Below, piece after piece: positions 1 through 64,000 of a stretch of DNA of 64,000 bases. The stretch spans positions 2,560,001 to 2,624,000 of the forward strand of contig OY760142.1 in the NCBI GenBank assembly GCA_963663225.1. The letters are read 5' to 3'. The translations under genes were made by a program, and so were the position numbers. This DNA is from Nitrospirota bacterium (lineage in GTDB: Bacteria; Nitrospirota; UBA9217). Numbering within the stretch: position 1 is the first letter of the stretch; each line of letters begins with the position of its first letter. The notes below the pieces were generated by a model that did no database searches, had not been told where the DNA came from, and worked only from the letters and a program-made list of their open reading frames with translations.

Positions 1-300
1 GGAGATCAGGCAGCGCAAGGAGCCGGAGGACAATTTTCTAGTCTTATTTTGATGCTTTTCATTTTCGGTATTTTTTATTTTCTTATGATACGGCCCCAGC
101 AGAAAAGAATGAAAGAACATAAGAAGATGGTAAATGAACTTAAAAAAGGTGATCGTATTGTTACGGCAGGCGGTATGTACGGTACCGTGGAAAACATTAT
201 GGAAAATACACTGACCGTAAAAATAGCCGAAGGGGTGAAAGTGAAGATTACCAGGGGGTCAATCGGTTCCGTAATAAAGGATGAGGATGAGAAAGAATAA
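1..300 (+). CDS. yajC: Preprotein translocase subunit YajC (5' end outside window)
   Basis: FYFLMIRPQQKR...LKKGDRIVTAGGMYG motif; frame open back to base 1; upstream of secD/secF. Confidence 0.95.
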   Translation, partial: GDQAAQGAGGQFSSLILMLFIFGIFYFLMIRPQQKRMKEHKKMVNELKKGDRIVTAGGMYGTVENIMENTLTVKIAEGVKVKITRGSIGSVIKDEDEKE

Positions 301-369
301 GCAACAGGTTGTGGAAAAAAAGTTCGTACAGCATATTTTAGGGTTGCAGCACGCGGGAGGCGTATAGTT

Positions 370-1941
370 ATGAAAAAGAGTATTCAATGGAGGCTGGCGC
401 TTATTGCCCTTTCGGTGTTAATTGCGCTGTTTCTGTTCCTGCCGTCTACACCGCTTTGGGATAGTTTGCCGGAGTGGTGGCACAAGAGTGTGCCCAAGAT
501 AGCACTCGGACTCGATCTCAGGGGAGGCAGCCACCTGGTCATGCAGGTAGAAACAGACAAGGCCGTGGAATCCTCTGTGGATAATATCGTTGCAGACCTT
601 CAAACGACGGCGGCGACGCAGCCGCTTGCGGTGACCTTTGCCAGAGCAGGTCAGGGAATAACGGCAACTTTTGCGGAGCCGCTCCGCGAAAAAGTCGAAA
701 AACTTCTCGGCACCTATGCTATTCTGGACCTTAAAACCCAGGCCAAAGGGGAACTGACGTACGCGCTTAAACCTGCGGAAGTCAGACGCATCAAGGAGTC
801 AGCCGTAAACCAGGCCCTTGAGCGGACCCGAAGACGTGTGGACAAATACGGTGTGGCAGAGCCTGCCATTTACAAACAGGAGCAGGATCAGATCGCTCTT
901 CAGTTGCCTGGAGTAAAAAACCCTCAGGAGGCAATCAGCTTCATTAAAACAGCAGGCCGGCTTGAGTTCAGGCTGGTTGATACCGATCCGAACAATCTTC
1001 AGAAAGCGCTTGCTGGAAAACCCCCGGCGGGAACAGAAATCCTGTATGAAGAACGGGAAAATGATGCCGGCAAGATTGTCAAACAGCCGATTCTCGTTTA
1101 TACAAAGACGCTGCTGACTGGTGACCGCCTGAAAGAAGCAAAAGTCGGTATTGACCAATTTAATAAACCGGCGGTATCCATTACGTTTGACAGTGAAGGC
1201 GCACGGATTTTTGACCGTATTACCGCAGACAATATCGGCAGACTTCTGGCCATCATTCTTGACGGAGTCGTGCATTCTGCGCCGAGGATTCAAGACCGGA
1301 TTGGCGGGGGGACTGCCCAGATTACCGGCCATTTTACTCATGATGAAGCATCAAAACTTGCCATTGTGCTGCGTGAGTCGCTTCCCGCACCGGTAAAAAT
1401 CGTGCAGAATGTAACGGTGGGACCGTCACTTGGCCAGGATTCCATTCTCATGGGAACGCGGGCAGCCTTGATAGGCGGCCTGGTCGTTATTATTTTTATG
1501 GTGGTTTATTACCGGATGTCGGGATTGATTGCCGACTATGCCATTGTATTAAATCTTGTATTGCTTCTTGGGGCCATGGCACTTTTGAGCGCAACTCTTA
1601 CCTTGCCGGGCATAGCGGGCATTATTCTGACCATCGGTATGGGCGTTGACTCGAACGTGCTTATGTTTGAACGCATACGCGAAGAAATTCGCTTGGGCAA
1701 ACAGCCTCGTCCGGCAGTGGATGCCGGATATGACAAGGCATTTCTCACAATTCTCGACTCACATGTGACCACTCTTATTACCGCGGTCGTTCTCTTCATG
1801 TTTGGTACGGGCCCTATAAAAGGGTTTGCGGTGACCCTGAGTCTCGGTATTATGATCAATCTGTACTCTGCGCTTGTTGGTACGAAAGTAATATTCGACA
1901 TCATTAATAGCCGCTGGAAACTGGAAAAACTGAGCATATAA
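370..1941 (+). CDS. secD: Protein translocase subunit SecD
   Basis: LGLDLRGG, VGPSLG, LTLPGIAGIILTIGMGVDSNVL, GTGPIKGFA motifs. Confidence 0.98.
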   Translation: MKKSIQWRLALIALSVLIALFLFLPSTPLWDSLPEWWHKSVPKIALGLDLRGGSHLVMQVETDKAVESSVDNIVADLQTTAATQPLAVTFARAGQGITATFAEPLREKVEKLLGTYAILDLKTQAKGELTYALKPAEVRRIKESAVNQALERTRRRVDKYGVAEPAIYKQEQDQIALQLPGVKNPQEAISFIKTAGRLEFRLVDTDPNNLQKALAGKPPAGTEILYEERENDAGKIVKQPILVYTKTLLTGDRLKEAKVGIDQFNKPAVSITFDSEGARIFDRITADNIGRLLAIILDGVVHSAPRIQDRIGGGTAQITGHFTHDEASKLAIVLRESLPAPVKIVQNVTVGPSLGQDSILMGTRAALIGGLVVIIFMVVYYRMSGLIADYAIVLNLVLLLGAMALLSATLTLPGIAGIILTIGMGVDSNVLMFERIREEIRLGKQPRPAVDAGYDKAFLTILDSHVTTLITAVVLFMFGTGPIKGFAVTLSLGIMINLYSALVGTKVIFDIINSRWKLEKLSI

Positions 1942-2011
1942 CTTTTGAAGGTCGGTAGGGTTCATATCGCTTTGAGTTTTTGCGTTGTCTGGATCACTTT
2001 TGGAGGAAATC

Positions 2012-2920
2012 ATGTTCCAAATTTTACATAAGACCAATATAGACTTCATGGGATGGAAAAACATTTCTTTTGCTGTTTCCGGGCTTCTGATATTGCTCGG
2101 TATTCTCTGCCTGGTCCAGATCAGCAGAGGAAAAGCGAACCTCGGCATCGATTTTGTGGGGGGGACGACGGTACAGCTTGCTTTCAAGGAAAAGATACCG
2201 ATCGACAAGGCGCGTACCGCTTTGGAAAAAAATGGCTTCGAAGGCGCGACAATTCAGGAAGTTGGGGAAGGAGAAAACAAGATTCTGATCAGAGTCAGAG
2301 AATCAGAGGGAACGTCCGACAAGATCCAGAACTTGTTTAAGAAGGAGTTCGGCAGCAATCCTTTCGAAGTGGTGAGCATTGAGGAAATCGGTCCGGTGAT
2401 AGGAAAGGCATTGCAGCGCGACGCAGTCATTGCCATTACCGTTTCGATCATAGCGATTATTTTTTACATCGCTCTCCGATTTGAATTTAAATTCGGCGTT
2501 GCTGCTGCCATAGCCACGATGCACGATGTGCTCGGGGTGCTGGGGATATTTTATATATTGAATCTGGAAATAAACCTGCTTATTGTAACGGCACTGCTTA
2601 CGCTTGCCGGCTATTCCCTGACTGATACCGTCGTGGTTTTTGATCGAATTCGTGAAAATCTCAAACGGAGTAAACGCGATCCCTTGCCCAAACTGGTAAA
2701 CAACAGTATTAATGAAGTTTTATCAAGAACGGTCATTACATCGCTTACGGTGGTGCTTGTGCTTGTTCCGCTGGTTTTTTTCGGTGGAGATGTGCTTCAC
2801 ACCTTTTCCGTTGCTCTGCTCATGGGTGTCATTATCGGGACTTATTCGTCAATATTTGTCGCCAGTCCGATTCTTGTCGTATGGCAGGCTAAATCGGGCG
2901 GCAGACTGATTTCAAAATAA
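2012..2920 (+). CDS. secF: Protein translocase subunit SecF
   Basis: LGIDFVGG, GYSLTDTVVVFDRIREN, GTYSSIFVA; ATG 2012 follows GGAGG RBS. Confidence 0.97.
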   Translation: MFQILHKTNIDFMGWKNISFAVSGLLILLGILCLVQISRGKANLGIDFVGGTTVQLAFKEKIPIDKARTALEKNGFEGATIQEVGEGENKILIRVRESEGTSDKIQNLFKKEFGSNPFEVVSIEEIGPVIGKALQRDAVIAITVSIIAIIFYIALRFEFKFGVAAAIATMHDVLGVLGIFYILNLEINLLIVTALLTLAGYSLTDTVVVFDRIRENLKRSKRDPLPKLVNNSINEVLSRTVITSLTVVLVLVPLVFFGGDVLHTFSVALLMGVIIGTYSSIFVASPILVVWQAKSGGRLISK

Positions 2921-2942
2921 ATCAATATGACCAGGTGAGGCG

Positions 2943-3006
2943 AAGGTGCAGGTGCTAGCGCATCAAGGACGTTATTCGATGTGCTTCTATCTGCACCTCT
3001 TTTTTG
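2943..3006 (+). terminator. Long interrupted stem-loop with T tail after secF; probable terminator
   Basis: AGGTGCAG...CTGCACCT outer stem, inner GCGCATC/GATGTGC, followed by T run. Confidence 0.6.
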
Positions 3007-3127
3007 TCCATTTGAGTCAAAAAAACTTTAATTCCTTTAAAATCATACACTTATAAAATATGTGGTACGTATATACATCAATTTCCCTTTCACCTACGCG
3101 TTTTCTCCAAAGCCTGGGTGAGTTCTA

Positions 3128-3156
3128 TTGACACAGAAGGCAGGTGACTATATTAT
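3128..3156 (+). promoter_or_regulatory. Sigma70-type promoter for the slt-like gene
   Basis: TTGACA-N17-TATTAT. Confidence 0.65.
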
Positions 3157-3208
3157 TATAGATAAATATCGGTTTTTGTATCTAAATCCTGTTCGATACT
3201 GGTCATTC

Positions 3209-5584
3209 ATGTCAACCTTAAAGACAGTTTTCCTGCTGTTCACGCTCCTTGTCCTCTCTTCCTGTGGAGGACTGAACCTTTCTCAGGACCCATCTGACCC
3301 GCTTTCTCGACGTGCTTCCCGTTTGCCCGAAACGGCTGAGCCGCTTCCTGCGAAGTATTTGCGAGAAGCTGCTGAACTCATTAAATCAGGAGATACCACT
3401 GCCGCACAAATAATCTTATGGCGTGTTAAGGAACAATACCCCGGTACGCCATGGTATGGGCGGGCTCTTTTTTTGACGGAGCGTGTTTTTATTCAACTGG
3501 ATCAGGCCGAAGATGCTGATGCGGTGATGCTCCGCATTCAGAGTGAATATCCCGAACTTGCTGATTATGCGATATTTATCCTCGCTGAATATTACTATGC
3601 TCGGGAACGCTATACGAAGGCGGCTACGCTTTACCAGCTTATCCTTGACCGTTATACAAAAAGTTTATTAACGGTGCGGTCATTATTTCTGCGGTCCCAG
3701 GCTCTTCTGAAGGCAGAAGCGTATCTTTATGCGCAGGACTCTTTCGAAAAATTTTTAAACGATAATCCCCGCTCTGAGTTTGCTCCTGCGGCGGCCTTAG
3801 GACTAGGAAGAGCATTACGAGGACAATCGCGTATTCCTGAAGCGACGAAGACATATTTGGATGTATTGATTAAATATCCAGGCGCTCCTCTTGAACAGGA
3901 TATTGAAGATGAGCTTGCGGAGTTAAGAAAAACCAACAGCGTTCCCGGCTTTTCTCCCGAGGATATATATGACCGGGGGAAAAACCTGTACCGTTCCAAA
4001 CAATACAGCAGGGCATTTGATACATTCTCACAGTTGGATCTGTCTGAATTGAATCCTCAGTACCAACCGGATGTCCTGTTTATGAACGGAATTGCCGCTT
4101 TTAATTCAGGAAGACGAAATGAAGCAACCGGCAGTCTTCAGAAACTGATTCGACAATATCCCGACGATCCACGCATACCGGAGGCATTAAACTGGCTTGG
4201 AAAATCCTATAGCAGATTGGGAGACTGGGAGAAAGGCAGCGAGGCGTTCCAAAAAATTCTTGATCGATTCTCAGAAAGTGAATGGGCGGATGATGCGCTG
4301 TTTCTTCTCGGAAATATCAATCGGGAAACCGGCGACGTCGACAAATCCTTGTCCTATTACGAAACGCTGGTAAAAAAATATCCACAAAGCAAGTTTGCCG
4401 ACAGCGCGCTTTGGTGGCAGGCATGGTTGTGGTATGCCGTCGGTGATTATCAAAAAGCCACGCGCAGTCTTCAAAGACTGACGGTACGATATCCGCGTTC
4501 ATTCCTGGTGCATCAGGCCCGGTACTGGCAGGGGAAAATGGCTGAAAAAATCGGAGATTTCCCCCGTGCGCGTACCTATTATCGGTTGGTGCTTAATAAA
4601 GGATTATATACCTTTTACGGTTACCGCGCTGCAGAGCGGATCGCTTTTTTAGAAGATTTCACCTCGGCACAACAAAGACCTGTACCGGATGAAGAGCTCG
4701 TTGCATGTAAAAAAAATGAATGTCCTGATGAACCTGTGTATTCCTATGCGGGAGATGAAACGCCGCCGGTCTGGACGGAGGAAACGCGTTCGCTTCTGAC
4801 AGCTGATCCCTCTTTCAAAAAAACACTCGATCTGCTTTATGTAGATATGAAAACAGAGGCCTCCGCCGAATTGTGGTCATTGCAGGAAAAATTCCCGCCA
4901 AAACGCGGTGCGCTGATAGGTCTGAGTAAGGCCTTTTTTGAACTTGGTGATTTCTACCGGTCGCATATTCTCGTGATCAAAAAATACGAGCGGTATCTGG
5001 AAACACCCGATACCAGTACTCCGGAAGACCTCTGGCGTCTTGCATATCCTCTGGCATATTGGAACAGCATTCTTTCGTATGCACGCAAATACGGTCAGGA
5101 TCCGTATTTCATCGCCGCGATAATCAAAGAGGAAAGTCAATTTAAAACAGATGCATTATCTCCGGCAGGCGCGCGGGGTCTCATGCAGGTAATGCCGGCG
5201 ACAGGCGTGCGTGTCGCGCAGCAGATCAAATTGCGGAAGTTTAACCGCGAAAAACTCTATGAAGTAGATACCATCATCAATATAGGAACATGGTATATCA
5301 GCCATCTCATGAAACGATACAAGGGCGATCCTTTTTTTGTTGCGGCTGCATATAATGCCGGCCCTGACGCCGTTTCTCAATGGATCAAAAAAAACATAAA
5401 TGGCAATGACCGAGACGCATTTGTGGAATCGATACCGTATATGGAAACAAGAGGGTATGTAAAAAAAGTTATGAGAAATTATTTCGAATATAAAAGAATT
5501 TACGGAAAAACCTCAGAGGTTCCACCGCTGGTACCTGTATTGCCTGCGGATTCCATTCGGGCGGTTATTGTGGAAAAAAGATAA
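3209..5584 (+). CDS. slt: TPR-containing soluble lytic murein transglycosylase (Slt70-like) lipoprotein
   Basis: Lipobox LSSC, many TPR repeats, C-terminal SLT motifs IKEES, GARGLMQVMP, AAYNAG, ETRGYV. Confidence 0.9.
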   Translation: MSTLKTVFLLFTLLVLSSCGGLNLSQDPSDPLSRRASRLPETAEPLPAKYLREAAELIKSGDTTAAQIILWRVKEQYPGTPWYGRALFLTERVFIQLDQAEDADAVMLRIQSEYPELADYAIFILAEYYYARERYTKAATLYQLILDRYTKSLLTVRSLFLRSQALLKAEAYLYAQDSFEKFLNDNPRSEFAPAAALGLGRALRGQSRIPEATKTYLDVLIKYPGAPLEQDIEDELAELRKTNSVPGFSPEDIYDRGKNLYRSKQYSRAFDTFSQLDLSELNPQYQPDVLFMNGIAAFNSGRRNEATGSLQKLIRQYPDDPRIPEALNWLGKSYSRLGDWEKGSEAFQKILDRFSESEWADDALFLLGNINRETGDVDKSLSYYETLVKKYPQSKFADSALWWQAWLWYAVGDYQKATRSLQRLTVRYPRSFLVHQARYWQGKMAEKIGDFPRARTYYRLVLNKGLYTFYGYRAAERIAFLEDFTSAQQRPVPDEELVACKKNECPDEPVYSYAGDETPPVWTEETRSLLTADPSFKKTLDLLYVDMKTEASAELWSLQEKFPPKRGALIGLSKAFFELGDFYRSHILVIKKYERYLETPDTSTPEDLWRLAYPLAYWNSILSYARKYGQDPYFIAAIIKEESQFKTDALSPAGARGLMQVMPATGVRVAQQIKLRKFNREKLYEVDTIINIGTWYISHLMKRYKGDPFFVAAAYNAGPDAVSQWIKKNINGNDRDAFVESIPYMETRGYVKKVMRNYFEYKRIYGKTSEVPPLVPVLPADSIRAVIVEKR

Positions 5585-5659
5585 AAAAACAATAATTTTA
5601 ATGAGAAAGCGACGAATTTTTTCTGTTTTTTGCATGACTACGGAAAGAAGGCGGAAACA

Positions 5660-5884
5660 GTGAATAAACATGAAGAGGCGTTCTCGGAAATAGAAATGCG
5701 GGTAACACTGCTTCTAGCTCAGAACGCTCGTCTTAAAAACCGGATCGATGACCTCGATAAAGAACTGCTCCGTATCCGCAACGATGCGCAGCACGTCGAG
5801 CATTTGTATGGAGAAAAACTACATATTAAGAAAAAAATCGAGCAGATTCTCCAGTCGCTTGAAGACGCTACCGGCAAAGATTAG
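5660..5884 (+). CDS. Small coiled-coil protein, ZapB-like
   Basis: About 74 aa heptad-rich coiled coil; GTG start after AAGG; no zapA nearby. Confidence 0.5.
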   Translation: MNKHEEAFSEIEMRVTLLLAQNARLKNRIDDLDKELLRIRNDAQHVEHLYGEKLHIKKKIEQILQSLEDATGKD

Positions 5885-5909
5885 CTGCCGCCGTTCATCA
5901 TTAACGCTT

Positions 5910-6809
5910 ATGAAACCGGAACTGGATATTAATAAAACGCTTCTTGACAACCTGTACGAAGGCGTGTATTTCGTAGACCGCGAGAGAAAAATAACATACT
6001 GGAACAAGGGCGCGGAACGAATTACCGGATATACCGCACAGGAAGTCCTCGGCAAGTCCTGCTCGGATGATATTCTCATGCATGTGGACATGAGTGGAAA
6101 CGCTCTCTGTGAAGAAAACTGTCCGGTGCTGATAGCCCTTCAAAACGGTCATGAACAGAACGCGGAAATGTTTTTGCAGCATAAGAACGGCCACCGGATA
6201 CCGGTAAATATGCGCCTTGTTCCTTTACGGGATGCAGATAATGAAATCATCGGTGGCATTGAAATCTTTACCATCAGCACCCCGGCCGCAACGGCGATCG
6301 ACCGGCTTGCCGAACTTGAAAGAATTGCTTTCCTTGACGGACTTACCGGCCTCGCAAACAGACGATATGCAGAAATCACCTTGAATGCGCGCTTGGAGGA
6401 ACTGGAACGTTATGGCTGGAAATTCGGCGTTCTGTTCATTGACATCGACTTTTTTAAGACAATCAATGACGTGTATGGACATGACGTAGGCGACGATGTA
6501 CTTATTATGGTAGGGAACACATTGAGGAACAGTGTCCGGCCATTTGATATCGTAAGTCGGTGGGGAGGCGAGGAATACCTTGCCGTGATTATTCACGTTA
6601 CGAAAGAGGAGCTAGCGCTGACGGCAAACCGTTGCCGTTTCCTCGTGCAGCAATCCAATCTGCCGTCAGTGCCGCATCTTCGTGTTACCGTTTCTCTTGG
6701 AGGCACGCTTGCCCGTCCTGAAGATACCGTATCAACGCTTTTCAAAAGAGTGGACAGGCTTATGTACCGCAGTAAAGAAACCGGCAGAAACCGTGTGACG
6801 ATAGAGTGA
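5910..6809 (+). CDS. PAS-GGDEF diguanylate cyclase
   Basis: PAS (YWNKGAERITGY), DGLTGLANRR, DIDFFK, RPFD I-site, GGEEY. Confidence 0.92.
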   Translation: MKPELDINKTLLDNLYEGVYFVDRERKITYWNKGAERITGYTAQEVLGKSCSDDILMHVDMSGNALCEENCPVLIALQNGHEQNAEMFLQHKNGHRIPVNMRLVPLRDADNEIIGGIEIFTISTPAATAIDRLAELERIAFLDGLTGLANRRYAEITLNARLEELERYGWKFGVLFIDIDFFKTINDVYGHDVGDDVLIMVGNTLRNSVRPFDIVSRWGGEEYLAVIIHVTKEELALTANRCRFLVQQSNLPSVPHLRVTVSLGGTLARPEDTVSTLFKRVDRLMYRSKETGRNRVTIE

Positions 6810-6921
6810 TTGTGTGTGATGTCAATTTGTCTGTCGCCTGCGGCAGTCAGTCAACATGAATGTTTCTGAACCGTTTCGCGTGCCGTTCACAGCGAGTCGC
6901 TCCATTCACCAGAATGCCAGC

Positions 6922-8103
6922 TCAAGAGGTGCAAAGCCTATTCCGTCCGCCCTGCTTTGCTTTATAGAGCGCGGCATCTGCGCGGTTTAATACTGTTTCT
7001 ATTTGCTGGTCCTGCGGTTGGAGCGTGGAAACGCCGAGAGAAATTGTGATGCGCAGCGTTGCGGCTGCAATTTGAAAATCAATTTGTTCAACGGATGGCC
7101 GTAAACGCTCGGCAATGTTTAATCCGCTGTCCAGGCCGGTTTCGGGCAATAACGCAGCGAATTCATCGCCCCCCAGTCTGCCAAAACTGTCCATGCTGCG
7201 CAAGTTTTTGCGGCAGACCGAAGCTACCGTAGTCAGAATCTGGTCACCGGTTGCATGACCATGAAGATCGTTAATTTGCTTGAAATTATCGACATCGATC
7301 ATACATACGGTCAGGGGGTGATTCAGGCGTCGCGCGCGTTGAAATTCGCTCTCGCAAACTTCGGAAAAATGACGATTATTGGACACGCCGGTCAGAAAAT
7401 CCGTGCGGGCCAAGTGCTGTAATTCAACTTGTGCCTTTCTTAATTCCAGTTCCATTCTCTCGCTGTTGAGCAAAACGAAGCTCAACGTCCATGTTAATCC
7501 AAGAAGAAGCGAAGACAGATAAAAAACTGTCTGGAGTTCGTTGGTCATAAAAATACTATGTATTTCCGGGGTTACATGGCTGATCAGGGCACGAGCAGTC
7601 AAAATAAGAGCGTAAAGCGTGAGCAAGGTACTCGTAAACCATGAGGTAGACCTTAGTTCTTCGGAAGTGCCCAGAAGCAATTCAAAAGCGCACCGAAAAT
7701 ACATTGCCGCAGCAAATATCGAATAGATAATAATACGGGTTTCAAGCCGATTGTTCACATAGGTAAAATAGGCCAGGATTGCCATTATGACGGCAAGAGC
7801 GGCAATATTGAACGTCCACTGGGCATGATCTCCGTGAAAACGACGGATGCCTTCAAAAATGCATACAGTGGCTCCGAGAAGAAGCAGGTTCGAAAGCAGA
7901 ATGGTTACGTAGTCCGGGAGTATGTCGCGCAAAGAGAATAAAAAAAACCCCGTCGTATGCAGTGCAGTGCTTGCAGCCCATAAACCGAACCCGGAATAGG
8001 TTTTGCGTGTTCGCCAAAGCAGGAGCATGAGCAGGCTGATTAGTACAGAAACAGCTATCAGGACGACCGCTAGGGTGCGAGTGTCAAGTGTGAATGTCTG
8101 CAT
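6922..8103 (-). CDS. Membrane-bound diguanylate cyclase (multi-TM + GGDEF)
   Basis: Several N-terminal TM segments; RSMD I-site and GGDEF. Confidence 0.92.
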   Translation of the reverse strand: MQTFTLDTRTLAVVLIAVSVLISLLMLLLWRTRKTYSGFGLWAASTALHTTGFFLFSLRDILPDYVTILLSNLLLLGATVCIFEGIRRFHGDHAQWTFNIAALAVIMAILAYFTYVNNRLETRIIIYSIFAAAMYFRCAFELLLGTSEELRSTSWFTSTLLTLYALILTARALISHVTPEIHSIFMTNELQTVFYLSSLLLGLTWTLSFVLLNSERMELELRKAQVELQHLARTDFLTGVSNNRHFSEVCESEFQRARRLNHPLTVCMIDVDNFKQINDLHGHATGDQILTTVASVCRKNLRSMDSFGRLGGDEFAALLPETGLDSGLNIAERLRPSVEQIDFQIAAATLRITISLGVSTLQPQDQQIETVLNRADAALYKAKQGGRNRLCTS

Positions 8104-8141
8104 AGTGAGGTCAATTGAAACTTTATAGCTACTGTTTTTTT

Positions 8142-8170
8142 ATTTTATAGAAACAGGCTTTTATTGTCAA
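8142..8170 (-). promoter_or_regulatory. Sigma70-type promoter for the GGDEF gene
   Basis: Minus strand TTGACA-N17-TAAAAT. Confidence 0.55.
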
Positions 8171-8251
8171 TAAATAAAGTTATTGTACGCAGGATGGATA
8201 AATGTACGACCGATGCGCAGTGGTTCACAAAGCTTGACAGTGGAGGCTTTT

Positions 8252-9778
8252 ATGAAACAAAGCACCGTATCACTTCATTATTCTGACACAAAAAGGTTTT
8301 TGTATCAAAATATTCATCCGAATGGTTGGAAGAATCCGGAACCTGCGCCACGATATAACCTGGTTGTTATCGGCGCCGGTACGGCAGGCCTTGTTACGGC
8401 AGCGGGTGCAGCCGGGCTCGGCGCCAAAGTGGCGCTCATTGAACGGCGTTTTATCGGTGGCGATTGCTTGAACAGCGGATGCGTTCCTTCAAAAGCTTTT
8501 TTAAAAAGTGCATATGCCGCCTATGAAGTGAGAACGAGTGGGAAATTCGGCATCTTTGGCACTAAAAACAGCGCTGTTCATTTCGGCAGGATCATGAACA
8601 GAGTCGACAGTATAAAAGCAAAAATCAGTATTCATGATTCTGCAGAGCGCTTCAGTAAAAACTTTGGAGTGGATGTCTTTTTCGGAGAGGGGAAATTTAC
8701 CGCTGCAGATTCCATTCTTGTAGATAGGAAGCTGCTTCGCTTTAAAAAAGCCGCGATCTGTACTGGTGCCCGCGCTGCAGTGCCATCGATTCCCGGAATT
8801 GAGACATCGGGGTATCATACAAACGAAACAGTGTTTCAACTCAAAGAAAAACCCAGAAGATTGGTAGTGATTGGAGGCGGACCGTTAGGATGTGAGCTCG
8901 CACAAGGGTTCGCTCGCATAGGAAGTCAGGTGACAATCATCCAACATGGCGAACACCTCCTTCCGCGGGAAGATACCGACGCCTCGCATTTCATCCATCG
9001 ATCTTTAACGCGGGATGGCATAAAAATACACCTGCTGGCACAGATTGAAAGAATCACAACAAAAGGAAAGATTAAAACACTCACCATTCTTAAGAGCGGC
9101 AAAAGAAGCGAGTTATTTGCGGATGAACTATTGGTCGGCGTCGGCAGAATCCCGAATGTGGAAGGGCTCAATCTTGAAGCAGCGAATATAGTATATGACC
9201 TGCAAGCAGGCGTACAGGTGAGTGATTATCTGCAGACATCGAATCAGAATGTTTATGCGGCGGGTGATGTCTGCTCGGACTATAAATTCACTCACGCTGC
9301 GGAAGAAATGGCTCGAATTGTGATTTCAAATTCATTGTTTATGACTCGGCGGAAAAGAAATCCTTTAATCATCCCACGGTGCACTTACACGGATCCGGAA
9401 ATAGCCCATATCGGAATGTCAGCAGAAGAAGCGAGAGGGAAGGGTTTCGATGTTTCCACGTTGACCGTGCCTTTTGCGGATGTTGATCGGACTATAATTG
9501 AGGGAGATACTGAAGGATTCGTACGGGTTCACCTGAAGAGCAGGAGTGATACGTTGCTCGGTGGAACGATTGTTGCGCGTCATGCGGGCGAAATGATTAA
9601 TGAACTTTCCTTTGCAATGGCTAATCGGCTGGGGTTGGCCGCAATTGGGAAAACGGTTCACCCGTATCCGACGCGCTCAGAAGTGCTTAAAAAAGTAGCT
9701 GATGCATATTACAAAACCCGACTCACGCCCGGCATCAAAAAACTTTTTGCCGTCTGGCTTAAATGGCAGCGTGCATAA
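8252..9778 (+). CDS. Class I pyridine nucleotide-disulfide oxidoreductase (mercuric reductase-like / LPD family)
   Basis: GAGTAG FAD motif, GGDCLNSGCVPSK redox disulfide, GGGPLGCE, HPYPTRSE; no C-terminal Cys-Cys. Confidence 0.85.
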   Translation: MKQSTVSLHYSDTKRFLYQNIHPNGWKNPEPAPRYNLVVIGAGTAGLVTAAGAAGLGAKVALIERRFIGGDCLNSGCVPSKAFLKSAYAAYEVRTSGKFGIFGTKNSAVHFGRIMNRVDSIKAKISIHDSAERFSKNFGVDVFFGEGKFTAADSILVDRKLLRFKKAAICTGARAAVPSIPGIETSGYHTNETVFQLKEKPRRLVVIGGGPLGCELAQGFARIGSQVTIIQHGEHLLPREDTDASHFIHRSLTRDGIKIHLLAQIERITTKGKIKTLTILKSGKRSELFADELLVGVGRIPNVEGLNLEAANIVYDLQAGVQVSDYLQTSNQNVYAAGDVCSDYKFTHAAEEMARIVISNSLFMTRRKRNPLIIPRCTYTDPEIAHIGMSAEEARGKGFDVSTLTVPFADVDRTIIEGDTEGFVRVHLKSRSDTLLGGTIVARHAGEMINELSFAMANRLGLAAIGKTVHPYPTRSEVLKKVADAYYKTRLTPGIKKLFAVWLKWQRA

Positions 9779-9884
9779 ATATTCTCGTCCGAACGGCACT
9801 TTTACTCTGGATTGGACGTTATAGATTCATTGGCAAGGCTTTGTTAAACTGCTTGCATTCGATAAATAAGCATGCTGTCTATAG

Positions 9885-9920
9885 CAATACAATACAATAC
9901 AATACAAGACAAGACAAGAC
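9885..9920. repeat. Pentanucleotide tandem repeat (CAATA)4(CAAGA)3
   Basis: Direct reading of the sequence. Confidence 0.85.
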
Positions 9921-10147
9921 GAACGCTACGATGAGCAACAGCTAAAATAAAAAGACAACAAGAAAATCAAACAAGAGACCTAAACCGGTATTTTCTGGAA
10001 CACGGTCCTTTCTTGCCGAATGCAGATGACCGATACGCGATTACATCGCGTATCATTGCGTTGATCCTCCGGATGATGTCGTCAAACCAGAAAAAAGCGA
10101 CACCATTGTGCGTACACGGTTTTTTGTTTCAAGAAAGGTTAATAATA

Positions 10148-10336
10148 ATGTGTGACTTAAATGCATTTGTGATAAAGTGCGGCCGTGAAGAACTTCTTTT
10201 TGAATCAGTGAATAGTGTTGTTGTGAAAGACGGCGTAGTGGCAATGCGGAACCTTTTTGGAGAAGAGATAAAGGTTTGCGGGGAAATACGTGAGGTTTCA
10301 CTTTTAAAAAATCGGATTATTATCGGACAGAATTAA
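10148..10336 (+). CDS. cooT: CooT family nickel-binding protein
   Basis: 62 aa starting Met-Cys2; EELLFESV...NLFGEE...IREVSL pattern. Confidence 0.75.
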   Translation: MCDLNAFVIKCGREELLFESVNSVVVKDGVVAMRNLFGEEIKVCGEIREVSLLKNRIIIGQN

Positions 10337-11412
10337 TCGGGCGCTGAGCAATTTTTTTCCAGTTTGAGAATGAAATGCGCTTGGTTCTTTTTTTCTGCAT
10401 TGATTTCGCCACCGTGAAACATAGTTTCATCTTGGTTTCTGCACTTGATTATCTGCTTAATTTGAACCGTGCGGAGAGCGAACTCTTTTTTTAATGTTGC
10501 GATATTGGAACGATGCTGTCCGATTGCTGCGGATACGTGATGAGATTCCACCCAAAATACTGCTGTATCGCTGTTTTCTCTCGTTTCCTGCAAGGCCGAT
10601 CGCATCTTATCTAAAAAAATTGAAGACTCAACAAGCTGTCTGAACGCGGGATGATACGGACCTGCGACGATCGTGCCGGGTTCCTCCAACTCCTCGGTAG
10701 GTTGTATTCCCACCCGAGATACGTTGATTTCTGCCCGTTGAAATCTAATCAAAGCTGTTTTACACATGCGAACTGCATCCACAAGGGAGGCGGGTCGGTA
10801 TTTCCCGTCATTATAAAGTTGTTCGAGAATGGTGTCTTTTATCACAAGAAGAGGGTACAGACGAACAAAATCGGGTTTTAGCGCGATGATCAAATCTATT
10901 GTCTTTAAAAAACGCTCAGGAGAATCGCCCGGCAGGCCAAGCATCACCTGAAGGCCAATGCTCATGTTAAGCTCTTTTAGAATTTTTACAGAATCTATTG
11001 TGTCAACGGCAGTGTGACCACGTCCTGCAAGGAGAAGAACGCTGTCATCCATGGATTGCACACCCAGCTCAATTGTGCAAACATGGTGCTGCTGCAGAAA
11101 CCTGACCCCAGATCGGGTTATACAATCCGGCCTGGTAGACAGTGAAATTCCCTGCACCGCACCGGCATGGATAAATGGCTGGACAGCCTTCAAATATGCA
11201 TCTTGATCTTCACAAGGCAGAGCCGTAAAACTTCCTCCATAAAATGCGACATATACAGGGCCGTTCTTTTTTCGTGTGCTGAGATATTTTTTTATTGTAT
11301 CGGGTATGGATGTTTGGCCGCTTGACTTTGCCTGGCCAATGATTCTATTCTGGTTGCAGAAAATGCATTGATGGCGGCAGCCTGAGTGAGGTATGAAAAA
11401 AGGGATGATCAT
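10333..11412 (-). CDS. Radical SAM protein (Elp3/YhcC-like group commonly found next to rnc)
   Basis: CRHQCIFC (CxxxCxxC), FYGGSFT, STRPD, ELGVQS, GPYHPAFRQLVES. Confidence 0.85.
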   Translation of the reverse strand: MIIPFFIPHSGCRHQCIFCNQNRIIGQAKSSGQTSIPDTIKKYLSTRKKNGPVYVAFYGGSFTALPCEDQDAYLKAVQPFIHAGAVQGISLSTRPDCITRSGVRFLQQHHVCTIELGVQSMDDSVLLLAGRGHTAVDTIDSVKILKELNMSIGLQVMLGLPGDSPERFLKTIDLIIALKPDFVRLYPLLVIKDTILEQLYNDGKYRPASLVDAVRMCKTALIRFQRAEINVSRVGIQPTEELEEPGTIVAGPYHPAFRQLVESSIFLDKMRSALQETRENSDTAVFWVESHHVSAAIGQHRSNIATLKKEFALRTVQIKQIIKCRNQDETMFHGGEINAEKKNQAHFILKLEKNCSAPD

Positions 11413-11437
11413 GTAGCCGAAAAGAATGCTTCATGCT

Positions 11438-12166
11438 TTAAGAGTTTTTGTTGCCTGTTTCTGCTGATTTATCAGAACGGACAGCGCCGGAAAAACTGAT
11501 AAAGGCTTCTTTGGCCGCGCACTGTTCAGCTTCTTTTTTGCTTTTTCCCGATCCCCGGCCAAAAAAAACATTTTGAATAAAAATTTCCACTTCAAAACGT
11601 TTCCGGTGCTCCGGACCTATTTCAGAAACGATACGGTATTCGGGCAGTTGCTTCAACCGTATTTGGCAGAGTTCCTGGAGTGCCGTTTTATAGTCAAGAA
11701 TGGTTGAAGTGACGGATATTTTTTTTATTATATCACTGAAGGCCCGGAGAAAGAACGGTTTGCAAGCTTCCATGCCTGCGTCAAGATAGACGGCTGCGGT
11801 AAGGGCTTCAAGGCTGTTTGCGAGGAGTGAACCTTTTTCCCGGCCACCGGTCAGCTCTTCTCCTCTGCCGAGCAGAAGAAAGTCTCCGAGATTAAGTTTC
11901 CGTGCGACTGCTGCAAGTGACTGTTCGTTTACAACAGCTGCTCGAAATTTAGAAAGATCGCCTTCCTGTGCAGCGGGGCAGAGTATCATGAGGTATTCGC
12001 TCACGATGAGATTGAGAACGGCATCACCAAGAAACTCCATCCGTTCGTTGTGGGTGGAAGCTTTATTTTCGTTAGCGTAGGATTTATGCGTGAGAGCTCG
12101 CTTGAGAAGATCAATATCTTTGAAAAAATACGATATCTCTTGCTGGATACCCTCGCAACCGCGCAT
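11438..12166 (-). CDS. rnc: Ribonuclease III
   Basis: NERMEFLGDAVL signature and C-terminal dsRBD; start moved to ATG 12166, just past the fabF stop. Confidence 0.95.
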   Translation of the reverse strand: MRGCEGIQQEISYFFKDIDLLKRALTHKSYANENKASTHNERMEFLGDAVLNLIVSEYLMILCPAAQEGDLSKFRAAVVNEQSLAAVARKLNLGDFLLLGRGEELTGGREKGSLLANSLEALTAAVYLDAGMEACKPFFLRAFSDIIKKISVTSTILDYKTALQELCQIRLKQLPEYRIVSEIGPEHRKRFEVEIFIQNVFFGRGSGKSKKEAEQCAAKEAFISFSGAVRSDKSAETGNKNS

Positions 12167-12167
12167 T

Positions 12168-13409
12168 TTAAGGCCTGAATTTCTTGAACACCACGCAGGC
12201 ATTCGTGCCGCCGAATCCGAAGGAGTTGGACATGGCGACATGTACTTGCGCTTCCCGTGCTTTTCCGGGAATATAATCAAGGTCGCACTCGGGATCCGGG
12301 TTTTCAAGGTTAATGGTCGGCGGAAGTATTCCACGATTGAGGGCCAAGACGGAAATTACTGCCTCCACACCTCCGGCTGCGCCGAGCAAATGACCTGTCA
12401 TGGATTTTGTGGAACTTACCGCTATTTTATAGGCATGATCGCCAAATACCGTTTTTATAGCGGCCGTTTCATTTTCGTCGTTAAATTTTGTGGAAGTACC
12501 ATGGGCATTAATGTATTCCATTTCACCGGGCGTAACACGGGCGTCATGAATTGCCATTTTCATGCATCGGGCAGCGCCTTCCCCGTTCGGGGCGGGTGAT
12601 GTCATATGATATGCATCTCCGGTCATACCATAGCCAACAATTTCTGCCAAAATGACGGCGCCGCGTTTCCGGGCATGTTCCAAATCTTCAAGGATCATAA
12701 CTCCCGACCCTTCACCCATGACAAAACCATCGCGTTCAGCGTCGAAGGGGCGGCTGGCTCGTTGTGGTTCGTTGTTTCTGGTTGAGAGGGCCTTCATGGC
12801 GTTGAAACCGCCGACTCCGAGAGGGCAGATGCAGGATTCCGTGCCACCGGCCATCATGGCAAGAGCATCACCGCGTTGGATGATTTTAAACGCATCTCCG
12901 ATGGAGTGAGTCCCTGTTGCGCATGCGGTGACCACACAAGAGTTTGGTCCTTTCATGCCATAGCGGATGGAAATCTGGCCGGACGCCAGATTAACAATCA
13001 GCATGGGAATGAAAAAAGGGGATATTTTGCGATGGCCGCTCGCAAGATATATTTTGTGGTATTTTTCTATGGCGGGCAGTCCACCCATTCCGGAACTCAC
13101 CAGGACGCCTATATGTTCGGCATTTTCTTGCGTGACGGTAAGACCGGATTGATCCATAGCCATTTGACTCGCCGCAATTGCAAGATGTATAAAACGGTCC
13201 ATTTTTTTGATTTCTTTTGCATCAATGTACGCGTTTGGATCGAAGCCGTGTATTTCTCCTGCAATCTGTGTCGGGATGGTTTTGTCGTCGAATTGAGTAA
13301 TCGGGCCGATTCCCGATTTGCCTGAAATCAGACCTTCCCAAGACTTTTCGGTGTCCAAGCCAACAGGGGTTACCATCCCAACGCCGGTGACCACAACTCT
13401 TCTCATCAA
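12168..13409 (-). CDS. fabF: 3-oxoacyl-ACP synthase II
   Basis: [34 protein letters not shown]. Confidence 0.97.
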
Positions 13410-13499
13410 ATGAATGTACCTCCTGCCTCATCCTATGTAAAGCCAGAAGCATTATCACTTCACAGCGGTATTGAAGGATTCTTCTGGGTTTTGATTTTC

Positions 13500-13540
13500 A
13501 AAAAGAGATGCGGCATATAACTGCAACCGCATCTCTTTTT
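13500..13540 (-). terminator. Intrinsic terminator/attenuator between acpP and fabF
   Basis: AAAAAGAGATGCGG...CCGCATCTCTTTTT inverted repeat. Confidence 0.75.
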
Positions 13541-13552
13541 CAGAAAGGAAAC

Positions 13553-13855
<303 letters not shown>

Positions 13856-13859
13856 TTAA

Positions 13860-14600
13860 TTACATATACATTCCGCCGTTAACATGAATTACCTGGCCTG
13901 TAATGTAGGAAGCCAACGGTGACGCAAGGAAGCGAACAGCATTTGCGACATCCTCTGGTGTGCCGAGCTTGCCCATGGGAATTTGCTTTGCCAGCTCTTC
14001 TTTTACGGTGTCGGAAAGCGATTGGGTCATGGCTGTATCAATAAATCCGGGTGCAACAGCGTTTGCCGTGATTCCACGATTGGCGTATTCCCTTGCAATG
14101 GTTTTGGTAAGACCGATAAGACCTGCCTTAGAGGCCACATAATTAGCCTGTCCTGCATTGCCCATAGCCCCCACAATTGAAGCGATATTGATAATGGTGC
14201 CGCTTCGTTGTTTCGTCATATGTTTCAGGGCTGCTTTGGAGCACAGAAAAGCACCTTTCAAGTTGATGCTGAGTACAAGATCCCAATCTTCATCTTTCAT
14301 GCGCAGAATCAGCCCGTCTCTGGTAATTCCTGCGTTATTGATGAGCAGATCAATCTTGCCGAACTCCTTAATGACTTGATCGATCATGGCTGCAACTTCA
14401 TCTGCAGCAGCTACATTTGCCTTGAGCGCAAGGGATTTTCTGCCTGTAGTTTGAATATCCCCAGCGGTTTTTTGTGCCATTTCCAGATTCACGTCACAGA
14501 CTGCCACATCAGCTCCATCGGCAGCCAGTGCAAGTGCAATTTGTTTTCCGATGCCCTGCGCTGCGCCGGTCACGAGAGCAGCTTTACCGGTGAGATTCAT
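13860..14600 (-). CDS. fabG: 3-oxoacyl-ACP reductase
   Basis: TGAAQGIG, NNAGITRD, GQANYVASK. Confidence 0.96.
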   Translation of the reverse strand: MNLTGKAALVTGAAQGIGKQIALALAADGADVAVCDVNLEMAQKTAGDIQTTGRKSLALKANVAAADEVAAMIDQVIKEFGKIDLLINNAGITRDGLILRMKDEDWDLVLSINLKGAFLCSKAALKHMTKQRSGTIINIASIVGAMGNAGQANYVASKAGLIGLTKTIAREYANRGITANAVAPGFIDTAMTQSLSDTVKEELAKQIPMGKLGTPEDVANAVRFLASPLASYITGQVIHVNGGMYM

Positions 14601-14695
14601 TGTTTCTCCTTAAAGTGATACTTTCCTGCCGTGTTAAAAGAAGCACCCGAGAGAGCAGAGGGGTAAAATGGATACTCCCGATCTGCCTTCCGCGT

Positions 14696-15628
14696 TTAAA
14701 CACCGATAACGTTGAGCGTATCGCTCATGCTTTTTTGGTCTTCAACGTTCAGTACTTTTGCCGTTTTGGCAATACGTTTCACGAGCCCGGAAAGGACCTT
14801 GCCCGGTCCGATTTCAACAAAAGTATCATACCCATCCGCAACCATAGCGGTGATCGAGTCTTCCCAGTAAAGAGGGAAACTGATCTGTTTGACAAGAGAA
14901 TGTTTGAGTTCTGCAGCTGTACGGAGAAATAGTGCATCCGCGTTGTTTACAATAGGGATACGGAGGTCGTTGATCTTAACTCTTTCAAGCTCCTGTGCCA
15001 AACGTTCGCCCGCCTGCTTCATTAATGCGCAGTGCGAAGGAACACTTACGGCAAGAGGCATTACTTTTTTTGCCCCTCCTGCCTTGGCAAGCTCCATAGC
15101 TTTTTCCACGGCTTTTTTTTCGCCGGCGATAACAATCTGGCCTGGAGAGTTGTAATTTGCAGGGGCAACTATACCATTTTTGGCCGCTTCAAGGCAAGTT
15201 TTTTCTAGATCCTGCCGTTCCATGCCCAGAATGGCGGCCATTAATCCAGTGCCTGCCGGGACGGCCTCCTGCATAAAACGGCCGCGTTTTTGCACCAGTG
15301 AAATTGCATCGGCCAATTCAAATCCTTCAGCAGCAGTTATGGCGGTATATTCTCCCAAGCTGTGACCTGCTGCTGCAGTCGCTTGCAGTCCGCGCCGCTC
15401 GATCGGTCGTAACAGAGCAATGCTTGCCGCGAGCAATGCAGGCTGGGTATTTTCCGTGAGGTTTAATTTTTCAACCGGACCATGAAAACAAAGTTGTTCA
15501 AGATCATATCCGAGCACTGTACTTGCAATCTCAAAGACTTCTTTTGCTTCTTTGAAATTCTCGACGAACTCTTTTGCCATGCCGAGATACTGTGATCCCT
15601 GGCCGGGAAACATAATTGCAATTTTCAT
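14696..15628 (-). CDS. fabD: Malonyl-CoA:ACP transacylase
   Basis: FPGQGSQ, GHSLGEY, VSVPSH, EIGPGKVL. Confidence 0.97.
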   Translation of the reverse strand: MKIAIMFPGQGSQYLGMAKEFVENFKEAKEVFEIASTVLGYDLEQLCFHGPVEKLNLTENTQPALLAASIALLRPIERRGLQATAAAGHSLGEYTAITAAEGFELADAISLVQKRGRFMQEAVPAGTGLMAAILGMERQDLEKTCLEAAKNGIVAPANYNSPGQIVIAGEKKAVEKAMELAKAGGAKKVMPLAVSVPSHCALMKQAGERLAQELERVKINDLRIPIVNNADALFLRTAAELKHSLVKQISFPLYWEDSITAMVADGYDTFVEIGPGKVLSGLVKRIAKTAKVLNVEDQKSMSDTLNVIGV

Positions 15629-15694
15629 TGCTGACCCCTCTAAAAACCGATTACTGTGGTTGCAGAATATTTCAGATGCAAAAAAAAGAAGAAT

Positions 15695-16888
15695 TTATCC
15701 CCTCAGCTCCTTAAATTTCCTGATCATAATCGGCACGACTTCCATGACATCGCCTACAATACCATACGTTGCCACGTTAAAGATAGGGGCATGCGGGTCT
15801 TTGTTGATTGCGACGATTACATCGGATGATTGCATGCCGGCAAGGTGTTGAATGGCTCCGGATATACCGCATGCGATATACAGCTTGGGGCAAACGGTTT
15901 TACCGGTCTGGCCGACTTGGTGCGAGTAGGGTATCCATCCCTCATCTACCGCTGCTCGTGAAGCGCCCACAGCGCCGCCTATCGTTTTTGCCAGTTCTTC
16001 GAGAAGGGCAAAATTCTTCGGATCAGAAAGACCGCGGCCGCCTGATACGATAATATCGGCTTCACAGATATTCACCGTTTGTGTTATGTCTTCAATGGTT
16101 TTGGTAACCCTTGTCCGGAGGCATTGTTGTTCTTTGAAGGAAACAGGGATGATTTCTCCTTTACGCGACGAATCGGGGTCTGCTTTTTTCATTACTTTAT
16201 GCCGGACGGTTGCCACTTGCGGCCGATGATGCGGAGTGACGATGGTGGCCATGATATTTCCCCCGAACGCGGGCCGGGTCTGCAGCAGATTTCCATTTTC
16301 AGGATCAATATCGAGCGAAGTGCAGTCAGCCGTGAGTCCGGTATGCAGAGCACAGGCTACTTTGGGAATAAAGGAACGACCGATTGCGGTGGCTCCCGCG
16401 AGAATAATTTCAGGCTTGTGGAGCTTGGCCAATGTCGTGAGTATTGCGCTGTATGGATCATCGTTGAAATCTTGCAGTGCGGGATCGTCAGCGACGTATA
16501 CGGTATCAGCGCCATAAGCGATAAGATCTTTTGCCTTCTCGCCGATGTTATGGCCGATAAATACCGCGGTAAGCTTGGCGTTTCTTTTGTCAGCAAGTTT
16601 TCTGCCTTCGCCCAGAAGTTCGAGCGTCACGCTGGAGATAGAGGATTTATGCTGCTCGGCAAATACCCAAACCCCCTTGTAAGCAGAAATATCTGCTGCT
16701 ACAGCCGCCGGTTCTTCTTCAGTTCGTTCGATGGCTTTGAGCTCACAAGCGTCGACGCAGGCACCGCAAATTGTACAATTATCATTGATGAATGCTTTTC
16801 CGTCACGCATCTCGATTGCGCTGAACGGACAGCTGGATATGCAGACTTCGCAGCCCGTACATTTATCGAGAATGATTTTTATACCCAC
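15695..16888 (-). CDS. etfA: Electron transfer flavoprotein alpha subunit with N-terminal 2x[4Fe-4S] ferredoxin domain
   Basis: CTGCEVCISSCP and CTICGACVDAC clusters; TGLTADCT, TRPAFGGN, QVGQTGK, GISGAIQH. Confidence 0.93.
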   Translation of the reverse strand: MGIKIILDKCTGCEVCISSCPFSAIEMRDGKAFINDNCTICGACVDACELKAIERTEEEPAAVAADISAYKGVWVFAEQHKSSISSVTLELLGEGRKLADKRNAKLTAVFIGHNIGEKAKDLIAYGADTVYVADDPALQDFNDDPYSAILTTLAKLHKPEIILAGATAIGRSFIPKVACALHTGLTADCTSLDIDPENGNLLQTRPAFGGNIMATIVTPHHRPQVATVRHKVMKKADPDSSRKGEIIPVSFKEQQCLRTRVTKTIEDITQTVNICEADIIVSGGRGLSDPKNFALLEELAKTIGGAVGASRAAVDEGWIPYSHQVGQTGKTVCPKLYIACGISGAIQHLAGMQSSDVIVAINKDPHAPIFNVATYGIVGDVMEVVPIMIRKFKELRG

Positions 16889-16948
16889 TGTTGACTCCTT
16901 TTACATGCAGAACCGTGGCAGCATATTACGGCGCTGTCATCCTTAATA

Positions 16949-17734
16949 TTATATCAGCGATTGTTCTTTTAATTTAGTTGCGACCTGTTCGACCTGCTGT
17001 TCAATGGTGCCGCTCAGAACCTCCCGTTGGCCACGAGGGGTAGGAGGGAAGATTTTTACGACTTTCGTCGGAGAACCTTTAAGTCCGCACAGATTTTCAT
17101 CAGCACTAATATCCTTAGCCGTCCAGACGGTAACCTTGAAATTTTTTGCTTTCATTTTACCTTTTAGCGACGGCAGGCGGGGTTCGTTGATTTCTTTGAC
17201 GACGCTGATTACGGCCGGGAGCGATGTCTCCACGACATCGTAGCCTTCATCCATCATGCGCTCGGCCAGCATTTTGCCGTTTTCGATCGACTCAATCTTC
17301 TTGATGAAGGCGACAAAGGGAACGCCGAGGACATCAGCAGTTTCAGGCCCCACCTGTGCGGTATCTCCGTCGATGGCTTGTTTGCCGGATATGACCAGGT
17401 CAAAGGCACCGATTTTTTTAATGCCTTTCGACAGCGTATACGAGGTCGCCCAGGTGTCTGAACCAGCAAAGGCCCTGTCTGAAAGGAGCACTGCGTCATC
17501 AACGCCGAGAGAAACGGCTTCTTTCAGCGCTTCGGCAGCCTGGGGCGGCCCCATGGAAAGGACAATTACTTTTCCGCCATGTTTTTCGCGCAGTCGAAGA
17601 GCCTCTTCAATGGCATACATATCATAGGGGTTGATGATGCTCGGCACACCGTCCCGAATAAGAGTATTCGTTTCGCGATTGATTTTTACTTCTGACGTAT
17701 CGGGGACTTGTTTGATTAATACGATTATATTCAT
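16949..17734 (-). CDS. etfB: Electron transfer flavoprotein beta subunit
   Basis: KQVPD, NPYD, SDRAFAGSDTWAT, GKQAIDGDTAQVG, NEPRLPS. Confidence 0.95.
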   Translation of the reverse strand: MNIIVLIKQVPDTSEVKINRETNTLIRDGVPSIINPYDMYAIEEALRLREKHGGKVIVLSMGPPQAAEALKEAVSLGVDDAVLLSDRAFAGSDTWATSYTLSKGIKKIGAFDLVISGKQAIDGDTAQVGPETADVLGVPFVAFIKKIESIENGKMLAERMMDEGYDVVETSLPAVISVVKEINEPRLPSLKGKMKAKNFKVTVWTAKDISADENLCGLKGSPTKVVKIFPPTPRGQREVLSGTIEQQVEQVATKLKEQSLI

Positions 17735-17833
17735 TTACTTTCTCCGAACTTCAAAAAACATCTTTATATCTCAGCAGCAACCAGGATATCTGTTATTCAT
17801 AAAAAGTCATCGGATCAGCTGTTACTGCCGGAA

Positions 17834-18991
17834 TTATTTTTGCTTCATAGCCGCCTTGATCATATCCAATGCAATGACATTTCTTTGGATCTGATTGGTG
17901 CCTTCATAAATTTGAAGGATTTTTGCATCCCGCATCATTTTTTCGACCGGATATTCTTTCATATACCCCGAACCGCCCATGACCTGTACAGCATCGGTGG
18001 TCACCCGCATGGCAGTGTCCGTTGCGAAAAGTTTTGCCATTGCTGATGCGCGAGAGATATCTTTTGCGCCGCTGTCTATGAAGCGTGCCACGGAATATAT
18101 AAGTGCACGAGCAGCTTCAGTCTGTGTTTGCATATCTGCAAGCATATGCTGGACGGCCTGGAAAGAAGCAACCGGTTGTCCGAACTGTACCCGTTGTTTC
18201 GCAAACTTGAGGGCTTCATTGATGGCGCCTTGTGCCACACCCACTCCCTGGGCGCCCACACCGGTCCTGGAACTGTCAAGCGTTTTCATGGTAACGATGA
18301 AACCCATTCCTTCCTTTGCGATCAGGTTTTCCTTCGGGATGCGGCAGTTGTTGAAAATCAGCTCAGTGGTGGATGAAGCGCGGATGCCCATCTTGTTTTC
18401 TTTTTTTCCAAAAGAAAATCCCGGTGTGCCTTTTTCCACGATGAACGCCGCCGCGCCGCGGTGCCCTTTTGACCGATCGGTAATGGCAATAACCGAGTAG
18501 ATTTCTGCTTCCCCGCCGTTTGTGATCCATTGCTTTGTGCCGTTCAGGACATATTCATTGCCATCAAGTTTTGCGGTTGTCTGTATGCCGCCGGCATCGC
18601 TTCCTGCATTGGCTTCAGTCAGTCCGAATCCAACGAGCCGTTTCCCTGCCGCGATGTCAGGAAGATACTTCTTTTTCTGGGCATCAGAACCGAACAGAAG
18701 AATAGGGTAGGTGCCCAGTGCATTGGCGGCATAACTTGTCGCAACCCCAACGCATGCTTTTGACAATTCTTCAACTGCGATGCAGAGCTCGAGGGTGTTT
18801 TTTCCGAGACCGCCATATTCCTCCGGAATAAACAAACCAAAAAGATCCGACTGCGCAAGTGCTTTCATGATGTCCCAAGGGAACTTGTTTTGCTCATCCA
18901 ATTCCGCGCGAACAGGCACAATTTTTTCTTCAGCGATCTGGCGTGCAAGGTCGCGAATCATTATCTGTTCTTCTGTCAGCAAGTAGTCCAT
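17834..18991 (-). CDS. Acyl-CoA dehydrogenase (butyryl-CoA/short-chain type)
   Basis: FGLTEANAGSDA, NGTKQWITNG, KMGIRAS, RVQFG, IYEGTNQIQR; ATG 18991 after GGAGG. Confidence 0.93.
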   Translation of the reverse strand: MDYLLTEEQIMIRDLARQIAEEKIVPVRAELDEQNKFPWDIMKALAQSDLFGLFIPEEYGGLGKNTLELCIAVEELSKACVGVATSYAANALGTYPILLFGSDAQKKKYLPDIAAGKRLVGFGLTEANAGSDAGGIQTTAKLDGNEYVLNGTKQWITNGGEAEIYSVIAITDRSKGHRGAAAFIVEKGTPGFSFGKKENKMGIRASSTTELIFNNCRIPKENLIAKEGMGFIVTMKTLDSSRTGVGAQGVGVAQGAINEALKFAKQRVQFGQPVASFQAVQHMLADMQTQTEAARALIYSVARFIDSGAKDISRASAMAKLFATDTAMRVTTDAVQVMGGSGYMKEYPVEKMMRDAKILQIYEGTNQIQRNVIALDMIKAAMKQK

Positions 18992-19056
18992 GTGGCGTCC
19001 TCCAGTAAGTTTCAAATTAAGAAAAAAGGCGGGAAATTAGTGTTGGTATGGCGATA

Positions 19057-20037
19057 TCACCATCGTATCAAGGCCGATCCCCACGTAAGCCCTCCACCAA
19101 ACGCTTCAAGCAAGACAAGATGATTGTCTTTTATTCTGCCGTCTCTGACCGCTTCATCAAGCGCCATGGGAATTGAAGCAGCAGACGTATTGCCGTATTT
19201 CGGGAGGGTGAGTACTACTTTTTCCATAGGCATCTTAAGTCGTTGGGCCATTGCCTGGATAATCCTCAGATTTGCCTGATGGGGGACAAGGAAATCAATA
19301 TCCTCATGTTTTAATTTATTATGCTCCAATGTTTCTTGCGCGACTTCTCCGAGTGCCCGGACCGCGGCCTTGAAGGTCTCATTTCCCTTCATTTTAATGA
19401 AGTGCAAACGCTTGTCTACGGTATCGTGAGATGCCGGATGAAGGGTCCCGCCGCCGGGGATGGAAAGCAAATGACCGAGAGCACCGTCCGAATGTAAATG
19501 GGTAGAGAGTACGCCATGCTTTCCAGCGAATCGCTGCAACACAACAGCACCCGCGCCGTCTCCAAAAAGCACGCAGGTAGTCCGGTCTTCCCAATCGGTG
19601 ATCCGGGACAGTATCTCAGAGCCGACCAAAAGAATATTTTTGCATGCTTCTGATTTGATATGTGCGCTTGCTATCGATAGGCCGTAAATGAAACCTGAAC
19701 AGGCGGCATAAATATCAAAGGCGGCAGCTTTTTTCGCACCGAGTTTATGCTGAAGCAGACATCCGCAGCTCGGCATGGCCATGTCCGGCGAGGTTGTCGC
19801 AATGATGATCATGTCCAGTTCCTGCGGAGATAATTTCGCCATTTTGAGTGCTTTCAGGGAGGCCTCGTAGGCGAGATCAGATGTGTTTTCGCTTTTATCC
19901 GCGATATGGCGCTGCTTGATGCCGGTGCGTTCAGTTATCCAGTCATCTGAAGTATCCAGCATCTTTTCCAGGTCATAGTTGGTGACGACCTTCCTGGGTG
20001 CATAGGATCCAATTCCGGTTATGCGTGCTTTTATCAT
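19057..20037 (-). CDS. fabH: 3-oxoacyl-ACP synthase III
   Basis: AACSGF, LFGDGAGA, PHQANLRI, GNTSAAS, FGGGLTWG. Confidence 0.97.
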   Translation of the reverse strand: MIKARITGIGSYAPRKVVTNYDLEKMLDTSDDWITERTGIKQRHIADKSENTSDLAYEASLKALKMAKLSPQELDMIIIATTSPDMAMPSCGCLLQHKLGAKKAAAFDIYAACSGFIYGLSIASAHIKSEACKNILLVGSEILSRITDWEDRTTCVLFGDGAGAVVLQRFAGKHGVLSTHLHSDGALGHLLSIPGGGTLHPASHDTVDKRLHFIKMKGNETFKAAVRALGEVAQETLEHNKLKHEDIDFLVPHQANLRIIQAMAQRLKMPMEKVVLTLPKYGNTSAASIPMALDEAVRDGRIKDNHLVLLEAFGGGLTWGSALIRW

Positions 20038-21047
20038 TTTGGTTTCACCAAGCTCATGTTTTTTTCAATGTCTGCCTTGATATGCTTGTTTATTTCGCTG
20101 TTGGCAAAGTCGGTAGCGACACGGATGGCGTTCTTAATGGCCCGGTCTGAAGAACGTCCGTGGCTGATGATGCTGATGCCGTTGATGCCCAGAAGCGGCG
20201 CTCCGCCGTATTCTGCGTAATCGAGGCGGCGTTTGAGGATGTTGAAAGCCGGTTTCATCATCAAATAGCCGAGTTTCCGGACCAGGTTGTTTCCGATATT
20301 TTCCCTGATGATTGATGTGATGGTTTCCGCCACCGCTTCTGATACCTTGAGAACAACATTGCCGATGAAACCGTCGCAGACGACCACGTCCGCTTTGCCG
20401 GTCAAGACATCACGCCCTTCTACGTTCCCGATGAAGTTGAGAGATGTCTCTGTCAGAAGTTTGAAAGCTTCTTTTGTCAGTTCGTTGCCTTTGGTTTCTT
20501 CTTCGCCGATCGAAAGGATCCCGACCCGGGGGTTCAGATTCTTTAATGAGTATTTGGCAAAAACTTCCCCCATGACGGCAAATTGAAGCAGATGGTTCGG
20601 TTTGCAGTCAACGTTAGCACCCACGTCCAGCACGATGGATGTGCCCTTGATGGTCGGCATGTAGGTGGCGATTGCCGGCCGCTCAACTCCTTCCAGGGGA
20701 CCAAGCACAAAGAGTGAGGTGGCCATCGCCGCACCGGTATGTCCCGCGCTGATGACTGCCACCGCCTCTCCACTTTTAACAAGCTGATTTGCCACGCGGA
20801 TGGAAGAGTCTTTTTTCCTGCGAAAAACCGTTGACGGAGAATCAAGCATGTCCACAACTTCCGTGGCATTCCGTATCTCAATGGGCAGCGATTGCGCATC
20901 AGGATATTTTTTGAGCTCTGCACAGATTAGTTGTTCAATGCCCACCAGAATGATGCCGACGCCGAATGCTCGCGCTGCCTGCACTGCACCTGCGACGATG
21001 GCGTGAGGTGCATTATCTCCTCCCATGGCATCAACAGCGATTTTCAT
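20034..21047 (-). CDS. plsX: Phosphate acyltransferase PlsX
   Basis: IAVDAMGGD, LDVGANVD, GNVEG, CDGFIGN, HGRS. Confidence 0.97.
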   Translation of the reverse strand: MKIAVDAMGGDNAPHAIVAGAVQAARAFGVGIILVGIEQLICAELKKYPDAQSLPIEIRNATEVVDMLDSPSTVFRRKKDSSIRVANQLVKSGEAVAVISAGHTGAAMATSLFVLGPLEGVERPAIATYMPTIKGTSIVLDVGANVDCKPNHLLQFAVMGEVFAKYSLKNLNPRVGILSIGEEETKGNELTKEAFKLLTETSLNFIGNVEGRDVLTGKADVVVCDGFIGNVVLKVSEAVAETITSIIRENIGNNLVRKLGYLMMKPAFNILKRRLDYAEYGGAPLLGINGISIISHGRSSDRAIKNAIRVATDFANSEINKHIKADIEKNMSLVKPK

Positions 21048-21127
21048 ACAGGCCCTTTCAATATAAAAGGCAAAGAACCATACTGCGGAAAAGGATGGTC
21101 ACTTTGCCTTGTGAATGTGCAGACTAT

Positions 21128-21310
21128 TTATATCTGTTGAATTGTAATGACTTCTCGACCGTTGTACGTGCCGCATGAAACACATGCGTGGTGAGGCTTC
21201 TTCACTTCTTGGCATTGTGGGCAGATTGAAAGACCCGGCGCCTTGAGATATTTATGGGTCCGCCGTTTATCTCTGCGGGATTTGGATGTTCTGTGTTTTG
21301 GATTGGCCAT
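21128..21310 (-). CDS. rpmF: 50S ribosomal protein L32 (Zn-ribbon form)
   Basis: [19 protein letters not shown]; CPQC...CVSC. Confidence 0.97.
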
Positions 21311-21329
21311 GAGTAGTACGATGCTCCTT

Positions 21330-21845
21330 CTATTTTTTTAGTAAATCTTTTAAAACGGAAAACGCGCCAGACGTTTCCGGTGAATCATTGCTGCATTTGC
21401 AGCCTTTTTCATTACGGTCCGCCCCGCACCGGCTACAGAGTCCTTTGCACTCCGGATGATGAAGCGGTACCATCGGCAGGGCGATAAGCAATTGCTCCCG
21501 CAGGAATTCAACAGGCTCTATTTCATTGCCCTCATAAAATTCCATGTCAAGCTCTCCCTTTCCGAGCTCATGTTCATGAACGGTTCCGAGAGAGTTTGCT
21601 GGTGCAATCTCAAAGTTTACATCGGCATCGATAGAGTATGTAAAACTTTTTAAACAACGGCTGCATTGAAGCAACGGTGCCGCCGTTACATGTCCGGTCA
21701 CCCTGAAAATTCCGGTCCCACCGGACTTAAACACGAGAACCGCTGTAACGGCTACAGATGCTGTTCCCGTGTCAAAAAGATCAATTTTTTGATCAAAGCT
21801 CAGTGTAAGCCCTTCGGGCGGTATATCGCTGATTTTGATGGCCAT
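21330..21845 (-). CDS. yceD: YceD/DUF177 family protein
   Basis: CSRCL and CKGLCSRCG motifs; upstream of rpmF. Confidence 0.92.
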
Positions 21846-21877
21846 TTCATTCAGCCCCTAAGGCTACAGAGTTTTGA

Positions 21878-21906
21878 ATTATATAGAGGAGCACCGATTT
21901 TGTCAA
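21878..21906 (-). promoter_or_regulatory. Consensus sigma70 promoter for the yceD-rpmF-plsX-fab cluster
   Basis: Minus strand TTGACA-N17-TATAAT. Confidence 0.8.
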
Positions 21907-22296
21907 GATAAATATACTTTTTTACCGCAAACCACAAAAAACGTTGCTCACGATGTATTGAAGAAAAATGAAGTGAACCTTATCGATATTTTTGTTTCAC
22001 AGCAGTTTAGGACCGGCATTTTTGCTTGGAAACTCACGGATTATGATCGTTAAGATTGTAACTTGTTTGATTATGACTATAAGAAAATATAGTGGGAAAT
22101 GGTCAGTCGTACAATGCTTAAACTAAACGCATTTGATGATATTTAAACATGACTCAATCTTAAATATGTATTGTATTTCATATGTTTACGGTAAAATATA
22201 CGAAAAAAATTAAATACTACGGTGTGAGTATGAATAATATATTCATATTTTTATGTTGACTTCTAATATTTGATAAGTTATTTTTACGGAATCTAG

Positions 22297-22944
22297 ATGA
22301 GGGAATTACTTGCTATGAACCTAAAAGTATTGTTCGTTTTTGTTCTTCTTGTCGTTTTTAGTATTTCTTTGCCTCCAAATGGATTGGCGGCAATCTATAA
22401 ATATACTGATAAGGATGACTTGATCCATTTTGTTGATGATTTGCAGTCTGTTCCAGAGCAATATAGGTCTTCGGCAAAAATAGTCAATGGAGAGGATAAA
22501 GAAGAAATCAAGAAGCCGTCAAGCCAACCACCTGCTCAGACAGAGACAAAAAAGGCAGAAATATCGACCAGCAACATTGCAGAAAAAGTAGAAGCGGCTC
22601 CTTTTGGCAAGCGGGCAATAATCTCTGCCATTATTATCGTAAGCGCACTCTTTGCATTTGTAATTCTGAAGAGGCTCGACATGGACAACAAAAAAGTAAT
22701 TTCTATTACCAGAATCGTTATTCTTTGGGGAATATCGATTTTTTTGCTGTATGCCCATGCAGGGGACGTTGTCTCAGTCTTCAGCTCAATAGGAAATAAA
22801 ATAGAAAATACGCAACAGAAAGCTGAAGAAAAAGGGAAAAAGGCTGCCAAAGCAATTAAAGCAATGGACGTTTTAATAGAACGAGCAGAAAACCACTCAG
22901 CTAATGACATGCAATCGACGGAATCGGAGAATAGCAAACAATAA
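22297..22944 (+). CDS. DUF4124-like exported/membrane protein
   Basis: Signal peptide, IYKYTDKDDLIHFVDD motif, two TM helices. Confidence 0.7.
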   Translation: MRELLAMNLKVLFVFVLLVVFSISLPPNGLAAIYKYTDKDDLIHFVDDLQSVPEQYRSSAKIVNGEDKEEIKKPSSQPPAQTETKKAEISTSNIAEKVEAAPFGKRAIISAIIIVSALFAFVILKRLDMDNKKVISITRIVILWGISIFLLYAHAGDVVSVFSSIGNKIENTQQKAEEKGKKAAKAIKAMDVLIERAENHSANDMQSTESENSKQ

Positions 22945-22946
22945 TT

Positions 22947-24332
22947 TCAGCTGTGTTTGGTAATTTGAGTAATTGAAGAATATACGACGTCTATCAAGGA
23001 GCCGAGTTCTTTCAGCGTTATTGAGAGCGGTGGCATAAGCACGATAACGTTTCCCAGGGGCCTTATGATAAGGCCTTTCTTGCGGCATTCAAGGCAAACG
23101 CGAATGCCAATTTTTTCTTCCAGAGGGTAAGGTTTTTTCGTTTTTTTGTTCTGAACAAGCTCAATCCCGACCATGAACCCTTTCTGCCGGACCTCGCCTA
23201 CATGACTCAGCTTTTCAAACTGCTTTAACTTCTCGGTCAAATAGACGATTTTCTTTTGCAGCTTCTTGAGCGTATTGTCTTTTCGGAAAAGGTCGATGCT
23301 GGCTATTGCAGCAGCGCACGCGATTGGATTTCCGGTATAGGTATGGCCGTGAAAGAATGTCTTAAGTTCGCGGTAATCTCCGAGAAATTTGTTGTATATT
23401 TCTTCTGTTGTAAGTGTTGCCGCAAGCGGAAGATATCCACCGGTGATGCCTTTGGCTACGCACATAATGTCAGGTACGACCTTCTCGTGGTCACAGGCAA
23501 ACATGGTGCCGGTCCTGCCGAAGCCGGTTGCAACTTCATCAGCAATCAGAAGTATGTTGTATCGTGAGCAGATTTTTTTTATCGCAGACAGGTATCCGGG
23601 CGGTTGCATCAGCATGCCTGCAGCGCCCTGCACCAGCGGTTCCAAAATGAGAGCGGCGGTTTCGCGGCTGTGGCGACGGATTACCGCTTCTGCCGCTGAA
23701 ACGCATTTCATGCCGCAAACAGGATATTTCCCGCCAAATGGACATCGGTAACAATACGGTGAATCGATTTTATATGATTCGAAAAGAAGCGGTTTGTATA
23801 TTTGGTGGAATAGGTCGATTCCTCCCACGCTTACGGATCCGAGTGTGTCCCCGTGATATGCTTCTTTGAGCGAAATAAATTTTGTTTTTGTTCGGAATTT
23901 TCGATCATGCTGCTGCCAGTACTGGAATGCGATTTTAAGTGCAATTTCCACGGAGGTTGAGCCGCTATCCGAGTAAAAGACCCTGGAAAGGCCCGATGGG
24001 GCGTTCGTTATGATTTTTTTGGCAAGGAGTGCCGCGGGGACGTTGGATAAGCCAAGCAATGTTGAGTGAGCGATTTTTCCAAGCTGTTTGGATATGGCTT
24101 GATCAATTTCATTTTTTCTGTGGCCATGGACGGTGACCCAAAGTGATGATACTCCGTCGATATATTTTTTGCCATTGATGTCGGTCAGCATGCTTCCTTT
24201 GCCGCTTTCGATGATAATTTGCGGTTCTTTCTGCCAATCCTGCATCTGCGTAAAAGGGTGCCAGACATATTTTTTGTCGCAGTATTCTATGTGGCGAAGG
24301 AACGATTGTTTTGAAGGCCGTTTTGCGGACAA
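22947..24332 (-). CDS. bioA: Adenosylmethionine-8-amino-7-oxononanoate transaminase
   Basis: VWHPFTQM, YHGDT, ADEVATGFGRTG, AKGITGGYLP, HGHTYTGNP. Confidence 0.95.
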   Translation of the reverse strand: MSAKRPSKQSFLRHIEYCDKKYVWHPFTQMQDWQKEPQIIIESGKGSMLTDINGKKYIDGVSSLWVTVHGHRKNEIDQAISKQLGKIAHSTLLGLSNVPAALLAKKIITNAPSGLSRVFYSDSGSTSVEIALKIAFQYWQQHDRKFRTKTKFISLKEAYHGDTLGSVSVGGIDLFHQIYKPLLFESYKIDSPYCYRCPFGGKYPVCGMKCVSAAEAVIRRHSRETAALILEPLVQGAAGMLMQPPGYLSAIKKICSRYNILLIADEVATGFGRTGTMFACDHEKVVPDIMCVAKGITGGYLPLAATLTTEEIYNKFLGDYRELKTFFHGHTYTGNPIACAAAIASIDLFRKDNTLKKLQKKIVYLTEKLKQFEKLSHVGEVRQKGFMVGIELVQNKKTKKPYPLEEKIGIRVCLECRKKGLIIRPLGNVIVLMPPLSITLKELGSLIDVVYSSITQITKHS

Positions 24333-24380
24333 AATTCAAGCTCACTTTCTGGGGTATTTTCTCGTTTTTGGTAATTTTGT

Positions 24381-24449
24381 ATTATAGAATCCACGTTCAT
24401 TTTGTCAATAATAAAAAGCTTGAAAAGGCTCTCTTATTTCTGGTACAAT
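24381..24449. promoter_or_regulatory. Divergent sigma70 promoters for bioA (-) and degP (+)
   Basis: Minus TTGACA-N16-TATAAT (24381-24408); plus TTGAAA-N18-TACAAT with extended TG (24420-24449). Confidence 0.6.
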
Positions 24450-24541
24450 AAAAAATTATAAAAAAATACCGGGGCTTAATTTACCGTTTATCATGCATCT
24501 GGTCATAGAGAACGATTTGCATCCGGAGGCTGTTTGTTTCC

Positions 24542-26044
24542 ATGCGCAATAAAAAGAAATTTTACATAGCGGTTGTCTTTGTTCTTCTCCTCGGGATCAT
24601 TATCGGACTTGTTTTATCATCCCGTATGGGCATCATGACCACGCTTCCTGCCAAAAGTCAGATATCATCTAAATCCGTAGAAATTCTGACCCAGCTGAGC
24701 GAGGCCCAATCCGAGGTTGCAGCAGTGGCTACTCCGTCAGTCGTAAACATATCCACGACACGGCTGGTAAAGTCGCGTGAAGAAGCCCCGTTCGATTTGT
24801 TTGACGATCCTTTTTTCCGAAGATTTTTCGGCGATCAGGCACCTCGTTCCAATGCACCCAAAGAGCATAAAGAACAAAGTCTGGGTTCGGGTGTCATTGT
24901 CTCAGAGGACGGCTACATAGTGACAAACAACCATGTTATTGCAAAAGCCCAGGAAATAAAGGTTCTTCTTTCAAATAAAAAAAGCTATAAGGCAACACTG
25001 ATTGGCGCTGATCCCAAAACGGATATTTCTGTCATAAAAATTGACGCGAAAGGGCTCTCTCCGCTGCCATGGGGTGATTCCAACAAACTCAAGGTAGGAG
25101 AGGTTGTATTTGCAATCGGGAACCCCTTTGGCTTAAACCAAACGGTAACCATGGGCATCATCAGCGCAGTGGGCCGAGCAAACGTGGGCATTGCCGACTA
25201 TGAAGACTTTATACAGACTGACGCTGCGATTAATCCCGGCAATTCCGGCGGCGCACTGGTAAACGTTCGTGGTGAGCTAATAGGAATCAACACCGCTATT
25301 TTGTCAAGAACAGGAGGATATCAAGGAATCGGCTTTGCTGTACCGAGCAGTATGGCACGCCAGGTAATGGACAGTCTGATACAATTTAAGAAAGTTGTTC
25401 GCGGCTGGCTGGGTGTAAGTATACAAGACGTAACATCGGATCTTGCGGATGAATTCGGCGTCAAAGACTTGAAAGGTGCTCTGGTAAGCAGTGTTATGAA
25501 GAAGAGCCCGGCAGATAAGGCCGGCATCAGGCAGGGGGATGTAATTCTGCAATATAACGGCAAAGTTGTTGAAGATACGGGACATTTACGAAATATGGTA
25601 TCGCAGACACCGCTGAATACGACGGTGAAAATGAAACTGTTGCGTTCAAAAAAAGAATTCGATGTTGATGTGCTCATTGCAGAACTGCCTAAAAAACTTG
25701 GCGATGCGGCATCCCGCGATGACGGAACAGGCAATTCGAATGATGAAACAGCGAACAGCATGTTCTCGGGGATTACCGTCCGCGAACTCACCTCGGAGCT
25801 TGCCCGCCGCTACGGAGTCTCTGGTAATGATAAAGGGGTCATCGTCGTAAAAATCGACCCTAGCAGCAGGATATTTGAGGCCGGGATAAAACAGGGTGAT
25901 ATAATACTCCAGATAAACCAGAAGAATATCGCAAGCCTGGAAGATTACAAAAAAGTAACAGCCACGATAACAAAAAAGGAAAGAGTTCTTTTTCTCGTTC
26001 GTCGAAACGGACAGGATCTGTTTATTCCCGTCAAACAGGAATAA
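24542..26044 (+). CDS. degP: DegP/DegQ (HtrA) serine protease with two PDZ domains
   Basis: TNNHV, TDAAINPGNSGG, two PDZ domains. Confidence 0.93.
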   Translation: MRNKKKFYIAVVFVLLLGIIIGLVLSSRMGIMTTLPAKSQISSKSVEILTQLSEAQSEVAAVATPSVVNISTTRLVKSREEAPFDLFDDPFFRRFFGDQAPRSNAPKEHKEQSLGSGVIVSEDGYIVTNNHVIAKAQEIKVLLSNKKSYKATLIGADPKTDISVIKIDAKGLSPLPWGDSNKLKVGEVVFAIGNPFGLNQTVTMGIISAVGRANVGIADYEDFIQTDAAINPGNSGGALVNVRGELIGINTAILSRTGGYQGIGFAVPSSMARQVMDSLIQFKKVVRGWLGVSIQDVTSDLADEFGVKDLKGALVSSVMKKSPADKAGIRQGDVILQYNGKVVEDTGHLRNMVSQTPLNTTVKMKLLRSKKEFDVDVLIAELPKKLGDAASRDDGTGNSNDETANSMFSGITVRELTSELARRYGVSGNDKGVIVVKIDPSSRIFEAGIKQGDIILQINQKNIASLEDYKKVTATITKKERVLFLVRRNGQDLFIPVKQE

Positions 26045-26105
26045 ATTTTCATCATTTTTTTTGATCGCAATTTGACTGCTTTTATAGTAAGGGAGGTGAG
26101 CAGGA

Positions 26106-27125
26106 ATGGGACTTGTCTTTATACGGGTAATATTTCTTTTTCTCGGTACACTGCTGGGCTATTATGTGTCCACACAGCTTTACGATCAGGTCAGCAAAGT
26201 AGAAGGGATGATAATCGGGTTTGGCGTCGCTGTTCTGATTATTCTTACGGAATTTCTGTTTCGCAGAGTTTCATTAAAAGTTATTATCGGTGGCATCTTG
26301 GGTTTTATTCTTGGTTTAATGTCCGCGAATATTATCGCTGCTCCGCTCAAACTGGTACCGCTTGAAAGAAGCATCGTAAATTTCATTCTTCTTCTCATGA
26401 ACAGCTTCTTCGGATACATCGGTATTACGATCGGCATCCGTGAAGGGGAGCGATTTAACCCATCAAATATTAAAAAGCTCTTCAGAAGTGGTTCTGAAGA
26501 AAATATCAAAATCATGGACACAAGCGTCATCATCGACGGCAGGATCGCCGATGTATGTGAAACAGAATTTCTGGATGGGACCATAATCATACCCCAGTTT
26601 ATTCTGCATGAACTCCAGCATATCGCCGACTCCTCGGATCCCCTCAAACGGGCCCGCGGCAGGCGCGGCCTCGACATTCTGCATCGAATTCAGAAAATGA
26701 CGCATATGGAAGTCCGTATTGTCGAAGAAGACTTCCCGAAAATACGCGAAGTTGATGCAAAGCTCATTGCTCTTGCAAAGAAAATTGGCGCTAAGGTTAT
26801 TACGAATGATTTTAACCTGAACAAAGTTGCTGAATTACAAGGCGTGAAAGTGCTGAATATCAACGATCTTTCGAATGCGGTGAAGCCGGTAGCCCTCCCG
26901 GGTGAAAGCATGCGCGTGTTTGTGCTGAAGGAAGGCAAAGAAACCGGACAGGGTGTCGCCTACCTGGATGACGGGACTATGATCGTTGTTGAGAATGGAA
27001 GAAAATATATCAACAAGAACATTGATGTGGCGGTGACGAGCGTCCTTCAGACCGCGGCAGGAAGAATGATTTTTACCAAGCTTAAAGAAGATATGGAACA
27101 CGAACTGCAAGCGACTGAACGTTAA
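26106..27125 (+). CDS. PIN/TRAM domain membrane protein (YacL family)
   Basis: [49 protein letters not shown]. Confidence 0.92.
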
Positions 27126-27201
27126 GGCTGTCTGCAATGAGTATGCGTTCATCCATCTTTATTTACTACTATCACTGCATAATATTTTTTCAGGAGGTTC
27201 G

Positions 27202-27945
27202 ATGTCAGGTCATTCGAAATGGGCTACAACAAAGCACAAAAAAGCCGCGATAGACGCAAAACGCGGCAAAATATTCACCAAGATTACAAAAGAAATAACC
27301 GTTGCTGCGAAACTCGGCGGAGGGGATCCGAATGGAAATCCGCGGCTGAGAACGGCTGTGGCCAAGGCAAAAGCGGTGAGCATGCCCGCAGACAATATCA
27401 AGCGCGCGATTCAAAAAGGCACCGGAGAGTTGCCCGGCGTGTCATATGAAGAAATCACTTTTGAAGGATATGGGCCGGGAGGGGTGGCGGTCTTGGTAGA
27501 ATCAATGACCGATAACCGAAACAGAACCGTCTCCGAAATCCGGCATATTTTCGGAAAGTCCGGCGGCAATATGGGGGAAGCCGGCTGCGTCTCATGGATG
27601 TTTCAAAAGAAAGGTTATATTGTGGTGGGACGTACAAAAGTTGATGAAGATAATCTGATGTCGTTGGCACTTGATGCCGGTGCAGAAGACATGCAGACTG
27701 AGGATGCAAATTTTGTAATCACGACGCCACCTGCAGATTTGGAAAAAGTGAAAAAAGCGATTGAAGATGCGGGTATTGCCCTGGAAGTGGCAGAGGTCAC
27801 TATGGTTCCTCAGACATACGTTAAACTAGATGGCAAGGAAGCCCAGCAAATGCTGCGTCTTATGGAATCACTCGAAGATAACGATGATGTCCAAAACGTC
27901 TACGCGAATTTTGATATACCGGATGAAATCATGAACGCCGAATAG
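27202..27945 (+). CDS. yebC: YebC/PmpR family regulator
   Basis: [34 protein letters not shown]. Confidence 0.97.
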
Positions 27946-28077
27946 CGCATCATCTGTAATAATCGTTCTTGCTATCGGATAACATTCTAAAACTTCAAAG
28001 ATAAAGACCGCAGTTTCATTGCGGCAGGGCCGCTTTTCTTAAATTTTCCTTGTTTGGTGTTTCATTACGGGGGATGT

Positions 28078-28629
28078 ATGAAAGTTCTGGGGATTGATCC
28101 AGGTACGCTCACGAGCGGATACGGGGTTGTTGCGGAAGAAGATCATAAGCTGTTTCATGTTGCGTCCGGTGGAATCAGCCCCTCTGCGAAACAGCCGTTT
28201 CCTAAACGGCTCAAAAAAATTTACGATGAACTCACGAAGGTCATCGATCAGTATCGTCCCCACGTGATTGTTGTCGAAGATTTGTTTGTTTCCAAAAATA
28301 TAAAATCAGCCCTCAAACTTGGCCATTCGAGAGGCATTGCGCTTCTCGCAGCCGTGAACATGGGACTGCCCGTGTACGAGTATTCACCCCTGGAGGTTAA
28401 ACAGGCGGTGGTCGGGAATGGAAAAGCAGAAAAAAAACAAGTCCAGCTTATGGTGAAAACTTTGCTGGATCTCCCCAAAATCCCTTATCCTGCGGATGCC
28501 GCAGACGCATTGGCTGCGGCAATCTGCCATATCCACGCGTCCCGGCTTAAAGAAATGCTGAAAAACCCATCAGCATTGCGTCAGTCGAACAGGCCGGGTG
28601 CTTTTAGAACCACAGGCAGGATTAGATGA
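28078..28629 (+). CDS. ruvC: Holliday junction resolvase RuvC
   Basis: VLGIDPG, EYSPLEVKQAVVG, DAADALAAAICH. Confidence 0.96.
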   Translation: MKVLGIDPGTLTSGYGVVAEEDHKLFHVASGGISPSAKQPFPKRLKKIYDELTKVIDQYRPHVIVVEDLFVSKNIKSALKLGHSRGIALLAAVNMGLPVYEYSPLEVKQAVVGNGKAEKKQVQLMVKTLLDLPKIPYPADAADALAAAICHIHASRLKEMLKNPSALRQSNRPGAFRTTGRIR

Positions 28630-29225
28630 TTGCTTTGCTTACAGGCACGTTAAAACGCAAAGCCAAGGATTATCTGATTATAGATGTCGCTGGAGTCGGC
28701 TATCAGGTTTCTCTGCCGCTTTCAACCTTTTCATCCCTTCCTGAAGCCGGCGAGGAAATTACTCTCCATATTCATACCCACCTCCGTGAAGATTCACTGT
28801 CACTTTTCGGTTTTTTGACGGAAGCCGAAAAAGACATGTTTCTCTGTCTCCTGGAAGTGTCAGGTATCGGGCCCAAACTCGCATTGTCTGTTCTCTCCGG
28901 TTTTTCAGTCCACGACATTGCGCATGCGATAAAAAATTCAGATGATTCAAGACTCTGTACTATCTCAGGAATCGGCAAAAAAACAGCCGCCCGTATTGTC
29001 CTGGAATTGAAAGACAAGATAAAATTGCATGAGACACGGCCCGCTTCTCAGTCGGATGATTTGACCCGGTCGGGCGATATGGAAGATGCGGTGTCAGCAC
29101 TCGTAAATCTCGGATATAAAAAACAGGTTGCGGAAGACGCTCTCAGGCAAGTCAGCGATAAATATTCTCCTCTTACGCTGGAAGAACTCCTCAAAGAAGG
29201 TCTGAATATTTTAAAGCAAAGGTGA
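28626..29225 (+). CDS. ruvA: Holliday junction branch migration protein RuvA
   Basis: GVGYQV, LFGF, VSGIGPK, GIGKKTAARI, ALVNLGY. Confidence 0.96.
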   Translation: MIALLTGTLKRKAKDYLIIDVAGVGYQVSLPLSTFSSLPEAGEEITLHIHTHLREDSLSLFGFLTEAEKDMFLCLLEVSGIGPKLALSVLSGFSVHDIAHAIKNSDDSRLCTISGIGKKTAARIVLELKDKIKLHETRPASQSDDLTRSGDMEDAVSALVNLGYKKQVAEDALRQVSDKYSPLTLEELLKEGLNILKQR

Positions 29226-29298
29226 GGAAAACCCACAATCCGATAATTTGTGAGTTACTGAGACAACGCACTACTCTGCAAAAGGTTGATTTTATTCT

Positions 29299-30321
29299 AT
29301 GACAGAACGACTTGTAACACCTGAACAAAGCAATGATGATGACGGCCGTTTTGATAAAAGTCTCAGACCGGTGCGTTTTGAAGACTTCATCGGTCAGGAC
29401 AGAATCAAAGAAAATTTAAAGATATATATCGATGCGGCGAGAGGAAGAGGGGAGGCTCTTGATCATGTTTTGTTCTGCGGTCCTCCCGGTCTTGGCAAGA
29501 CCACGCTTGCAATAATAATCGCACATGAACTCGGTGTCGGCATAAAAACCACGTCCGGTCCTGTGCTGGAGCGTGCAGGAGATCTTGCCGCCATTTTGAC
29601 CAACCTTCAGGAAAGAGATGTTCTTTTTATTGATGAAATTCACAGGCTGAATCGGGTTGTCGAAGAAATTTTATACCCGGCCATGGAAGATTTTCAACTC
29701 GATATTATTATCGGTCAAGGACCGGGTGCGCGCTCGATCAAACTTGATTTGCCTCATTTTACCCTTGTCGGGGCCACGACAAGGACAGGCCTTCTTACCT
29801 CCCCGCTGAGAGACCGTTTTGGCGTTCTCGACAGGCTGAATTTTTATAATCACGAAGAATTGAGTGTTATCGTGCAGCGTTCCGCAGCATTATTGCAGGT
29901 TCCCATTGAACCGGGTGCCGCGCTGGAAATAGCCGGCCGATCGCGCGGTACGCCGCGCATTGCCAACAGGTTGCTGAGACGGGTTAGAGATTTTGCGCAA
30001 GTACAAAATGATGGCACGATCACGACTGAGCTTGTGGCACGAGCGATGGACCGCCTTGAAGTGGATGCACAAGGACTTGACCACATGGACCGCCGCTTGC
30101 TGCTTACTATTATTGACAAATATGAAGGAGGTCCGGTTGGGCTTGAAACTCTTGCAGCCGCCTTGAACGAGGAAAAAGACACCCTGGAAGATGTGTACGA
30201 ACCTTTTTTGATTCAAGAAGGATTTCTGGACCGCACTCCCCGTGGGAGGCAGGCAACACGCCGTGCCTACGAGTATTTAAAAAAAACAAAATCGACGACT
30301 ACCCAGGAAAGACTGCTGTAA
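29299..30321 (+). CDS. ruvB: Holliday junction helicase RuvB
   Basis: [35 protein letters not shown]. Confidence 0.98.
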
Positions 30322-30404
30322 CAGCAGATAGCGGACGGCGTTCGGTTTCTATTTCAGAATGATCGTCCGGTTTTTCATTGTTCCCGAAGGTTCTCCGCAA
30401 TTTT

Positions 30405-30941
30405 ATGAAAATATTATTCCACATGTGCTGCGCTCCTTGCGCAATCTATCCATATTCCCGACTGAAAGAAGAAGGTTTTGATGTTGCCGGTTTTTTTTAT
30501 AATCCAAATATACACCCTTATCAGGAGTATAGAAAACGGTTCGAAGCAATTAAGGAATTTGCCGTCCGCTTCGGGCTGGAGATGATATATCAGGATGAAT
30601 ATAACCTTGATTTCTTTTTACTTCAGATTACGGGTAAGGGGCCGCACCGATGCGAACACTGTTATCGATTAAGGCTTGCAGAAGCTGCGCGTGCCGCTAA
30701 AAAGTCAAATGTCACAGCTTTTACAACATCGCTTTTGTACAGCAAGTATCAGAAACACGATTTAATTGCCTCGCTCGGAAAAGAAATGGCAGCGGAACAC
30801 GGTGTCGAATTTTATTATGAGGATTTTCGGAGTGGTTGGCGAGAAGGAATTCTAGAATCCAAGGCCATGGGGCTTTACCGCCAGCAGTATTGCGGATGCA
30901 TATACAGCGAGCGAGACCGTTATGCTCCAAAGCCGCGTTAG
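30405..30941 (+). CDS. queH: Epoxyqueuosine reductase QueH (DUF208)
   Basis: HMCCAPC, FYNPNIHP, RCEHC, LYRQQYCGCIYS. Confidence 0.92.
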   Translation: MKILFHMCCAPCAIYPYSRLKEEGFDVAGFFYNPNIHPYQEYRKRFEAIKEFAVRFGLEMIYQDEYNLDFFLLQITGKGPHRCEHCYRLRLAEAARAAKKSNVTAFTTSLLYSKYQKHDLIASLGKEMAAEHGVEFYYEDFRSGWREGILESKAMGLYRQQYCGCIYSERDRYAPKPR

Positions 30942-30998
30942 GCGTAAAGATATTGTTACAAGATAAATTTTGTTAAACTAAATTTACTCCGTTCAACT

Positions 30999-32099
30999 AT
31001 GATACTTATACCCTTTTTGGTAAGAAACAAACTGCTGGTTCTCTCATGTGTTCTTTTTTTTGCAACATCGTCCGTTTCATCTGCCGAAAATATACGCATT
31101 GCGATTGCGGACAATCAAAAGTCAGTTACCCTTATCTCCGGCACCGGTTTCAAGGCTGATGGAGAACATTCGGAAATACGACAAAAAAAAATAACATTTT
31201 CTGTGAATTCATTAAACCACGCAGGGATACGCCTCTGTTCCCTGGATGGTTTTGTAAAAATAAATGGCAAGAACTATCGCGGTTGGATAGAGGTCAGGAA
31301 AAAGAAAAACGGGCGATTTCTTGTTGTCAATGAACTTGATATCGAAGACTACCTCAAGGGGGTTATTTCTGCCGAAGTGCCTTCCCACTGGCAGTTTGAA
31401 GCCCTCAAAGCCCAGGCCGTTGCCTCCCGGAGTTATGCACTCTATCAAAAAAGAGAATCAGGCAATCGTCCTTATCATATGCTTGCTTCTGAGATGAGCC
31501 AGGTATACAACGGTAGTTCTCATGAGCGGAAAAATGCAGTAAGAGCAGTGCAGGAAACTGACGGCCTTGTTCTTATGTACCGCGGACAGATTATACCGGC
31601 ATTTTATCACTCCAGCTGCGGCGGGCATACTGAAAATGCTGCTGAACTTTGGGGCATTGATGAACCCTATCTCAGAGGAGTCGACTGTGAATGCCAAAGG
31701 ATTTCACCCTATGGCTTATGGGAAAAACGCGTGGAAATGTCTAAACTGCTCACTGCCTTGAAGCGGCTTGGATACGGACTGCAGAGCATTACCAGCTTAC
31801 ATATTGGAGATATTACGCCGGCTGGCCGGGTAAAAGCAATTGCAGTACGTTCAGCAAATCACTCCGTTCTGGTCCCCGGAGAATCATTGCGAGGTGCACT
31901 GGGCAATACAGTCATCCCGAGTGTTTTTTTCGAGCTGGAAATAGCCGGTTATGAAATAATTTTTTCAGGCAGAGGCAGAGGACACGGCGTCGGTCTGTGC
32001 CAGTGGGGTGCGCAGGAAATGGCACTGCAGGACCAGGATTTCCGCTCTATTTTATCGCATTATTATCCCGGTACAGTACTCGCCCGGTTGAAAGAATGA
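30999..32099 (+). CDS. SpoIID/LytB domain protein
   Basis: EDYLKGV, EALKAQAVASRSY, YHSSCGG, GHGVGLCQWGA, HYYPG. Confidence 0.92.
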   Translation: MILIPFLVRNKLLVLSCVLFFATSSVSSAENIRIAIADNQKSVTLISGTGFKADGEHSEIRQKKITFSVNSLNHAGIRLCSLDGFVKINGKNYRGWIEVRKKKNGRFLVVNELDIEDYLKGVISAEVPSHWQFEALKAQAVASRSYALYQKRESGNRPYHMLASEMSQVYNGSSHERKNAVRAVQETDGLVLMYRGQIIPAFYHSSCGGHTENAAELWGIDEPYLRGVDCECQRISPYGLWEKRVEMSKLLTALKRLGYGLQSITSLHIGDITPAGRVKAIAVRSANHSVLVPGESLRGALGNTVIPSVFFELEIAGYEIIFSGRGRGHGVGLCQWGAQEMALQDQDFRSILSHYYPGTVLARLKE

Positions 32100-32185
32100 C
32101 GTATTCATTCTCCTGTCATGGATAATATCTTTGCTAAATCATGTTTTTTCTTGACAGAAAAGCAGACTGGGTTATAGAATAAATC

Positions 32186-32935
32186 ATGAAAAAAAGCATG
32201 CAAAGACAGAAACCTTCTTTTCTCCTCGCCGTGACCGCAATATTCCTCCTGCTCATCGGAGTATTAACATTTCTTGCATATAAGAGAAACGGCATCTACC
32301 TGACTCATGTTACGCTCTGGGCTGATATTGTGAAGCAGTCGCCTGAAAAACGCAGGGCACATGAGAATTATGGACAGGCGCTTTCAACTGCCGGCTACTA
32401 CCCAGAAGCATTGCATGAATTCCAGACGGTGATGGCATTAAAGGATGATGGGAGTGTTCCTCCCCGCGATTTGTATCGCGAGATCGGGGTGGTTTACTAC
32501 CGATTGGAACGATATGATGACGCAGTAACAGCGTGGAGGCAGGGATTAAAAGATTCCCCTTATGATCCCAGTCTTTTAAACAACCTGTCAGTCGTGATGC
32601 TGCAAAAGGGCCGTTATGATGAAGCGGCAAAATACGCCCAGCAGGCGCTTGAAGGCTCGCCCGGGATGCCTCAGGCCCTTAATACCATGGCGCAAGTGTA
32701 TCTTGCAAAACATGACTACGAGAAAGCCGCACGTTTTTTCCTGATGGCATTAGAACAGGATCCGGATGTGCCGCAGCGATACTGGAATGCTGCTCTTGCT
32801 CTTGAAAAAATAAAAAATTATGAAAAAGCTTTTCAGTATGCAAATAGATACTTGTCGATGGAGAGAGAGCCCGAGGCCCGTCAGCGTGCATTGAGTTACT
32901 TGCAACATCTTAGGAAGATCATGGGCAAGCAGTAG
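32186..32935 (+). CDS. Membrane-anchored TPR protein
   Basis: N-terminal TM helix, LWADIVKQSP, several TPR repeats. Confidence 0.8.
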   Translation: MKKSMQRQKPSFLLAVTAIFLLLIGVLTFLAYKRNGIYLTHVTLWADIVKQSPEKRRAHENYGQALSTAGYYPEALHEFQTVMALKDDGSVPPRDLYREIGVVYYRLERYDDAVTAWRQGLKDSPYDPSLLNNLSVVMLQKGRYDEAAKYAQQALEGSPGMPQALNTMAQVYLAKHDYEKAARFFLMALEQDPDVPQRYWNAALALEKIKNYEKAFQYANRYLSMEREPEARQRALSYLQHLRKIMGKQ

Positions 32936-32985
32936 CATTAAGATCAGAATCGATCTTTTCCTTAAGCCGCGGTACGAGCTGTAAT

Positions 32986-33023
32986 AAAAAAGCCCCGAGA
33001 CATTTTTTTCTCGGGGCTTTTTT
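32986..33023. terminator. Bidirectional intrinsic terminator
   Basis: AAAAAAGCCCCGAGA...TCTCGGGGCTTTTTT between convergent genes. Confidence 0.85.
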
Positions 33024-33039
33024 ATCAGAGTAGATTGTT

Positions 33040-33885
33040 TTACTTCTGCTGGGCAGGTTTTGCTGGAGTTGGTTTCGGTTGCACCTGTGAAGCCGGTGCT
33101 GTCGTGGACGGTGCAGAAGATGTCGCTTTTATCGTCGAAGTTTGGCTTGACTGCGGTTGTTGCGCAGATGAAGAGGCGGCTGAAGCTGTCGTGCTTTGTT
33201 TTGATTGGGGTTCCGGAACTTGTTTTGCTGCAAGTTGTGCTGTTAAAGTGTTTTCTATAATTATCATTGCCTTACGGTCTTTCAGTTTAAAACCGGCATC
33301 AACCTGCTTTGATGAATACGCAGTTGCAATAAGGGCATCCTGGTTCACATTTCTTTTTTCGAGATACTTTATTAACTCCATCGACCGGTCAGCAGCAAGC
33401 AACCGCGCGTCCTTTGCAGGTATTTTCTTCTTTCCTGATCCTTGCGCCGAAACCGCTTGGGTCACATTGCCAATAGAGATATTTTTGTCTTTTAGGTTTT
33501 CGTTTTTGAGCAGCGATTCAAGCTTTAGAAGGAGCTGGGGGCTTTCTTTCGTGAATGTTTTCGACCCCGGCATATAAAGCGCATGCTCTGCAATATTGAC
33601 CACCACTTTGTTCCCGATAACGGAAACTTCCGCATTTCCGGCTTTTATCTCGTCATTAAGTCCGGAGGTGATTGCCTCTGCGATAGGTTTTGTCCAGGAC
33701 TTATCTTTGTTTTCCTGGTCCTTATATTTTTTCAACTCCAGCCTGGTTTTCTCCAGTTCAGATTTTCCGGATTGCAAACCGGCATACTCAGTGCTCATGG
33801 GCTGGTACAAAGAAACATAGAAAAATGCCGCACCACCCAAACAGACGAGAAGTAGTGCACTTAATACTATTACAAGTATCCTCAT
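33040..33885 (-). CDS. Divergent OmpA/MotB-like membrane-anchored protein with low-complexity C tail
   Basis: N-terminal TM helix, coiled coil, MotB-like VNIAEHALYMPGS and LAADRSMELIKYL; peptidoglycan-binding motif degenerate. Confidence 0.55.
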   Translation of the reverse strand: MRILVIVLSALLLVCLGGAAFFYVSLYQPMSTEYAGLQSGKSELEKTRLELKKYKDQENKDKSWTKPIAEAITSGLNDEIKAGNAEVSVIGNKVVVNIAEHALYMPGSKTFTKESPQLLLKLESLLKNENLKDKNISIGNVTQAVSAQGSGKKKIPAKDARLLAADRSMELIKYLEKRNVNQDALIATAYSSKQVDAGFKLKDRKAMIIIENTLTAQLAAKQVPEPQSKQSTTASAASSSAQQPQSSQTSTIKATSSAPSTTAPASQVQPKPTPAKPAQQK

Positions 33886-34288
33886 AACTCCTCCTGGTCA
33901 ATTTTTATGAAGTATAACGTTTTTTTCAGCATGATGCCGAATGTATAAACCGAATATTTGTTGATCAAGACAAAAAATAATAGCTGTTCTTTTTATCACA
34001 GAAAACGTGTAAAGTCAATGAGTTTGTTGGATTAGATATATGGTGCATAGTTAGCATATAGCGAGTGGAACCGCTGATTTTGCCGATTAGTAATAATTTG
34101 AACTTTTTTTATCGGTGCGATAGGTATTTTCTAAAAATAATTGCGTTAAAGTATGAAAGACCTTGATTTTTAAACATTTTTTAAAGTATACTAATTGTAT
34201 TAGCACGATGAATTTTTTTGTTTTATATTTGTAGCTGTATTCGTTAGATCAGGCATTCACTATTATGTAGAATGCTGGCGGAGAAGGA

Positions 34289-34636
34289 GTGTATACAATG
34301 ACAAAAAATAAGCATGTTGCGGATTTGGAGTTGCTCACACAGGAACTAACTAGAATGCGTGAAGACTTTGCTGCCCTTGCGACAACGGTAAAAGAACACA
34401 TAAATGCTAAAACAGAAGCAACTTTCAGTGATGAACATCAGGATGCGCATAGAGAAAACGGTCATCTCGGATGGTCAGATGTCCAGAAGGCTTTTGAAGA
34501 AACGAAAATTCGCAGTGAAAAAATGCTCAAAGATCTTGTGTCGGAAGTAGAACGTCATCCTATCAGAAGCGTTGTCACTGCAATGGGTATTGGTTTTATT
34601 CTTGCAAAAATTTTCGGTCGGGGGAGGAACAGCTGA
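34289..34636 (+). CDS. ElaB/YqjD (DUF883)-like tail-anchored protein
   Basis: C-terminal VERHPIRSVVTAMGIGFILAKIF motif. Confidence 0.7.
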   Translation: MYTMTKNKHVADLELLTQELTRMREDFAALATTVKEHINAKTEATFSDEHQDAHRENGHLGWSDVQKAFEETKIRSEKMLKDLVSEVERHPIRSVVTAMGIGFILAKIFGRGRNS

Positions 34637-34637
34637 T

Positions 34638-34913
34638 ATGAAAGTCTTGGCAGATTTCATTATCGCTTTTTTTGATCTTTTGGAGGCTGAAGGGAGAACG
34701 TTGAGAAGAGCAGTGATGCAGGTAGTCTTGTGTATGGTTTTGTTGCTTATTGCTGCTTTGCTCTCGCTTGCAGCCGCAGGGTTCTTTCTGGTCGGGATGT
34801 ATCAGTATCTCTCCTTGTACATTGCTCCGCCGTTTGCAGCGCTGGTGTTGGCCTGTGTGTCTTTGTTGCTTGGGCTCATTGTTGCTGGCATCGCCCATTG
34901 GAGGACCCGATGA
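34638..34913 (+). CDS. YqjE-like small membrane protein (holin-like family)
   Basis: DLLEAEGR followed by two TM helices; follows the DUF883 gene. Confidence 0.6.
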   Translation: MKVLADFIIAFFDLLEAEGRTLRRAVMQVVLCMVLLLIAALLSLAAAGFFLVGMYQYLSLYIAPPFAALVLACVSLLLGLIVAGIAHWRTR

Positions 34914-35266
34914 ATCAGAGGGAAGAAGTCAGAGAGCAATTTCGGTCCGCCGCAAAGGGAAGAACCGGTGCCCCTGTGGATGGTGCGGTTGAAGAAGCAA
35001 AAAGAAGGTTTCGTGAATCTGCCGCTGACCTCGACCGGAAAATCGGTTTGGAAAATATTACGCAACTCTCTTTGCGAGGCGGCATTCCGTTTTTTTTGAT
35101 GCTATTCAGCATGATAAAAGCACAACACTGGCTTGTGCCGATTTTCTCCGGTTTTTTGCATTTTGGCGGGAAAACGGTTGAAAGCGTCATCAGCATGCTG
35201 ACGCCCCACCGAAGAAAAAACGCTGTGCGTACAGCCGGTAAATCACAGAAAAAAAATCGAAGTTAA
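34910..35266 (+). CDS. Hypothetical protein (third gene of ElaB/YqjE-type triad)
   Basis: ATGA overlap with previous stop, GGAGG RBS. Confidence 0.55.
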   Translation: MNQREEVREQFRSAAKGRTGAPVDGAVEEAKRRFRESAADLDRKIGLENITQLSLRGGIPFFLMLFSMIKAQHWLVPIFSGFLHFGGKTVESVISMLTPHRRKNAVRTAGKSQKKNRS

Positions 35267-35350
35267 TTTTTGTTACTTGGACGTTCTGAACTCGGTTTCT
35301 CTATTTTGCTCTGCGGTACATACAGCAACCTGCCTGTTCTGAGAAAGATG

Positions 35351-35674
35351 TTACTGTACTCCGACAACGCTATTGTAAGTTCCATAGGGATTTGGGACCT
35401 TATCAGAACAGGACGGCTCCATGATCCAGACGCCGTCAACGATATATTTATACTCGTGATGTCCTGGCGGCAGATTTATGGTAATTTTCCAGAGGCCGCT
35501 TGCATCTTTTTTCATGGGTAGAGACCTGGCGTTCCATGCATTAAATGCTCCGGCCAGAAAAACTTTATCCGCACGCGGTGCGTAAAATGAGAATTCAACA
35601 GCGCGTTCATCAGGTCTTGCGTCAAGCCGTGCATAAGACGGCTGCATTTTTTTTATTTTTTTGAACATTCCCAT
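35351..35674 (-). CDS. Glycogen-binding (CBM48 / isoamylase early set) domain protein
   Basis: APRADKVFLAGAFNAW, HEYKYIVDGVW, PNPYGTYNSV. Confidence 0.88.
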   Translation of the reverse strand: MGMFKKIKKMQPSYARLDARPDERAVEFSFYAPRADKVFLAGAFNAWNARSLPMKKDASGLWKITINLPPGHHEYKYIVDGVWIMEPSCSDKVPNPYGTYNSVVGVQ

Positions 35675-35943
35675 ATTTTGACCTCCTTTAAAGCTTTCTC
35701 ATACCAAGAGTGCTCTCGCATCCAAAAACGTCAGACGCACGTTTGTAATTCTTTTGCTTCTTCTCAAGCATCTGGCGGATTGTTTATGCAGTCAATGCTC
35801 AAGCAGTAATTCATCTTAAATTTAGCACAAGTCTTTTTTTTTACAATAGCACTTTATTCGTATTTCTGTGGATAATACACGGATTTATGAGGGAAACAGC
35901 AGGCAGGGAAGAGATGAATGAAGGGAGGTGAAAGAGAAGTATC

Positions 35944-38900
35944 CTAGTGATACGATACAGTCCCCGCACCGAGCACGGACTCGATTTCGCCTATAAGTTC
36001 ATCGTTCGGATTTACCCGGATCTCACGTCCCAGAGATATGAGTGATTCTTTGCGTGATGGATTTTGGAGCCGAAGATAAACAGGAATATCCCCTTTGTAT
36101 TGCAGAAGGATATTTTTAACCTTAAGGAGGTCATCCTGAGTAAGTCCGGTGGAATTTAGTTTGATATCCATCCGTTTTGTTCCTTTCTTTTTTACTTCGG
36201 TCAGGAGATGGATCCGTACAGCCTTGATTTTATTTCCCTGCTCACTTTTATCAAGCTGTCCGGCTATGATAAGCGGTGCGTCGGTAAGCAGCATGGAATT
36301 GGCCGTTTTATACAACTCGGGGAACACGATGACTTCCACGGTGCCGGTAAGGTCCTCAAGATTCATGATCGCCATCTTGTCGCCTTTTTTGGTTACTTTT
36401 TGCTTTAATCCTGCAATGATGCCGCAGATTGTCACTTCTTTGCCGTCCGGAATCTGTTCCAGCGTTTCTGTGGTGGACGACGTATAGCGTTTTATATCAT
36501 CCTGAAAAGCCGCCAAGGGATGGCCTGAAATATAAAATCCCATACTTTCTTTTTCATATGCAAGGAGCTGGCTTTCTTTCCATTCGCGGGTGTCCGGTAA
36601 AACCGCTTCTCTGTGAGTGTCAATAGTATCAAAAATACTGAACTGGCCGATCGCTTCCTGCTCCTGATGCTTTGCCGCGTGGTTCATCATCATATCAATG
36701 CCGTCCATCATCTGGGCTCTGCGGCTCCCGGTCCCATCCAGAGCGCCGCATTTAATCAAGGCTTCGATTACGCGACGGTTGACTCTTCGCTGGTCCACTT
36801 TATTGCAGAAATCTGCAAAGGACGAGAAAGGTCCTTTATTCTCCCGAGCTTCTATGATTGCATCAATTGCAGAAATGCCTACATTCTTTACAGCTGCGAG
36901 GCCGAAACGGATGGTGCCGATGGTGCTCCCTGGTTCGATATTGTCCCGATCATGCGCTTCGACAACGGTAAAATCCCAGCGGCTTTCGTTCACATCAGGC
37001 GGCAGAATATTGATGCCCATTTGACGGGCTTCGTAGATATATTTTACCACCTTGTCCGTGTCCTGGACTTCGCTGGTGAGCAGGGCGGCCATATATTCGA
37101 CAGGATAGTGGGCTTTGAGGAAAGCGGTCTGGTACGAAATAAGTGCATATGCCGCACTGTGAGATTTGTTAAAGCCATATTCTGCGAATTTGGCCATAAG
37201 GTCGAAAATTTTCTCAGCCTTGCCTTTGGGGATTTTATTTTTTTCCGCTCCGCTCATGAACCGCTCTTTTTGTTTTGCCATTTCCTCCGGCTTCTTTTTC
37301 CCCATTGCCCTGCGCAGAAGGTCAGCTTCTCCCAGGGTATAGCCGGCAAGAATACTAGAAATCTGCATAACCTGTTCCTGGTAAACAATAACACCATACG
37401 TATCTTTCAGAATCGATTCGAGCTGGGGAAGCTCATATACAATCTTGGTGGATCCTTTTTTTCGTTTTATAAAATCATCCACCATACCGCTTCCCAGAGG
37501 ACCGGGCCGGTAAAGAGCCACAAGGGCTATGAGGTCTTCAAAACACTGCGGTTTCATTTTGAGAATGATATCGCGCATTCCGGACGACTCAAGCTGAAAA
37601 ATTCCCTGATTATCACCGCGTCCAAGAAGTTCAAAGGCTCGTGCATCGTCAAGAGGAATGCGGCTCACGGAAAAAGCTTCCGTCTCGGCGATGGGGGCCT
37701 GTTGCTGTCGTTGATTGATCAGGTCTTCGGCTTTGCGGATTACTGTGAGGTTTCTCAAACCGAGGAAATCGAATTTTACAAGACCGATTTTCTCGACACC
37801 GTTCATATCGAACTGGGTCGTAATTTCATCTTTGGGAGTTTTGAAAAGCGGCAGGTATTCCGTCAGCGGTTCCTGAGAGATGACAACGCCTGCGGCATGT
37901 TTTGATGCGTGGCGTACTTGTCCTTCAAGATTAAGGGCAATATCCAGAAGCTCTGCCATGCGTGCATCTTGCCTGGATATTTCCTTGAATTTTGGTTCCT
38001 GTTCCATGGCTTCTTTGAGCGTGATATTAAGCTTGTTCGGAACAAGTTTGGCAAGTTTGTCGCACTCAGAATAAGGAATGTCCAGGACTCGTCCTACGTC
38101 CCGTATGACCCCTTTGGCCAGCATGGTTCCATACGTAATGATCTGGGTGACATGGTCCTGACCGTATTTTTCCGTTACATATTTGATGACTTCATCGCGG
38201 CGATCCTGGCAGAAATCCACGTCGATATCAGGCATACTGATACGTTCGGGGTTCAGAAAACGTTCAAACAGAAGATTATATGGCAGGGGATCAAGGTCAG
38301 TGATCCTGAGTGCATAGGCCACCAGGCTCCCCGCAGCTGATCCTCGGCCGGGTCCGACGGGAATGCCTTGCTCCTTGGCATGCCGAATAAAGTCTGAGAC
38401 GATGAGCATATAGCCGGCAAAGCCCATCTTCTCAATTGTTTGGATTTCGAACTCCAGTCTTTTTTGATATTTAGCGCGGTCTACGCTGTCGGATCCGCGT
38501 ACGGCGGCTATCTCTGCGAAGCGTTCCTCAAGTCCTTTACGCGCCAGTTCGGCCATAAAAGATTCTTTTGTGTAGCCTGCCGGCACGGGAAAATGAGGCA
38601 AGTGGAATTTGCCCAATTCAAGCTCAAGATTGCAGCGTTCGGCGATTTTGATGGTATTGGCGATTGCTTCAGGGAACTGAGAAAACGCTTTTTTCATTTC
38701 TTCCGGCGTTTTCATGTAAAATGTTTCAGAAGAAAACCTGAGTCGGTTCGCATCTTTTACAATCTTGCCGGTCTGAATGCAAAGCAATGCGTCGTGGGCC
38801 TTGTGGTCTTGCTTGTCCAGATAATGGCAGTCGTTTGTGGCTACCAGGGGAATTCCGGTTTCCTTGCTCAGTTTAACCAATTCCCGGTTCACTATTTCCT

Positions 38901-39462
38901 GCTCAGGAATGCCATTGTCCTGAAGTTCGAGATAGAAATCTTCTTTTCCAAAAATATTTTGGTAGTGGAGAGCCGTCTTCTTCGCTTCTTCATAGCGGTT
39001 CTGAATCAGAAGAGAGGGGATTTCGCCTCCCAGACAGGCAGAAAGGCCTATGAGACCCTCGCTGTGACCGGCAAGCAGCTCTTTGTCTATTCGTGGCTTG
39101 TAGTAGAAACCTTCGAGATATGCCGCCGTAACAAGTTTGACGAGGTTTTTGTAACCCTGCCTGTTTCGGGCGAGCAAAATGAGATGATAGGAGGCCTCTT
39201 CATTTTGGCCTGCTGGTGCTGTTTTGTCGAAGCGGGAGCCCGGGGCCACATAAATTTCACAACCGAGGATGGGCTTAATTCCCGCTTTCAGCGCTTTTTG
39301 ATAAAAATCAAGTGCGGAGAATACATTGCCGTGGTCTGTGACAGCGACGGCGGGCATTTTAAGCTCGACTGCCTTGTTAATTAATTTATCGATGCCTATC
39401 GCGCCATCTAAAAGGCTGTATTCCGTGTGGAGATGCAGGTGAACAAAATCGGCATGACGCAT
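35944..39462 (-). CDS. dnaE: DNA polymerase III alpha subunit
   Basis: HLHLHTEYSLLDG PHP domain, GPGRGSAAGS, MPDIDVDF, YGFNKSHS, OB fold. Confidence 0.98.
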   Translation of the reverse strand: MRHADFVHLHLHTEYSLLDGAIGIDKLINKAVELKMPAVAVTDHGNVFSALDFYQKALKAGIKPILGCEIYVAPGSRFDKTAPAGQNEEASYHLILLARNRQGYKNLVKLVTAAYLEGFYYKPRIDKELLAGHSEGLIGLSACLGGEIPSLLIQNRYEEAKKTALHYQNIFGKEDFYLELQDNGIPEQEIVNRELVKLSKETGIPLVATNDCHYLDKQDHKAHDALLCIQTGKIVKDANRLRFSSETFYMKTPEEMKKAFSQFPEAIANTIKIAERCNLELELGKFHLPHFPVPAGYTKESFMAELARKGLEERFAEIAAVRGSDSVDRAKYQKRLEFEIQTIEKMGFAGYMLIVSDFIRHAKEQGIPVGPGRGSAAGSLVAYALRITDLDPLPYNLLFERFLNPERISMPDIDVDFCQDRRDEVIKYVTEKYGQDHVTQIITYGTMLAKGVIRDVGRVLDIPYSECDKLAKLVPNKLNITLKEAMEQEPKFKEISRQDARMAELLDIALNLEGQVRHASKHAAGVVISQEPLTEYLPLFKTPKDEITTQFDMNGVEKIGLVKFDFLGLRNLTVIRKAEDLINQRQQQAPIAETEAFSVSRIPLDDARAFELLGRGDNQGIFQLESSGMRDIILKMKPQCFEDLIALVALYRPGPLGSGMVDDFIKRKKGSTKIVYELPQLESILKDTYGVIVYQEQVMQISSILAGYTLGEADLLRRAMGKKKPEEMAKQKERFMSGAEKNKIPKGKAEKIFDLMAKFAEYGFNKSHSAAYALISYQTAFLKAHYPVEYMAALLTSEVQDTDKVVKYIYEARQMGINILPPDVNESRWDFTVVEAHDRDNIEPGSTIGTIRFGLAAVKNVGISAIDAIIEARENKGPFSSFADFCNKVDQRRVNRRVIEALIKCGALDGTGSRRAQMMDGIDMMMNHAAKHQEQEAIGQFSIFDTIDTHREAVLPDTREWKESQLLAYEKESMGFYISGHPLAAFQDDIKRYTSSTTETLEQIPDGKEVTICGIIAGLKQKVTKKGDKMAIMNLEDLTGTVEVIVFPELYKTANSMLLTDAPLIIAGQLDKSEQGNKIKAVRIHLLTEVKKKGTKRMDIKLNSTGLTQDDLLKVKNILLQYKGDIPVYLRLQNPSRKESLISLGREIRVNPNDELIGEIESVLGAGTVSYH

Positions 39463-39542
39463 AGATAGATTGAACCGGGTTGCTGCGGGGTGACGATTAG
39501 CAAAGCGACACTAGGGAGATCGCTTTACATTTTGGATTAAAA

Positions 39543-39618
39543 TGGAGGCGGCGATCGGATTTGAACCGATGAATGAAGGTTTTGCAGACCTCTGCCTTAG
39601 CCACTTGGCTACGCCGCC
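39543..39618 (-). tRNA. tRNA-Cys(GCA)
   Basis: 76-nt cloverleaf GGCGGCG...CGCCGCC-T-CCA, anticodon loop CTGCAAA, T-loop TTCAAAT. Confidence 0.96.
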
Positions 39619-39628
39619 TTAAAACAAA

Positions 39629-39689
39629 AAAAGTTAAAAGCTAAAAGTTCGCGTATAGGCCGTGCCAAAACTTTTACCTTTTAACTTTT
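39629..39689. repeat. 21-bp inverted repeat of heptamer units in the tRNA spacer
   Basis: AAAAGTTAAAAGCTAAAAGTT ... AACTTTTACCTTTTAACTTTT (1 mismatch). Confidence 0.8.
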
Positions 39690-39699
39690 CGCGAGAACT

Positions 39700-39745
39700 A
39701 TGGAGCGGGTGGCGGGACTCGAACCCGTGACCCCAACCTTGGCAA
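39700..39745 (-). repeat. Left attachment site: displaced 3' half of tRNA-Gly
   Basis: 46 bp identical to 55461-55506; identity begins at the anticodon loop TTGCCAA and runs through CCA. Confidence 0.97.
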
Positions 39746-39863
39746 ACAAGCCGTAATAACGTTTAACCATTCCCCGCCTTGACCTTTCCTTGTCTTTTCA
39801 TGCCTTTAGTGTGCAATAGGTGATAAAGGCATTACCTTCTTTTGTCCTTTATTATACCCCTCT

Positions 39864-39896
39864 ACTAACACAGTTACTAGCACACCAACTGTCACG
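39864..39896 (+). repeat. Putative integrase arm-type sites (left arm)
   Basis: ACTAACACA, ACTAGCACA, ACTGTCACG at 12-bp period; same motif on the right arm. Confidence 0.6.
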
Positions 39897-39904
39897 GAGA
39901 GCTA

Positions 39905-39933
39905 ATAATAAGAAACTTCACTGATTTTGTCAA
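39905..39933 (-). promoter_or_regulatory. Outward-facing sigma70 promoter aimed at tRNA-Cys
   Basis: Minus strand TTGACA-N17-TATTAT. Confidence 0.65.
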
Positions 39934-39974
39934 GTTATTTGAAAATGAAAACGAAAAGGAAAAGGAGACTGAAA

Positions 39975-40298
39975 ATGAAAACGAAATTAAAAGTCAGTAA
40001 TCCCACCGAGCTATATAAATCCATTCAATCCAGCGTTAAACGCAGCTGTGTCAAGCATAAGAGCTTAATCAAAGAAATAAACCGCTACAAGTTGAATATA
40101 GAAGATGTCGATATTCTTTTTCAGACTATCGGAGACGATGAAGAGATAAGGTACAACCGTCTACAAAGAGGAAAAGAAAACCGGATCAGTGTCATTGTAG
40201 CTATGAAGCAGAGCCGTTTTGAGCCGGTTCAGCTCATTATTGATACTGGACTGATAAAAGAATTAGATAAACTAGATAAAGCAGGGACACCTGCTTAG
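39975..40298 (+). CDS. Hypothetical protein
   Basis: ORF with AAGGAG RBS; no recognisable motif. Confidence 0.6.
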   Translation: MKTKLKVSNPTELYKSIQSSVKRSCVKHKSLIKEINRYKLNIEDVDILFQTIGDDEEIRYNRLQRGKENRISVIVAMKQSRFEPVQLIIDTGLIKELDKLDKAGTPA

Positions 40299-40327
40299 CA
40301 ACCAAATACTAAAAGGAGGGTAAAAAC

Positions 40328-40630
40328 ATGGAAAAGCTATTGAAAATAGACACTAGCAAAGACACTGGTGATGGAATGAAAGAAGCGAACAAAAGTCTAC
40401 TGGACGCAACCGATGAAATTGTCAAGGCACGTACAAAAATTGCGTTCTTGCTTAATGCAATATCTGGCGGAGAGCATGTTGATAGAGATTATTTCTTTAC
40501 AATAGACAATCCAGACGGACAGGAAGGTTTATGCTTTATTCTAATGGAAATTCACGAGCATCTTTGCCAGGCGATTAAACCACACTGGCTAGAAGGTGAC
40601 AGTAAACCAGAAGAGACAGTAACATTGTAG
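40328..40630 (+). CDS. Hypothetical protein
   Basis: ORF with AGGAGG RBS. Confidence 0.65.
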   Translation: MEKLLKIDTSKDTGDGMKEANKSLLDATDEIVKARTKIAFLLNAISGGEHVDRDYFFTIDNPDGQEGLCFILMEIHEHLCQAIKPHWLEGDSKPEETVTL

Positions 40631-40637
40631 GCACTCG

Positions 40638-40672
40638 GCCCCCTGGGTGCGCAACCGGGGGGCTTTACTTTT
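40638..40672 (+). terminator. Intrinsic terminator
   Basis: GCCCCCTGG-loop-CCGGGGGGC then TTTACTTTT. Confidence 0.7.
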
Positions 40673-40882
40673 CGAATAAGGAAGAGTAGACTTTTGAAGA
40701 CCGTATTAATAAACTAAAAGCCCATTTAGTAAAGCACCGAGACCAGCGCTTCATCTGGTTTGAACCAGACTCCCTTCATTCCTGGGACTAAAAAGGCTTT
40801 TACTTTAGTCCGGCGTGGCGTGTCAGTCGACACGCTTCACGCTGGATAGTTATATTATATCACTATAGATTAGGAGAAATAA

Positions 40883-41104
40883 ATGCCAAAACTTTCTGAA
40901 AAATTAGCAAAAGCACGAAAGGGGAAAAACTTATCAATGAGCGACGTAGAGCGTCTGTCTAGAAAGATTGCTACTGATTATCGAGGAAAGATAACGCAGG
41001 GTTATATATCGAGGCTTGAATCTGGCAGTGAAACAAACCCATCTTATCAGAAGATAATGACACTATCAAAAATATATAAAATTAAACCCGGCAGCTTATT
41101 TTGA
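40883..41104 (+). CDS. XRE/Cro-CI family HTH regulator
   Basis: LAKARKGKNLS...ITQGYISRLESG..NPSYQKIMTLS. Confidence 0.88.
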   Translation: MPKLSEKLAKARKGKNLSMSDVERLSRKIATDYRGKITQGYISRLESGSETNPSYQKIMTLSKIYKIKPGSLF

Positions 41105-41177
41105 CATCAGTAAATTTTAAACTAAAACGGTATTTTCCTTATCTTCTTAGGACTGCTAAAGAAAAGGAGGCAAAAAA

Positions 41178-41678
41178 ATGAAAATATTTTTTATATACTG
41201 CTCGCTCTTATTGTTTTTATCTGCATGTGCTAACTGCAAACAAATGCATTCTCTGCAAATTGGCATGTCAGAGCAAGAGGTTGTGAAAATTATGGATCGT
41301 TCACCAAGTAAAGTTAGTGCATCTAGTAACTCTAAAATTATTTATTATTCATGCCGAGGGTCTATGCCAGATTCTGGTATGAAATTTATTGATAATAAGC
41401 TGGTTGCTTATGGGCCCGAAAGTCAAGTCAACGCAGACGCTTCCACGAGCCTTGTAGCACTAACACAAAATTCTTGGTCAAAAGAAGGAAGCACAGATGC
41501 TAATCAATTTAATAAAGATAAATATGATTGTGCAAAACAAGCAGAACGATCATATGCTACAGGAGGAAGTGGATTAGTTGGCATGATGAAGGCAAGTCAG
41601 TTCGAAGAAAAACAAGATAAAAAAGAATATGATTTTTTCGTTATGTGTATGGAATCGAAGGGTTATAAGAAAAAGTAG
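41178..41678 (+). CDS. Lipoprotein (SmpA/OmlA-like N part, CMESKGY C-terminal motif)
   Basis: Lipobox LSAC; LQIGMSEQEVVKIM. Confidence 0.65.
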   Translation: MKIFFIYCSLLLFLSACANCKQMHSLQIGMSEQEVVKIMDRSPSKVSASSNSKIIYYSCRGSMPDSGMKFIDNKLVAYGPESQVNADASTSLVALTQNSWSKEGSTDANQFNKDKYDCAKQAERSYATGGSGLVGMMKASQFEEKQDKKEYDFFVMCMESKGYKKK

Positions 41679-41739
41679 TTTCGCGAATGTTTCAGAAGGT
41701 TTCGGGTAGTGTTTGTGGATATGACGAAAGGAGAATAGC

Positions 41740-42285
41740 ATGACAAAGTTGATAAAGCTACTTCTACTTTTAGCATCCCTGTGTTTTTCTTGTACGCAAC
41801 AGAACCAAACCACAGCGCTGCAAATAACAAAACTAGAAAAAGAGATTGAAGTATTAAAATCAGCAATTGCTGAGTTAAAGCAGGATAGGTCTTGGGATGA
41901 ATTTGTTAAATCACTAGAGTCAACGGCATATCTCACACCCGGTGCGGGCGGATATTCTGTTATACAATGCGATCTAGGGCGTATGACTGTGCAGCTTAAT
42001 GACGTTAAGCCGTATGCTAACGGAAGTAAGATAACGCTTCGTATAGGGAACTTGACGACAGCTACCGTGAACGGTGCTAAAGCAAAGATAGAATGGGGCT
42101 CTGTAAACGAAAAGGGAATTCCTATTAATGAAAGTGCTAAAAACCGTGATTTTAATTTTAACAAACCACTTAGACCCGGTACTTGGAATCATGTGACTGT
42201 TATACTTGAGGGCGTACCACCGGTGCAATTAGGATTTGTTCGTATACGAGAAATGACTCATACAGGAATTGTTTTAAAACTTTAA
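41740..42285 (+). CDS. DUF3251/YajI-like lipoprotein
   Basis: Lipobox; YLTP, PYANGSKITLRIGN, IEWG, LRPGTW, QLGFVRI. Confidence 0.7.
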   Translation: MTKLIKLLLLLASLCFSCTQQNQTTALQITKLEKEIEVLKSAIAELKQDRSWDEFVKSLESTAYLTPGAGGYSVIQCDLGRMTVQLNDVKPYANGSKITLRIGNLTTATVNGAKAKIEWGSVNEKGIPINESAKNRDFNFNKPLRPGTWNHVTVILEGVPPVQLGFVRIREMTHTGIVLKL

Positions 42286-42323
42286 AAATATCTCTAAGGA
42301 ACAATTAAATATGCTGAGAAAGG

Positions 42324-43016
42324 TTGCTAATGAATAAATTTATTTTAACTTTTGTCGTGACCGTGACACTCTTTGTCACTCCCTCCTACGCTTGGCACGA
42401 TAAAACCCATATAGCAGTTGCTGAGGTCGCCGGTTACGAATGTTGGTACAATGCTGCCGGTGCAGATATTACTAAAACCAAGGCTGGTGCAATAGAGGAA
42501 AAGAACCATTACTTTAATAACTATGAAAATGAAACTATTACCGACAAAACGGTTCTTAGTCAGGTTAAGGCGTATAACAGCCCTACAGATAATGAGGGAC
42601 ACCTTTACGGGGCTATTATTGCCTCTTTGAGAGACTACCGAAAGAAGAAAGCTTCAGGTAAATACGCCGAGTACAATATGGCCTTTGCTGTTCATTATAT
42701 AGGGGATTTATCGCAGCCATTGCACAATGTTCGTTATGATCAATTCAATAAATCACATCACTCAGCGAATGACGGCATTGTAGATGACGAAGTCTTAGAT
42801 AATCTCAAGTCAATTGAAAAGAATATGTACGAGATTAAGCTGAATAAAGAAAGCTTTGAAGAAGACTTGGCAAAGGAGATCGCCCGAATAGCAAATATTT
42901 CACGTCAGCTTGCGGAGAAAATCAAAACAGAGAAGAGAAATATGACCAAAGAAGAGGCGTATATCCAATTGGGGCATAGTGCATCACTGTTAAAAGCCAT
43001 ACTCATGAATCATTGA
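42324..43016 (+). CDS. Secreted S1/P1 nuclease / Zn phospholipase C family protein
   Basis: Signal peptide ending SYA|W; WHDKTH, NHYFN, HYIGDLSQPLH, HSAND Zn ligands. Confidence 0.82.
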   Translation: MLMNKFILTFVVTVTLFVTPSYAWHDKTHIAVAEVAGYECWYNAAGADITKTKAGAIEEKNHYFNNYENETITDKTVLSQVKAYNSPTDNEGHLYGAIIASLRDYRKKKASGKYAEYNMAFAVHYIGDLSQPLHNVRYDQFNKSHHSANDGIVDDEVLDNLKSIEKNMYEIKLNKESFEEDLAKEIARIANISRQLAEKIKTEKRNMTKEEAYIQLGHSASLLKAILMNH

Positions 43017-43048
43017 GAATAATTTTAATGGATAAATGGGAGGGCATT

Positions 43049-44218
43049 ATGAAAAAGAGTTGTCTAGTCTTGGTATTTCTCTTCATCCCGGCCCTTGTGG
43101 TTGCTTCTGAGTCAATTTCTCAAAGTACATCAACGCATGTTCTTCCGGATGCTGACTTCAAAACAAATAGTACTAATACCAGCGTTATTAATCCTACAGA
43201 AATTAAATGGGAGGAAATCGATAAAGCAGAAGAACATTTTCAAAATGCTCTTTCGGCAGATTCGTTCGACGATTCAATTAAAGAAATAACTCGCGCTATT
43301 TTACTAAAGCCTGACAGAGCAAAGTACTATTCTTTTAGAGGTGATAAATACTATTTAAAAAGATCATTAGATGATTTTAAAAAAGATAAAAAACTATCTT
43401 TAAAAGCATTAAATGATTACAATGCTTGCCTTAAATTAAGTCAAAATGACCTAGATACAAACCTAGATTGTTCTATGGCAAAAGGAGAAATTCTTTGTAA
43501 TATAGGACGCTATAAAGAAGGGATAGCTGAATTAAGTAATAGTATTAATAAAATACACGATCAACATTTAAATACTTATGTGCAGGCAAGATTTTATGAA
43601 TTAAGAGCTTTATGCTATCAAGAGACGAAGCAATTCAACAAAGCAATAACTGATATATCTAAGGCTATTAATTTAAAAAAGGACAATAACTTTTATACTT
43701 TGATATCAAGAGCAGCTATGTATCAGCATATGAATTTGTTAAATGAATCTCTGCGCGACCTTCAAGCCGCGTGTAAAATGTGTAAAAACATAAAAGGATG
43801 CAAAGAATACCCCTGCTTATCAGCATTTAATTTAAAACGTACTATAAATAGAGGTGATAAATATCAGTACATAGGCTCGGTAGAAGATTATGATTGGTAT
43901 TATGATAAGCAAAGCATAGTACAAAAAAAACACCAAAACCTGAAAGTATGGTTGCGTCTAGAGCCAATAACTCAATTAAACTCAGGTGGAATATTGCTTG
44001 ATGAGAATTATTCTTATAAACTTTTACTATGGCACATTGACTGCCTAAATCGTGAACTTGCGGCAGAGTCCAGCGTTGAGTACGACACTAATGGGAAATT
44101 AGTAAAAAACTATCATTTTGACCCTAGTTCTAGTTACACAAAAGCCACTGTTGTGCCTGATAGTATGGGAGATGTTGTTGCAAATCACCTATGCAAAGTT
44201 CGCCGCAGCAAACACTAA
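43049..44218 (+). CDS. Exported TPR protein with C-terminal surface-adhesin-E-like domain
   Basis: Signal peptide, TPRs, WYYDKQSI...KVW...IDC...PDSMGDVVANHLC. Confidence 0.65.
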   Translation: MKKSCLVLVFLFIPALVVASESISQSTSTHVLPDADFKTNSTNTSVINPTEIKWEEIDKAEEHFQNALSADSFDDSIKEITRAILLKPDRAKYYSFRGDKYYLKRSLDDFKKDKKLSLKALNDYNACLKLSQNDLDTNLDCSMAKGEILCNIGRYKEGIAELSNSINKIHDQHLNTYVQARFYELRALCYQETKQFNKAITDISKAINLKKDNNFYTLISRAAMYQHMNLLNESLRDLQAACKMCKNIKGCKEYPCLSAFNLKRTINRGDKYQYIGSVEDYDWYYDKQSIVQKKHQNLKVWLRLEPITQLNSGGILLDENYSYKLLLWHIDCLNRELAAESSVEYDTNGKLVKNYHFDPSSSYTKATVVPDSMGDVVANHLCKVRRSKH

Positions 44219-44305
44219 TCAACTCATTTTTTGATTAGTGCAAAGCATTTTTTCTTATTTTTAATCCATTTAAAAACAGTTAATAGAAGGCTAATTGGTG
44301 ATAAA

Positions 44306-44461
44306 GTGGCAAACAAGGACGACCAGAAAGAAGTTGTTACTTTTGAAGAACTTTTGTTGAGCAACACAATTCAACAAGAAGCCATAGTCAATTTGCTAGT
44401 TAAAAAGGGCATAATAAGCAAAATAGAGCTACTTGAAGAGATTAAAAGAATTAGTACGTAG
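44306..44461 (+). CDS. Small hypothetical protein
   Basis: GTG start; EELLLSN...EAIVNLLVKKGIISKIELLEEIK helical pattern. Confidence 0.5.
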   Translation: MANKDDQKEVVTFEELLLSNTIQQEAIVNLLVKKGIISKIELLEEIKRIST

Positions 44462-44557
44462 CAAATGTAAATTATTTGATAAACCACGTATTAATCATTT
44501 GTGGATTGGAATTTAATAGGACATTATATAGATATTCTATCTAAGGAGGGTACTTAA

Positions 44558-45664
44558 ATGGGTTTTTATATCCGAAAAAGTATCAGTCTTGGTCCTTTTA
44601 GGTTCAATCTTTCCAAATCAGGGATAGGTGTATCTGCTGGAATCAAAGGTTTGCGATTTGGAACCGGCCCTAAAGGCAACTATGTTCACATGGGAAGAGG
44701 AGGTATTTATTTTAGACAAACCTTAACTCCATCAGGAAAACAAAACCTACCTAGGATCCCTGATAATCAAAATAGGACTTCTCCTCCACAAAACAGCTTA
44801 TCAATACCGCATGATCCGACCGTGGGTGAATTTAAAGAAATAGATAGTACCTCAGTATTTCAGATGACAAGTAGCTCATCAGAAAAACTTCTTAAAGAGA
44901 TCAATGAGAAACACCAAAAACCTCGAGCTGTCCCTATTGTGGCAATTTTTGTAGGATGTTTGGTGATGCTGCTATGGTATGCAAAAATTCCATCCTGGGC
45001 ACTAGCTTTATCAGTATTCATTGCAGTTGTCGGTATTCTCTTGGCCCATTGGAGGGACCAAATAAATAAAAATGTAGTTATTTTTTATGAATTTGATTCT
45101 GAACTGGAAAAAGCATACCAATCCTTATTGGATGCTTTTGCTAATATAACAAAATGTCAACGGATTAAACACGTAGAGGGCGCAGCAGAAGTTCTAGATA
45201 AAAAATATCATGCTGGCGCTAACAAGTTGGTTAGTATCAAATCTATTACGTTACAATCTGGCGATTTACCTTTTTTAAAAACCAATATTCCAGTACCTTT
45301 AATTCCTGCTGGAAGACAAAAGCTAGCTTTCCTTCCGGATCGGTTACTGGTTGTTGAATCTGGTGGAGTTGGTGCGGTGGAGTATGCAAATCTAAAATTT
45401 ACAATCTCTGCGGAAAATTTTATAGAGGAAGATGGCGTACCCAGTGATTCCGTCGTAGTCGGTCATACATGGAAATATGTAAATAAGAAGGGTGGTCCCG
45501 ATAAACGATTTAAGGATAATAGAGAGCTACCAATAGTTCGATATGAACAAATTGCTTTTTCAAGCGACACAGGTCTAAATGAAGTAATTCAGTGCTCACG
45601 AGTAGGAGTAGGCGCTTCTCTTGAAGCATCAGTACGGAAAATACAAAAAAACATAAAAATATAA
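44558..45664 (+). CDS. DUF4236 domain membrane protein
   Basis: MGFYIRKSISLGPFRFNLSKSGIGVSAG; two TM helices; TWKYVNKKGGPDKRFKDN. Confidence 0.82.
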   Translation: MGFYIRKSISLGPFRFNLSKSGIGVSAGIKGLRFGTGPKGNYVHMGRGGIYFRQTLTPSGKQNLPRIPDNQNRTSPPQNSLSIPHDPTVGEFKEIDSTSVFQMTSSSSEKLLKEINEKHQKPRAVPIVAIFVGCLVMLLWYAKIPSWALALSVFIAVVGILLAHWRDQINKNVVIFYEFDSELEKAYQSLLDAFANITKCQRIKHVEGAAEVLDKKYHAGANKLVSIKSITLQSGDLPFLKTNIPVPLIPAGRQKLAFLPDRLLVVESGGVGAVEYANLKFTISAENFIEEDGVPSDSVVVGHTWKYVNKKGGPDKRFKDNRELPIVRYEQIAFSSDTGLNEVIQCSRVGVGASLEASVRKIQKNIKI

Positions 45665-45692
45665 TTGATAGTTTAGGGTATATGAGGGGCAA

Positions 45693-46130
45693 ATGAAAAT
45701 TATTTTTTTAATTATTGGAATATTTTTGTTTATGACCAATCTGTCTTTTACTGCCGACCATAAGCTTGATAGAAAGCAGATTTATGAGTTGAAAGAAAAA
45801 TGCAGTAAACGAGCAGAAGAAGTTTTTAAAAGAGATTATAATTCATCATCTTGGCAGGAAGAAGACGGCTCACATGTGACTGTTAATTTCAGAAATCATT
45901 ATAATAGAAAAGTAAATAAATGTTTTATGTTAACAGCATATTCTTCATTTAATGTAAAAGAAAAAACACTTATTCGCACAGAAGATTTGATCGATATTAA
46001 TGAAAACAGAAAATATGGTACTTCTACAATATTGAACCATAATAAACCAATTGAATGCGTAATTCTGGATAAAATATGTAATTCGAAAAATGAATGGAAT
46101 CGTTTAATTAAACCATATATGGAAGAATAG
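45693..46130 (+). CDS. Exported hypothetical protein (4 Cys)
   Basis: Signal peptide; NHYNRKVNKCF. Confidence 0.65.
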   Translation: MKIIFLIIGIFLFMTNLSFTADHKLDRKQIYELKEKCSKRAEEVFKRDYNSSSWQEEDGSHVTVNFRNHYNRKVNKCFMLTAYSSFNVKEKTLIRTEDLIDINENRKYGTSTILNHNKPIECVILDKICNSKNEWNRLIKPYMEE

Positions 46131-46214
46131 GTTTAAAAAAAATGGGTGAGCTCCCGAAAAGAGCAACTTCGCGGCATAATTTGAGTAGCTTGAAGAAATG
46201 CAAGGAAAAGAAAA

Positions 46215-47198
46215 ATGAAAAAAGAATTGGATTTAAAAGCGTTAACAATGGGCAGCTTGTATTGGGATAGGCCTTCTTCTTATCTCCAAAAAAAGAAAGA
46301 TTTGATGTATCGAGACCCTTTGCTTCTTGAACTTGCAAAACTTATTGATTCATACGATATCAAACATAAATGTCCACCAGAAGATAAAATAACAGATTTA
46401 AAGAATCGCATTGAAGCTAAATGGAATGTTAGCCTTATTATTACTGGATATGCTCAGCCGAATGTCAATGGAGTTGAAATAGTAGAATCATTTAAACCTG
46501 ACTTGCCTCTTTCTCCTATAAAAGTTAAAGAAATCGACTTGAAAGGCAAAGAAGTTATTAAGGAAGCAGAAGTATTTCTTATTTACAATAGGGTTAAGGG
46601 CTTTCCTCTTTCGTCGTTTCCTGTTCTCTCCAGCGAAATGCTTATATCTACACAAGCACCCATATTGACGATTCAAGTAGACCTTGATTGCATAACTTTG
46701 AATGATAGTGCTTTCATGAGGAAGGCCATGTGGGAGATAATTAAGCGCAATCTTATGGAAAGACGAAATGCTAAACGTCCAGTAGCAAAGAGGTCAAAAG
46801 GAATTATCTTAAACGACCATGCAGAATTAGACTTTGTTTATACTAGCAAGGATGACATTTTTAAGAATTACCTTCGCTGGTATGATATGCATATAAGAGA
46901 AAAGTTAAGCTTTAGACTTATTGCACTTTACGAGAAAACGAAACCAGAACAGCAATCTTTTCTTCTTGAATGCATTAAAACACAAAAAAGCAGATATGGA
47001 ATATCTATCAAAGGAGAAGACAAAATAGAAAAAGGTATCAGACTTATCTATAAAGCTATTCACAGAGCAAACTATTCGAGGAATGCAGTTACCCCGACAC
47101 TTGAGGTTTATGATTGCCCGAAACATGGCAACCAGTGCCCTGTTTCTTGTACCTATTATAAAGAATGGCTTGCTAGATTCAATCGATTAACACCATAA
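46215..47198 (+). CDS. Hypothetical protein; possible DUF2285-like transcriptional activator with C-terminal Cys/His cluster
   Basis: LTIQVDL...YLRWYDMHIREKLSFRLIA; CPKHGNQCPVSC. Confidence 0.45.
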   Translation: MKKELDLKALTMGSLYWDRPSSYLQKKKDLMYRDPLLLELAKLIDSYDIKHKCPPEDKITDLKNRIEAKWNVSLIITGYAQPNVNGVEIVESFKPDLPLSPIKVKEIDLKGKEVIKEAEVFLIYNRVKGFPLSSFPVLSSEMLISTQAPILTIQVDLDCITLNDSAFMRKAMWEIIKRNLMERRNAKRPVAKRSKGIILNDHAELDFVYTSKDDIFKNYLRWYDMHIREKLSFRLIALYEKTKPEQQSFLLECIKTQKSRYGISIKGEDKIEKGIRLIYKAIHRANYSRNAVTPTLEVYDCPKHGNQCPVSCTYYKEWLARFNRLTP

Positions 47199-47317
47199 AC
47201 CCTCCCGTACCAATCTTTTTCATTTAAAGAAAAAAGATACACCTACCTTTTTTCGGATTTCCTAGGGTAGAAGGGATTTTACTTCTGCAATCTTGAAATC
47301 TGAAAAGAGATACGAAA

Positions 47318-47563
47318 ATGAAAAAGAACATTGAATCATTCATCACATCGTCTAATCAATTAGCAGCCTTCCTCATTACTCAAAAGTTCACATATCACCC
47401 CATAAAAATAGACGGAACCATCAAGATTGAGCTGCAAGGCCGTGATTTAACACAGGCCGTTGAAAAGTTCTATCATAATGCAGATGTTCCTGTGCAGTCG
47501 TATTTGGCCGCGTTTGATACATTGAGGGGAGCTGTCGCGCTTGCGCGTAGTAAACATGAATAA
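47318..47563 (+). CDS. DUF5659-like small protein
   Basis: FITSSNQLAAFL...FYHNADVPVQSY; resembles 49380-49628. Confidence 0.6.
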   Translation: MKKNIESFITSSNQLAAFLITQKFTYHPIKIDGTIKIELQGRDLTQAVEKFYHNADVPVQSYLAAFDTLRGAVALARSKHE

Positions 47564-48065
47564 ACATACTGCTGAGGATTGCATAGACAATAAAGTAGAG
47601 GCTTTGACACCTCGTGACATCCAAATAGCCGGTCTAAGGGCAGCAGGCCTGAACTATCGGGCTATAGGGCAGGAGGTAGGGGTTTCCAGGCAGACAGTCT
47701 GTACCACTCTAAAAGATGACTGTGTACGAGATATCGTAGAAAGCTGTAGACAACGATTTGCCTTAGAAGGCTTTGAGAAGGCAGTTACAAATATTTTAAA
47801 TCTTATCAAAGATTATGAATCTCCTGTTCTTCCTGATAAAGATGGGAAGCTTACCGGTGATCAATATCAGCGTAAAGAACACGGATACCGCGCTTCCATG
47901 AAAGCACTTGAATCGTTAGGCATCGTACCTGCACACACACCGACTTTTTTGCAAAACGTATTCAATGTTAACCAGTCTAACCATATTAATCCGATTGTTG
48001 ACAAGATTTTAACGATACATCTTTCTAGTGATCTAATGATGGAAGAGCCTCAAGAGGAGAAGTAG
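47556..48065 (+). CDS. HTH protein, terminase small subunit-like
   Basis: N-terminal HTH (LTPRDIQIAGLRAAGLNYRAIGQEVGVSRQTV), helical middle, NVFNVNQ C-terminal strand. Confidence 0.5.
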   Translation: MNKHTAEDCIDNKVEALTPRDIQIAGLRAAGLNYRAIGQEVGVSRQTVCTTLKDDCVRDIVESCRQRFALEGFEKAVTNILNLIKDYESPVLPDKDGKLTGDQYQRKEHGYRASMKALESLGIVPAHTPTFLQNVFNVNQSNHINPIVDKILTIHLSSDLMMEEPQEEK

Positions 48066-48110
48066 ACCACAACATAATGAAGGTTGTGACCTATGGGTAA
48101 AGACCAATTA

Positions 48111-48206
48111 AATCAATTAGTTAAAGTGGTATGTGTTAGTAAATTGTGCACTTGAAACTTATTGTAAAATGTTTTTTCTAGGGGGAGGGGGAGACCGGGA
48201 GACGGG
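48111..48206 (+). promoter_or_regulatory. IHF consensus site plus G-tract; candidate packaging (pac/cos) region
   Basis: AATCAATTAGTTA matches WATCAANNNNTTR; G5-A-G5-AGACC-G3-AGAC-G3 at 48181-48206. Confidence 0.4.
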
Positions 48207-48293
48207 AGTCCTCTTGGTGTTGGTGACAGTTATCCTCCCTTCACATAAATAGATTTTTTGGAATTATGAGCTACCAAGGCCCAGGAGGAAATC

Positions 48294-49337
48294 ATGCCAG
48301 AGTATACAGATCCATATTATTGGAGCAAGGATTTAATGAGAACCCAGTCTCAGCAGAAGGCTTTGGGGCAGACTCAAGGACTTTCTGCGCAAGCACTAAC
48401 AAACGTAGTGGCTGCCAATTACCAGGCTCAAGCACAAGAAGAATCTAGCCAAAGAAACTACGACCTAGCCGTCAGGCAGCAGACCCTTCAAGAGTCAGCT
48501 ACTAAGAGACAATTAGACCTAAAAGAACGTGAAAGTAATCAGCAAGCGGTAAGTAGTGCTGTGTCGGCACCGCTGGAGGGCCTCATGACATACAGACTAG
48601 GGGAACAAGCGGGTCTATGGGGCACAAAAGCGGCAGGTGATGCTACGATAACGGCCTTAGATACAGCTACGACACTACAAACCCCATCATTAGCGGTGGG
48701 TTCTCTTTATGGTACAACTTCAGCAGGATTGGGATTAGCAAGCACCCAAGCATTACCAGCCCTGTCAAGCTATGGGATTGGGGCTGAAGGTGTGCTGAGC
48801 TCTACTCCTGCATTAAGTACAGCATTACCTACTACATACACCGCTGGTGGGTTAGCCACAGACGTTACCGCTGGAACTGGTATGTGGTCTGCTATCGGTA
48901 GTGGCATATCCACAGCAGGAGAAGCCGTAGCCGGAGCTGCTACAGCGGCTTGGGAATGGCTTGCGGATATAGTTGTAGGTGTTGCCGCCTGGGTTCTTTG
49001 CTCAGAACTCGTAAGACAGGGATTACTTGAAAAAGAAATAGTAGATCAGGAATGGGAATATATCAAACCGCGTCTTACTACGGAAGTCTATTGGGGATAC
49101 AGACTATTAGCCGATCCTTTAGTAAGGATCATGCAAAGAAGTAAATTATTTACCAAGTGTATAGCTCCTTTTATCAGGGCTTTTGCTTATGAGATGGCTT
49201 CGAGGGTAAACCCTAATATCAAGGGAAGCCGTTTAGGTTCGTTTATTTTGTTTGTTGGATGTCCTATTTGCAAGGCTGTTTACATAGCCAAATACCGGAG
49301 GAAATCATGGCTCAAGCAAGTTTTCAGCTATAGATAG
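48294..49337 (+). CDS. Putative virion ejection / DNA-transfer-like protein
   Basis: Gln-rich coiled coil, long Gly/Ala/Thr hydrophobic tract, C-terminal WVLCSELVRQG...GYRLLADPLV...GCPIC domain; AGGAGG RBS. Confidence 0.45.
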   Translation: MPEYTDPYYWSKDLMRTQSQQKALGQTQGLSAQALTNVVAANYQAQAQEESSQRNYDLAVRQQTLQESATKRQLDLKERESNQQAVSSAVSAPLEGLMTYRLGEQAGLWGTKAAGDATITALDTATTLQTPSLAVGSLYGTTSAGLGLASTQALPALSSYGIGAEGVLSSTPALSTALPTTYTAGGLATDVTAGTGMWSAIGSGISTAGEAVAGAATAAWEWLADIVVGVAAWVLCSELVRQGLLEKEIVDQEWEYIKPRLTTEVYWGYRLLADPLVRIMQRSKLFTKCIAPFIRAFAYEMASRVNPNIKGSRLGSFILFVGCPICKAVYIAKYRRKSWLKQVFSYR

Positions 49338-49379
49338 TATCGCGTAATTCGAAATAGAAAAAAAGAGAAGGAGACTGAG

Positions 49380-49628
49380 ATGGAGAAGAAAAGATTCGAA
49401 ACACAAGATATTTGGCTTTCAACTTTCCTGTATATGTGCGGATTAGTGCCTATCCTCAAAATGCGACAAGATACGGTCGTTTTTGCATTTCCTGCCTCAT
49501 CCGATCTAGACCGCCTGATAGTAAATTTCAATAACAATGTATCTGTACCTTCCTTGGACTTTGTAAACGCTCACAAGCTGGTTAGAGGGAGAATGCATGA
49601 CCTAAAACACGGTCGGGATCGAGTATGA
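49380..49628 (+). CDS. DUF5659-like small protein
   Basis: FETQDIWLSTFL...VVFAFP...FNNNVSVPSLDFV. Confidence 0.7.
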   Translation: MEKKRFETQDIWLSTFLYMCGLVPILKMRQDTVVFAFPASSDLDRLIVNFNNNVSVPSLDFVNAHKLVRGRMHDLKHGRDRV

Positions 49629-49631
49629 GCT

Positions 49632-50864
49632 ATGCTAGTTGAAAAACCGAAAATCTACCCTATAGAAGAGTTTATTATCAATTTTGAAAATGTCCGTAAT
49701 CGGGAGAATATTTTTATTTCCGGAGATGATCAAGTCTTCGAGCAGCTTAAAAAAAATGGTTTCCCTGCTGTTACAACGGCCTTTACGGATTTAAATGGTG
49801 ACAAGGAATGGAAAGAAAAGTTTAACAATTATTTTATCGGTAAGGGAGTTTTCATTGTTCCAGGCGATGAACCTAATTATGCTAAGACGGTAGCTAATAA
49901 TCTTTATGGTCTTGCAAAGGGAATCAAGATACTTGATGTTGATGATGCTGAAGACAAAGAGGTGATTAAAGCATTGTCGATATCTACCCTGAATTGGAAA
50001 CCAGCAGGTGAGGATAAAACGGCTATTCCTGAAGCCTCAGAGGATAAAAAGGAGCCACCAGCGTCAGCAGATGTTGAGGATAGCGCCAGTCCACAGCTTA
50101 AAGATGGCTACACCAGGTTAGCAAATGAAATTTTAGACGCATTCGCCATGACTAAGCTTAGCGGTTATGGATTTCGCATTATCGCGGCTGTTGTCAGAAA
50201 AACATATGGATATAGAAAGAAAACGGATTGGATATCAAATAGTCAATTTGTCAAGATGACAGGAATATTAAAACCGCATGTCTCCCGGACTGTTAAAGAG
50301 CTCTGCACTAGAAATATACTGATACGGGATGGTTACAAGGTCGGTCTTCAGAAAGACTATAAACAATGGCTGTTACCAAAATCGGTAACTCTTAAAAAGA
50401 CGAAGTTGCCTAAAAAGGTAACAGTTACCGAAAATGGTAACTCAAAAAAAGGAAAGGGAGTAGAGTTACCGAAAATGGATAAAAAGTTACCATCGGCGGG
50501 GCACACAAAAGAAACTATACAAAAGAAAAAAGATTGCGTTTCGCCTAAAGGCTCACCGCCTTCTAGTCCTGACAGTAAAAGGAAATTAGTAAATCCCGGG
50601 GTCAAACAGATTGTCGATCACTTTTACAACCTATGCCAAGAGAGAAAAGGCTTTGCGCCTAGGATTACCGTGAAAGATGGAAAGCTGGTAAAGAATGTTC
50701 TGGCAGAGATGTCATTGAATGAGGTTCGAGCGTGCATTGATTTTTTCTTGAAACATCCAAAATCCGAGGAACACACCACTTTGGCGGCAGCGGTATCAGC
50801 GGATACGATTAATCTTTATCTCAAGAGCAAAGCACGGAAAGAATCAGAGGGTATTTTTCTATGA
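49632..50864 (+). CDS. Replication initiator: degenerate Toprim-like domain fused to lambda O-type domain
   Basis: DGYTRLANEILDA...RKTYGYRKKTDWISNSQF O-family motif; N-terminal Toprim-like segment. Confidence 0.8.
   Translation: MLVEKPKIYPIEEFIINFENVRNRENIFISGDDQVFEQLKKNGFPAVTTAFTDLNGDKEWKEKFNNYFIGKGVFIVPGDEPNYAKTVANNLYGLAKGIKILDVDDAEDKEVIKALSISTLNWKPAGEDKTAIPEASEDKKEPPASADVEDSASPQLKDGYTRLANEILDAFAMTKLSGYGFRIIAAVVRKTYGYRKKTDWISNSQFVKMTGILKPHVSRTVKELCTRNILIRDGYKVGLQKDYKQWLLPKSVTLKKTKLPKKVTVTENGNSKKGKGVELPKMDKKLPSAGHTKETIQKKKDCVSPKGSPPSSPDSKRKLVNPGVKQIVDHFYNLCQERKGFAPRITVKDGKLVKNVLAEMSLNEVRACIDFFLKHPKSEEHTTLAAAVSADTINLYLKSKARKESEGIFL
50372..50533. repeat. Iteron array plus A-rich tract: intragenic lambda-type origin
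   Basis: GTTACC-N6-GGTAAC variants at 50372, 50405, 50424, 50465, half site 50486, then A-rich run. Confidence 0.8.
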
Positions 50865-51754
50865 GCGATGAATGGGACGTACTGGCCGAGGAAATTAAAA
50901 ATAATGACAAGGGTAGTGAAAGCAAGCTATATCGACCATCCGATGTGCGGACAATTGCCGAAGAGGTGAGAAAATGGTGGTCAGGCATTAAAGATGGCAC
51001 CATTAAATTCATAAAAGCCTTACCGCTGTTGATTGATTATCTTCCTGCGTACATTGCGGGGCACATAATTATTATTTCTGGCTATACCTCTGCTGGTAAA
51101 TCACAGCTTGTCTCCCAGATCGTTGCATGGGCTGCTGGCGTAGAAAACAGCCCGGTGCTACTAATTAGCGTCGAGGATTCCCGTATGGAGAAGCTAATTT
51201 CTTTAGTTTCTGTCCTAACGGAGAAGGTACACAGGAAAAAAATGCTCCTGGGCAATATCGAGGATGATAAAGAGAAAATCGAAGCCGCTATGGAAAACAT
51301 CTCTTATTGGCCACTCCATATTTACGATGATGTCTATACCTTGGATGAAATAGAGCTATTAATACAAAAGCACAAACCTAAGTTACTGGTGATTGATTAC
51401 GTTCAAAATCTGGTGGTTAATAAAGAGGGTATATACGAGCGGATGTCATATGTGGCGCAAAGAATACAAAAGATGGCGGTTGAATATAATCTAACAATTA
51501 TTGCAGCCTCGCAGGTATCAAACGAGGGCGCTAAAAATGATAGCGAGGTGATAAGTCTTAAAGGTGCCGGTGAACTGGCAGCCGTGGCTCATACGGTAAT
51601 ACAACTTAAAAAAGGAAGGGAGGAGAAAAATAGACATCAGGTCAAAATACAGATAAAGAAGAACAAGGCATTCGGGAATTGTGGGGAAGTGGAAGGTGAA
51701 TTTAACGAGTATTGGACAATTATTCAAAAAGCAGGTGACAGATGGAGTGTTTAG
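50861..51754 (+). CDS. DnaB-like (SF4) helicase, C-terminal motor domain only
   Basis: Walker A SGYTSAGKS, ISVED, IDYVQ, ASQV, KKNK. Confidence 0.85.
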   Translation: MSDEWDVLAEEIKNNDKGSESKLYRPSDVRTIAEEVRKWWSGIKDGTIKFIKALPLLIDYLPAYIAGHIIIISGYTSAGKSQLVSQIVAWAAGVENSPVLLISVEDSRMEKLISLVSVLTEKVHRKKMLLGNIEDDKEKIEAAMENISYWPLHIYDDVYTLDEIELLIQKHKPKLLVIDYVQNLVVNKEGIYERMSYVAQRIQKMAVEYNLTIIAASQVSNEGAKNDSEVISLKGAGELAAVAHTVIQLKKGREEKNRHQVKIQIKKNKAFGNCGEVEGEFNEYWTIIQKAGDRWSV

Positions 51755-52275
51755 CAGAGACCAAGAGTACGCAAGAGAATATAAGAGATCACATTGTTGA
51801 GATGGGTGCAGCTGGTAGGTTAATGAGATCGCGGGCAGTCGAAGAACAGATAAAGGATATTGAGCAGGAACTTAGAGAAAGACGCGAACGGCTGAATGTT
51901 CAGGAAGAAGGAGTAGGTAAAAAATTAAATGAAAAATCAATACTGGCCCTTATCGCGCAGCGGAAGAAACTGTTACGTGAATTTGATTATGCGTTGTCCT
52001 GTTTGATAATGACTGCAACCAAGACCGATAACAGCGGGGTGAGTCGTGAAGAGATAGATCGGGCAAGAACCTATCCTATAGAATCATTAATAGAAGTGAG
52101 GCGGGATAAGATGGCCCGATGTGTGAGCGGTCAGCACTCAGACAACAGCCCATCTATGGATACGAGAAATAACTTTTGTTACTGCTACTCGTGTGGATGG
52201 ACAGGTGATGTTATTACCGTTTATCAAAAACTATACGGAGTAACATTTCCGGAAGCTGTGAGGGCTTTACAATGA
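51742..52275 (+). CDS. Stand-alone CHC2 primase-type zinc-finger protein
   Basis: CVSGQHSDNSPSM...CYSCGWTGDVI...FPEAV. Confidence 0.82.
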   Translation: MECLAETKSTQENIRDHIVEMGAAGRLMRSRAVEEQIKDIEQELRERRERLNVQEEGVGKKLNEKSILALIAQRKKLLREFDYALSCLIMTATKTDNSGVSREEIDRARTYPIESLIEVRRDKMARCVSGQHSDNSPSMDTRNNFCYCYSCGWTGDVITVYQKLYGVTFPEAVRALQ

Positions 52276-52451
52276 TGACCTTTAAAAGTACCGCATGGGA
52301 TTACCATATTCAGTGTCTACTAAAAGTTCAGAATAATCTTCTGAAGGTTAAGGCCAGTTGTTTTGAACTCCCGGACAGGGCGGCTTATGAGATTCAATCG
52401 GTAATGGATAAAATACCGGCAATTATCGAGATGATTGAAAAAGATAATTAA
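52272..52451 (+). CDS. 59-aa hypothetical protein missing from the ORF track
   Basis: ATGA overlap with the CHC2 stop; open to TAA 52449-52451. Confidence 0.5.
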   Translation: MMTFKSTAWDYHIQCLLKVQNNLLKVKASCFELPDRAAYEIQSVMDKIPAIIEMIEKDN

Positions 52452-52499
52452 ATGATAGTAACGGGAACGAGGATAAGAAGTTTAAGGAGATTTGAATAG

Positions 52500-52769
52500 G
52501 TGAAGCTAGAGCTAGAACAGGAAGATATAGATAGCTTAACTTTAAGGATAACACAGGAAGTTATAAAAGGCTTGCTCCCTACCTTGTTGAGTCAAGATCA
52601 AGCAGGGGATACTATCTATACTGTTGAAGCTTTAGCTAAATACCTGCAAACAACCCCTAAATGGGTTTATAATCATATCCATGAGTTGCCGCATTTTAAA
52701 AAAGAGGGACTGATTCGATTTAGAAAGAGTGATATAGATAAACTTTTTGAAGAGAAAAATTTGCGTTAA
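52500..52769 (+). CDS. Excisionase-like HTH (HTH_17) protein
   Basis: YTVEALAKYLQTTPKWVY...LPHFK..GLIRFRKSDID. Confidence 0.82.
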   Translation: MKLELEQEDIDSLTLRITQEVIKGLLPTLLSQDQAGDTIYTVEALAKYLQTTPKWVYNHIHELPHFKKEGLIRFRKSDIDKLFEEKNLR

Positions 52770-52796
52770 TCTAATTCATATTACAGAGGAAAATTA

Positions 52797-53084
52797 CTAG
52801 AAGTGGAACGGGAAAATTGAAAAAAGTAGCTGTAATAGAGTTAATAGCACTCCAACGATTGCAGCCCCGGCTGCTATTCTACTCCAGAAAATTGATTTCC
52901 TAAACTGCGTTGTTGTTGAGATTTTATCTGCTTTTTCTCTTTTGGCGAGCTCTGATAATATTGTTTTATAAGTGGGATGCATGTGGCCATATAGTGGAAG
53001 CATATGCAGTAGCTCAGTCTGGGAGAGTTTAGATAAGTCTAGATTATTAGACATATTACATCCCTTTTGCTTCAATCTACTCAA
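52797..53084 (-). CDS. Small hypothetical protein with C-terminal TM helix
   Basis: ORF; hydrophobic C terminus. Confidence 0.55.
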   Translation of the reverse strand: MSRLKQKGCNMSNNLDLSKLSQTELLHMLPLYGHMHPTYKTILSELAKREKADKISTTTQFRKSIFWSRIAAGAAIVGVLLTLLQLLFSIFPFHF

Positions 53085-53782
53085 TTGAGTGGCTTGAAAT
53101 TCGATACTGAAAATTTATTTTCGTTTGTTACATTAACTGTAATCTGGGCTTTATATGGTAAACAACTGCCTTCTGCTCGTACAGTTAATACATGGTTGCC
53201 CGGAGGTATCAGGCGGTGACCTTTTGCATACGTGAGGGCGGGACGTATAAAAATAGGGTCGATAGCATAACCTGTGTTTATTGGTATGCCTTCAATAACA
53301 TCTACCCATACTGTTGATCTAGCGGATATATCGAATGTAGAATTTTTATACTCCATAACTCTTAAACTATGATCGGGGAGGAAATCATTCCATGATTGTG
53401 ATTCAACTGATTCCAAAACAACACGAGTCCCTTTCACGGTAACATTACTATCATTAATGACAGCAAGACGATATAAGTCATTCTCTTTTTGGTATTCAGG
53501 TCTAATCATGGTGCCCTTGTAATCTAGTCTCAGTTTAGGTTTAGCTTCTTCTTCTAGCTTGATGCATCGCTTATTTTCATCTTCCCATTTGTTATGTTCA
53601 TCAAGCCATGTGTAATAGGAAGCGATAATGATCACGGCAAGGGTTATAAAACTAAAAATTTCCCAAGGGAGTGCTTTTTCACTCATATGCTCATAGATGG
53701 TAATTAGAACGATTCCGATTCCACCACTAAGGAAAGATACCCAGTGGCGAAATAGGTTTTTTGTAAATATCACTATATTCAT
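53081..53782 (-). CDS. Hypothetical membrane protein (2 N-terminal TM helices + beta-rich domain)
   Basis: GGAGG RBS; two TM helices, coiled coil. Confidence 0.7.
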   Translation of the reverse strand: MNIVIFTKNLFRHWVSFLSGGIGIVLITIYEHMSEKALPWEIFSFITLAVIIIASYYTWLDEHNKWEDENKRCIKLEEEAKPKLRLDYKGTMIRPEYQKENDLYRLAVINDSNVTVKGTRVVLESVESQSWNDFLPDHSLRVMEYKNSTFDISARSTVWVDVIEGIPINTGYAIDPIFIRPALTYAKGHRLIPPGNHVLTVRAEGSCLPYKAQITVNVTNENKFSVSNFKPLN

Positions 53783-53845
53783 AATATTATTCCCTCCTAG
53801 GTAAGTATAGTCAAAATATAGATTACGGTAAAGAAAAAAACAAGC

Positions 53846-53874
53846 TTTAAAATAGGGTTAAAATACCCTATAAT
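53846..53874 (+). promoter_or_regulatory. Promoter with overlapping palindromic operator for the phd-int unit
   Basis: TTTAAA-N17-TATAAT; ATAGGGT-N6-ACCCTAT at 53852-53871. Confidence 0.55.
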
Positions 53875-53901
53875 TGCTTTAGGCGGAAAGGAGGTGAATA
53901 G

Positions 53902-54207
53902 ATGACCGGCGTTAAATTTGTTACTGTGTCAGACATTGATAGGAGGGCAACGTCGATAGTCACTGAGGTAGAGCACGGTAATCTTAAGGTAGCAATTACA
54001 AAAAATGGTTATCCTGTTGCTCTTCTTCAAAAATCAACTGGTACAGAAACAGGCCGGAGAGAGACGGTATCCAACCTGAAAAACCATGCAGCACAGATCA
54101 TATCGGAGCTTGTAAGTACAGGGAAGAAGATAATCATTACCAAGGATACCGAGCCTGTAGTAGTGATTCAGAAGATTTCGGATACAGTTTTTAGCATCGA
54201 GGAATGA
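53902..54207 (+). CDS. Tandem Phd/YefM-domain protein (no cognate toxin)
   Basis: Two repeats TVSDI...VAITKNGYPVALL and TVSNL...IIITKDTEPVVVI. Confidence 0.7.
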   Translation: MTGVKFVTVSDIDRRATSIVTEVEHGNLKVAITKNGYPVALLQKSTGTETGRRETVSNLKNHAAQIISELVSTGKKIIITKDTEPVVVIQKISDTVFSIEE

Positions 54208-54228
54208 AAACGAGAAAGGAGGGAACCG

Positions 54229-55446
54229 ATGGCAAAATATCGCGGAGTTTATAAGCGTGGCGGGGTTTGGTGGTATCGCTATCCAGATCACTTAGGGAAG
54301 ATGATTAGAAAATCGTCTTTCTCTGTCAGGCAGTCGGATGCAGTAGACGCAAGAGCTAAAGCGGTAGCAGCCATACGGGAAGGTAAGGAGCCGGAAGAGA
54401 CAAAGAAGATAGCCACATATACCTTCAATGATCTTGCGGAGAAGTATTCTGCTTGGATCGAAGGTCGGCAAGCCTCTTCAGAAGTAAAGGGATATATTAT
54501 TAACAGGCTCAAAGAACGCTTAATTTTGTTGTCTGGTGAGACTGGTAATCCTATTTATGTAAAGCTTGGGCCTCTTCCCTTGCGACGATTTAACACTTAC
54601 CTGATTGAACAACTACAGAGTGACCTTAAAAAGAAAGGCCTAAGCAAACCAAAAACTGACAAGAACGGTAAGATTATAGAAGCGGGGCCGCTTCAAGACT
54701 CAAGCTCTAACAGAATCCTGAACACCTTGAAGCATATGTTCACAAAAGCCGTAGAATGGGAGATGGTAGAAGAAACGATCTTAAAGAAAATACGTAAGGT
54801 CAAATTACCGAAAGAAGTTGGAAGGCTACGGTATCTGTCCGCTAAGGAAGCCCAAGCCCTTGTAAGTGTATGTGACGATCATTTAAAGCCTATAGTGATT
54901 ACTGCTCTCCATACAGGAATGAGGAAAGGGGAGATACTAGGTCTTAAATGGGACAACTTAGACTTGGAGCATGGGTTTATTCTCCTGGATAAAACGAAAA
55001 ATGGGGAGCGGCGAGAAATACCGATTAATAAGACGCTCAGAGAAGTATTTAATAAATTGCCCAGACGTTTTACAGGAGAAGGAGAAGACAGGCAGCTTAT
55101 ACCGTATGTATTTCACAATGTAAGAACTCTAAATTTTTACGGTAATGTGAAACGGAGCTTCAAGACAGCTGCTAAAACCGCAGGGCTAACAGACTTGCAT
55201 TTTCATGATCTGAGGCACACCTATGCTAGCCTTGCTATGATGAGTGGTAAAATAGACATTGCCACGCTGTCGAAGCTCTTAGGTCATAAAAATTTGAAGA
55301 TGACGATGAAGTATGCTCACCTCGCACCAACACACCTCACCAAAGCAGCCCACGTCATGGATGAAGTATACGACCTCTCAACTAGCACAAAACTGACACA
55401 GTCAGCCCATTTAGAAACAAAAAAGGAGTTAGCCTATGTTAGCTAA
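54229..55446 (+). CDS. int: Tyrosine recombinase / phage integrase
   Basis: N-terminal arm-binding-like region; TGMRKGE, KTKNG, FHDLRH, LGH...KYAH catalytic residues intact; adjacent to att. Confidence 0.95.
   Translation: MAKYRGVYKRGGVWWYRYPDHLGKMIRKSSFSVRQSDAVDARAKAVAAIREGKEPEETKKIATYTFNDLAEKYSAWIEGRQASSEVKGYIINRLKERLILLSGETGNPIYVKLGPLPLRRFNTYLIEQLQSDLKKKGLSKPKTDKNGKIIEAGPLQDSSSNRILNTLKHMFTKAVEWEMVEETILKKIRKVKLPKEVGRLRYLSAKEAQALVSVCDDHLKPIVITALHTGMRKGEILGLKWDNLDLEHGFILLDKTKNGERREIPINKTLREVFNKLPRRFTGEGEDRQLIPYVFHNVRTLNFYGNVKRSFKTAAKTAGLTDLHFHDLRHTYASLAMMSGKIDIATLSKLLGHKNLKMTMKYAHLAPTHLTKAAHVMDEVYDLSTSTKLTQSAHLETKKELAYVS
55381..55400 (+). repeat. Putative integrase arm-type sites (right arm)
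   Basis: ACTAGCACA and ACTGACACA at 11-bp period. Confidence 0.6.
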
Positions 55447-55450
55447 CCCC
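55419..55450 (-). terminator. Element-encoded intrinsic terminator directly after tRNA-Gly
   Basis: Minus strand GGGGTTAGC-N8-GCTAACTCC-TTTTTT. Confidence 0.75.
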
Positions 55451-55460
55451 TTGTTTATAA

Positions 55461-55506
55461 ATGGAGCGGGTGGCGGGACTCGAACCCGTGACCCCAACCT
55501 TGGCAA
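55461..55506 (-). repeat. Right attachment site (3' half of the intact tRNA-Gly)
   Basis: 46 bp identical to 39700-39745. Confidence 0.97.
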
Positions 55507-55537
55507 GGTTGTGCTCTACCAACTGAGCTACACCCGC
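55462..55537 (-). tRNA. tRNA-Gly(GCC)
   Basis: 76 nt GCGGGTG...CACCCGC-T-CCA, anticodon loop TTGCCAA, T-loop TTCGAGT. Confidence 0.96.
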
Positions 55538-55570
55538 AGTAGAAAAAATATGATACGCTTTGGACGATGA

Positions 55571-55599
55571 AATATAACAAAGTGGTATTTTCTTGTCAA
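55571..55599 (-). promoter_or_regulatory. Host promoter of tRNA-Gly
   Basis: Minus strand TTGACA-N17-TATATT with extended TG. Confidence 0.7.
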
Positions 55600-55733
55600 C
55601 CAAAAACTGTCGTATGTAATTATAATTCCTGAACATCCGTTCTGCCCGATTTACTTGACGGAGTAGGGTAAGTGTGGTAATTTATTATCAAATACTTCTC
55701 AAAGATAAATATTTATGGAGGGAACTATTTCCT

Positions 55734-56585
55734 ATGAATACTGTAAAAACAGTTGGTTTAATGGTTTTTATGACATTACTGCTGATGCTGGTCGGGAGTG
55801 CTCTTGGCGGCAGAAGCGGCATGATAATTGCTTTTGGTATGGCAGTGGTCATGAACTTTGGAACCTACTGGTTTAGTGATAAGATTGTCCTCCGCATGTA
55901 TGGAGCTCAGCCGGTGAGTGAAGCGGAAGCTCCAGAACTGTATTCGATAGTGCGAACATTGGTCCAGAAGGCCGGTTTGCCCATGCCGAAGGTCTATATC
56001 ATTCCGGAAGAGACGCCAAATGCTTTTGCAACTGGAAGAAATCCCGAGCATGCAGTGGTTGCGGTCACGCATGGAATAATGCGGATATTATCCCGGGAAG
56101 AGCTTGCCGGTGTTGTTGCTCATGAACTCGCCCACATAAAACACCGCGATATGCTTACCGGCACCATTGTGGCGACCATTGCAGGGGCTATCAGCATGCT
56201 TGCTCAGATGGCGCAGTGGGCAATGATCTTCGGCGGCCGGCGGGATGACAATGAAGAGGGCACAAGCCCGGTGGTGGGAATCGTGATGATGATTGTGGCT
56301 CCTATTGCTGCGATGCTTGTTCAGATGGCAATATCGCGTACGCGCGAATATGAGGCCGACAAAGGTGGCGCGCAAATCGCCGGAAATCCTGGTGGACTTG
56401 CAAATGCACTCCTAAAACTGGAGAGAGGATCGCAAATTGTACCGATGACGGATGCGAAACCTGCCACGGCACATATGTTTATCGTCAATCCTCTCACAGG
56501 CGGCGGTTTGATGAACCTGTTCAGTACTCATCCTCCGATTGCGGAGAGAGTGAAACGGTTGAATGAAATGGTGCGGGGAAGATAA
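55734..56585 (+). CDS. htpX: Zinc metalloprotease HtpX
   Basis: [30 protein letters not shown]. Confidence 0.96.
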
Positions 56586-56624
56586 CAGATAACTCTGTGA
56601 AGTGTATTACAATCAGATCAACAG

Positions 56625-56659
56625 AAGCCCGCCTTCCTTGTTGGGGAGGCGGGCTTTTT
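56625..56659. terminator. Intrinsic terminator between htpX and the NUDIX gene
   Basis: AAGCCCGCCTTCC...GGGAGGCGGGCTTTTT. Confidence 0.8.
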
Positions 56660-56660
56660 A

Positions 56661-57224
56661 TTAAACTGAATTATGCTGTTTATTGAGTGTTTTTTTTGCC
56701 AATTCAATGAGACCAAAGACTTTCAAATCTACGAGCATTCCCTGAAGCTGTTCATTTCTAAGGTATGCGAGAGCGTGCTCAAGCGGAGCCTCGATAACTT
56801 CAATGATTTCATTGTCATCGCCGCCGTTTTTTCCTATATGTTCAAGATCGGTACATAAGTAGGCCCTGAGCGCTTCAGTTGACGCTCCTGTAGAAATAGG
56901 TCCTTCGGCCAAAAATTCAAGTTTTTTCGCACTCCAGCCGGTTTCTTCAATTAATTCACGCCGCGCAGCATCTTCCATTGATTCGCCAGGCTCGACAAGC
57001 CCGGCAGGAAGTTCAATGACTTCACGTCCAAGTGGCGGCCTAAACTGTTTTTCGAGCAGGATATTGCCGGCAGGAGTCACAGCCACCATGACAACAATGC
57101 CGGAGATACCTATCCGTTCAAGCGCTTCCCATGTACGGACGGCGCCGTGAGCATCGCGGTAGGTTATCTCCACTGCGCTCATGAAACTGCCTTTCCATAC
57201 TGTTTTTCTGCGAATGATTTCCAT
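56661..57224 (-). CDS. NUDIX hydrolase (ADP-ribose pyrophosphatase-like)
   Basis: KQFRPP, ELPAGLVEPGESMEDAARRELIEETG Nudix box. Confidence 0.9.
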   Translation of the reverse strand: MEIIRRKTVWKGSFMSAVEITYRDAHGAVRTWEALERIGISGIVVMVAVTPAGNILLEKQFRPPLGREVIELPAGLVEPGESMEDAARRELIEETGWSAKKLEFLAEGPISTGASTEALRAYLCTDLEHIGKNGGDDNEIIEVIEAPLEHALAYLRNEQLQGMLVDLKVFGLIELAKKTLNKQHNSV

Positions 57225-57257
57225 CAATAGATCTTGTGCAGTGCTTTGCAATATGAT

Positions 57258-57872
57258 TCACAACCACTTTTTCATATCCAGGGTCAGGGCAGCAGGGATG
57301 ATAGTATCAACCTCGCGAACCCGTTTGCGTCCAGCCTTTGTAAACATTTTCTTGAGCAGAACATCTTCCTCTTTGTAATTGCTGAGTATATCAAAATCCG
57401 AGTCAGGAATATCACGTTTGAAGTATCCGCAACCCTCAAGCCGTACGGCACGACGATGGCCGCGGATTGTGGGGCCAAAGAGGCGGCAGATATGAGGCCT
57501 GTGTTTATAGATTAAACAAGCGCCTTTGTCATCAAGTGCCGGACAGCTCATTTTGGCTGATCTGCGAGAAATCGAATCGATGGACGCGAGCGTTTTAAGA
57601 AGCGGATCCTTGCGTGAGAATGCGCCTTTTTTTTCGAGAGCATCGAGCTGCTCGTTTGCTTTTGCAATAATTTTGCTTCTTATTGCGGATGGAACCTGCT
57701 TTAAGCTTGCTCGGAGATGGAGCGCATCGAGCAGAGTGATATCAAAAAAACCGGATGCGCAGCATTCATAACAGCCTTTTTTGCACTTTACGGAATGTTT
57801 TTTTGCCGCAGTGGTAAGCTGATCCGTGGTTTTTTCAAGAAAATGAGAATACTTCTTAACGATTTTATTCAA
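57258..57872 (-). CDS. YkgJ family cysteine-cluster protein
   Basis: CKKGCYECC, CPALD...CLIYKHRPHICR. Confidence 0.87.
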   Translation of the reverse strand: MNKIVKKYSHFLEKTTDQLTTAAKKHSVKCKKGCYECCASGFFDITLLDALHLRASLKQVPSAIRSKIIAKANEQLDALEKKGAFSRKDPLLKTLASIDSISRRSAKMSCPALDDKGACLIYKHRPHICRLFGPTIRGHRRAVRLEGCGYFKRDIPDSDFDILSNYKEEDVLLKKMFTKAGRKRVREVDTIIPAALTLDMKKWL

Positions 57873-57974
57873 TTGATAATGCCGCCTTTCATAAAGCAGC
57901 GTGATTATACGGTTTTCTCAAGTCATTTGTCAACATGAGGTTGAAAGAGAAGATTGAAAGGGAAGTGATATGAT

Positions 57975-58011
57975 AAGAAAAGGAGGAGCAAATGTTGCTC
58001 CTCCTTTTCTT
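57975..58011 (-). terminator. Intrinsic terminator after the ECF module
   Basis: AAGAAAAGGAGGAGCAA...TTGCTCCTCCTTTTCTT. Confidence 0.8.
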
Positions 58012-58058
58012 CTTGAAGTTACAAGTGTTCGTAATCTGTTTGCTCAGCATTATTCTGA

Positions 58059-58670
58059 TTATTGGTTTTGAGCGTGTCCGCTAACAGGTCCTTTCCCGTG
58101 CTCGGTTCCTCGTGCGCTGGAAATCATTTTTTGAATGTCACGTCTGAAATCCTGCTGAAAGATAACAAAGCGTGCTTGCTGTTCCGTGTTAAGAATTCCC
58201 TGCAAACTTTTCCATTCTATCTCCGTCAGCTCCTGGGTTGAGCGATGGTTTGTTTCGAGCTGATCGAGCAAGGTCTGAAGTTTTGCTTCGTCTGGCTTTT
58301 TGGATGTGACAGCAGTTCGTAACGCGCGCATAGTTTCGCGTCGTTCTCGAAAAAGGTTGCCTCGCTGCCGGTCATGGGAGCTGAGAATTGAAGCAAGTTT
58401 TGCGCTGCTTTCGGAATCAAGTTTCAGTGTTTCTGTAAGCCGCCAGATTCTGAGCGTATCCACTTTTTTTCTGATTTGTTCCTGTTTTTCCGGTGACAGC
58501 TGAGGGCCGGTTCTAGATGGATTGTCATATCCTCTGATATCAGCATTCTGGTTTTTTGAAGAACTTTGCTGAGCAAAGGTATTAGAGGTTGTCAAGCAGA
58601 ACAGTGCGGCAACCGCGAATACCAGAATTTTTTTTGACGATAACATTGTGTCTAGCCCTCCTCTTTCCAA
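58059..58670 (-). CDS. Spy/CpxP/ZraP-like periplasmic protein
   Basis: Signal peptide, helical, LNTEQQARF (LTxxQ-like) motif. Confidence 0.75.
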   Translation of the reverse strand: MERGGLDTMLSSKKILVFAVAALFCLTTSNTFAQQSSSKNQNADIRGYDNPSRTGPQLSPEKQEQIRKKVDTLRIWRLTETLKLDSESSAKLASILSSHDRQRGNLFRERRETMRALRTAVTSKKPDEAKLQTLLDQLETNHRSTQELTEIEWKSLQGILNTEQQARFVIFQQDFRRDIQKMISSARGTEHGKGPVSGHAQNQ

Positions 58671-59290
58671 TGTTTCAGAATATCATCGGAGAATCGCTCT
58701 GTTTCGTTGATATTGAGCTCCGCAATCTCATCGGAAATTTCAGCGTCCGTGCTGGTTGCAAGGACAGGAGACACTTCCGCGCCGATAGAATCCAGTTGTT
58801 TGGTGGCCCAAGTGTTGACAGCATCTGCCTGTTCCGAGCTGATATCAGCCGAGGTGAAGAAATATTCACCGGTAGAACTTTCAGAGACCAGGTATTCCTG
58901 CGGGAGAGATGTTTCTCGTTCATGCTGGTACGTGTTGAGCGATGTTGTCGCAAGAGCTGAAATAATCAGAATGATACCTGCTGTTGCTGAGGTGAAGACC
59001 CAGCGGGGCATTGTAATGCGTTCCACAAACCACGAAAAATCGAAAAATTTTTTGGATTTTTTCTCCTGTTGGACAGCGCGGTAAATCCGGTCCGGCATCG
59101 CAGTCCAGAATGCCTCTCCCGGATCGGGCACGGTTTCTTCGGACAAAGCACGAAGAAGCAGAAGCTCTCGTGAACAATCTGCACATGATGCAATATGGTT
59201 CTCTACCTTCTGGTGGTCTTCGGAATTAAGCTCCCGGGCAAGGAAAGCGGGCAGGGTTTCCTGTATGTCTTTCTTATTACAGCGCTTCAT
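58652..59290 (-). CDS. Zinc-finger (zf-HC2) anti-sigma factor
   Basis: HIASCADC (HxxxCxxC), single TM helix, follows ECF sigma. Confidence 0.85.
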   Translation of the reverse strand: MKRCNKKDIQETLPAFLARELNSEDHQKVENHIASCADCSRELLLLRALSEETVPDPGEAFWTAMPDRIYRAVQQEKKSKKFFDFSWFVERITMPRWVFTSATAGIILIISALATTSLNTYQHERETSLPQEYLVSESSTGEYFFTSADISSEQADAVNTWATKQLDSIGAEVSPVLATSTDAEISDEIAELNINETERFSDDILKHWKEEG

Positions 59291-59314
59291 TGTAAATATC
59301 CTTAGGATAGTACA

Positions 59315-59872
59315 TTATTTTTCCCCGGCGGTTAATTCTCCGGGTTCATGCTTCATAAGTATTTTCAGTTTCTGTACTGCATGGTGGTAATTTGCCTTGG
59401 CTGTGCCGATTGAACAGTCCATGAGTTCAGCAATTTCCTCAAATTTTTTTGCTTCCTGAATCCTGAACAGTAGTGTCAGACGTTGCTTTTCAGGAAGCTT
59501 TCCAAGGGCGTTTCTCAGCAGCAGCCTGTCTTCATTTTTAATCAGAGTTTCTAGTGTTCGTGGATTCCTTTTGATAACAATATCATCGATATTCACCTGC
59601 TCGAACCTGGCGCGGTCGCGATAAACGTTTTTTGCCAGATTGATCCCTATCTGGTAAAGCCAGGTTTTGAAACTAGACCGCCGCTCGAACAACCTGATTC
59701 CGGTAAAGGCTTTGATGAAGGTCTTCTGCAGCAGATCTGATGCATCTTCGTGGTTGCTTACCATGCGATACAACATCGCATAGAGAGGCTTCTGATACTT
59801 CCTCACCAACTCGTCGAAGGCATCTCGTTCGCCGGCCTCGGTTCTGATGACTAAATCGATATCTTGGTCCAT
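59315..59872 (-). CDS. ECF RNA polymerase sigma factor
   Basis: AFDELVRKYQ, SFKTWLYQI, LPEKQR, EIAELMDCSIGTAK. Confidence 0.93.
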   Translation of the reverse strand: MDQDIDLVIRTEAGERDAFDELVRKYQKPLYAMLYRMVSNHEDASDLLQKTFIKAFTGIRLFERRSSFKTWLYQIGINLAKNVYRDRARFEQVNIDDIVIKRNPRTLETLIKNEDRLLLRNALGKLPEKQRLTLLFRIQEAKKFEEIAELMDCSIGTAKANYHHAVQKLKILMKHEPGELTAGEK

Positions 59873-59979
59873 ACGCGCGTTATATTTGTTTATTTTGACA
59901 CCAATTCTTTAAAAAGGTTGAGTTGCAAACAGGCTTTCTGGAATCAGTTTTAATGTGTTGTCGGCATAACGGCATAATG

Positions 59980-62085
59980 TTACGAGTCCATTTTCGGTTG
60001 TGCGTCAAGGGCTTTGCAATCTTTGTATAAACAGACTTGATTTCTGCCTGTTCGTTTCGCTTGATAAAGTGCCAGATCTGAAAAGCCGATAAGGTCTTCA
60101 AATTTATTGGTATCAACCGGGTATGAGGCAACTCCGATGCTGAGCGTTACGTTGAACGCCGTCTTGCCGACGGTGATAGTCGTGCGTTCGACGATTTTTC
60201 TGACTCTTTCGGCCATTTGTTGCGCGCCAACGTATTTCGTATCTACCAATCCTACGGAAAATTCTTCACCGCCGTATCGCGCCACAAAATCAGAACCCCG
60301 CACCACGTCTTTGAGGACTCCGGCCACGCGGGTGAGCGCTATGTCGCCGACAGGGTGGCCATAGGTATCATTAACCTTCTTAAAAAAATCAATGTCCACG
60401 AGCAGAATGGAAAAGGGGCGTGGATCACGGTCGAGGCGTTTATATTCCTCGGACAGTTTTTCCATGAATGTCCGGTGGTTCAAGAGGCCGGTAAGTCCAT
60501 CCGTGCGCGCCAGGTCTCTGATATCGCGGTGGAGAAGGCTGTTGTCTATTACCATGGATACCTGGTTCGACAATGTGTCTACAAAACTGCGGTGATATTC
60601 GGTGAAAATATTTGAGCTGAGTGAACTGAGAATCACCGCGCCGATGAACTTATTGCCTGCTACAAGCGGCCTGCCGATCAGGGATTTTATGGGTTGTTGC
60701 AGTTCTTTGAAGGGGAAAAGGCTGATCTCTCTCCCGCGTTCTCCGAGATCGGGATCGTGATAGATATTTACCGTGCTGTGGTCGTGCCATTGTTTATGCA
60801 TTAAGGAGAGAATAGCACTTTGCCCCAGGGGAAAGCGGTTGCCGATGAATTTTATATCATATCCTTTGAGTGCCGCTATTATTACGGCGCCGTTTTTTTC
60901 TTCATAGAATAAAAATGCACAGAAATCAAAGGGAACAACGGGCCTGAGCTGCGGTATCAATTTATCCAGGACTTCGGATATTTCAAGGCTGCCGTTTAAC
61001 GTCGCGCTCATTTCGTGGAGAGCGGCAAAGTTTTTCGCCCGGATATCCAGCTCAAGCGAGATTTTCATATTTTCAATGACTTGTATGAAAAAAGGAGTAA
61101 ATCTGAATAAAATGTCCTGGATTTGAGGAGGGAACGCATTCACTTCCAGGCTGTCCAGAGCGAGAACTCCTACGACACGGCTGTTCTGTGCAATCGGAAA
61201 GGAAAGAAAGGACTTTATAGGAATGTCCTGAGTATAATAACCAAGGCTTCTGGAAGACAGGACCATATCCTGAATGTATTGAGTCTGATTCTGTAAGGCG
61301 CTGATGCCGACAAGTCCGCTTCCTTTTGCGTATTCTACTGCAGATGAGGTGATGAACCGGCTTTGGCTTTGGATTGCCCGGAGTGAAAGTGTTCCATCAG
61401 CACGGTCATCCAGAAAAAGCGCATAGGTATGGGCGGGGAGAAGCAGTGAGATCATCTCGATAAGCGCGTTGAATGTGCCTTCCCGTTCGCGAGCCATGCT
61501 GACATGTTTTGCTTGTCGTTTTTCTTCTGTCAGCGCTTCAATATTTGCGCCTCCTGCAAGGGGATCAACAGCACGTGCATCGGAAATCAGCTTTTGATAA
61601 TTATTCTGCGCAGTTTTTGCTTCGTTTTGGATACGGCCTGCCAAAAAGGTGGCCATAAGAGAAACCCCGGCAAGCGATGCGGAAAACCCGGCAAAAAAAT
61701 GCCACTGATCCATAGTAATATTGGCGGAAAGGTATCTATTGAGAGCTTCAATAGCAAGGATGAGAGCGGTTATTTGAAACGACCAGGTACGATGCAAAAA
61801 TGCCGCAAGTATCACGGGCAGAACGTAAAATGGAAAAAGGGGAGAAGAAATGCCGCCGGTAATCTGGACGAGAAAGTTGAATCCGATAATGACGAGCGCA
61901 AAAAAAGTAAATCCCTGAATTTTTTTTTTGGAAAAAAGCGCTTGATATGAAACAGTAAAGACGAGAAATGAGAACCCTGCGACCCAGTAGTTGAGATAGG
62001 GGGTGGATAGGCCCTGGCGCAGAAATAATCCCAAGCCGGAACAAACAATAAAAAATATAAGGCTGGAGATGATAAAAGCGTTCAA
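59980..62085 (-). CDS. Membrane GAF-GAF-GGDEF diguanylate cyclase
   Basis: N-terminal TM helices, two GAF-like regions, RGSD I-site, GGEEF; likely TTG start at 62085 overlapping upstream stop (ATG 62142 alternative). Confidence 0.9.
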   Translation of the reverse strand: MNAFIISSLIFFIVCSGLGLFLRQGLSTPYLNYWVAGFSFLVFTVSYQALFSKKKIQGFTFFALVIIGFNFLVQITGGISSPLFPFYVLPVILAAFLHRTWSFQITALILAIEALNRYLSANITMDQWHFFAGFSASLAGVSLMATFLAGRIQNEAKTAQNNYQKLISDARAVDPLAGGANIEALTEEKRQAKHVSMAREREGTFNALIEMISLLLPAHTYALFLDDRADGTLSLRAIQSQSRFITSSAVEYAKGSGLVGISALQNQTQYIQDMVLSSRSLGYYTQDIPIKSFLSFPIAQNSRVVGVLALDSLEVNAFPPQIQDILFRFTPFFIQVIENMKISLELDIRAKNFAALHEMSATLNGSLEISEVLDKLIPQLRPVVPFDFCAFLFYEEKNGAVIIAALKGYDIKFIGNRFPLGQSAILSLMHKQWHDHSTVNIYHDPDLGERGREISLFPFKELQQPIKSLIGRPLVAGNKFIGAVILSSLSSNIFTEYHRSFVDTLSNQVSMVIDNSLLHRDIRDLARTDGLTGLLNHRTFMEKLSEEYKRLDRDPRPFSILLVDIDFFKKVNDTYGHPVGDIALTRVAGVLKDVVRGSDFVARYGGEEFSVGLVDTKYVGAQQMAERVRKIVERTTITVGKTAFNVTLSIGVASYPVDTNKFEDLIGFSDLALYQAKRTGRNQVCLYKDCKALDAQPKMDS

Positions 62086-62360
62086 ACTTTTTTTCTCCTG
62101 GCCAGTTGCTCTTCCCTGTATTTGTGATAGAGGACGTCCCATTCACGGCTGCCTTCAGGGATTTTCCGGGAAAGCGATAGGATAGTGCGGCGGGCAGCTG
62201 CATCAGCATCGTCTTCGAACTGAAGTTCGGAAATAATAATTCGCCTGATTTCACGCAGCAGCTTTTCTTCCGGCTGAAACGGCTCTACGTTCTTGTTGTG
62301 CTCCAGAGCGTTCAAAATCAAATGGGAAAGATGGGATATCCTGTCTTCGCTGAGTCGCAT
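62082..62360 (-). CDS. DUF507 family protein
   Basis: MRLSEDRISHLSH...IPEGSREWDVLYHKYREE. Confidence 0.8.
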   Translation of the reverse strand: MRLSEDRISHLSHLILNALEHNKNVEPFQPEEKLLREIRRIIISELQFEDDADAAARRTILSLSRKIPEGSREWDVLYHKYREEQLARRKKV

Positions 62361-62403
62361 ATTTTTCCTTGGGGTATTCTGGTCAGATCGTTGCCGAAGC
62401 ACA

Positions 62404-62685
62404 TTAGAGAATTATTCCGCGTTCTTTAGCGAGTTTTTGCTTCGTCAGTTCAAATACTTTGCGGTAGTCCATCTGTCCTTTGGCAATTACAGCTTCATGC
62501 GCCGAGAGGATTTTTTCAACTTCTTTATTGAGCCGGTCCTCTGCTACCATATTATCTGCAATTACGTCAGCAATCGTTGTGGAAATTGCAGCCTTCGGTG
62601 CAGCATACTTGACCATTTCTTTATTTTCGAGTTCCGCGGTAATGGTATCTGCAATGTGGGTGATAAGCTCTTTTGGCAAGCGCAT
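62404..62685 (-). CDS. DUF507 family protein
   Basis: EDRLNKEVEKIL...MDYRKVF...KQKLAKERGIIL. Confidence 0.82.
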   Translation of the reverse strand: MRLPKELITHIADTITAELENKEMVKYAAPKAAISTTIADVIADNMVAEDRLNKEVEKILSAHEAVIAKGQMDYRKVFELTKQKLAKERGIIL

Positions 62686-62789
62686 GAGAACTCCTTACCG
62701 TTGAATTATATCAGAAAAAGCACGTGGAGGGGAGAGAAAGTAGCAATGCCCTTTATGCAATATTGTCCTGCTGCGATGAGATAAAAAAA

Positions 62790-63719
62790 TTACGGTATCG
62801 CAGGTTTCCGGAGTTTGCGGAAATCGGCCCAAACATCAATAATGCCGAAGACAATTGTGCCCGCGATAAGCGGCGGCAAAGCCAGAACGACAATATAGAT
62901 CAGTATTCGTGCAAACGGACGTATATGCAGTTTCAACTTCAGGAAATAATCCACAAGAGCAGCACCCTGTATAAAATAGACAATTGCAAAGAGAACAACA
63001 ATGTTCCAGCCGAGGAGAAACCTCGCCAACTCGTTTGGCATCATGATGCAGACCAAGGCGCCGATCAGACCCCATATCCACGCGTCCGGAGCATACCATA
63101 AGGCAAGGGGAGTGGACTCAATCCTCGGGCCTGCTCCCGGATTTCGTACGATGATGACTTTTGCTGTTGCATAAGAGCATGCTGCTATTGTGGCCACTAT
63201 CAAGATCAGCAAACAAGGGAGCATCAATGAAAAATAATGAAAAGATACGGCCGGAATAGAAGAAATTGCTGCTGTTATTTCATTGAAACCATGGCTGCTG
63301 TATAATTTAACTGCTTCATCGCGCTGCTCCAGAATAAAACGTTCAATAACGGGAAGAGGGCTTTCTCCGATATGTACAAAATAATATCCTGCTACGGAAC
63401 CTATCGCCAGAACAGACAGGAGCGCGCTTCCTGCAATGGAGAGCTCTGGTTTCCACTGCCGTAATAGACCTTCTCCAATGCTAATAGCTATCAAATTAAA
63501 AATAAAGAGAAAGAAAAAGAGTATATACCACCCGCCGAGAAGGGAAATAATAAGACACGCAATGCCGAGTACGGTCAAGCCTTCCATTTTGCTGTTTCTC
63601 ACATAGATAAGAATGAGGGGGACCGGTGTGAACAGCCATGGGAGCAGAGGGATGAAAATGCCGGACAAAAAAAGGCCCACCATCTGAACTATAGCAATGA
63701 ATATGGGACGAAAATTCAT
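62790..63719 (-). CDS. DUF2232 (YybS) family membrane protein
   Basis: Multi-TM, YFIQG and GIIDVWADFRK motifs; downstream of rpsR. Confidence 0.85.
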   Translation of the reverse strand: MNFRPIFIAIVQMVGLFLSGIFIPLLPWLFTPVPLILIYVRNSKMEGLTVLGIACLIISLLGGWYILFFFLFIFNLIAISIGEGLLRQWKPELSIAGSALLSVLAIGSVAGYYFVHIGESPLPVIERFILEQRDEAVKLYSSHGFNEITAAISSIPAVSFHYFSLMLPCLLILIVATIAACSYATAKVIIVRNPGAGPRIESTPLALWYAPDAWIWGLIGALVCIMMPNELARFLLGWNIVVLFAIVYFIQGAALVDYFLKLKLHIRPFARILIYIVVLALPPLIAGTIVFGIIDVWADFRKLRKPAIP

Positions 63720-63729
63720 GTTCTTTCTC

Positions 63730-63780
63730 CAAAAAAAAGGGAAGCCCGCGGTTTTTTCTTTCCAGCCGCGAACTTCCCTT
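63730..63780 (-). terminator. Probable terminator/attenuator after rpsR
   Basis: AAGGGAAG..CGCGG / CCGCG..CTTCCCTT stem with a T run on the minus strand. Confidence 0.6.
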
Positions 63781-63824
63781 GTTCAAAGCAGTCAGCTGAT
63801 GCAGTGCTGTCTCTTATTCAACAA

Positions 63825-64000
63825 CTATTTTTCTCCGGAGAACGGTATTAAAGAAATGTTTCTGCACCGTTGTACAGCTACCGTAACTTCGCGTTGATGC
63901 CTTGCGCAATTGCCGGAAATACGTCTGGGCAGAATCTTACCACGTTCAGTAATAAAAAATCTTAATGTTTTTACGTCTTTATAGTCAATAAAAGGCGTCT
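63825..64000 (-). CDS. rpsR: 30S ribosomal protein S18 (5' end outside window; absent from ORF track)
   Basis: Manual translation: [33 protein letters not shown]...LIPF. Confidence 0.95.

What the first reader, a model, noticed from the sequence alone, without database searches (positions are those of the whole stretch)
14696..20037. Acyl-CoA dehydrogenase/EtfAB embedded in the FAS II operon: candidate electron-bifurcating enoyl-ACP reductase
Seen: acd-etfB-etfA lie co-directionally between fabH and fabD with 60-99 bp gaps and no obvious terminator, under one consensus promoter at 21878-21906. No fabI/fabK/fabL/fabV is in the cluster, and no thiolase, crotonase, hbd or CoA-transferase is nearby. 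Known: Bcd-EtfAB (Clostridium, Acidaminococcus) and CarCDE (Acetobacterium woodii) reduce enoyl-CoA with NADH while reducing ferredoxin. ACAD-fold enzymes can act on ACP-bound substrates (FkbI, MbtN). The position after fabH often holds fabK in other bacteria. Inference: this complex may perform the enoyl-reduction step of fatty-acid synthesis and recover reduced ferredoxin at each cycle, a non-orthologous FabI replacement. Alternative: it makes short or branched acyl-CoA primers for FabH.
Basis: partly seen in the sequence, partly recalled or inferred. Interest (0 to 1): 0.88.

Follow-up and report, generated by a model that had tools for sequence, protein, structure and literature searches.

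The report
Flavoprotein complex replacing the fatty-acid enoyl reductase
An acyl-CoA-dehydrogenase-like enzyme and its electron-transfer flavoprotein sit inside the fatty-acid synthesis operon of an anaerobe that has no known enoyl-ACP reductase, so they most likely do that missing step in a way not yet described.

Summary
On the minus strand lie yceD-rpmF-plsX-fabH-acd-etfB-etfA-fabD-fabG-acpP-fabF, with gaps of 60-99 bp around acd/etfBA.

The genome is one 3.26 Mb contig, 99% complete, from the Thermodesulfovibrionia (Nitrospirota). I found no FabI, FabK, FabL or FabV in it. I also found no crotonase, thiolase or Hbd. Its only ACAD and its only ETF are the ones in this operon.

The Etf is of the bifurcating type. 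EtfA carries a CarE-like 2x[4Fe-4S] domain.

The Acd belongs to a tight clade (stem support 100) that excludes ACADs from CoA-pathway contexts. Members of the clade lie beside fab genes, in several gene orders, in many phyla.

In FabK-bearing relatives, fabK fills exactly the fabH-fabD slot.

- Nitrospirota: 0 of 67 genomes with this Acd have a strong FabI or FabK, against 44 of 54 without it.
- Omnitrophota: 0 of 38 against 35 of 43.

Exceptions exist: one FabV, four FabK-like proteins, and Bacillota genomes that have FabI as well.

It is untested biochemically, and activity on ACP and ferredoxin reduction are inferred. My literature searches found no report of it.

The parts
21878..21906 (-). 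sigma-70-like promoter site upstream of yceD
   Evidence: It matches TTGACA-17-TATAAT at 12 of 12 positions. This is a consensus match only.
21330..21845 (-). yceD (DUF177), first gene of the operon
   Evidence: PF02620, 92 bits.
21128..21310 (-). rpmF (ribosomal protein L32), 60 aa
   Evidence: ORF and translation. The name rests on the sequence pattern as I recall it; no family scan was run.
20034..21047 (-). plsX, phosphate acyltransferase
   Evidence: TIGR00182, 394.6 bits, over the cut-off.
19057..20037 (-). fabH, beta-ketoacyl-ACP synthase III
   Evidence: TIGR00747, 445.9 bits, over the cut-off.
17834..18991 (-). acd: ACAD-fold flavoprotein, the proposed catalytic subunit of the enoyl-ACP reductase (385 aa from the ATG; the ORF runs to a TTG at 19015)
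   Evidence: It has all three ACAD Pfam domains. The nearest solved structure is C. difficile Bcd 5ol2_C at 424 bits, and the YEGT catalytic-base motif is kept. The start is set by a GGAGG site and an ATG. It is the only ACAD match in the genome.
16949..17734 (-). etfB, small subunit of a bifurcating-type electron-transfer flavoprotein
   Evidence: PF01012. It scores 266 bits to CarD 6fah_B, against at most 97 bits to canonical ETF beta subunits.
15695..16888 (-). etfA, large subunit with an N-terminal 2x[4Fe-4S] ferredoxin domain (about 16679-16888)
   Evidence: ETF, ETF_alpha and Fer4 (residues 3-61) domains. It aligns full length to CarE 6fah_A at 441 bits, both CxxCxxCxxxC motifs included.
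14696..15628 (-). fabD, malonyl-CoA:ACP transacylase
   Evidence: TIGR00128, 346.5 bits, over the cut-off.
13860..14600 (-). fabG, 3-oxoacyl-ACP reductase
   Evidence: adh_short_C2, 242 bits. It is the top SDR of the genome.
13553..13789 (-). acpP, acyl carrier protein
   Evidence: PP-binding, 66.7 bits. The DSLD motif is invariant in alignment A2.
12168..13409 (-). fabF, beta-ketoacyl-ACP synthase II
   Evidence: ketoacyl-synt N- and C-terminal domains.
11438..12334 (-). rnc (RNase III) ORF as listed; the true start is probably further downstream
   Evidence: TIGR02191, 260 bits, matching from residue 64 of the ORF.

Best explanation
Acd, EtfB and EtfA form a Bcd-EtfAB/CarCDE-like flavoprotein complex that serves as the enoyl-ACP reductase of type II fatty-acid synthesis in this organism. 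It takes the place of FabI or FabK.

Proposed mechanism (inferred):
1. NADH reduces the bifurcating FAD of EtfB.
2. One electron goes downhill through the EtfA FAD to the Acd FAD. After two rounds this reduces trans-2-enoyl-ACP to acyl-ACP.
3. The other electron goes uphill through the two [4Fe-4S] clusters of the EtfA N-domain to ferredoxin.

Each elongation cycle would thus return low-potential electrons to an anaerobe.

Shown: gene content, synteny, phyletic complementarity and family assignment of the three proteins.

Inferred: that the substrate is carried on ACP, the direction of the reaction, and bifurcation.
For: 1. Missing function.
- The 99%-complete single-contig genome has FabH, FabD, FabG, AcpP and FabF and FabZ.
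- No FabK: the best hit is 104 bits against a cut-off of 453.
- No FabV.
- No FabI: E. coli FabI finds at most 47 bits, and the five SDRs other than the operon's FabG show no FabI model among their 25 best families.
- No FabL over the cut-off.

2. No CoA route.
- Crotonase gives 0 hits.
- Hbd and thiolase give only partial hits of at most 29 bits.
- The only ETF genes and the only ACAD are those in this operon.

3. Positional replacement.
- In three FabK-bearing Nitrospirota genomes the operon reads plsX-fabH-fabK-fabD-fabG-acpP-fabF.
- There fabK (484-500 bits) fills the slot that acd-etfBA fills here.

4. Conserved linkage.
- fabH-acd-etfB is kept in all 12 short loci of family f1. The full operon is kept in 5 of 9 longer loci of f1 and f3 and in part in 2 more.
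- In other phyla the genes lie beside fab genes in at least four orders: after fabH, after plsX, after fabF or rnc, or as etfB-etfA-fabD with acd elsewhere.
- These phyla include Thermodesulfobacteriota, Actinomycetota, Rokubacteria, Omnitrophota, Planctomycetota, Margulis- and Saganbacteria.

5. Complementarity.
- Nitrospirota sample of 121 genomes: 67 have this Acd at 72% identity or more. None of the 67 has a strong FabI or a true FabK. Of the other 54, 44 have FabI or FabK. FabV is 0 of 121 and FabL over the cut-off is 0 of 121.
- Omnitrophota sample of 81 genomes: 38 have the Acd and 35 have a FabI-like protein, with no overlap.
- Three small Omnitrophota genomes with the Acd have a single SDR, FabG, which lies next to acd.

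6. Family.
- EtfAB is nearest to bifurcating Etfs.
- The Acd clade of 88 rows has SH-aLRT 100 on a stem of 0.33 changes per site. It excludes four ACADs from CoA-pathway operons and three paralogues.
- Identity across phyla is 67-73%, which fits a constrained housekeeping enzyme.
Against: - There are no biochemical or expression data.
- No sequence signature for ACP docking was found. Only 8 positions are specific to the clade.
- Known ACAD-fold enzymes that act on carrier-bound substrates are distant: the MbtN model scores 87 bits against a cut-off of 700, and prolyl-ACP dehydrogenase 4irn scores 213 bits.
- The anticorrelation is not perfect outside the two phylum samples. Of 27 fab-linked genomes of other lineages, one has FabV at 587 bits, four have FabK-like proteins of 260-358 bits, and five more have 164-196 bits.
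- Eight Bacillota genomes carry clade members that are not fab-linked, and 5 of the 8 also have FabI.
- Family f16 (8 genomes) has neither the Acd nor a clear FabI, FabK or FabV. My thresholds can therefore miss a reductase.
- Related genomes are not independent. Each phylum sample may reflect one or a few evolutionary events.
- The genome has other candidate reductases: a FabX homologue, a QOR-like MDR protein, and an SDR that scores 145 bits to the FabL model.
Confidence: 0.62

Rival explanations
1. The complex is an ordinary bifurcating enoyl-CoA reductase (Bcd-like) that acts on CoA thioesters, for example to make butyryl- or other acyl-CoA primers for FabH. The true enoyl-ACP reductase would then be an unrecognised protein elsewhere in the genome.
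For: - The nearest solved relatives are butyryl-CoA dehydrogenases, at 424 and 396 bits.
- The best NCBIfam hit is the acryloyl-CoA reductase subunit AcrC, at 474 bits.
- Only 8 positions are specific to the clade.
- Clade members in Bacillota coexist with FabI in 5 of 8 genomes.
- Family f16 shows that a reductase can escape my searches.
Against: - The genome shows no way to make an enoyl-CoA: crotonase gives 0 hits and thiolase and Hbd are absent.
- The AcrC match is under its cut-off (474 against 640).
- The clade excludes ACADs from real CoA-pathway operons with support 100.
- This reading does not explain why fabK and acd-etfBA occupy the same slot, or the exclusivity with FabI in two phyla.
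Confidence: 0.13
2. Another protein of the genome is the enoyl-ACP reductase, and acd-etfBA is merely co-located or has an accessory role. Candidates are the FabX/FabK-like NMO protein (G000 C1:1593497-1594618), the QOR-like MDR protein (L122:341-1558), and the SDR with weak FabL likeness (C1:419550-420383).
For: - The NMO protein scores 104 bits to the FabK model and occurs in 30 of 30 sampled genomes of family f1.
- The MDR protein scores 213 bits to the PIG3 quinone-reductase family.
- The SDR scores 145 bits to FabL and has a YSAYATMK stretch that fits both Yx3K and Yx6K.
Against: - The NMO protein is a full-length FabX homologue: 205 bits to 7e1q against at most 69 bits to FabK structures. 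7E1Q is H. pylori FabX, a dehydrogenase/isomerase (passages of PMC8626469).
- It coexists with FabI in family f5 (6 of 6). It is missing from f15 (0 of 9), f14 and f22, all of which have the Acd.
- A Thermodesulfovibrio-like closed genome (G093) has only two Tdh/sorbitol-type MDR proteins and two SDRs.
- Three Omnitrophota genomes have FabG as their only SDR.
- The SDR's FabL score is far under the cut-off of 328 and below the score of FabG itself.
Confidence: 0.1
3. The complex works in the oxidative direction on acyl-ACP. It would be a desaturation or branch-point enzyme of lipid synthesis, analogous in role to FabX, passing electrons to NAD+ with the help of reduced ferredoxin (confurcation).
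For: - ACAD-fold enzymes normally dehydrogenate, and Bcd-EtfAB is reversible in principle (established knowledge, recalled).
- The linkage to fab genes would also fit a modifying enzyme.
Against: - trans-2-Enoyl-ACP is already made by FabZ, which is present, so a dehydrogenase would add nothing without an isomerase.
- This reading leaves the reductase step unfilled in genomes with no other candidate.
- It does not explain the exclusivity with FabI and FabK, or the shared slot with fabK.
Confidence: 0.05

Closest known systems
Butyryl-CoA dehydrogenase-EtfAB of Clostridioides difficile and Acidaminococcus fermentans (PDB 5ol2, 4l1f, 4kpu)
   Same: It has an ACAD-fold catalytic subunit (424 and 396 bits) and a bifurcating-type EtfAB. 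The catalytic YEGT motif is kept. The proposed chemistry is the same: reduction of an alpha,beta-enoyl thioester.
   Different: - This Acd lies in a separate clade with stem support 100.
- It is encoded inside the FAS II operon.
- The genome has no crotonase, Hbd or thiolase.
- EtfA has an extra ferredoxin domain.
- The proposed substrate is carried on ACP, not CoA (inferred).
Caffeyl-CoA reductase CarCDE of Acetobacterium woodii (PDB 6fah)
   Same: EtfA aligns full length with CarE, including the N-terminal 2x[4Fe-4S] domain (441 bits). EtfB is nearest to CarD (266 bits).
   Different: The catalytic subunit is closer to Bcd than to CarC (424 against 317 bits). The genomic context is fatty-acid synthesis, not phenylacrylate respiration.
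FabK, the FMN-dependent enoyl-ACP reductase II
   Same: It holds the same operon slot between fabH and fabD in related Nitrospirota. The proposed role is the same.
   Different: The fold and cofactors are unrelated: a TIM-barrel NMO family protein against an ACAD with an Etf. FabK does not reduce ferredoxin.
FabI, FabL and FabV, the SDR-type enoyl-ACP reductases
   Same: The proposed role is the same. Their distribution is mutually exclusive with this Acd clade in two phyla.
   Different: There is no homology. Those are single-subunit NAD(P)H enzymes.
ACAD-fold dehydrogenases that act on carrier-protein-bound acyl groups (MbtN, prolyl-PCP dehydrogenases such as 4irn, RedW, PigA)
   Same: They share the ACAD fold and are a precedent for phosphopantetheine-tethered substrates on carrier proteins.
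   Different: They are distant in sequence: MbtN 87 bits and RedW 262 bits, both far under their cut-offs, and 4irn 213 bits. They oxidise and belong to secondary metabolism.
Helicobacter pylori FabX
   Same: Both are flavin/iron-sulfur enzymes of FAS II that act at the C2-C3 position of acyl-ACP. A FabX homologue is also encoded in this genome.
   Different: FabX is an NMO-fold dehydrogenase/isomerase for unsaturated fatty acids (passages of PMC8626469). It is not a reductase of the elongation cycle.

Membership tests
Bcd-EtfAB / CarCDE-type bifurcating enoyl-thioester reductase complexes | A catalytic subunit with the three ACAD domains and the catalytic glutamate (YEGT motif). | tested here: met
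   The Pfam domains Acyl-CoA_dh_N, _M and _1 are all present. The 'iyegtnqiqr' stretch aligns to the same motif of 5ol2_C. E363, G364 and T365 are invariant in alignment A1.
Bcd-EtfAB / CarCDE-type bifurcating enoyl-thioester reductase complexes | EtfA and EtfB of the bifurcating (two-FAD) type rather than the canonical type. | tested here: met
   All the best PDB hits are bifurcating Etfs: CarDE, Bcd-Etf, the T. maritima Etf and LctBC, at 208-441 bits. Canonical ETFs score only 86-170 bits. That these structures are of the bifurcating type is recalled. FAD content was not testable.
Bcd-EtfAB / CarCDE-type bifurcating enoyl-thioester reductase complexes | A ferredoxin-like 2x[4Fe-4S] domain on EtfA (the CarE and LctC subtype). 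| tested here: met
   Fer4 families match residues 3-61. Both Cys motifs align with CarE.
Bcd-EtfAB / CarCDE-type bifurcating enoyl-thioester reductase complexes | The substrate is an enoyl-CoA supplied by a CoA pathway (crotonase, Hbd, thiolase or a CoA-transferase). | tested here: not met
   ECH_1 gives 0 hits. 3HCDH_N and Thiolase_N give only partial hits of at most 29 bits in the whole genome. CoA-transferase was not searched.
Bcd-EtfAB / CarCDE-type bifurcating enoyl-thioester reductase complexes | NADH-dependent reduction of ferredoxin coupled to reduction of the enoyl group. | not testable with these tools
   This needs an enzyme assay.
NCBIfam acryloyl-CoA reductase AcrABC (equivalogs NF042972, NF042971, NF042970) | A score over the curated cut-off. 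| tested here: not met
   The scores are 473.9 against 640, 234.9 against 475 and 372.9 against 600.
Enoyl-ACP reductases (a functional class: FabI, FabL, FabV, FabK) | Homology to one of the four known families. | tested here: not met
   Acd is of the ACAD fold. The genome has no member of the four families over threshold.
Enoyl-ACP reductases (a functional class: FabI, FabL, FabV, FabK) | Reduces trans-2-enoyl-ACP in the FAS II cycle. | not testable with these tools
   Only indirect evidence is available: operon position, the shared slot with fabK, and phyletic complementarity.
ACAD-fold acyl-carrier-protein dehydrogenases (MbtN, RedW/PigA type) | A score over the family cut-offs. | tested here: not met
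   MbtN scores 87 against 700, RedW 262 against 650 and PigA 245 against 500.

The most novel reading that the evidence does not exclude
This would be a fifth, non-homologous class of enoyl-ACP reductase: a flavin-based, electron-bifurcating Acd-EtfAB complex. It would be widespread in strict anaerobes of at least eight phyla and possibly their ancestral reductase. Every elongation cycle of fatty-acid synthesis would also make reduced ferredoxin. That would change the energy book-keeping of lipid synthesis in anaerobes. It would also mean that many 'butyryl-CoA dehydrogenase / beta-oxidation' calls in anaerobe metagenomes are really biosynthetic genes.
Probability: 0.5. Interest if true: 0.9.

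Novelty: new variant of a known kind. Interest (0 to 1): 0.82.

Why it matters
- The enoyl reductase is the most variable step of bacterial fatty-acid synthesis and the one most used as a drug target. As I recall from the field, genomes without any known reductase have long been noted.
- This finding gives a concrete, testable candidate for that missing step in whole lineages: Thermodesulfovibrionia, many Omnitrophota and others.
- It would extend flavin-based electron bifurcation from catabolism into a core biosynthetic pathway.
- It would give a reason for the unusual sequence conservation of this Acd (67-73% identity across phyla).
- It would correct pathway inference. Acd/Etf genes in these genomes are routinely named butyryl-CoA dehydrogenase (names given by sources) and could be misread as fatty-acid degradation.

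Tried and rejected
- Complex prediction. Acd (two copies, alignment A1) was folded with AcpP (alignment A2). The verdict was 'no answer': score 0.00, and the controls were not run. This is no evidence either way.

- Expression. The look-up of sequencing runs listed no RNA holder. Two 'METAGENOMIC RNA-Seq' runs with small shares were laid. The tool flags them as probably DNA, and they gave short contigs of relatives at 90-99% likeness. Nothing can be said about co-transcription.

- Sequence signature for ACP against CoA. A scan for clade-specific columns found only 8 positions: Y3, E22, D49, I113, Q154, R178, F194 and K351. I could not map them on a structure with these tools, so no claim is made.

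- Bacillota loci. I looked for butyrate genes around clade members that are not fab-linked (L079, L100, L095). I found Wood-Ljungdahl, KDO, arginine and other genes, and no crt, hbd or thl. These loci neither support nor refute the reading.

- The search for homologous proteins returned only near relatives with generic names and gave no outgroups. Outgroups came instead from annotated plasmid records.

- MDR-type enoyl reductase was considered and set aside as not conserved.

- Literature. Nine searches found no paper that proposes an ACAD/Etf enoyl-ACP reductase or notes an etf-fab linkage.
  - For PMC12042025 I saw passages only: 0 occurrences of 'fatty acid'.
  - For PMC7382037 I saw passages only: nothing relevant.
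  - For PMC8626469 I saw passages.
  - For PMC6587861 (Euglena) I saw only the listing.
  - The library excludes most subscription journals, and supplements were closed. Prior mention elsewhere cannot be excluded.

Full report
**What is there**

The minus strand of window 10.3-21.9 kb carries one compact gene row:
- yceD (21330-21845)
- rpmF (21128-21310)
- plsX (20034-21047)
- fabH (19057-20037)
- an ACAD-fold gene, acd (17834-18991)
- etfB (16949-17734)
- etfA (15695-16888)
- fabD (14696-15628)
- fabG (13860-14600)
- acpP (13553-13789)
- fabF (12168-13409)
- rnc, then a radical-SAM gene

The acd ORF can be read from a TTG at 19015. However, a GGAGG lies 7 nt before the ATG at 18991, and database relatives are 385 aa. 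The gaps around the three inserted genes are 65, 99, 60 and 66 bp.

A perfect TTGACA-17-TATAAT site lies at 21906-21878. No terminator-like site lies in the gaps; there are only three weak ones inside coding sequence. The count of promoter-like sites in the region is not above shuffles, so the single-promoter reading is plausible but not shown.

The window is G000:C1:2560001-2624000 of a 3,255,001-bp single-contig genome, 98.99% complete. Titles of the nearest public relatives place it in Nitrospirota, class Thermodesulfovibrionia.

**The three proteins**

Acd:
- It has all three ACAD domains.
- It is nearest to C. difficile Bcd (5ol2_C, 424 bits) and A. fermentans Bcd (4l1f, 396 bits). CarC scores 317 bits.
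- The YEGT catalytic motif is kept.
- Its best NCBIfam model, AcrC, is under the cut-off (474 against 640).

EtfA and EtfB:
- EtfA aligns over its full length with CarE (6fah_A, 441 bits). The alignment includes an N-terminal domain with two CxxCxxCxxxC motifs.
- EtfB is nearest to CarD (266 bits).
- Canonical, non-bifurcating ETFs reach only 86-170 bits.
- By family the trio is therefore a Bcd-EtfAB/CarCDE-type complex.

**The genome lacks both a known reductase and a CoA pathway**

Known enoyl-ACP reductases:
- FabK model: the best hit is 104 bits against a cut-off of 453.
- FabV: none with PF12242 or NF010177. NF010177 did find a 587-bit FabV in another genome in the same call, which serves as a positive control.
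- The genome has six adh_short_C2 SDRs. One is the operon's FabG. The other five show YxxxK motifs, and no FabI model is among their 25 best families. One scores 145 bits to FabL (cut-off 328).
- E. coli FabI finds at most 47 bits.

The FAS II cycle is otherwise complete, with FabZ present.

CoA pathway:
- Crotonase (ECH_1): 0 hits.
- 3HCDH_N: at most 27.8 bits over a third of the model.
- Thiolase_N: at most 28.8 bits, and the best hit is FabH itself.
- ETF domains occur only in the two operon genes, and the Acd query finds no second ACAD.

A CoA-based role therefore has no visible substrate supply.

**The FabK-like protein is a FabX homologue**

The 367-aa NMO protein (G000 C1:1593497-1594618) matches 7e1q over its full length at 205 bits, against at most 69 bits to FabK structures. 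7E1Q is H. pylori FabX, the decanoyl-ACP dehydrogenase/isomerase (passages of PMC8626469).

Proteins of this kind (about 100 bits to the FabK model, frames of 370-390 aa) are distributed as follows:
- in 30 of 30 sampled f1 genomes
- in f5 (6 of 6), together with FabI
- absent from f15 (0 of 9), f14 and f22, which do have the Acd

It is thus a poor candidate for the cycle's reductase.

**Synteny**
- fabH-acd-etfB is kept in all 12 short loci of family f1.
- The full operon is kept in 5 of the 9 longer loci that hold the high-identity Acd (3 of f1, 2 of f3). Two more f1 loci keep yceD-plsX-fabH-acd-etfB-etfA and then diverge. Two loci (f4, f11) hold acd alone.
- Of the 80 public loci fetched with the Acd, my tblastn map shows fab genes beside acd in many. 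The orders are plsX-fabH-acd-etfB-etfA-fabD-fabG-acpP-fabF, the same without fabD or without fabH, and fabG-acpP-fabF-(rnc)-acd-etfB-etfA.
- Their record titles name Thermodesulfobacteriota and 'Deltaproteobacteria', Actinomycetota, Rokuibacteriota, Omnitrophota, Planctomycetia, Margulisiibacteriota and Saganbacteria.
- In the small Thermodesulfovibrio-like genomes (f15, f11, f4) acd stands alone. Even so, an etfB-etfA-fabD row persists, and its ORFs overlap or abut.
- Eight Bacillota loci, one Elusimicrobia locus and one unnamed locus have acd-etfB-etfA without fab genes within the stretch fetched. Three others outside Nitrospirota have acd alone.

**Positional replacement**

Four genomes of the same phylum have a true FabK: three of f2 and one of f7, at 484-500 bits, over the cut-off. 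I fetched three of them. In each, fabK lies exactly between fabH and fabD in an otherwise collinear yceD-plsX-fabH-[fabK]-fabD-fabG-acpP-fabF operon. In L131, for example, fabH is at 4208-5185, fabK at 5214-6131 and fabD at 6179-7078. acd-etfBA occupies that same slot here.

**Phyletic pattern in Nitrospirota**

The sample was 121 genomes of at least 90% completeness.
- 66 have the Acd at 72-100% identity over nearly its full length, and one more has it split in two. The other 7 matches are 36-46% identical.
- FabI (NF005717): 41 genomes score 229-342 bits, all in families without the high-identity Acd. Two weak hits also appear: G081 of f17 at 151 bits and G110 of f16 at 110 bits.
- True FabK is in 4 genomes, one of which also has FabI.
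- So 0 of 67 Acd genomes have a strong FabI or a true FabK, and 44 of the other 54 do.
- FabV is 0 of 121. FabL over the cut-off is 0 of 121.
- The 10 genomes left over are the eight of f16, G108 (f20) and G117 (f1, 90% complete).

**Phyletic pattern in Omnitrophota**

The sample was 81 genomes.
- 38 have the Acd at 60-72% identity.
- 35 have a FabI-like match: 22 at 288-315 bits and 13 at 110-151 bits.
- The overlap is 0, and 8 genomes have neither.
- No FabK is over the cut-off. Six genomes have NMO proteins of 123-190 bits, five of them in Acd genomes.
- Three Acd-bearing Omnitrophota genomes have a single adh_short_C2 SDR, FabG, which lies 1.7-2 kb from acd.

**Other lineages**

I searched 40 genomes behind the loci.
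- Of the 27 with fab-linked acd, none has a strong FabI (G145 has a 157-bit hit).
- Four have FabK-like proteins of 260-358 bits and five have 164-196 bits.
- One has FabV at 587 bits.
- Of the 8 Bacillota genomes, 5 have FabI at 273-299 bits.

These are real exceptions. Two reductases in one genome are known from other bacteria; the abstract of PMC3791895, seen in the listing, reports two functional ones in Enterococcus faecalis. Related genomes are not independent, so each phylum sample may record only one or a few events.

**Is the Acd a distinct subfamily?**

I built a tree of 95 rows (IQ-TREE quick, LG+G4). It held 88 clade members, three 44-46% paralogues from FabK-bearing genomes, and four ACADs from annotated CoA-pathway operons:
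- Ilyobacter: CoA-transferase, thiolase, reductase, MaoC, acd, etfA
- Pusillibacter: hbd, acd, etfBA
- Sporomusa: hbd, CoA-transferase, crotonase, two acd genes, etfBA

I dropped six duplicate or near-identical rows (L006, L007, L013, L014, L016, L022) and all rows under 370 aa.

The 88 rows form one group with SH-aLRT 100 on a stem of 0.33 changes per site. Fab-linked rows sit on all its deep branches, and the Bacillota rows form one inner group. Within the clade, identity across phyla is 67-73%. Only 8 columns are at least 95% conserved in the clade and different in all seven outgroups. The enzyme is therefore little changed from a Bcd. That is expected if only the carrier end of the phosphopantetheine substrate differs, but it is also what the CoA rival predicts.

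**Most likely mechanism**

The proposed electron path is as follows. NADH reduces the EtfB FAD. One electron passes through the EtfA FAD to the Acd FAD and on to enoyl-ACP. The other passes through the two [4Fe-4S] clusters of the EtfA N-domain to ferredoxin.

The gene-level facts above are shown. The ACP substrate, the reductive direction and the bifurcation are inferred, from family membership and from the missing function.

I put 0.62 on the reductase role. Within that, I put about four in five on bifurcation.

**What I could not get**
- The complex prediction with AcpP gave no verdict.
- No RNA run holds the locus.
- Nine literature searches found no report of such a reductase or of an etf-fab linkage. 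The library lacks most subscription journals, and supplements were closed.

**Verdict**

This is a new variant of a known kind of complex, placed in a new pathway role, and it is directly testable at the bench.

Noticed in passing
G000 C1:1593497-1594618 (outside the window; L001:1225-2328, minus strand): This is a full-length homologue of H. pylori FabX (205 bits to 7e1q) with a Cys-rich C-terminal part, in a strict-anaerobe lineage. [quoted passage not shown] What accepts its electrons here is therefore open.
   Followed up: partly
G000 C1:1395962-1398452 (outside the window): A second FabZ/FabA-family gene (94 bits) lies next to a second FabG. That FabG scores 302.8 bits to TIGR01830, just over the cut-off. 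This suggests a second small fab-like cluster of unknown product.
   Followed up: no
Relatives, e.g. G015:C14:93185-93892, G085:C2:1550084-1551055, G015:C9:53335-54303: Open frames of 2300-2800 aa in many Nitrospirota relatives carry an ACAD-like domain (30-35% identity) or an NMO/FabK-like domain (125-138 bits). They may be PKS- or PUFA-synthase-like megasynthases. No such match was listed for G000.
   Followed up: no
Nitrospirota family f16 (8 genomes, e.g. G110, G075, G083): These genomes have no high-identity Acd, no FabK and no FabV, and only one weak FabI-like hit (110 bits). Six of the eight have a hit of about 160 bits to the FabL model in a 270-aa frame that differs from FabG. Their enoyl reductase is unidentified.
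   Followed up: partly
window 40000-55500: The GC content drops to 0.35-0.43. The stretch holds a phage replication protein O homologue (49632-50864), a DnaB-like helicase (50861-51754), a phage-type integrase (54229-55446), and several ORFs with no family or with only DUF domains. It is probably an integrated mobile element or a prophage remnant.
   Followed up: partly
L022, L023, L033 (G011, G021 and a public MAG): In some f1 genomes the row yceD-plsX-fabH-acd-etfB-etfA is followed, about 2.5 kb later, by a fabD-like gene of only 37-40% identity. The usual fabD-fabG-acpP-fabF row is not there.
   Followed up: no
window 6922-8103, minus strand: This is a GGDEF diguanylate cyclase (TIGR00254, 174 bits), near the operon but not part of it.
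   Followed up: no
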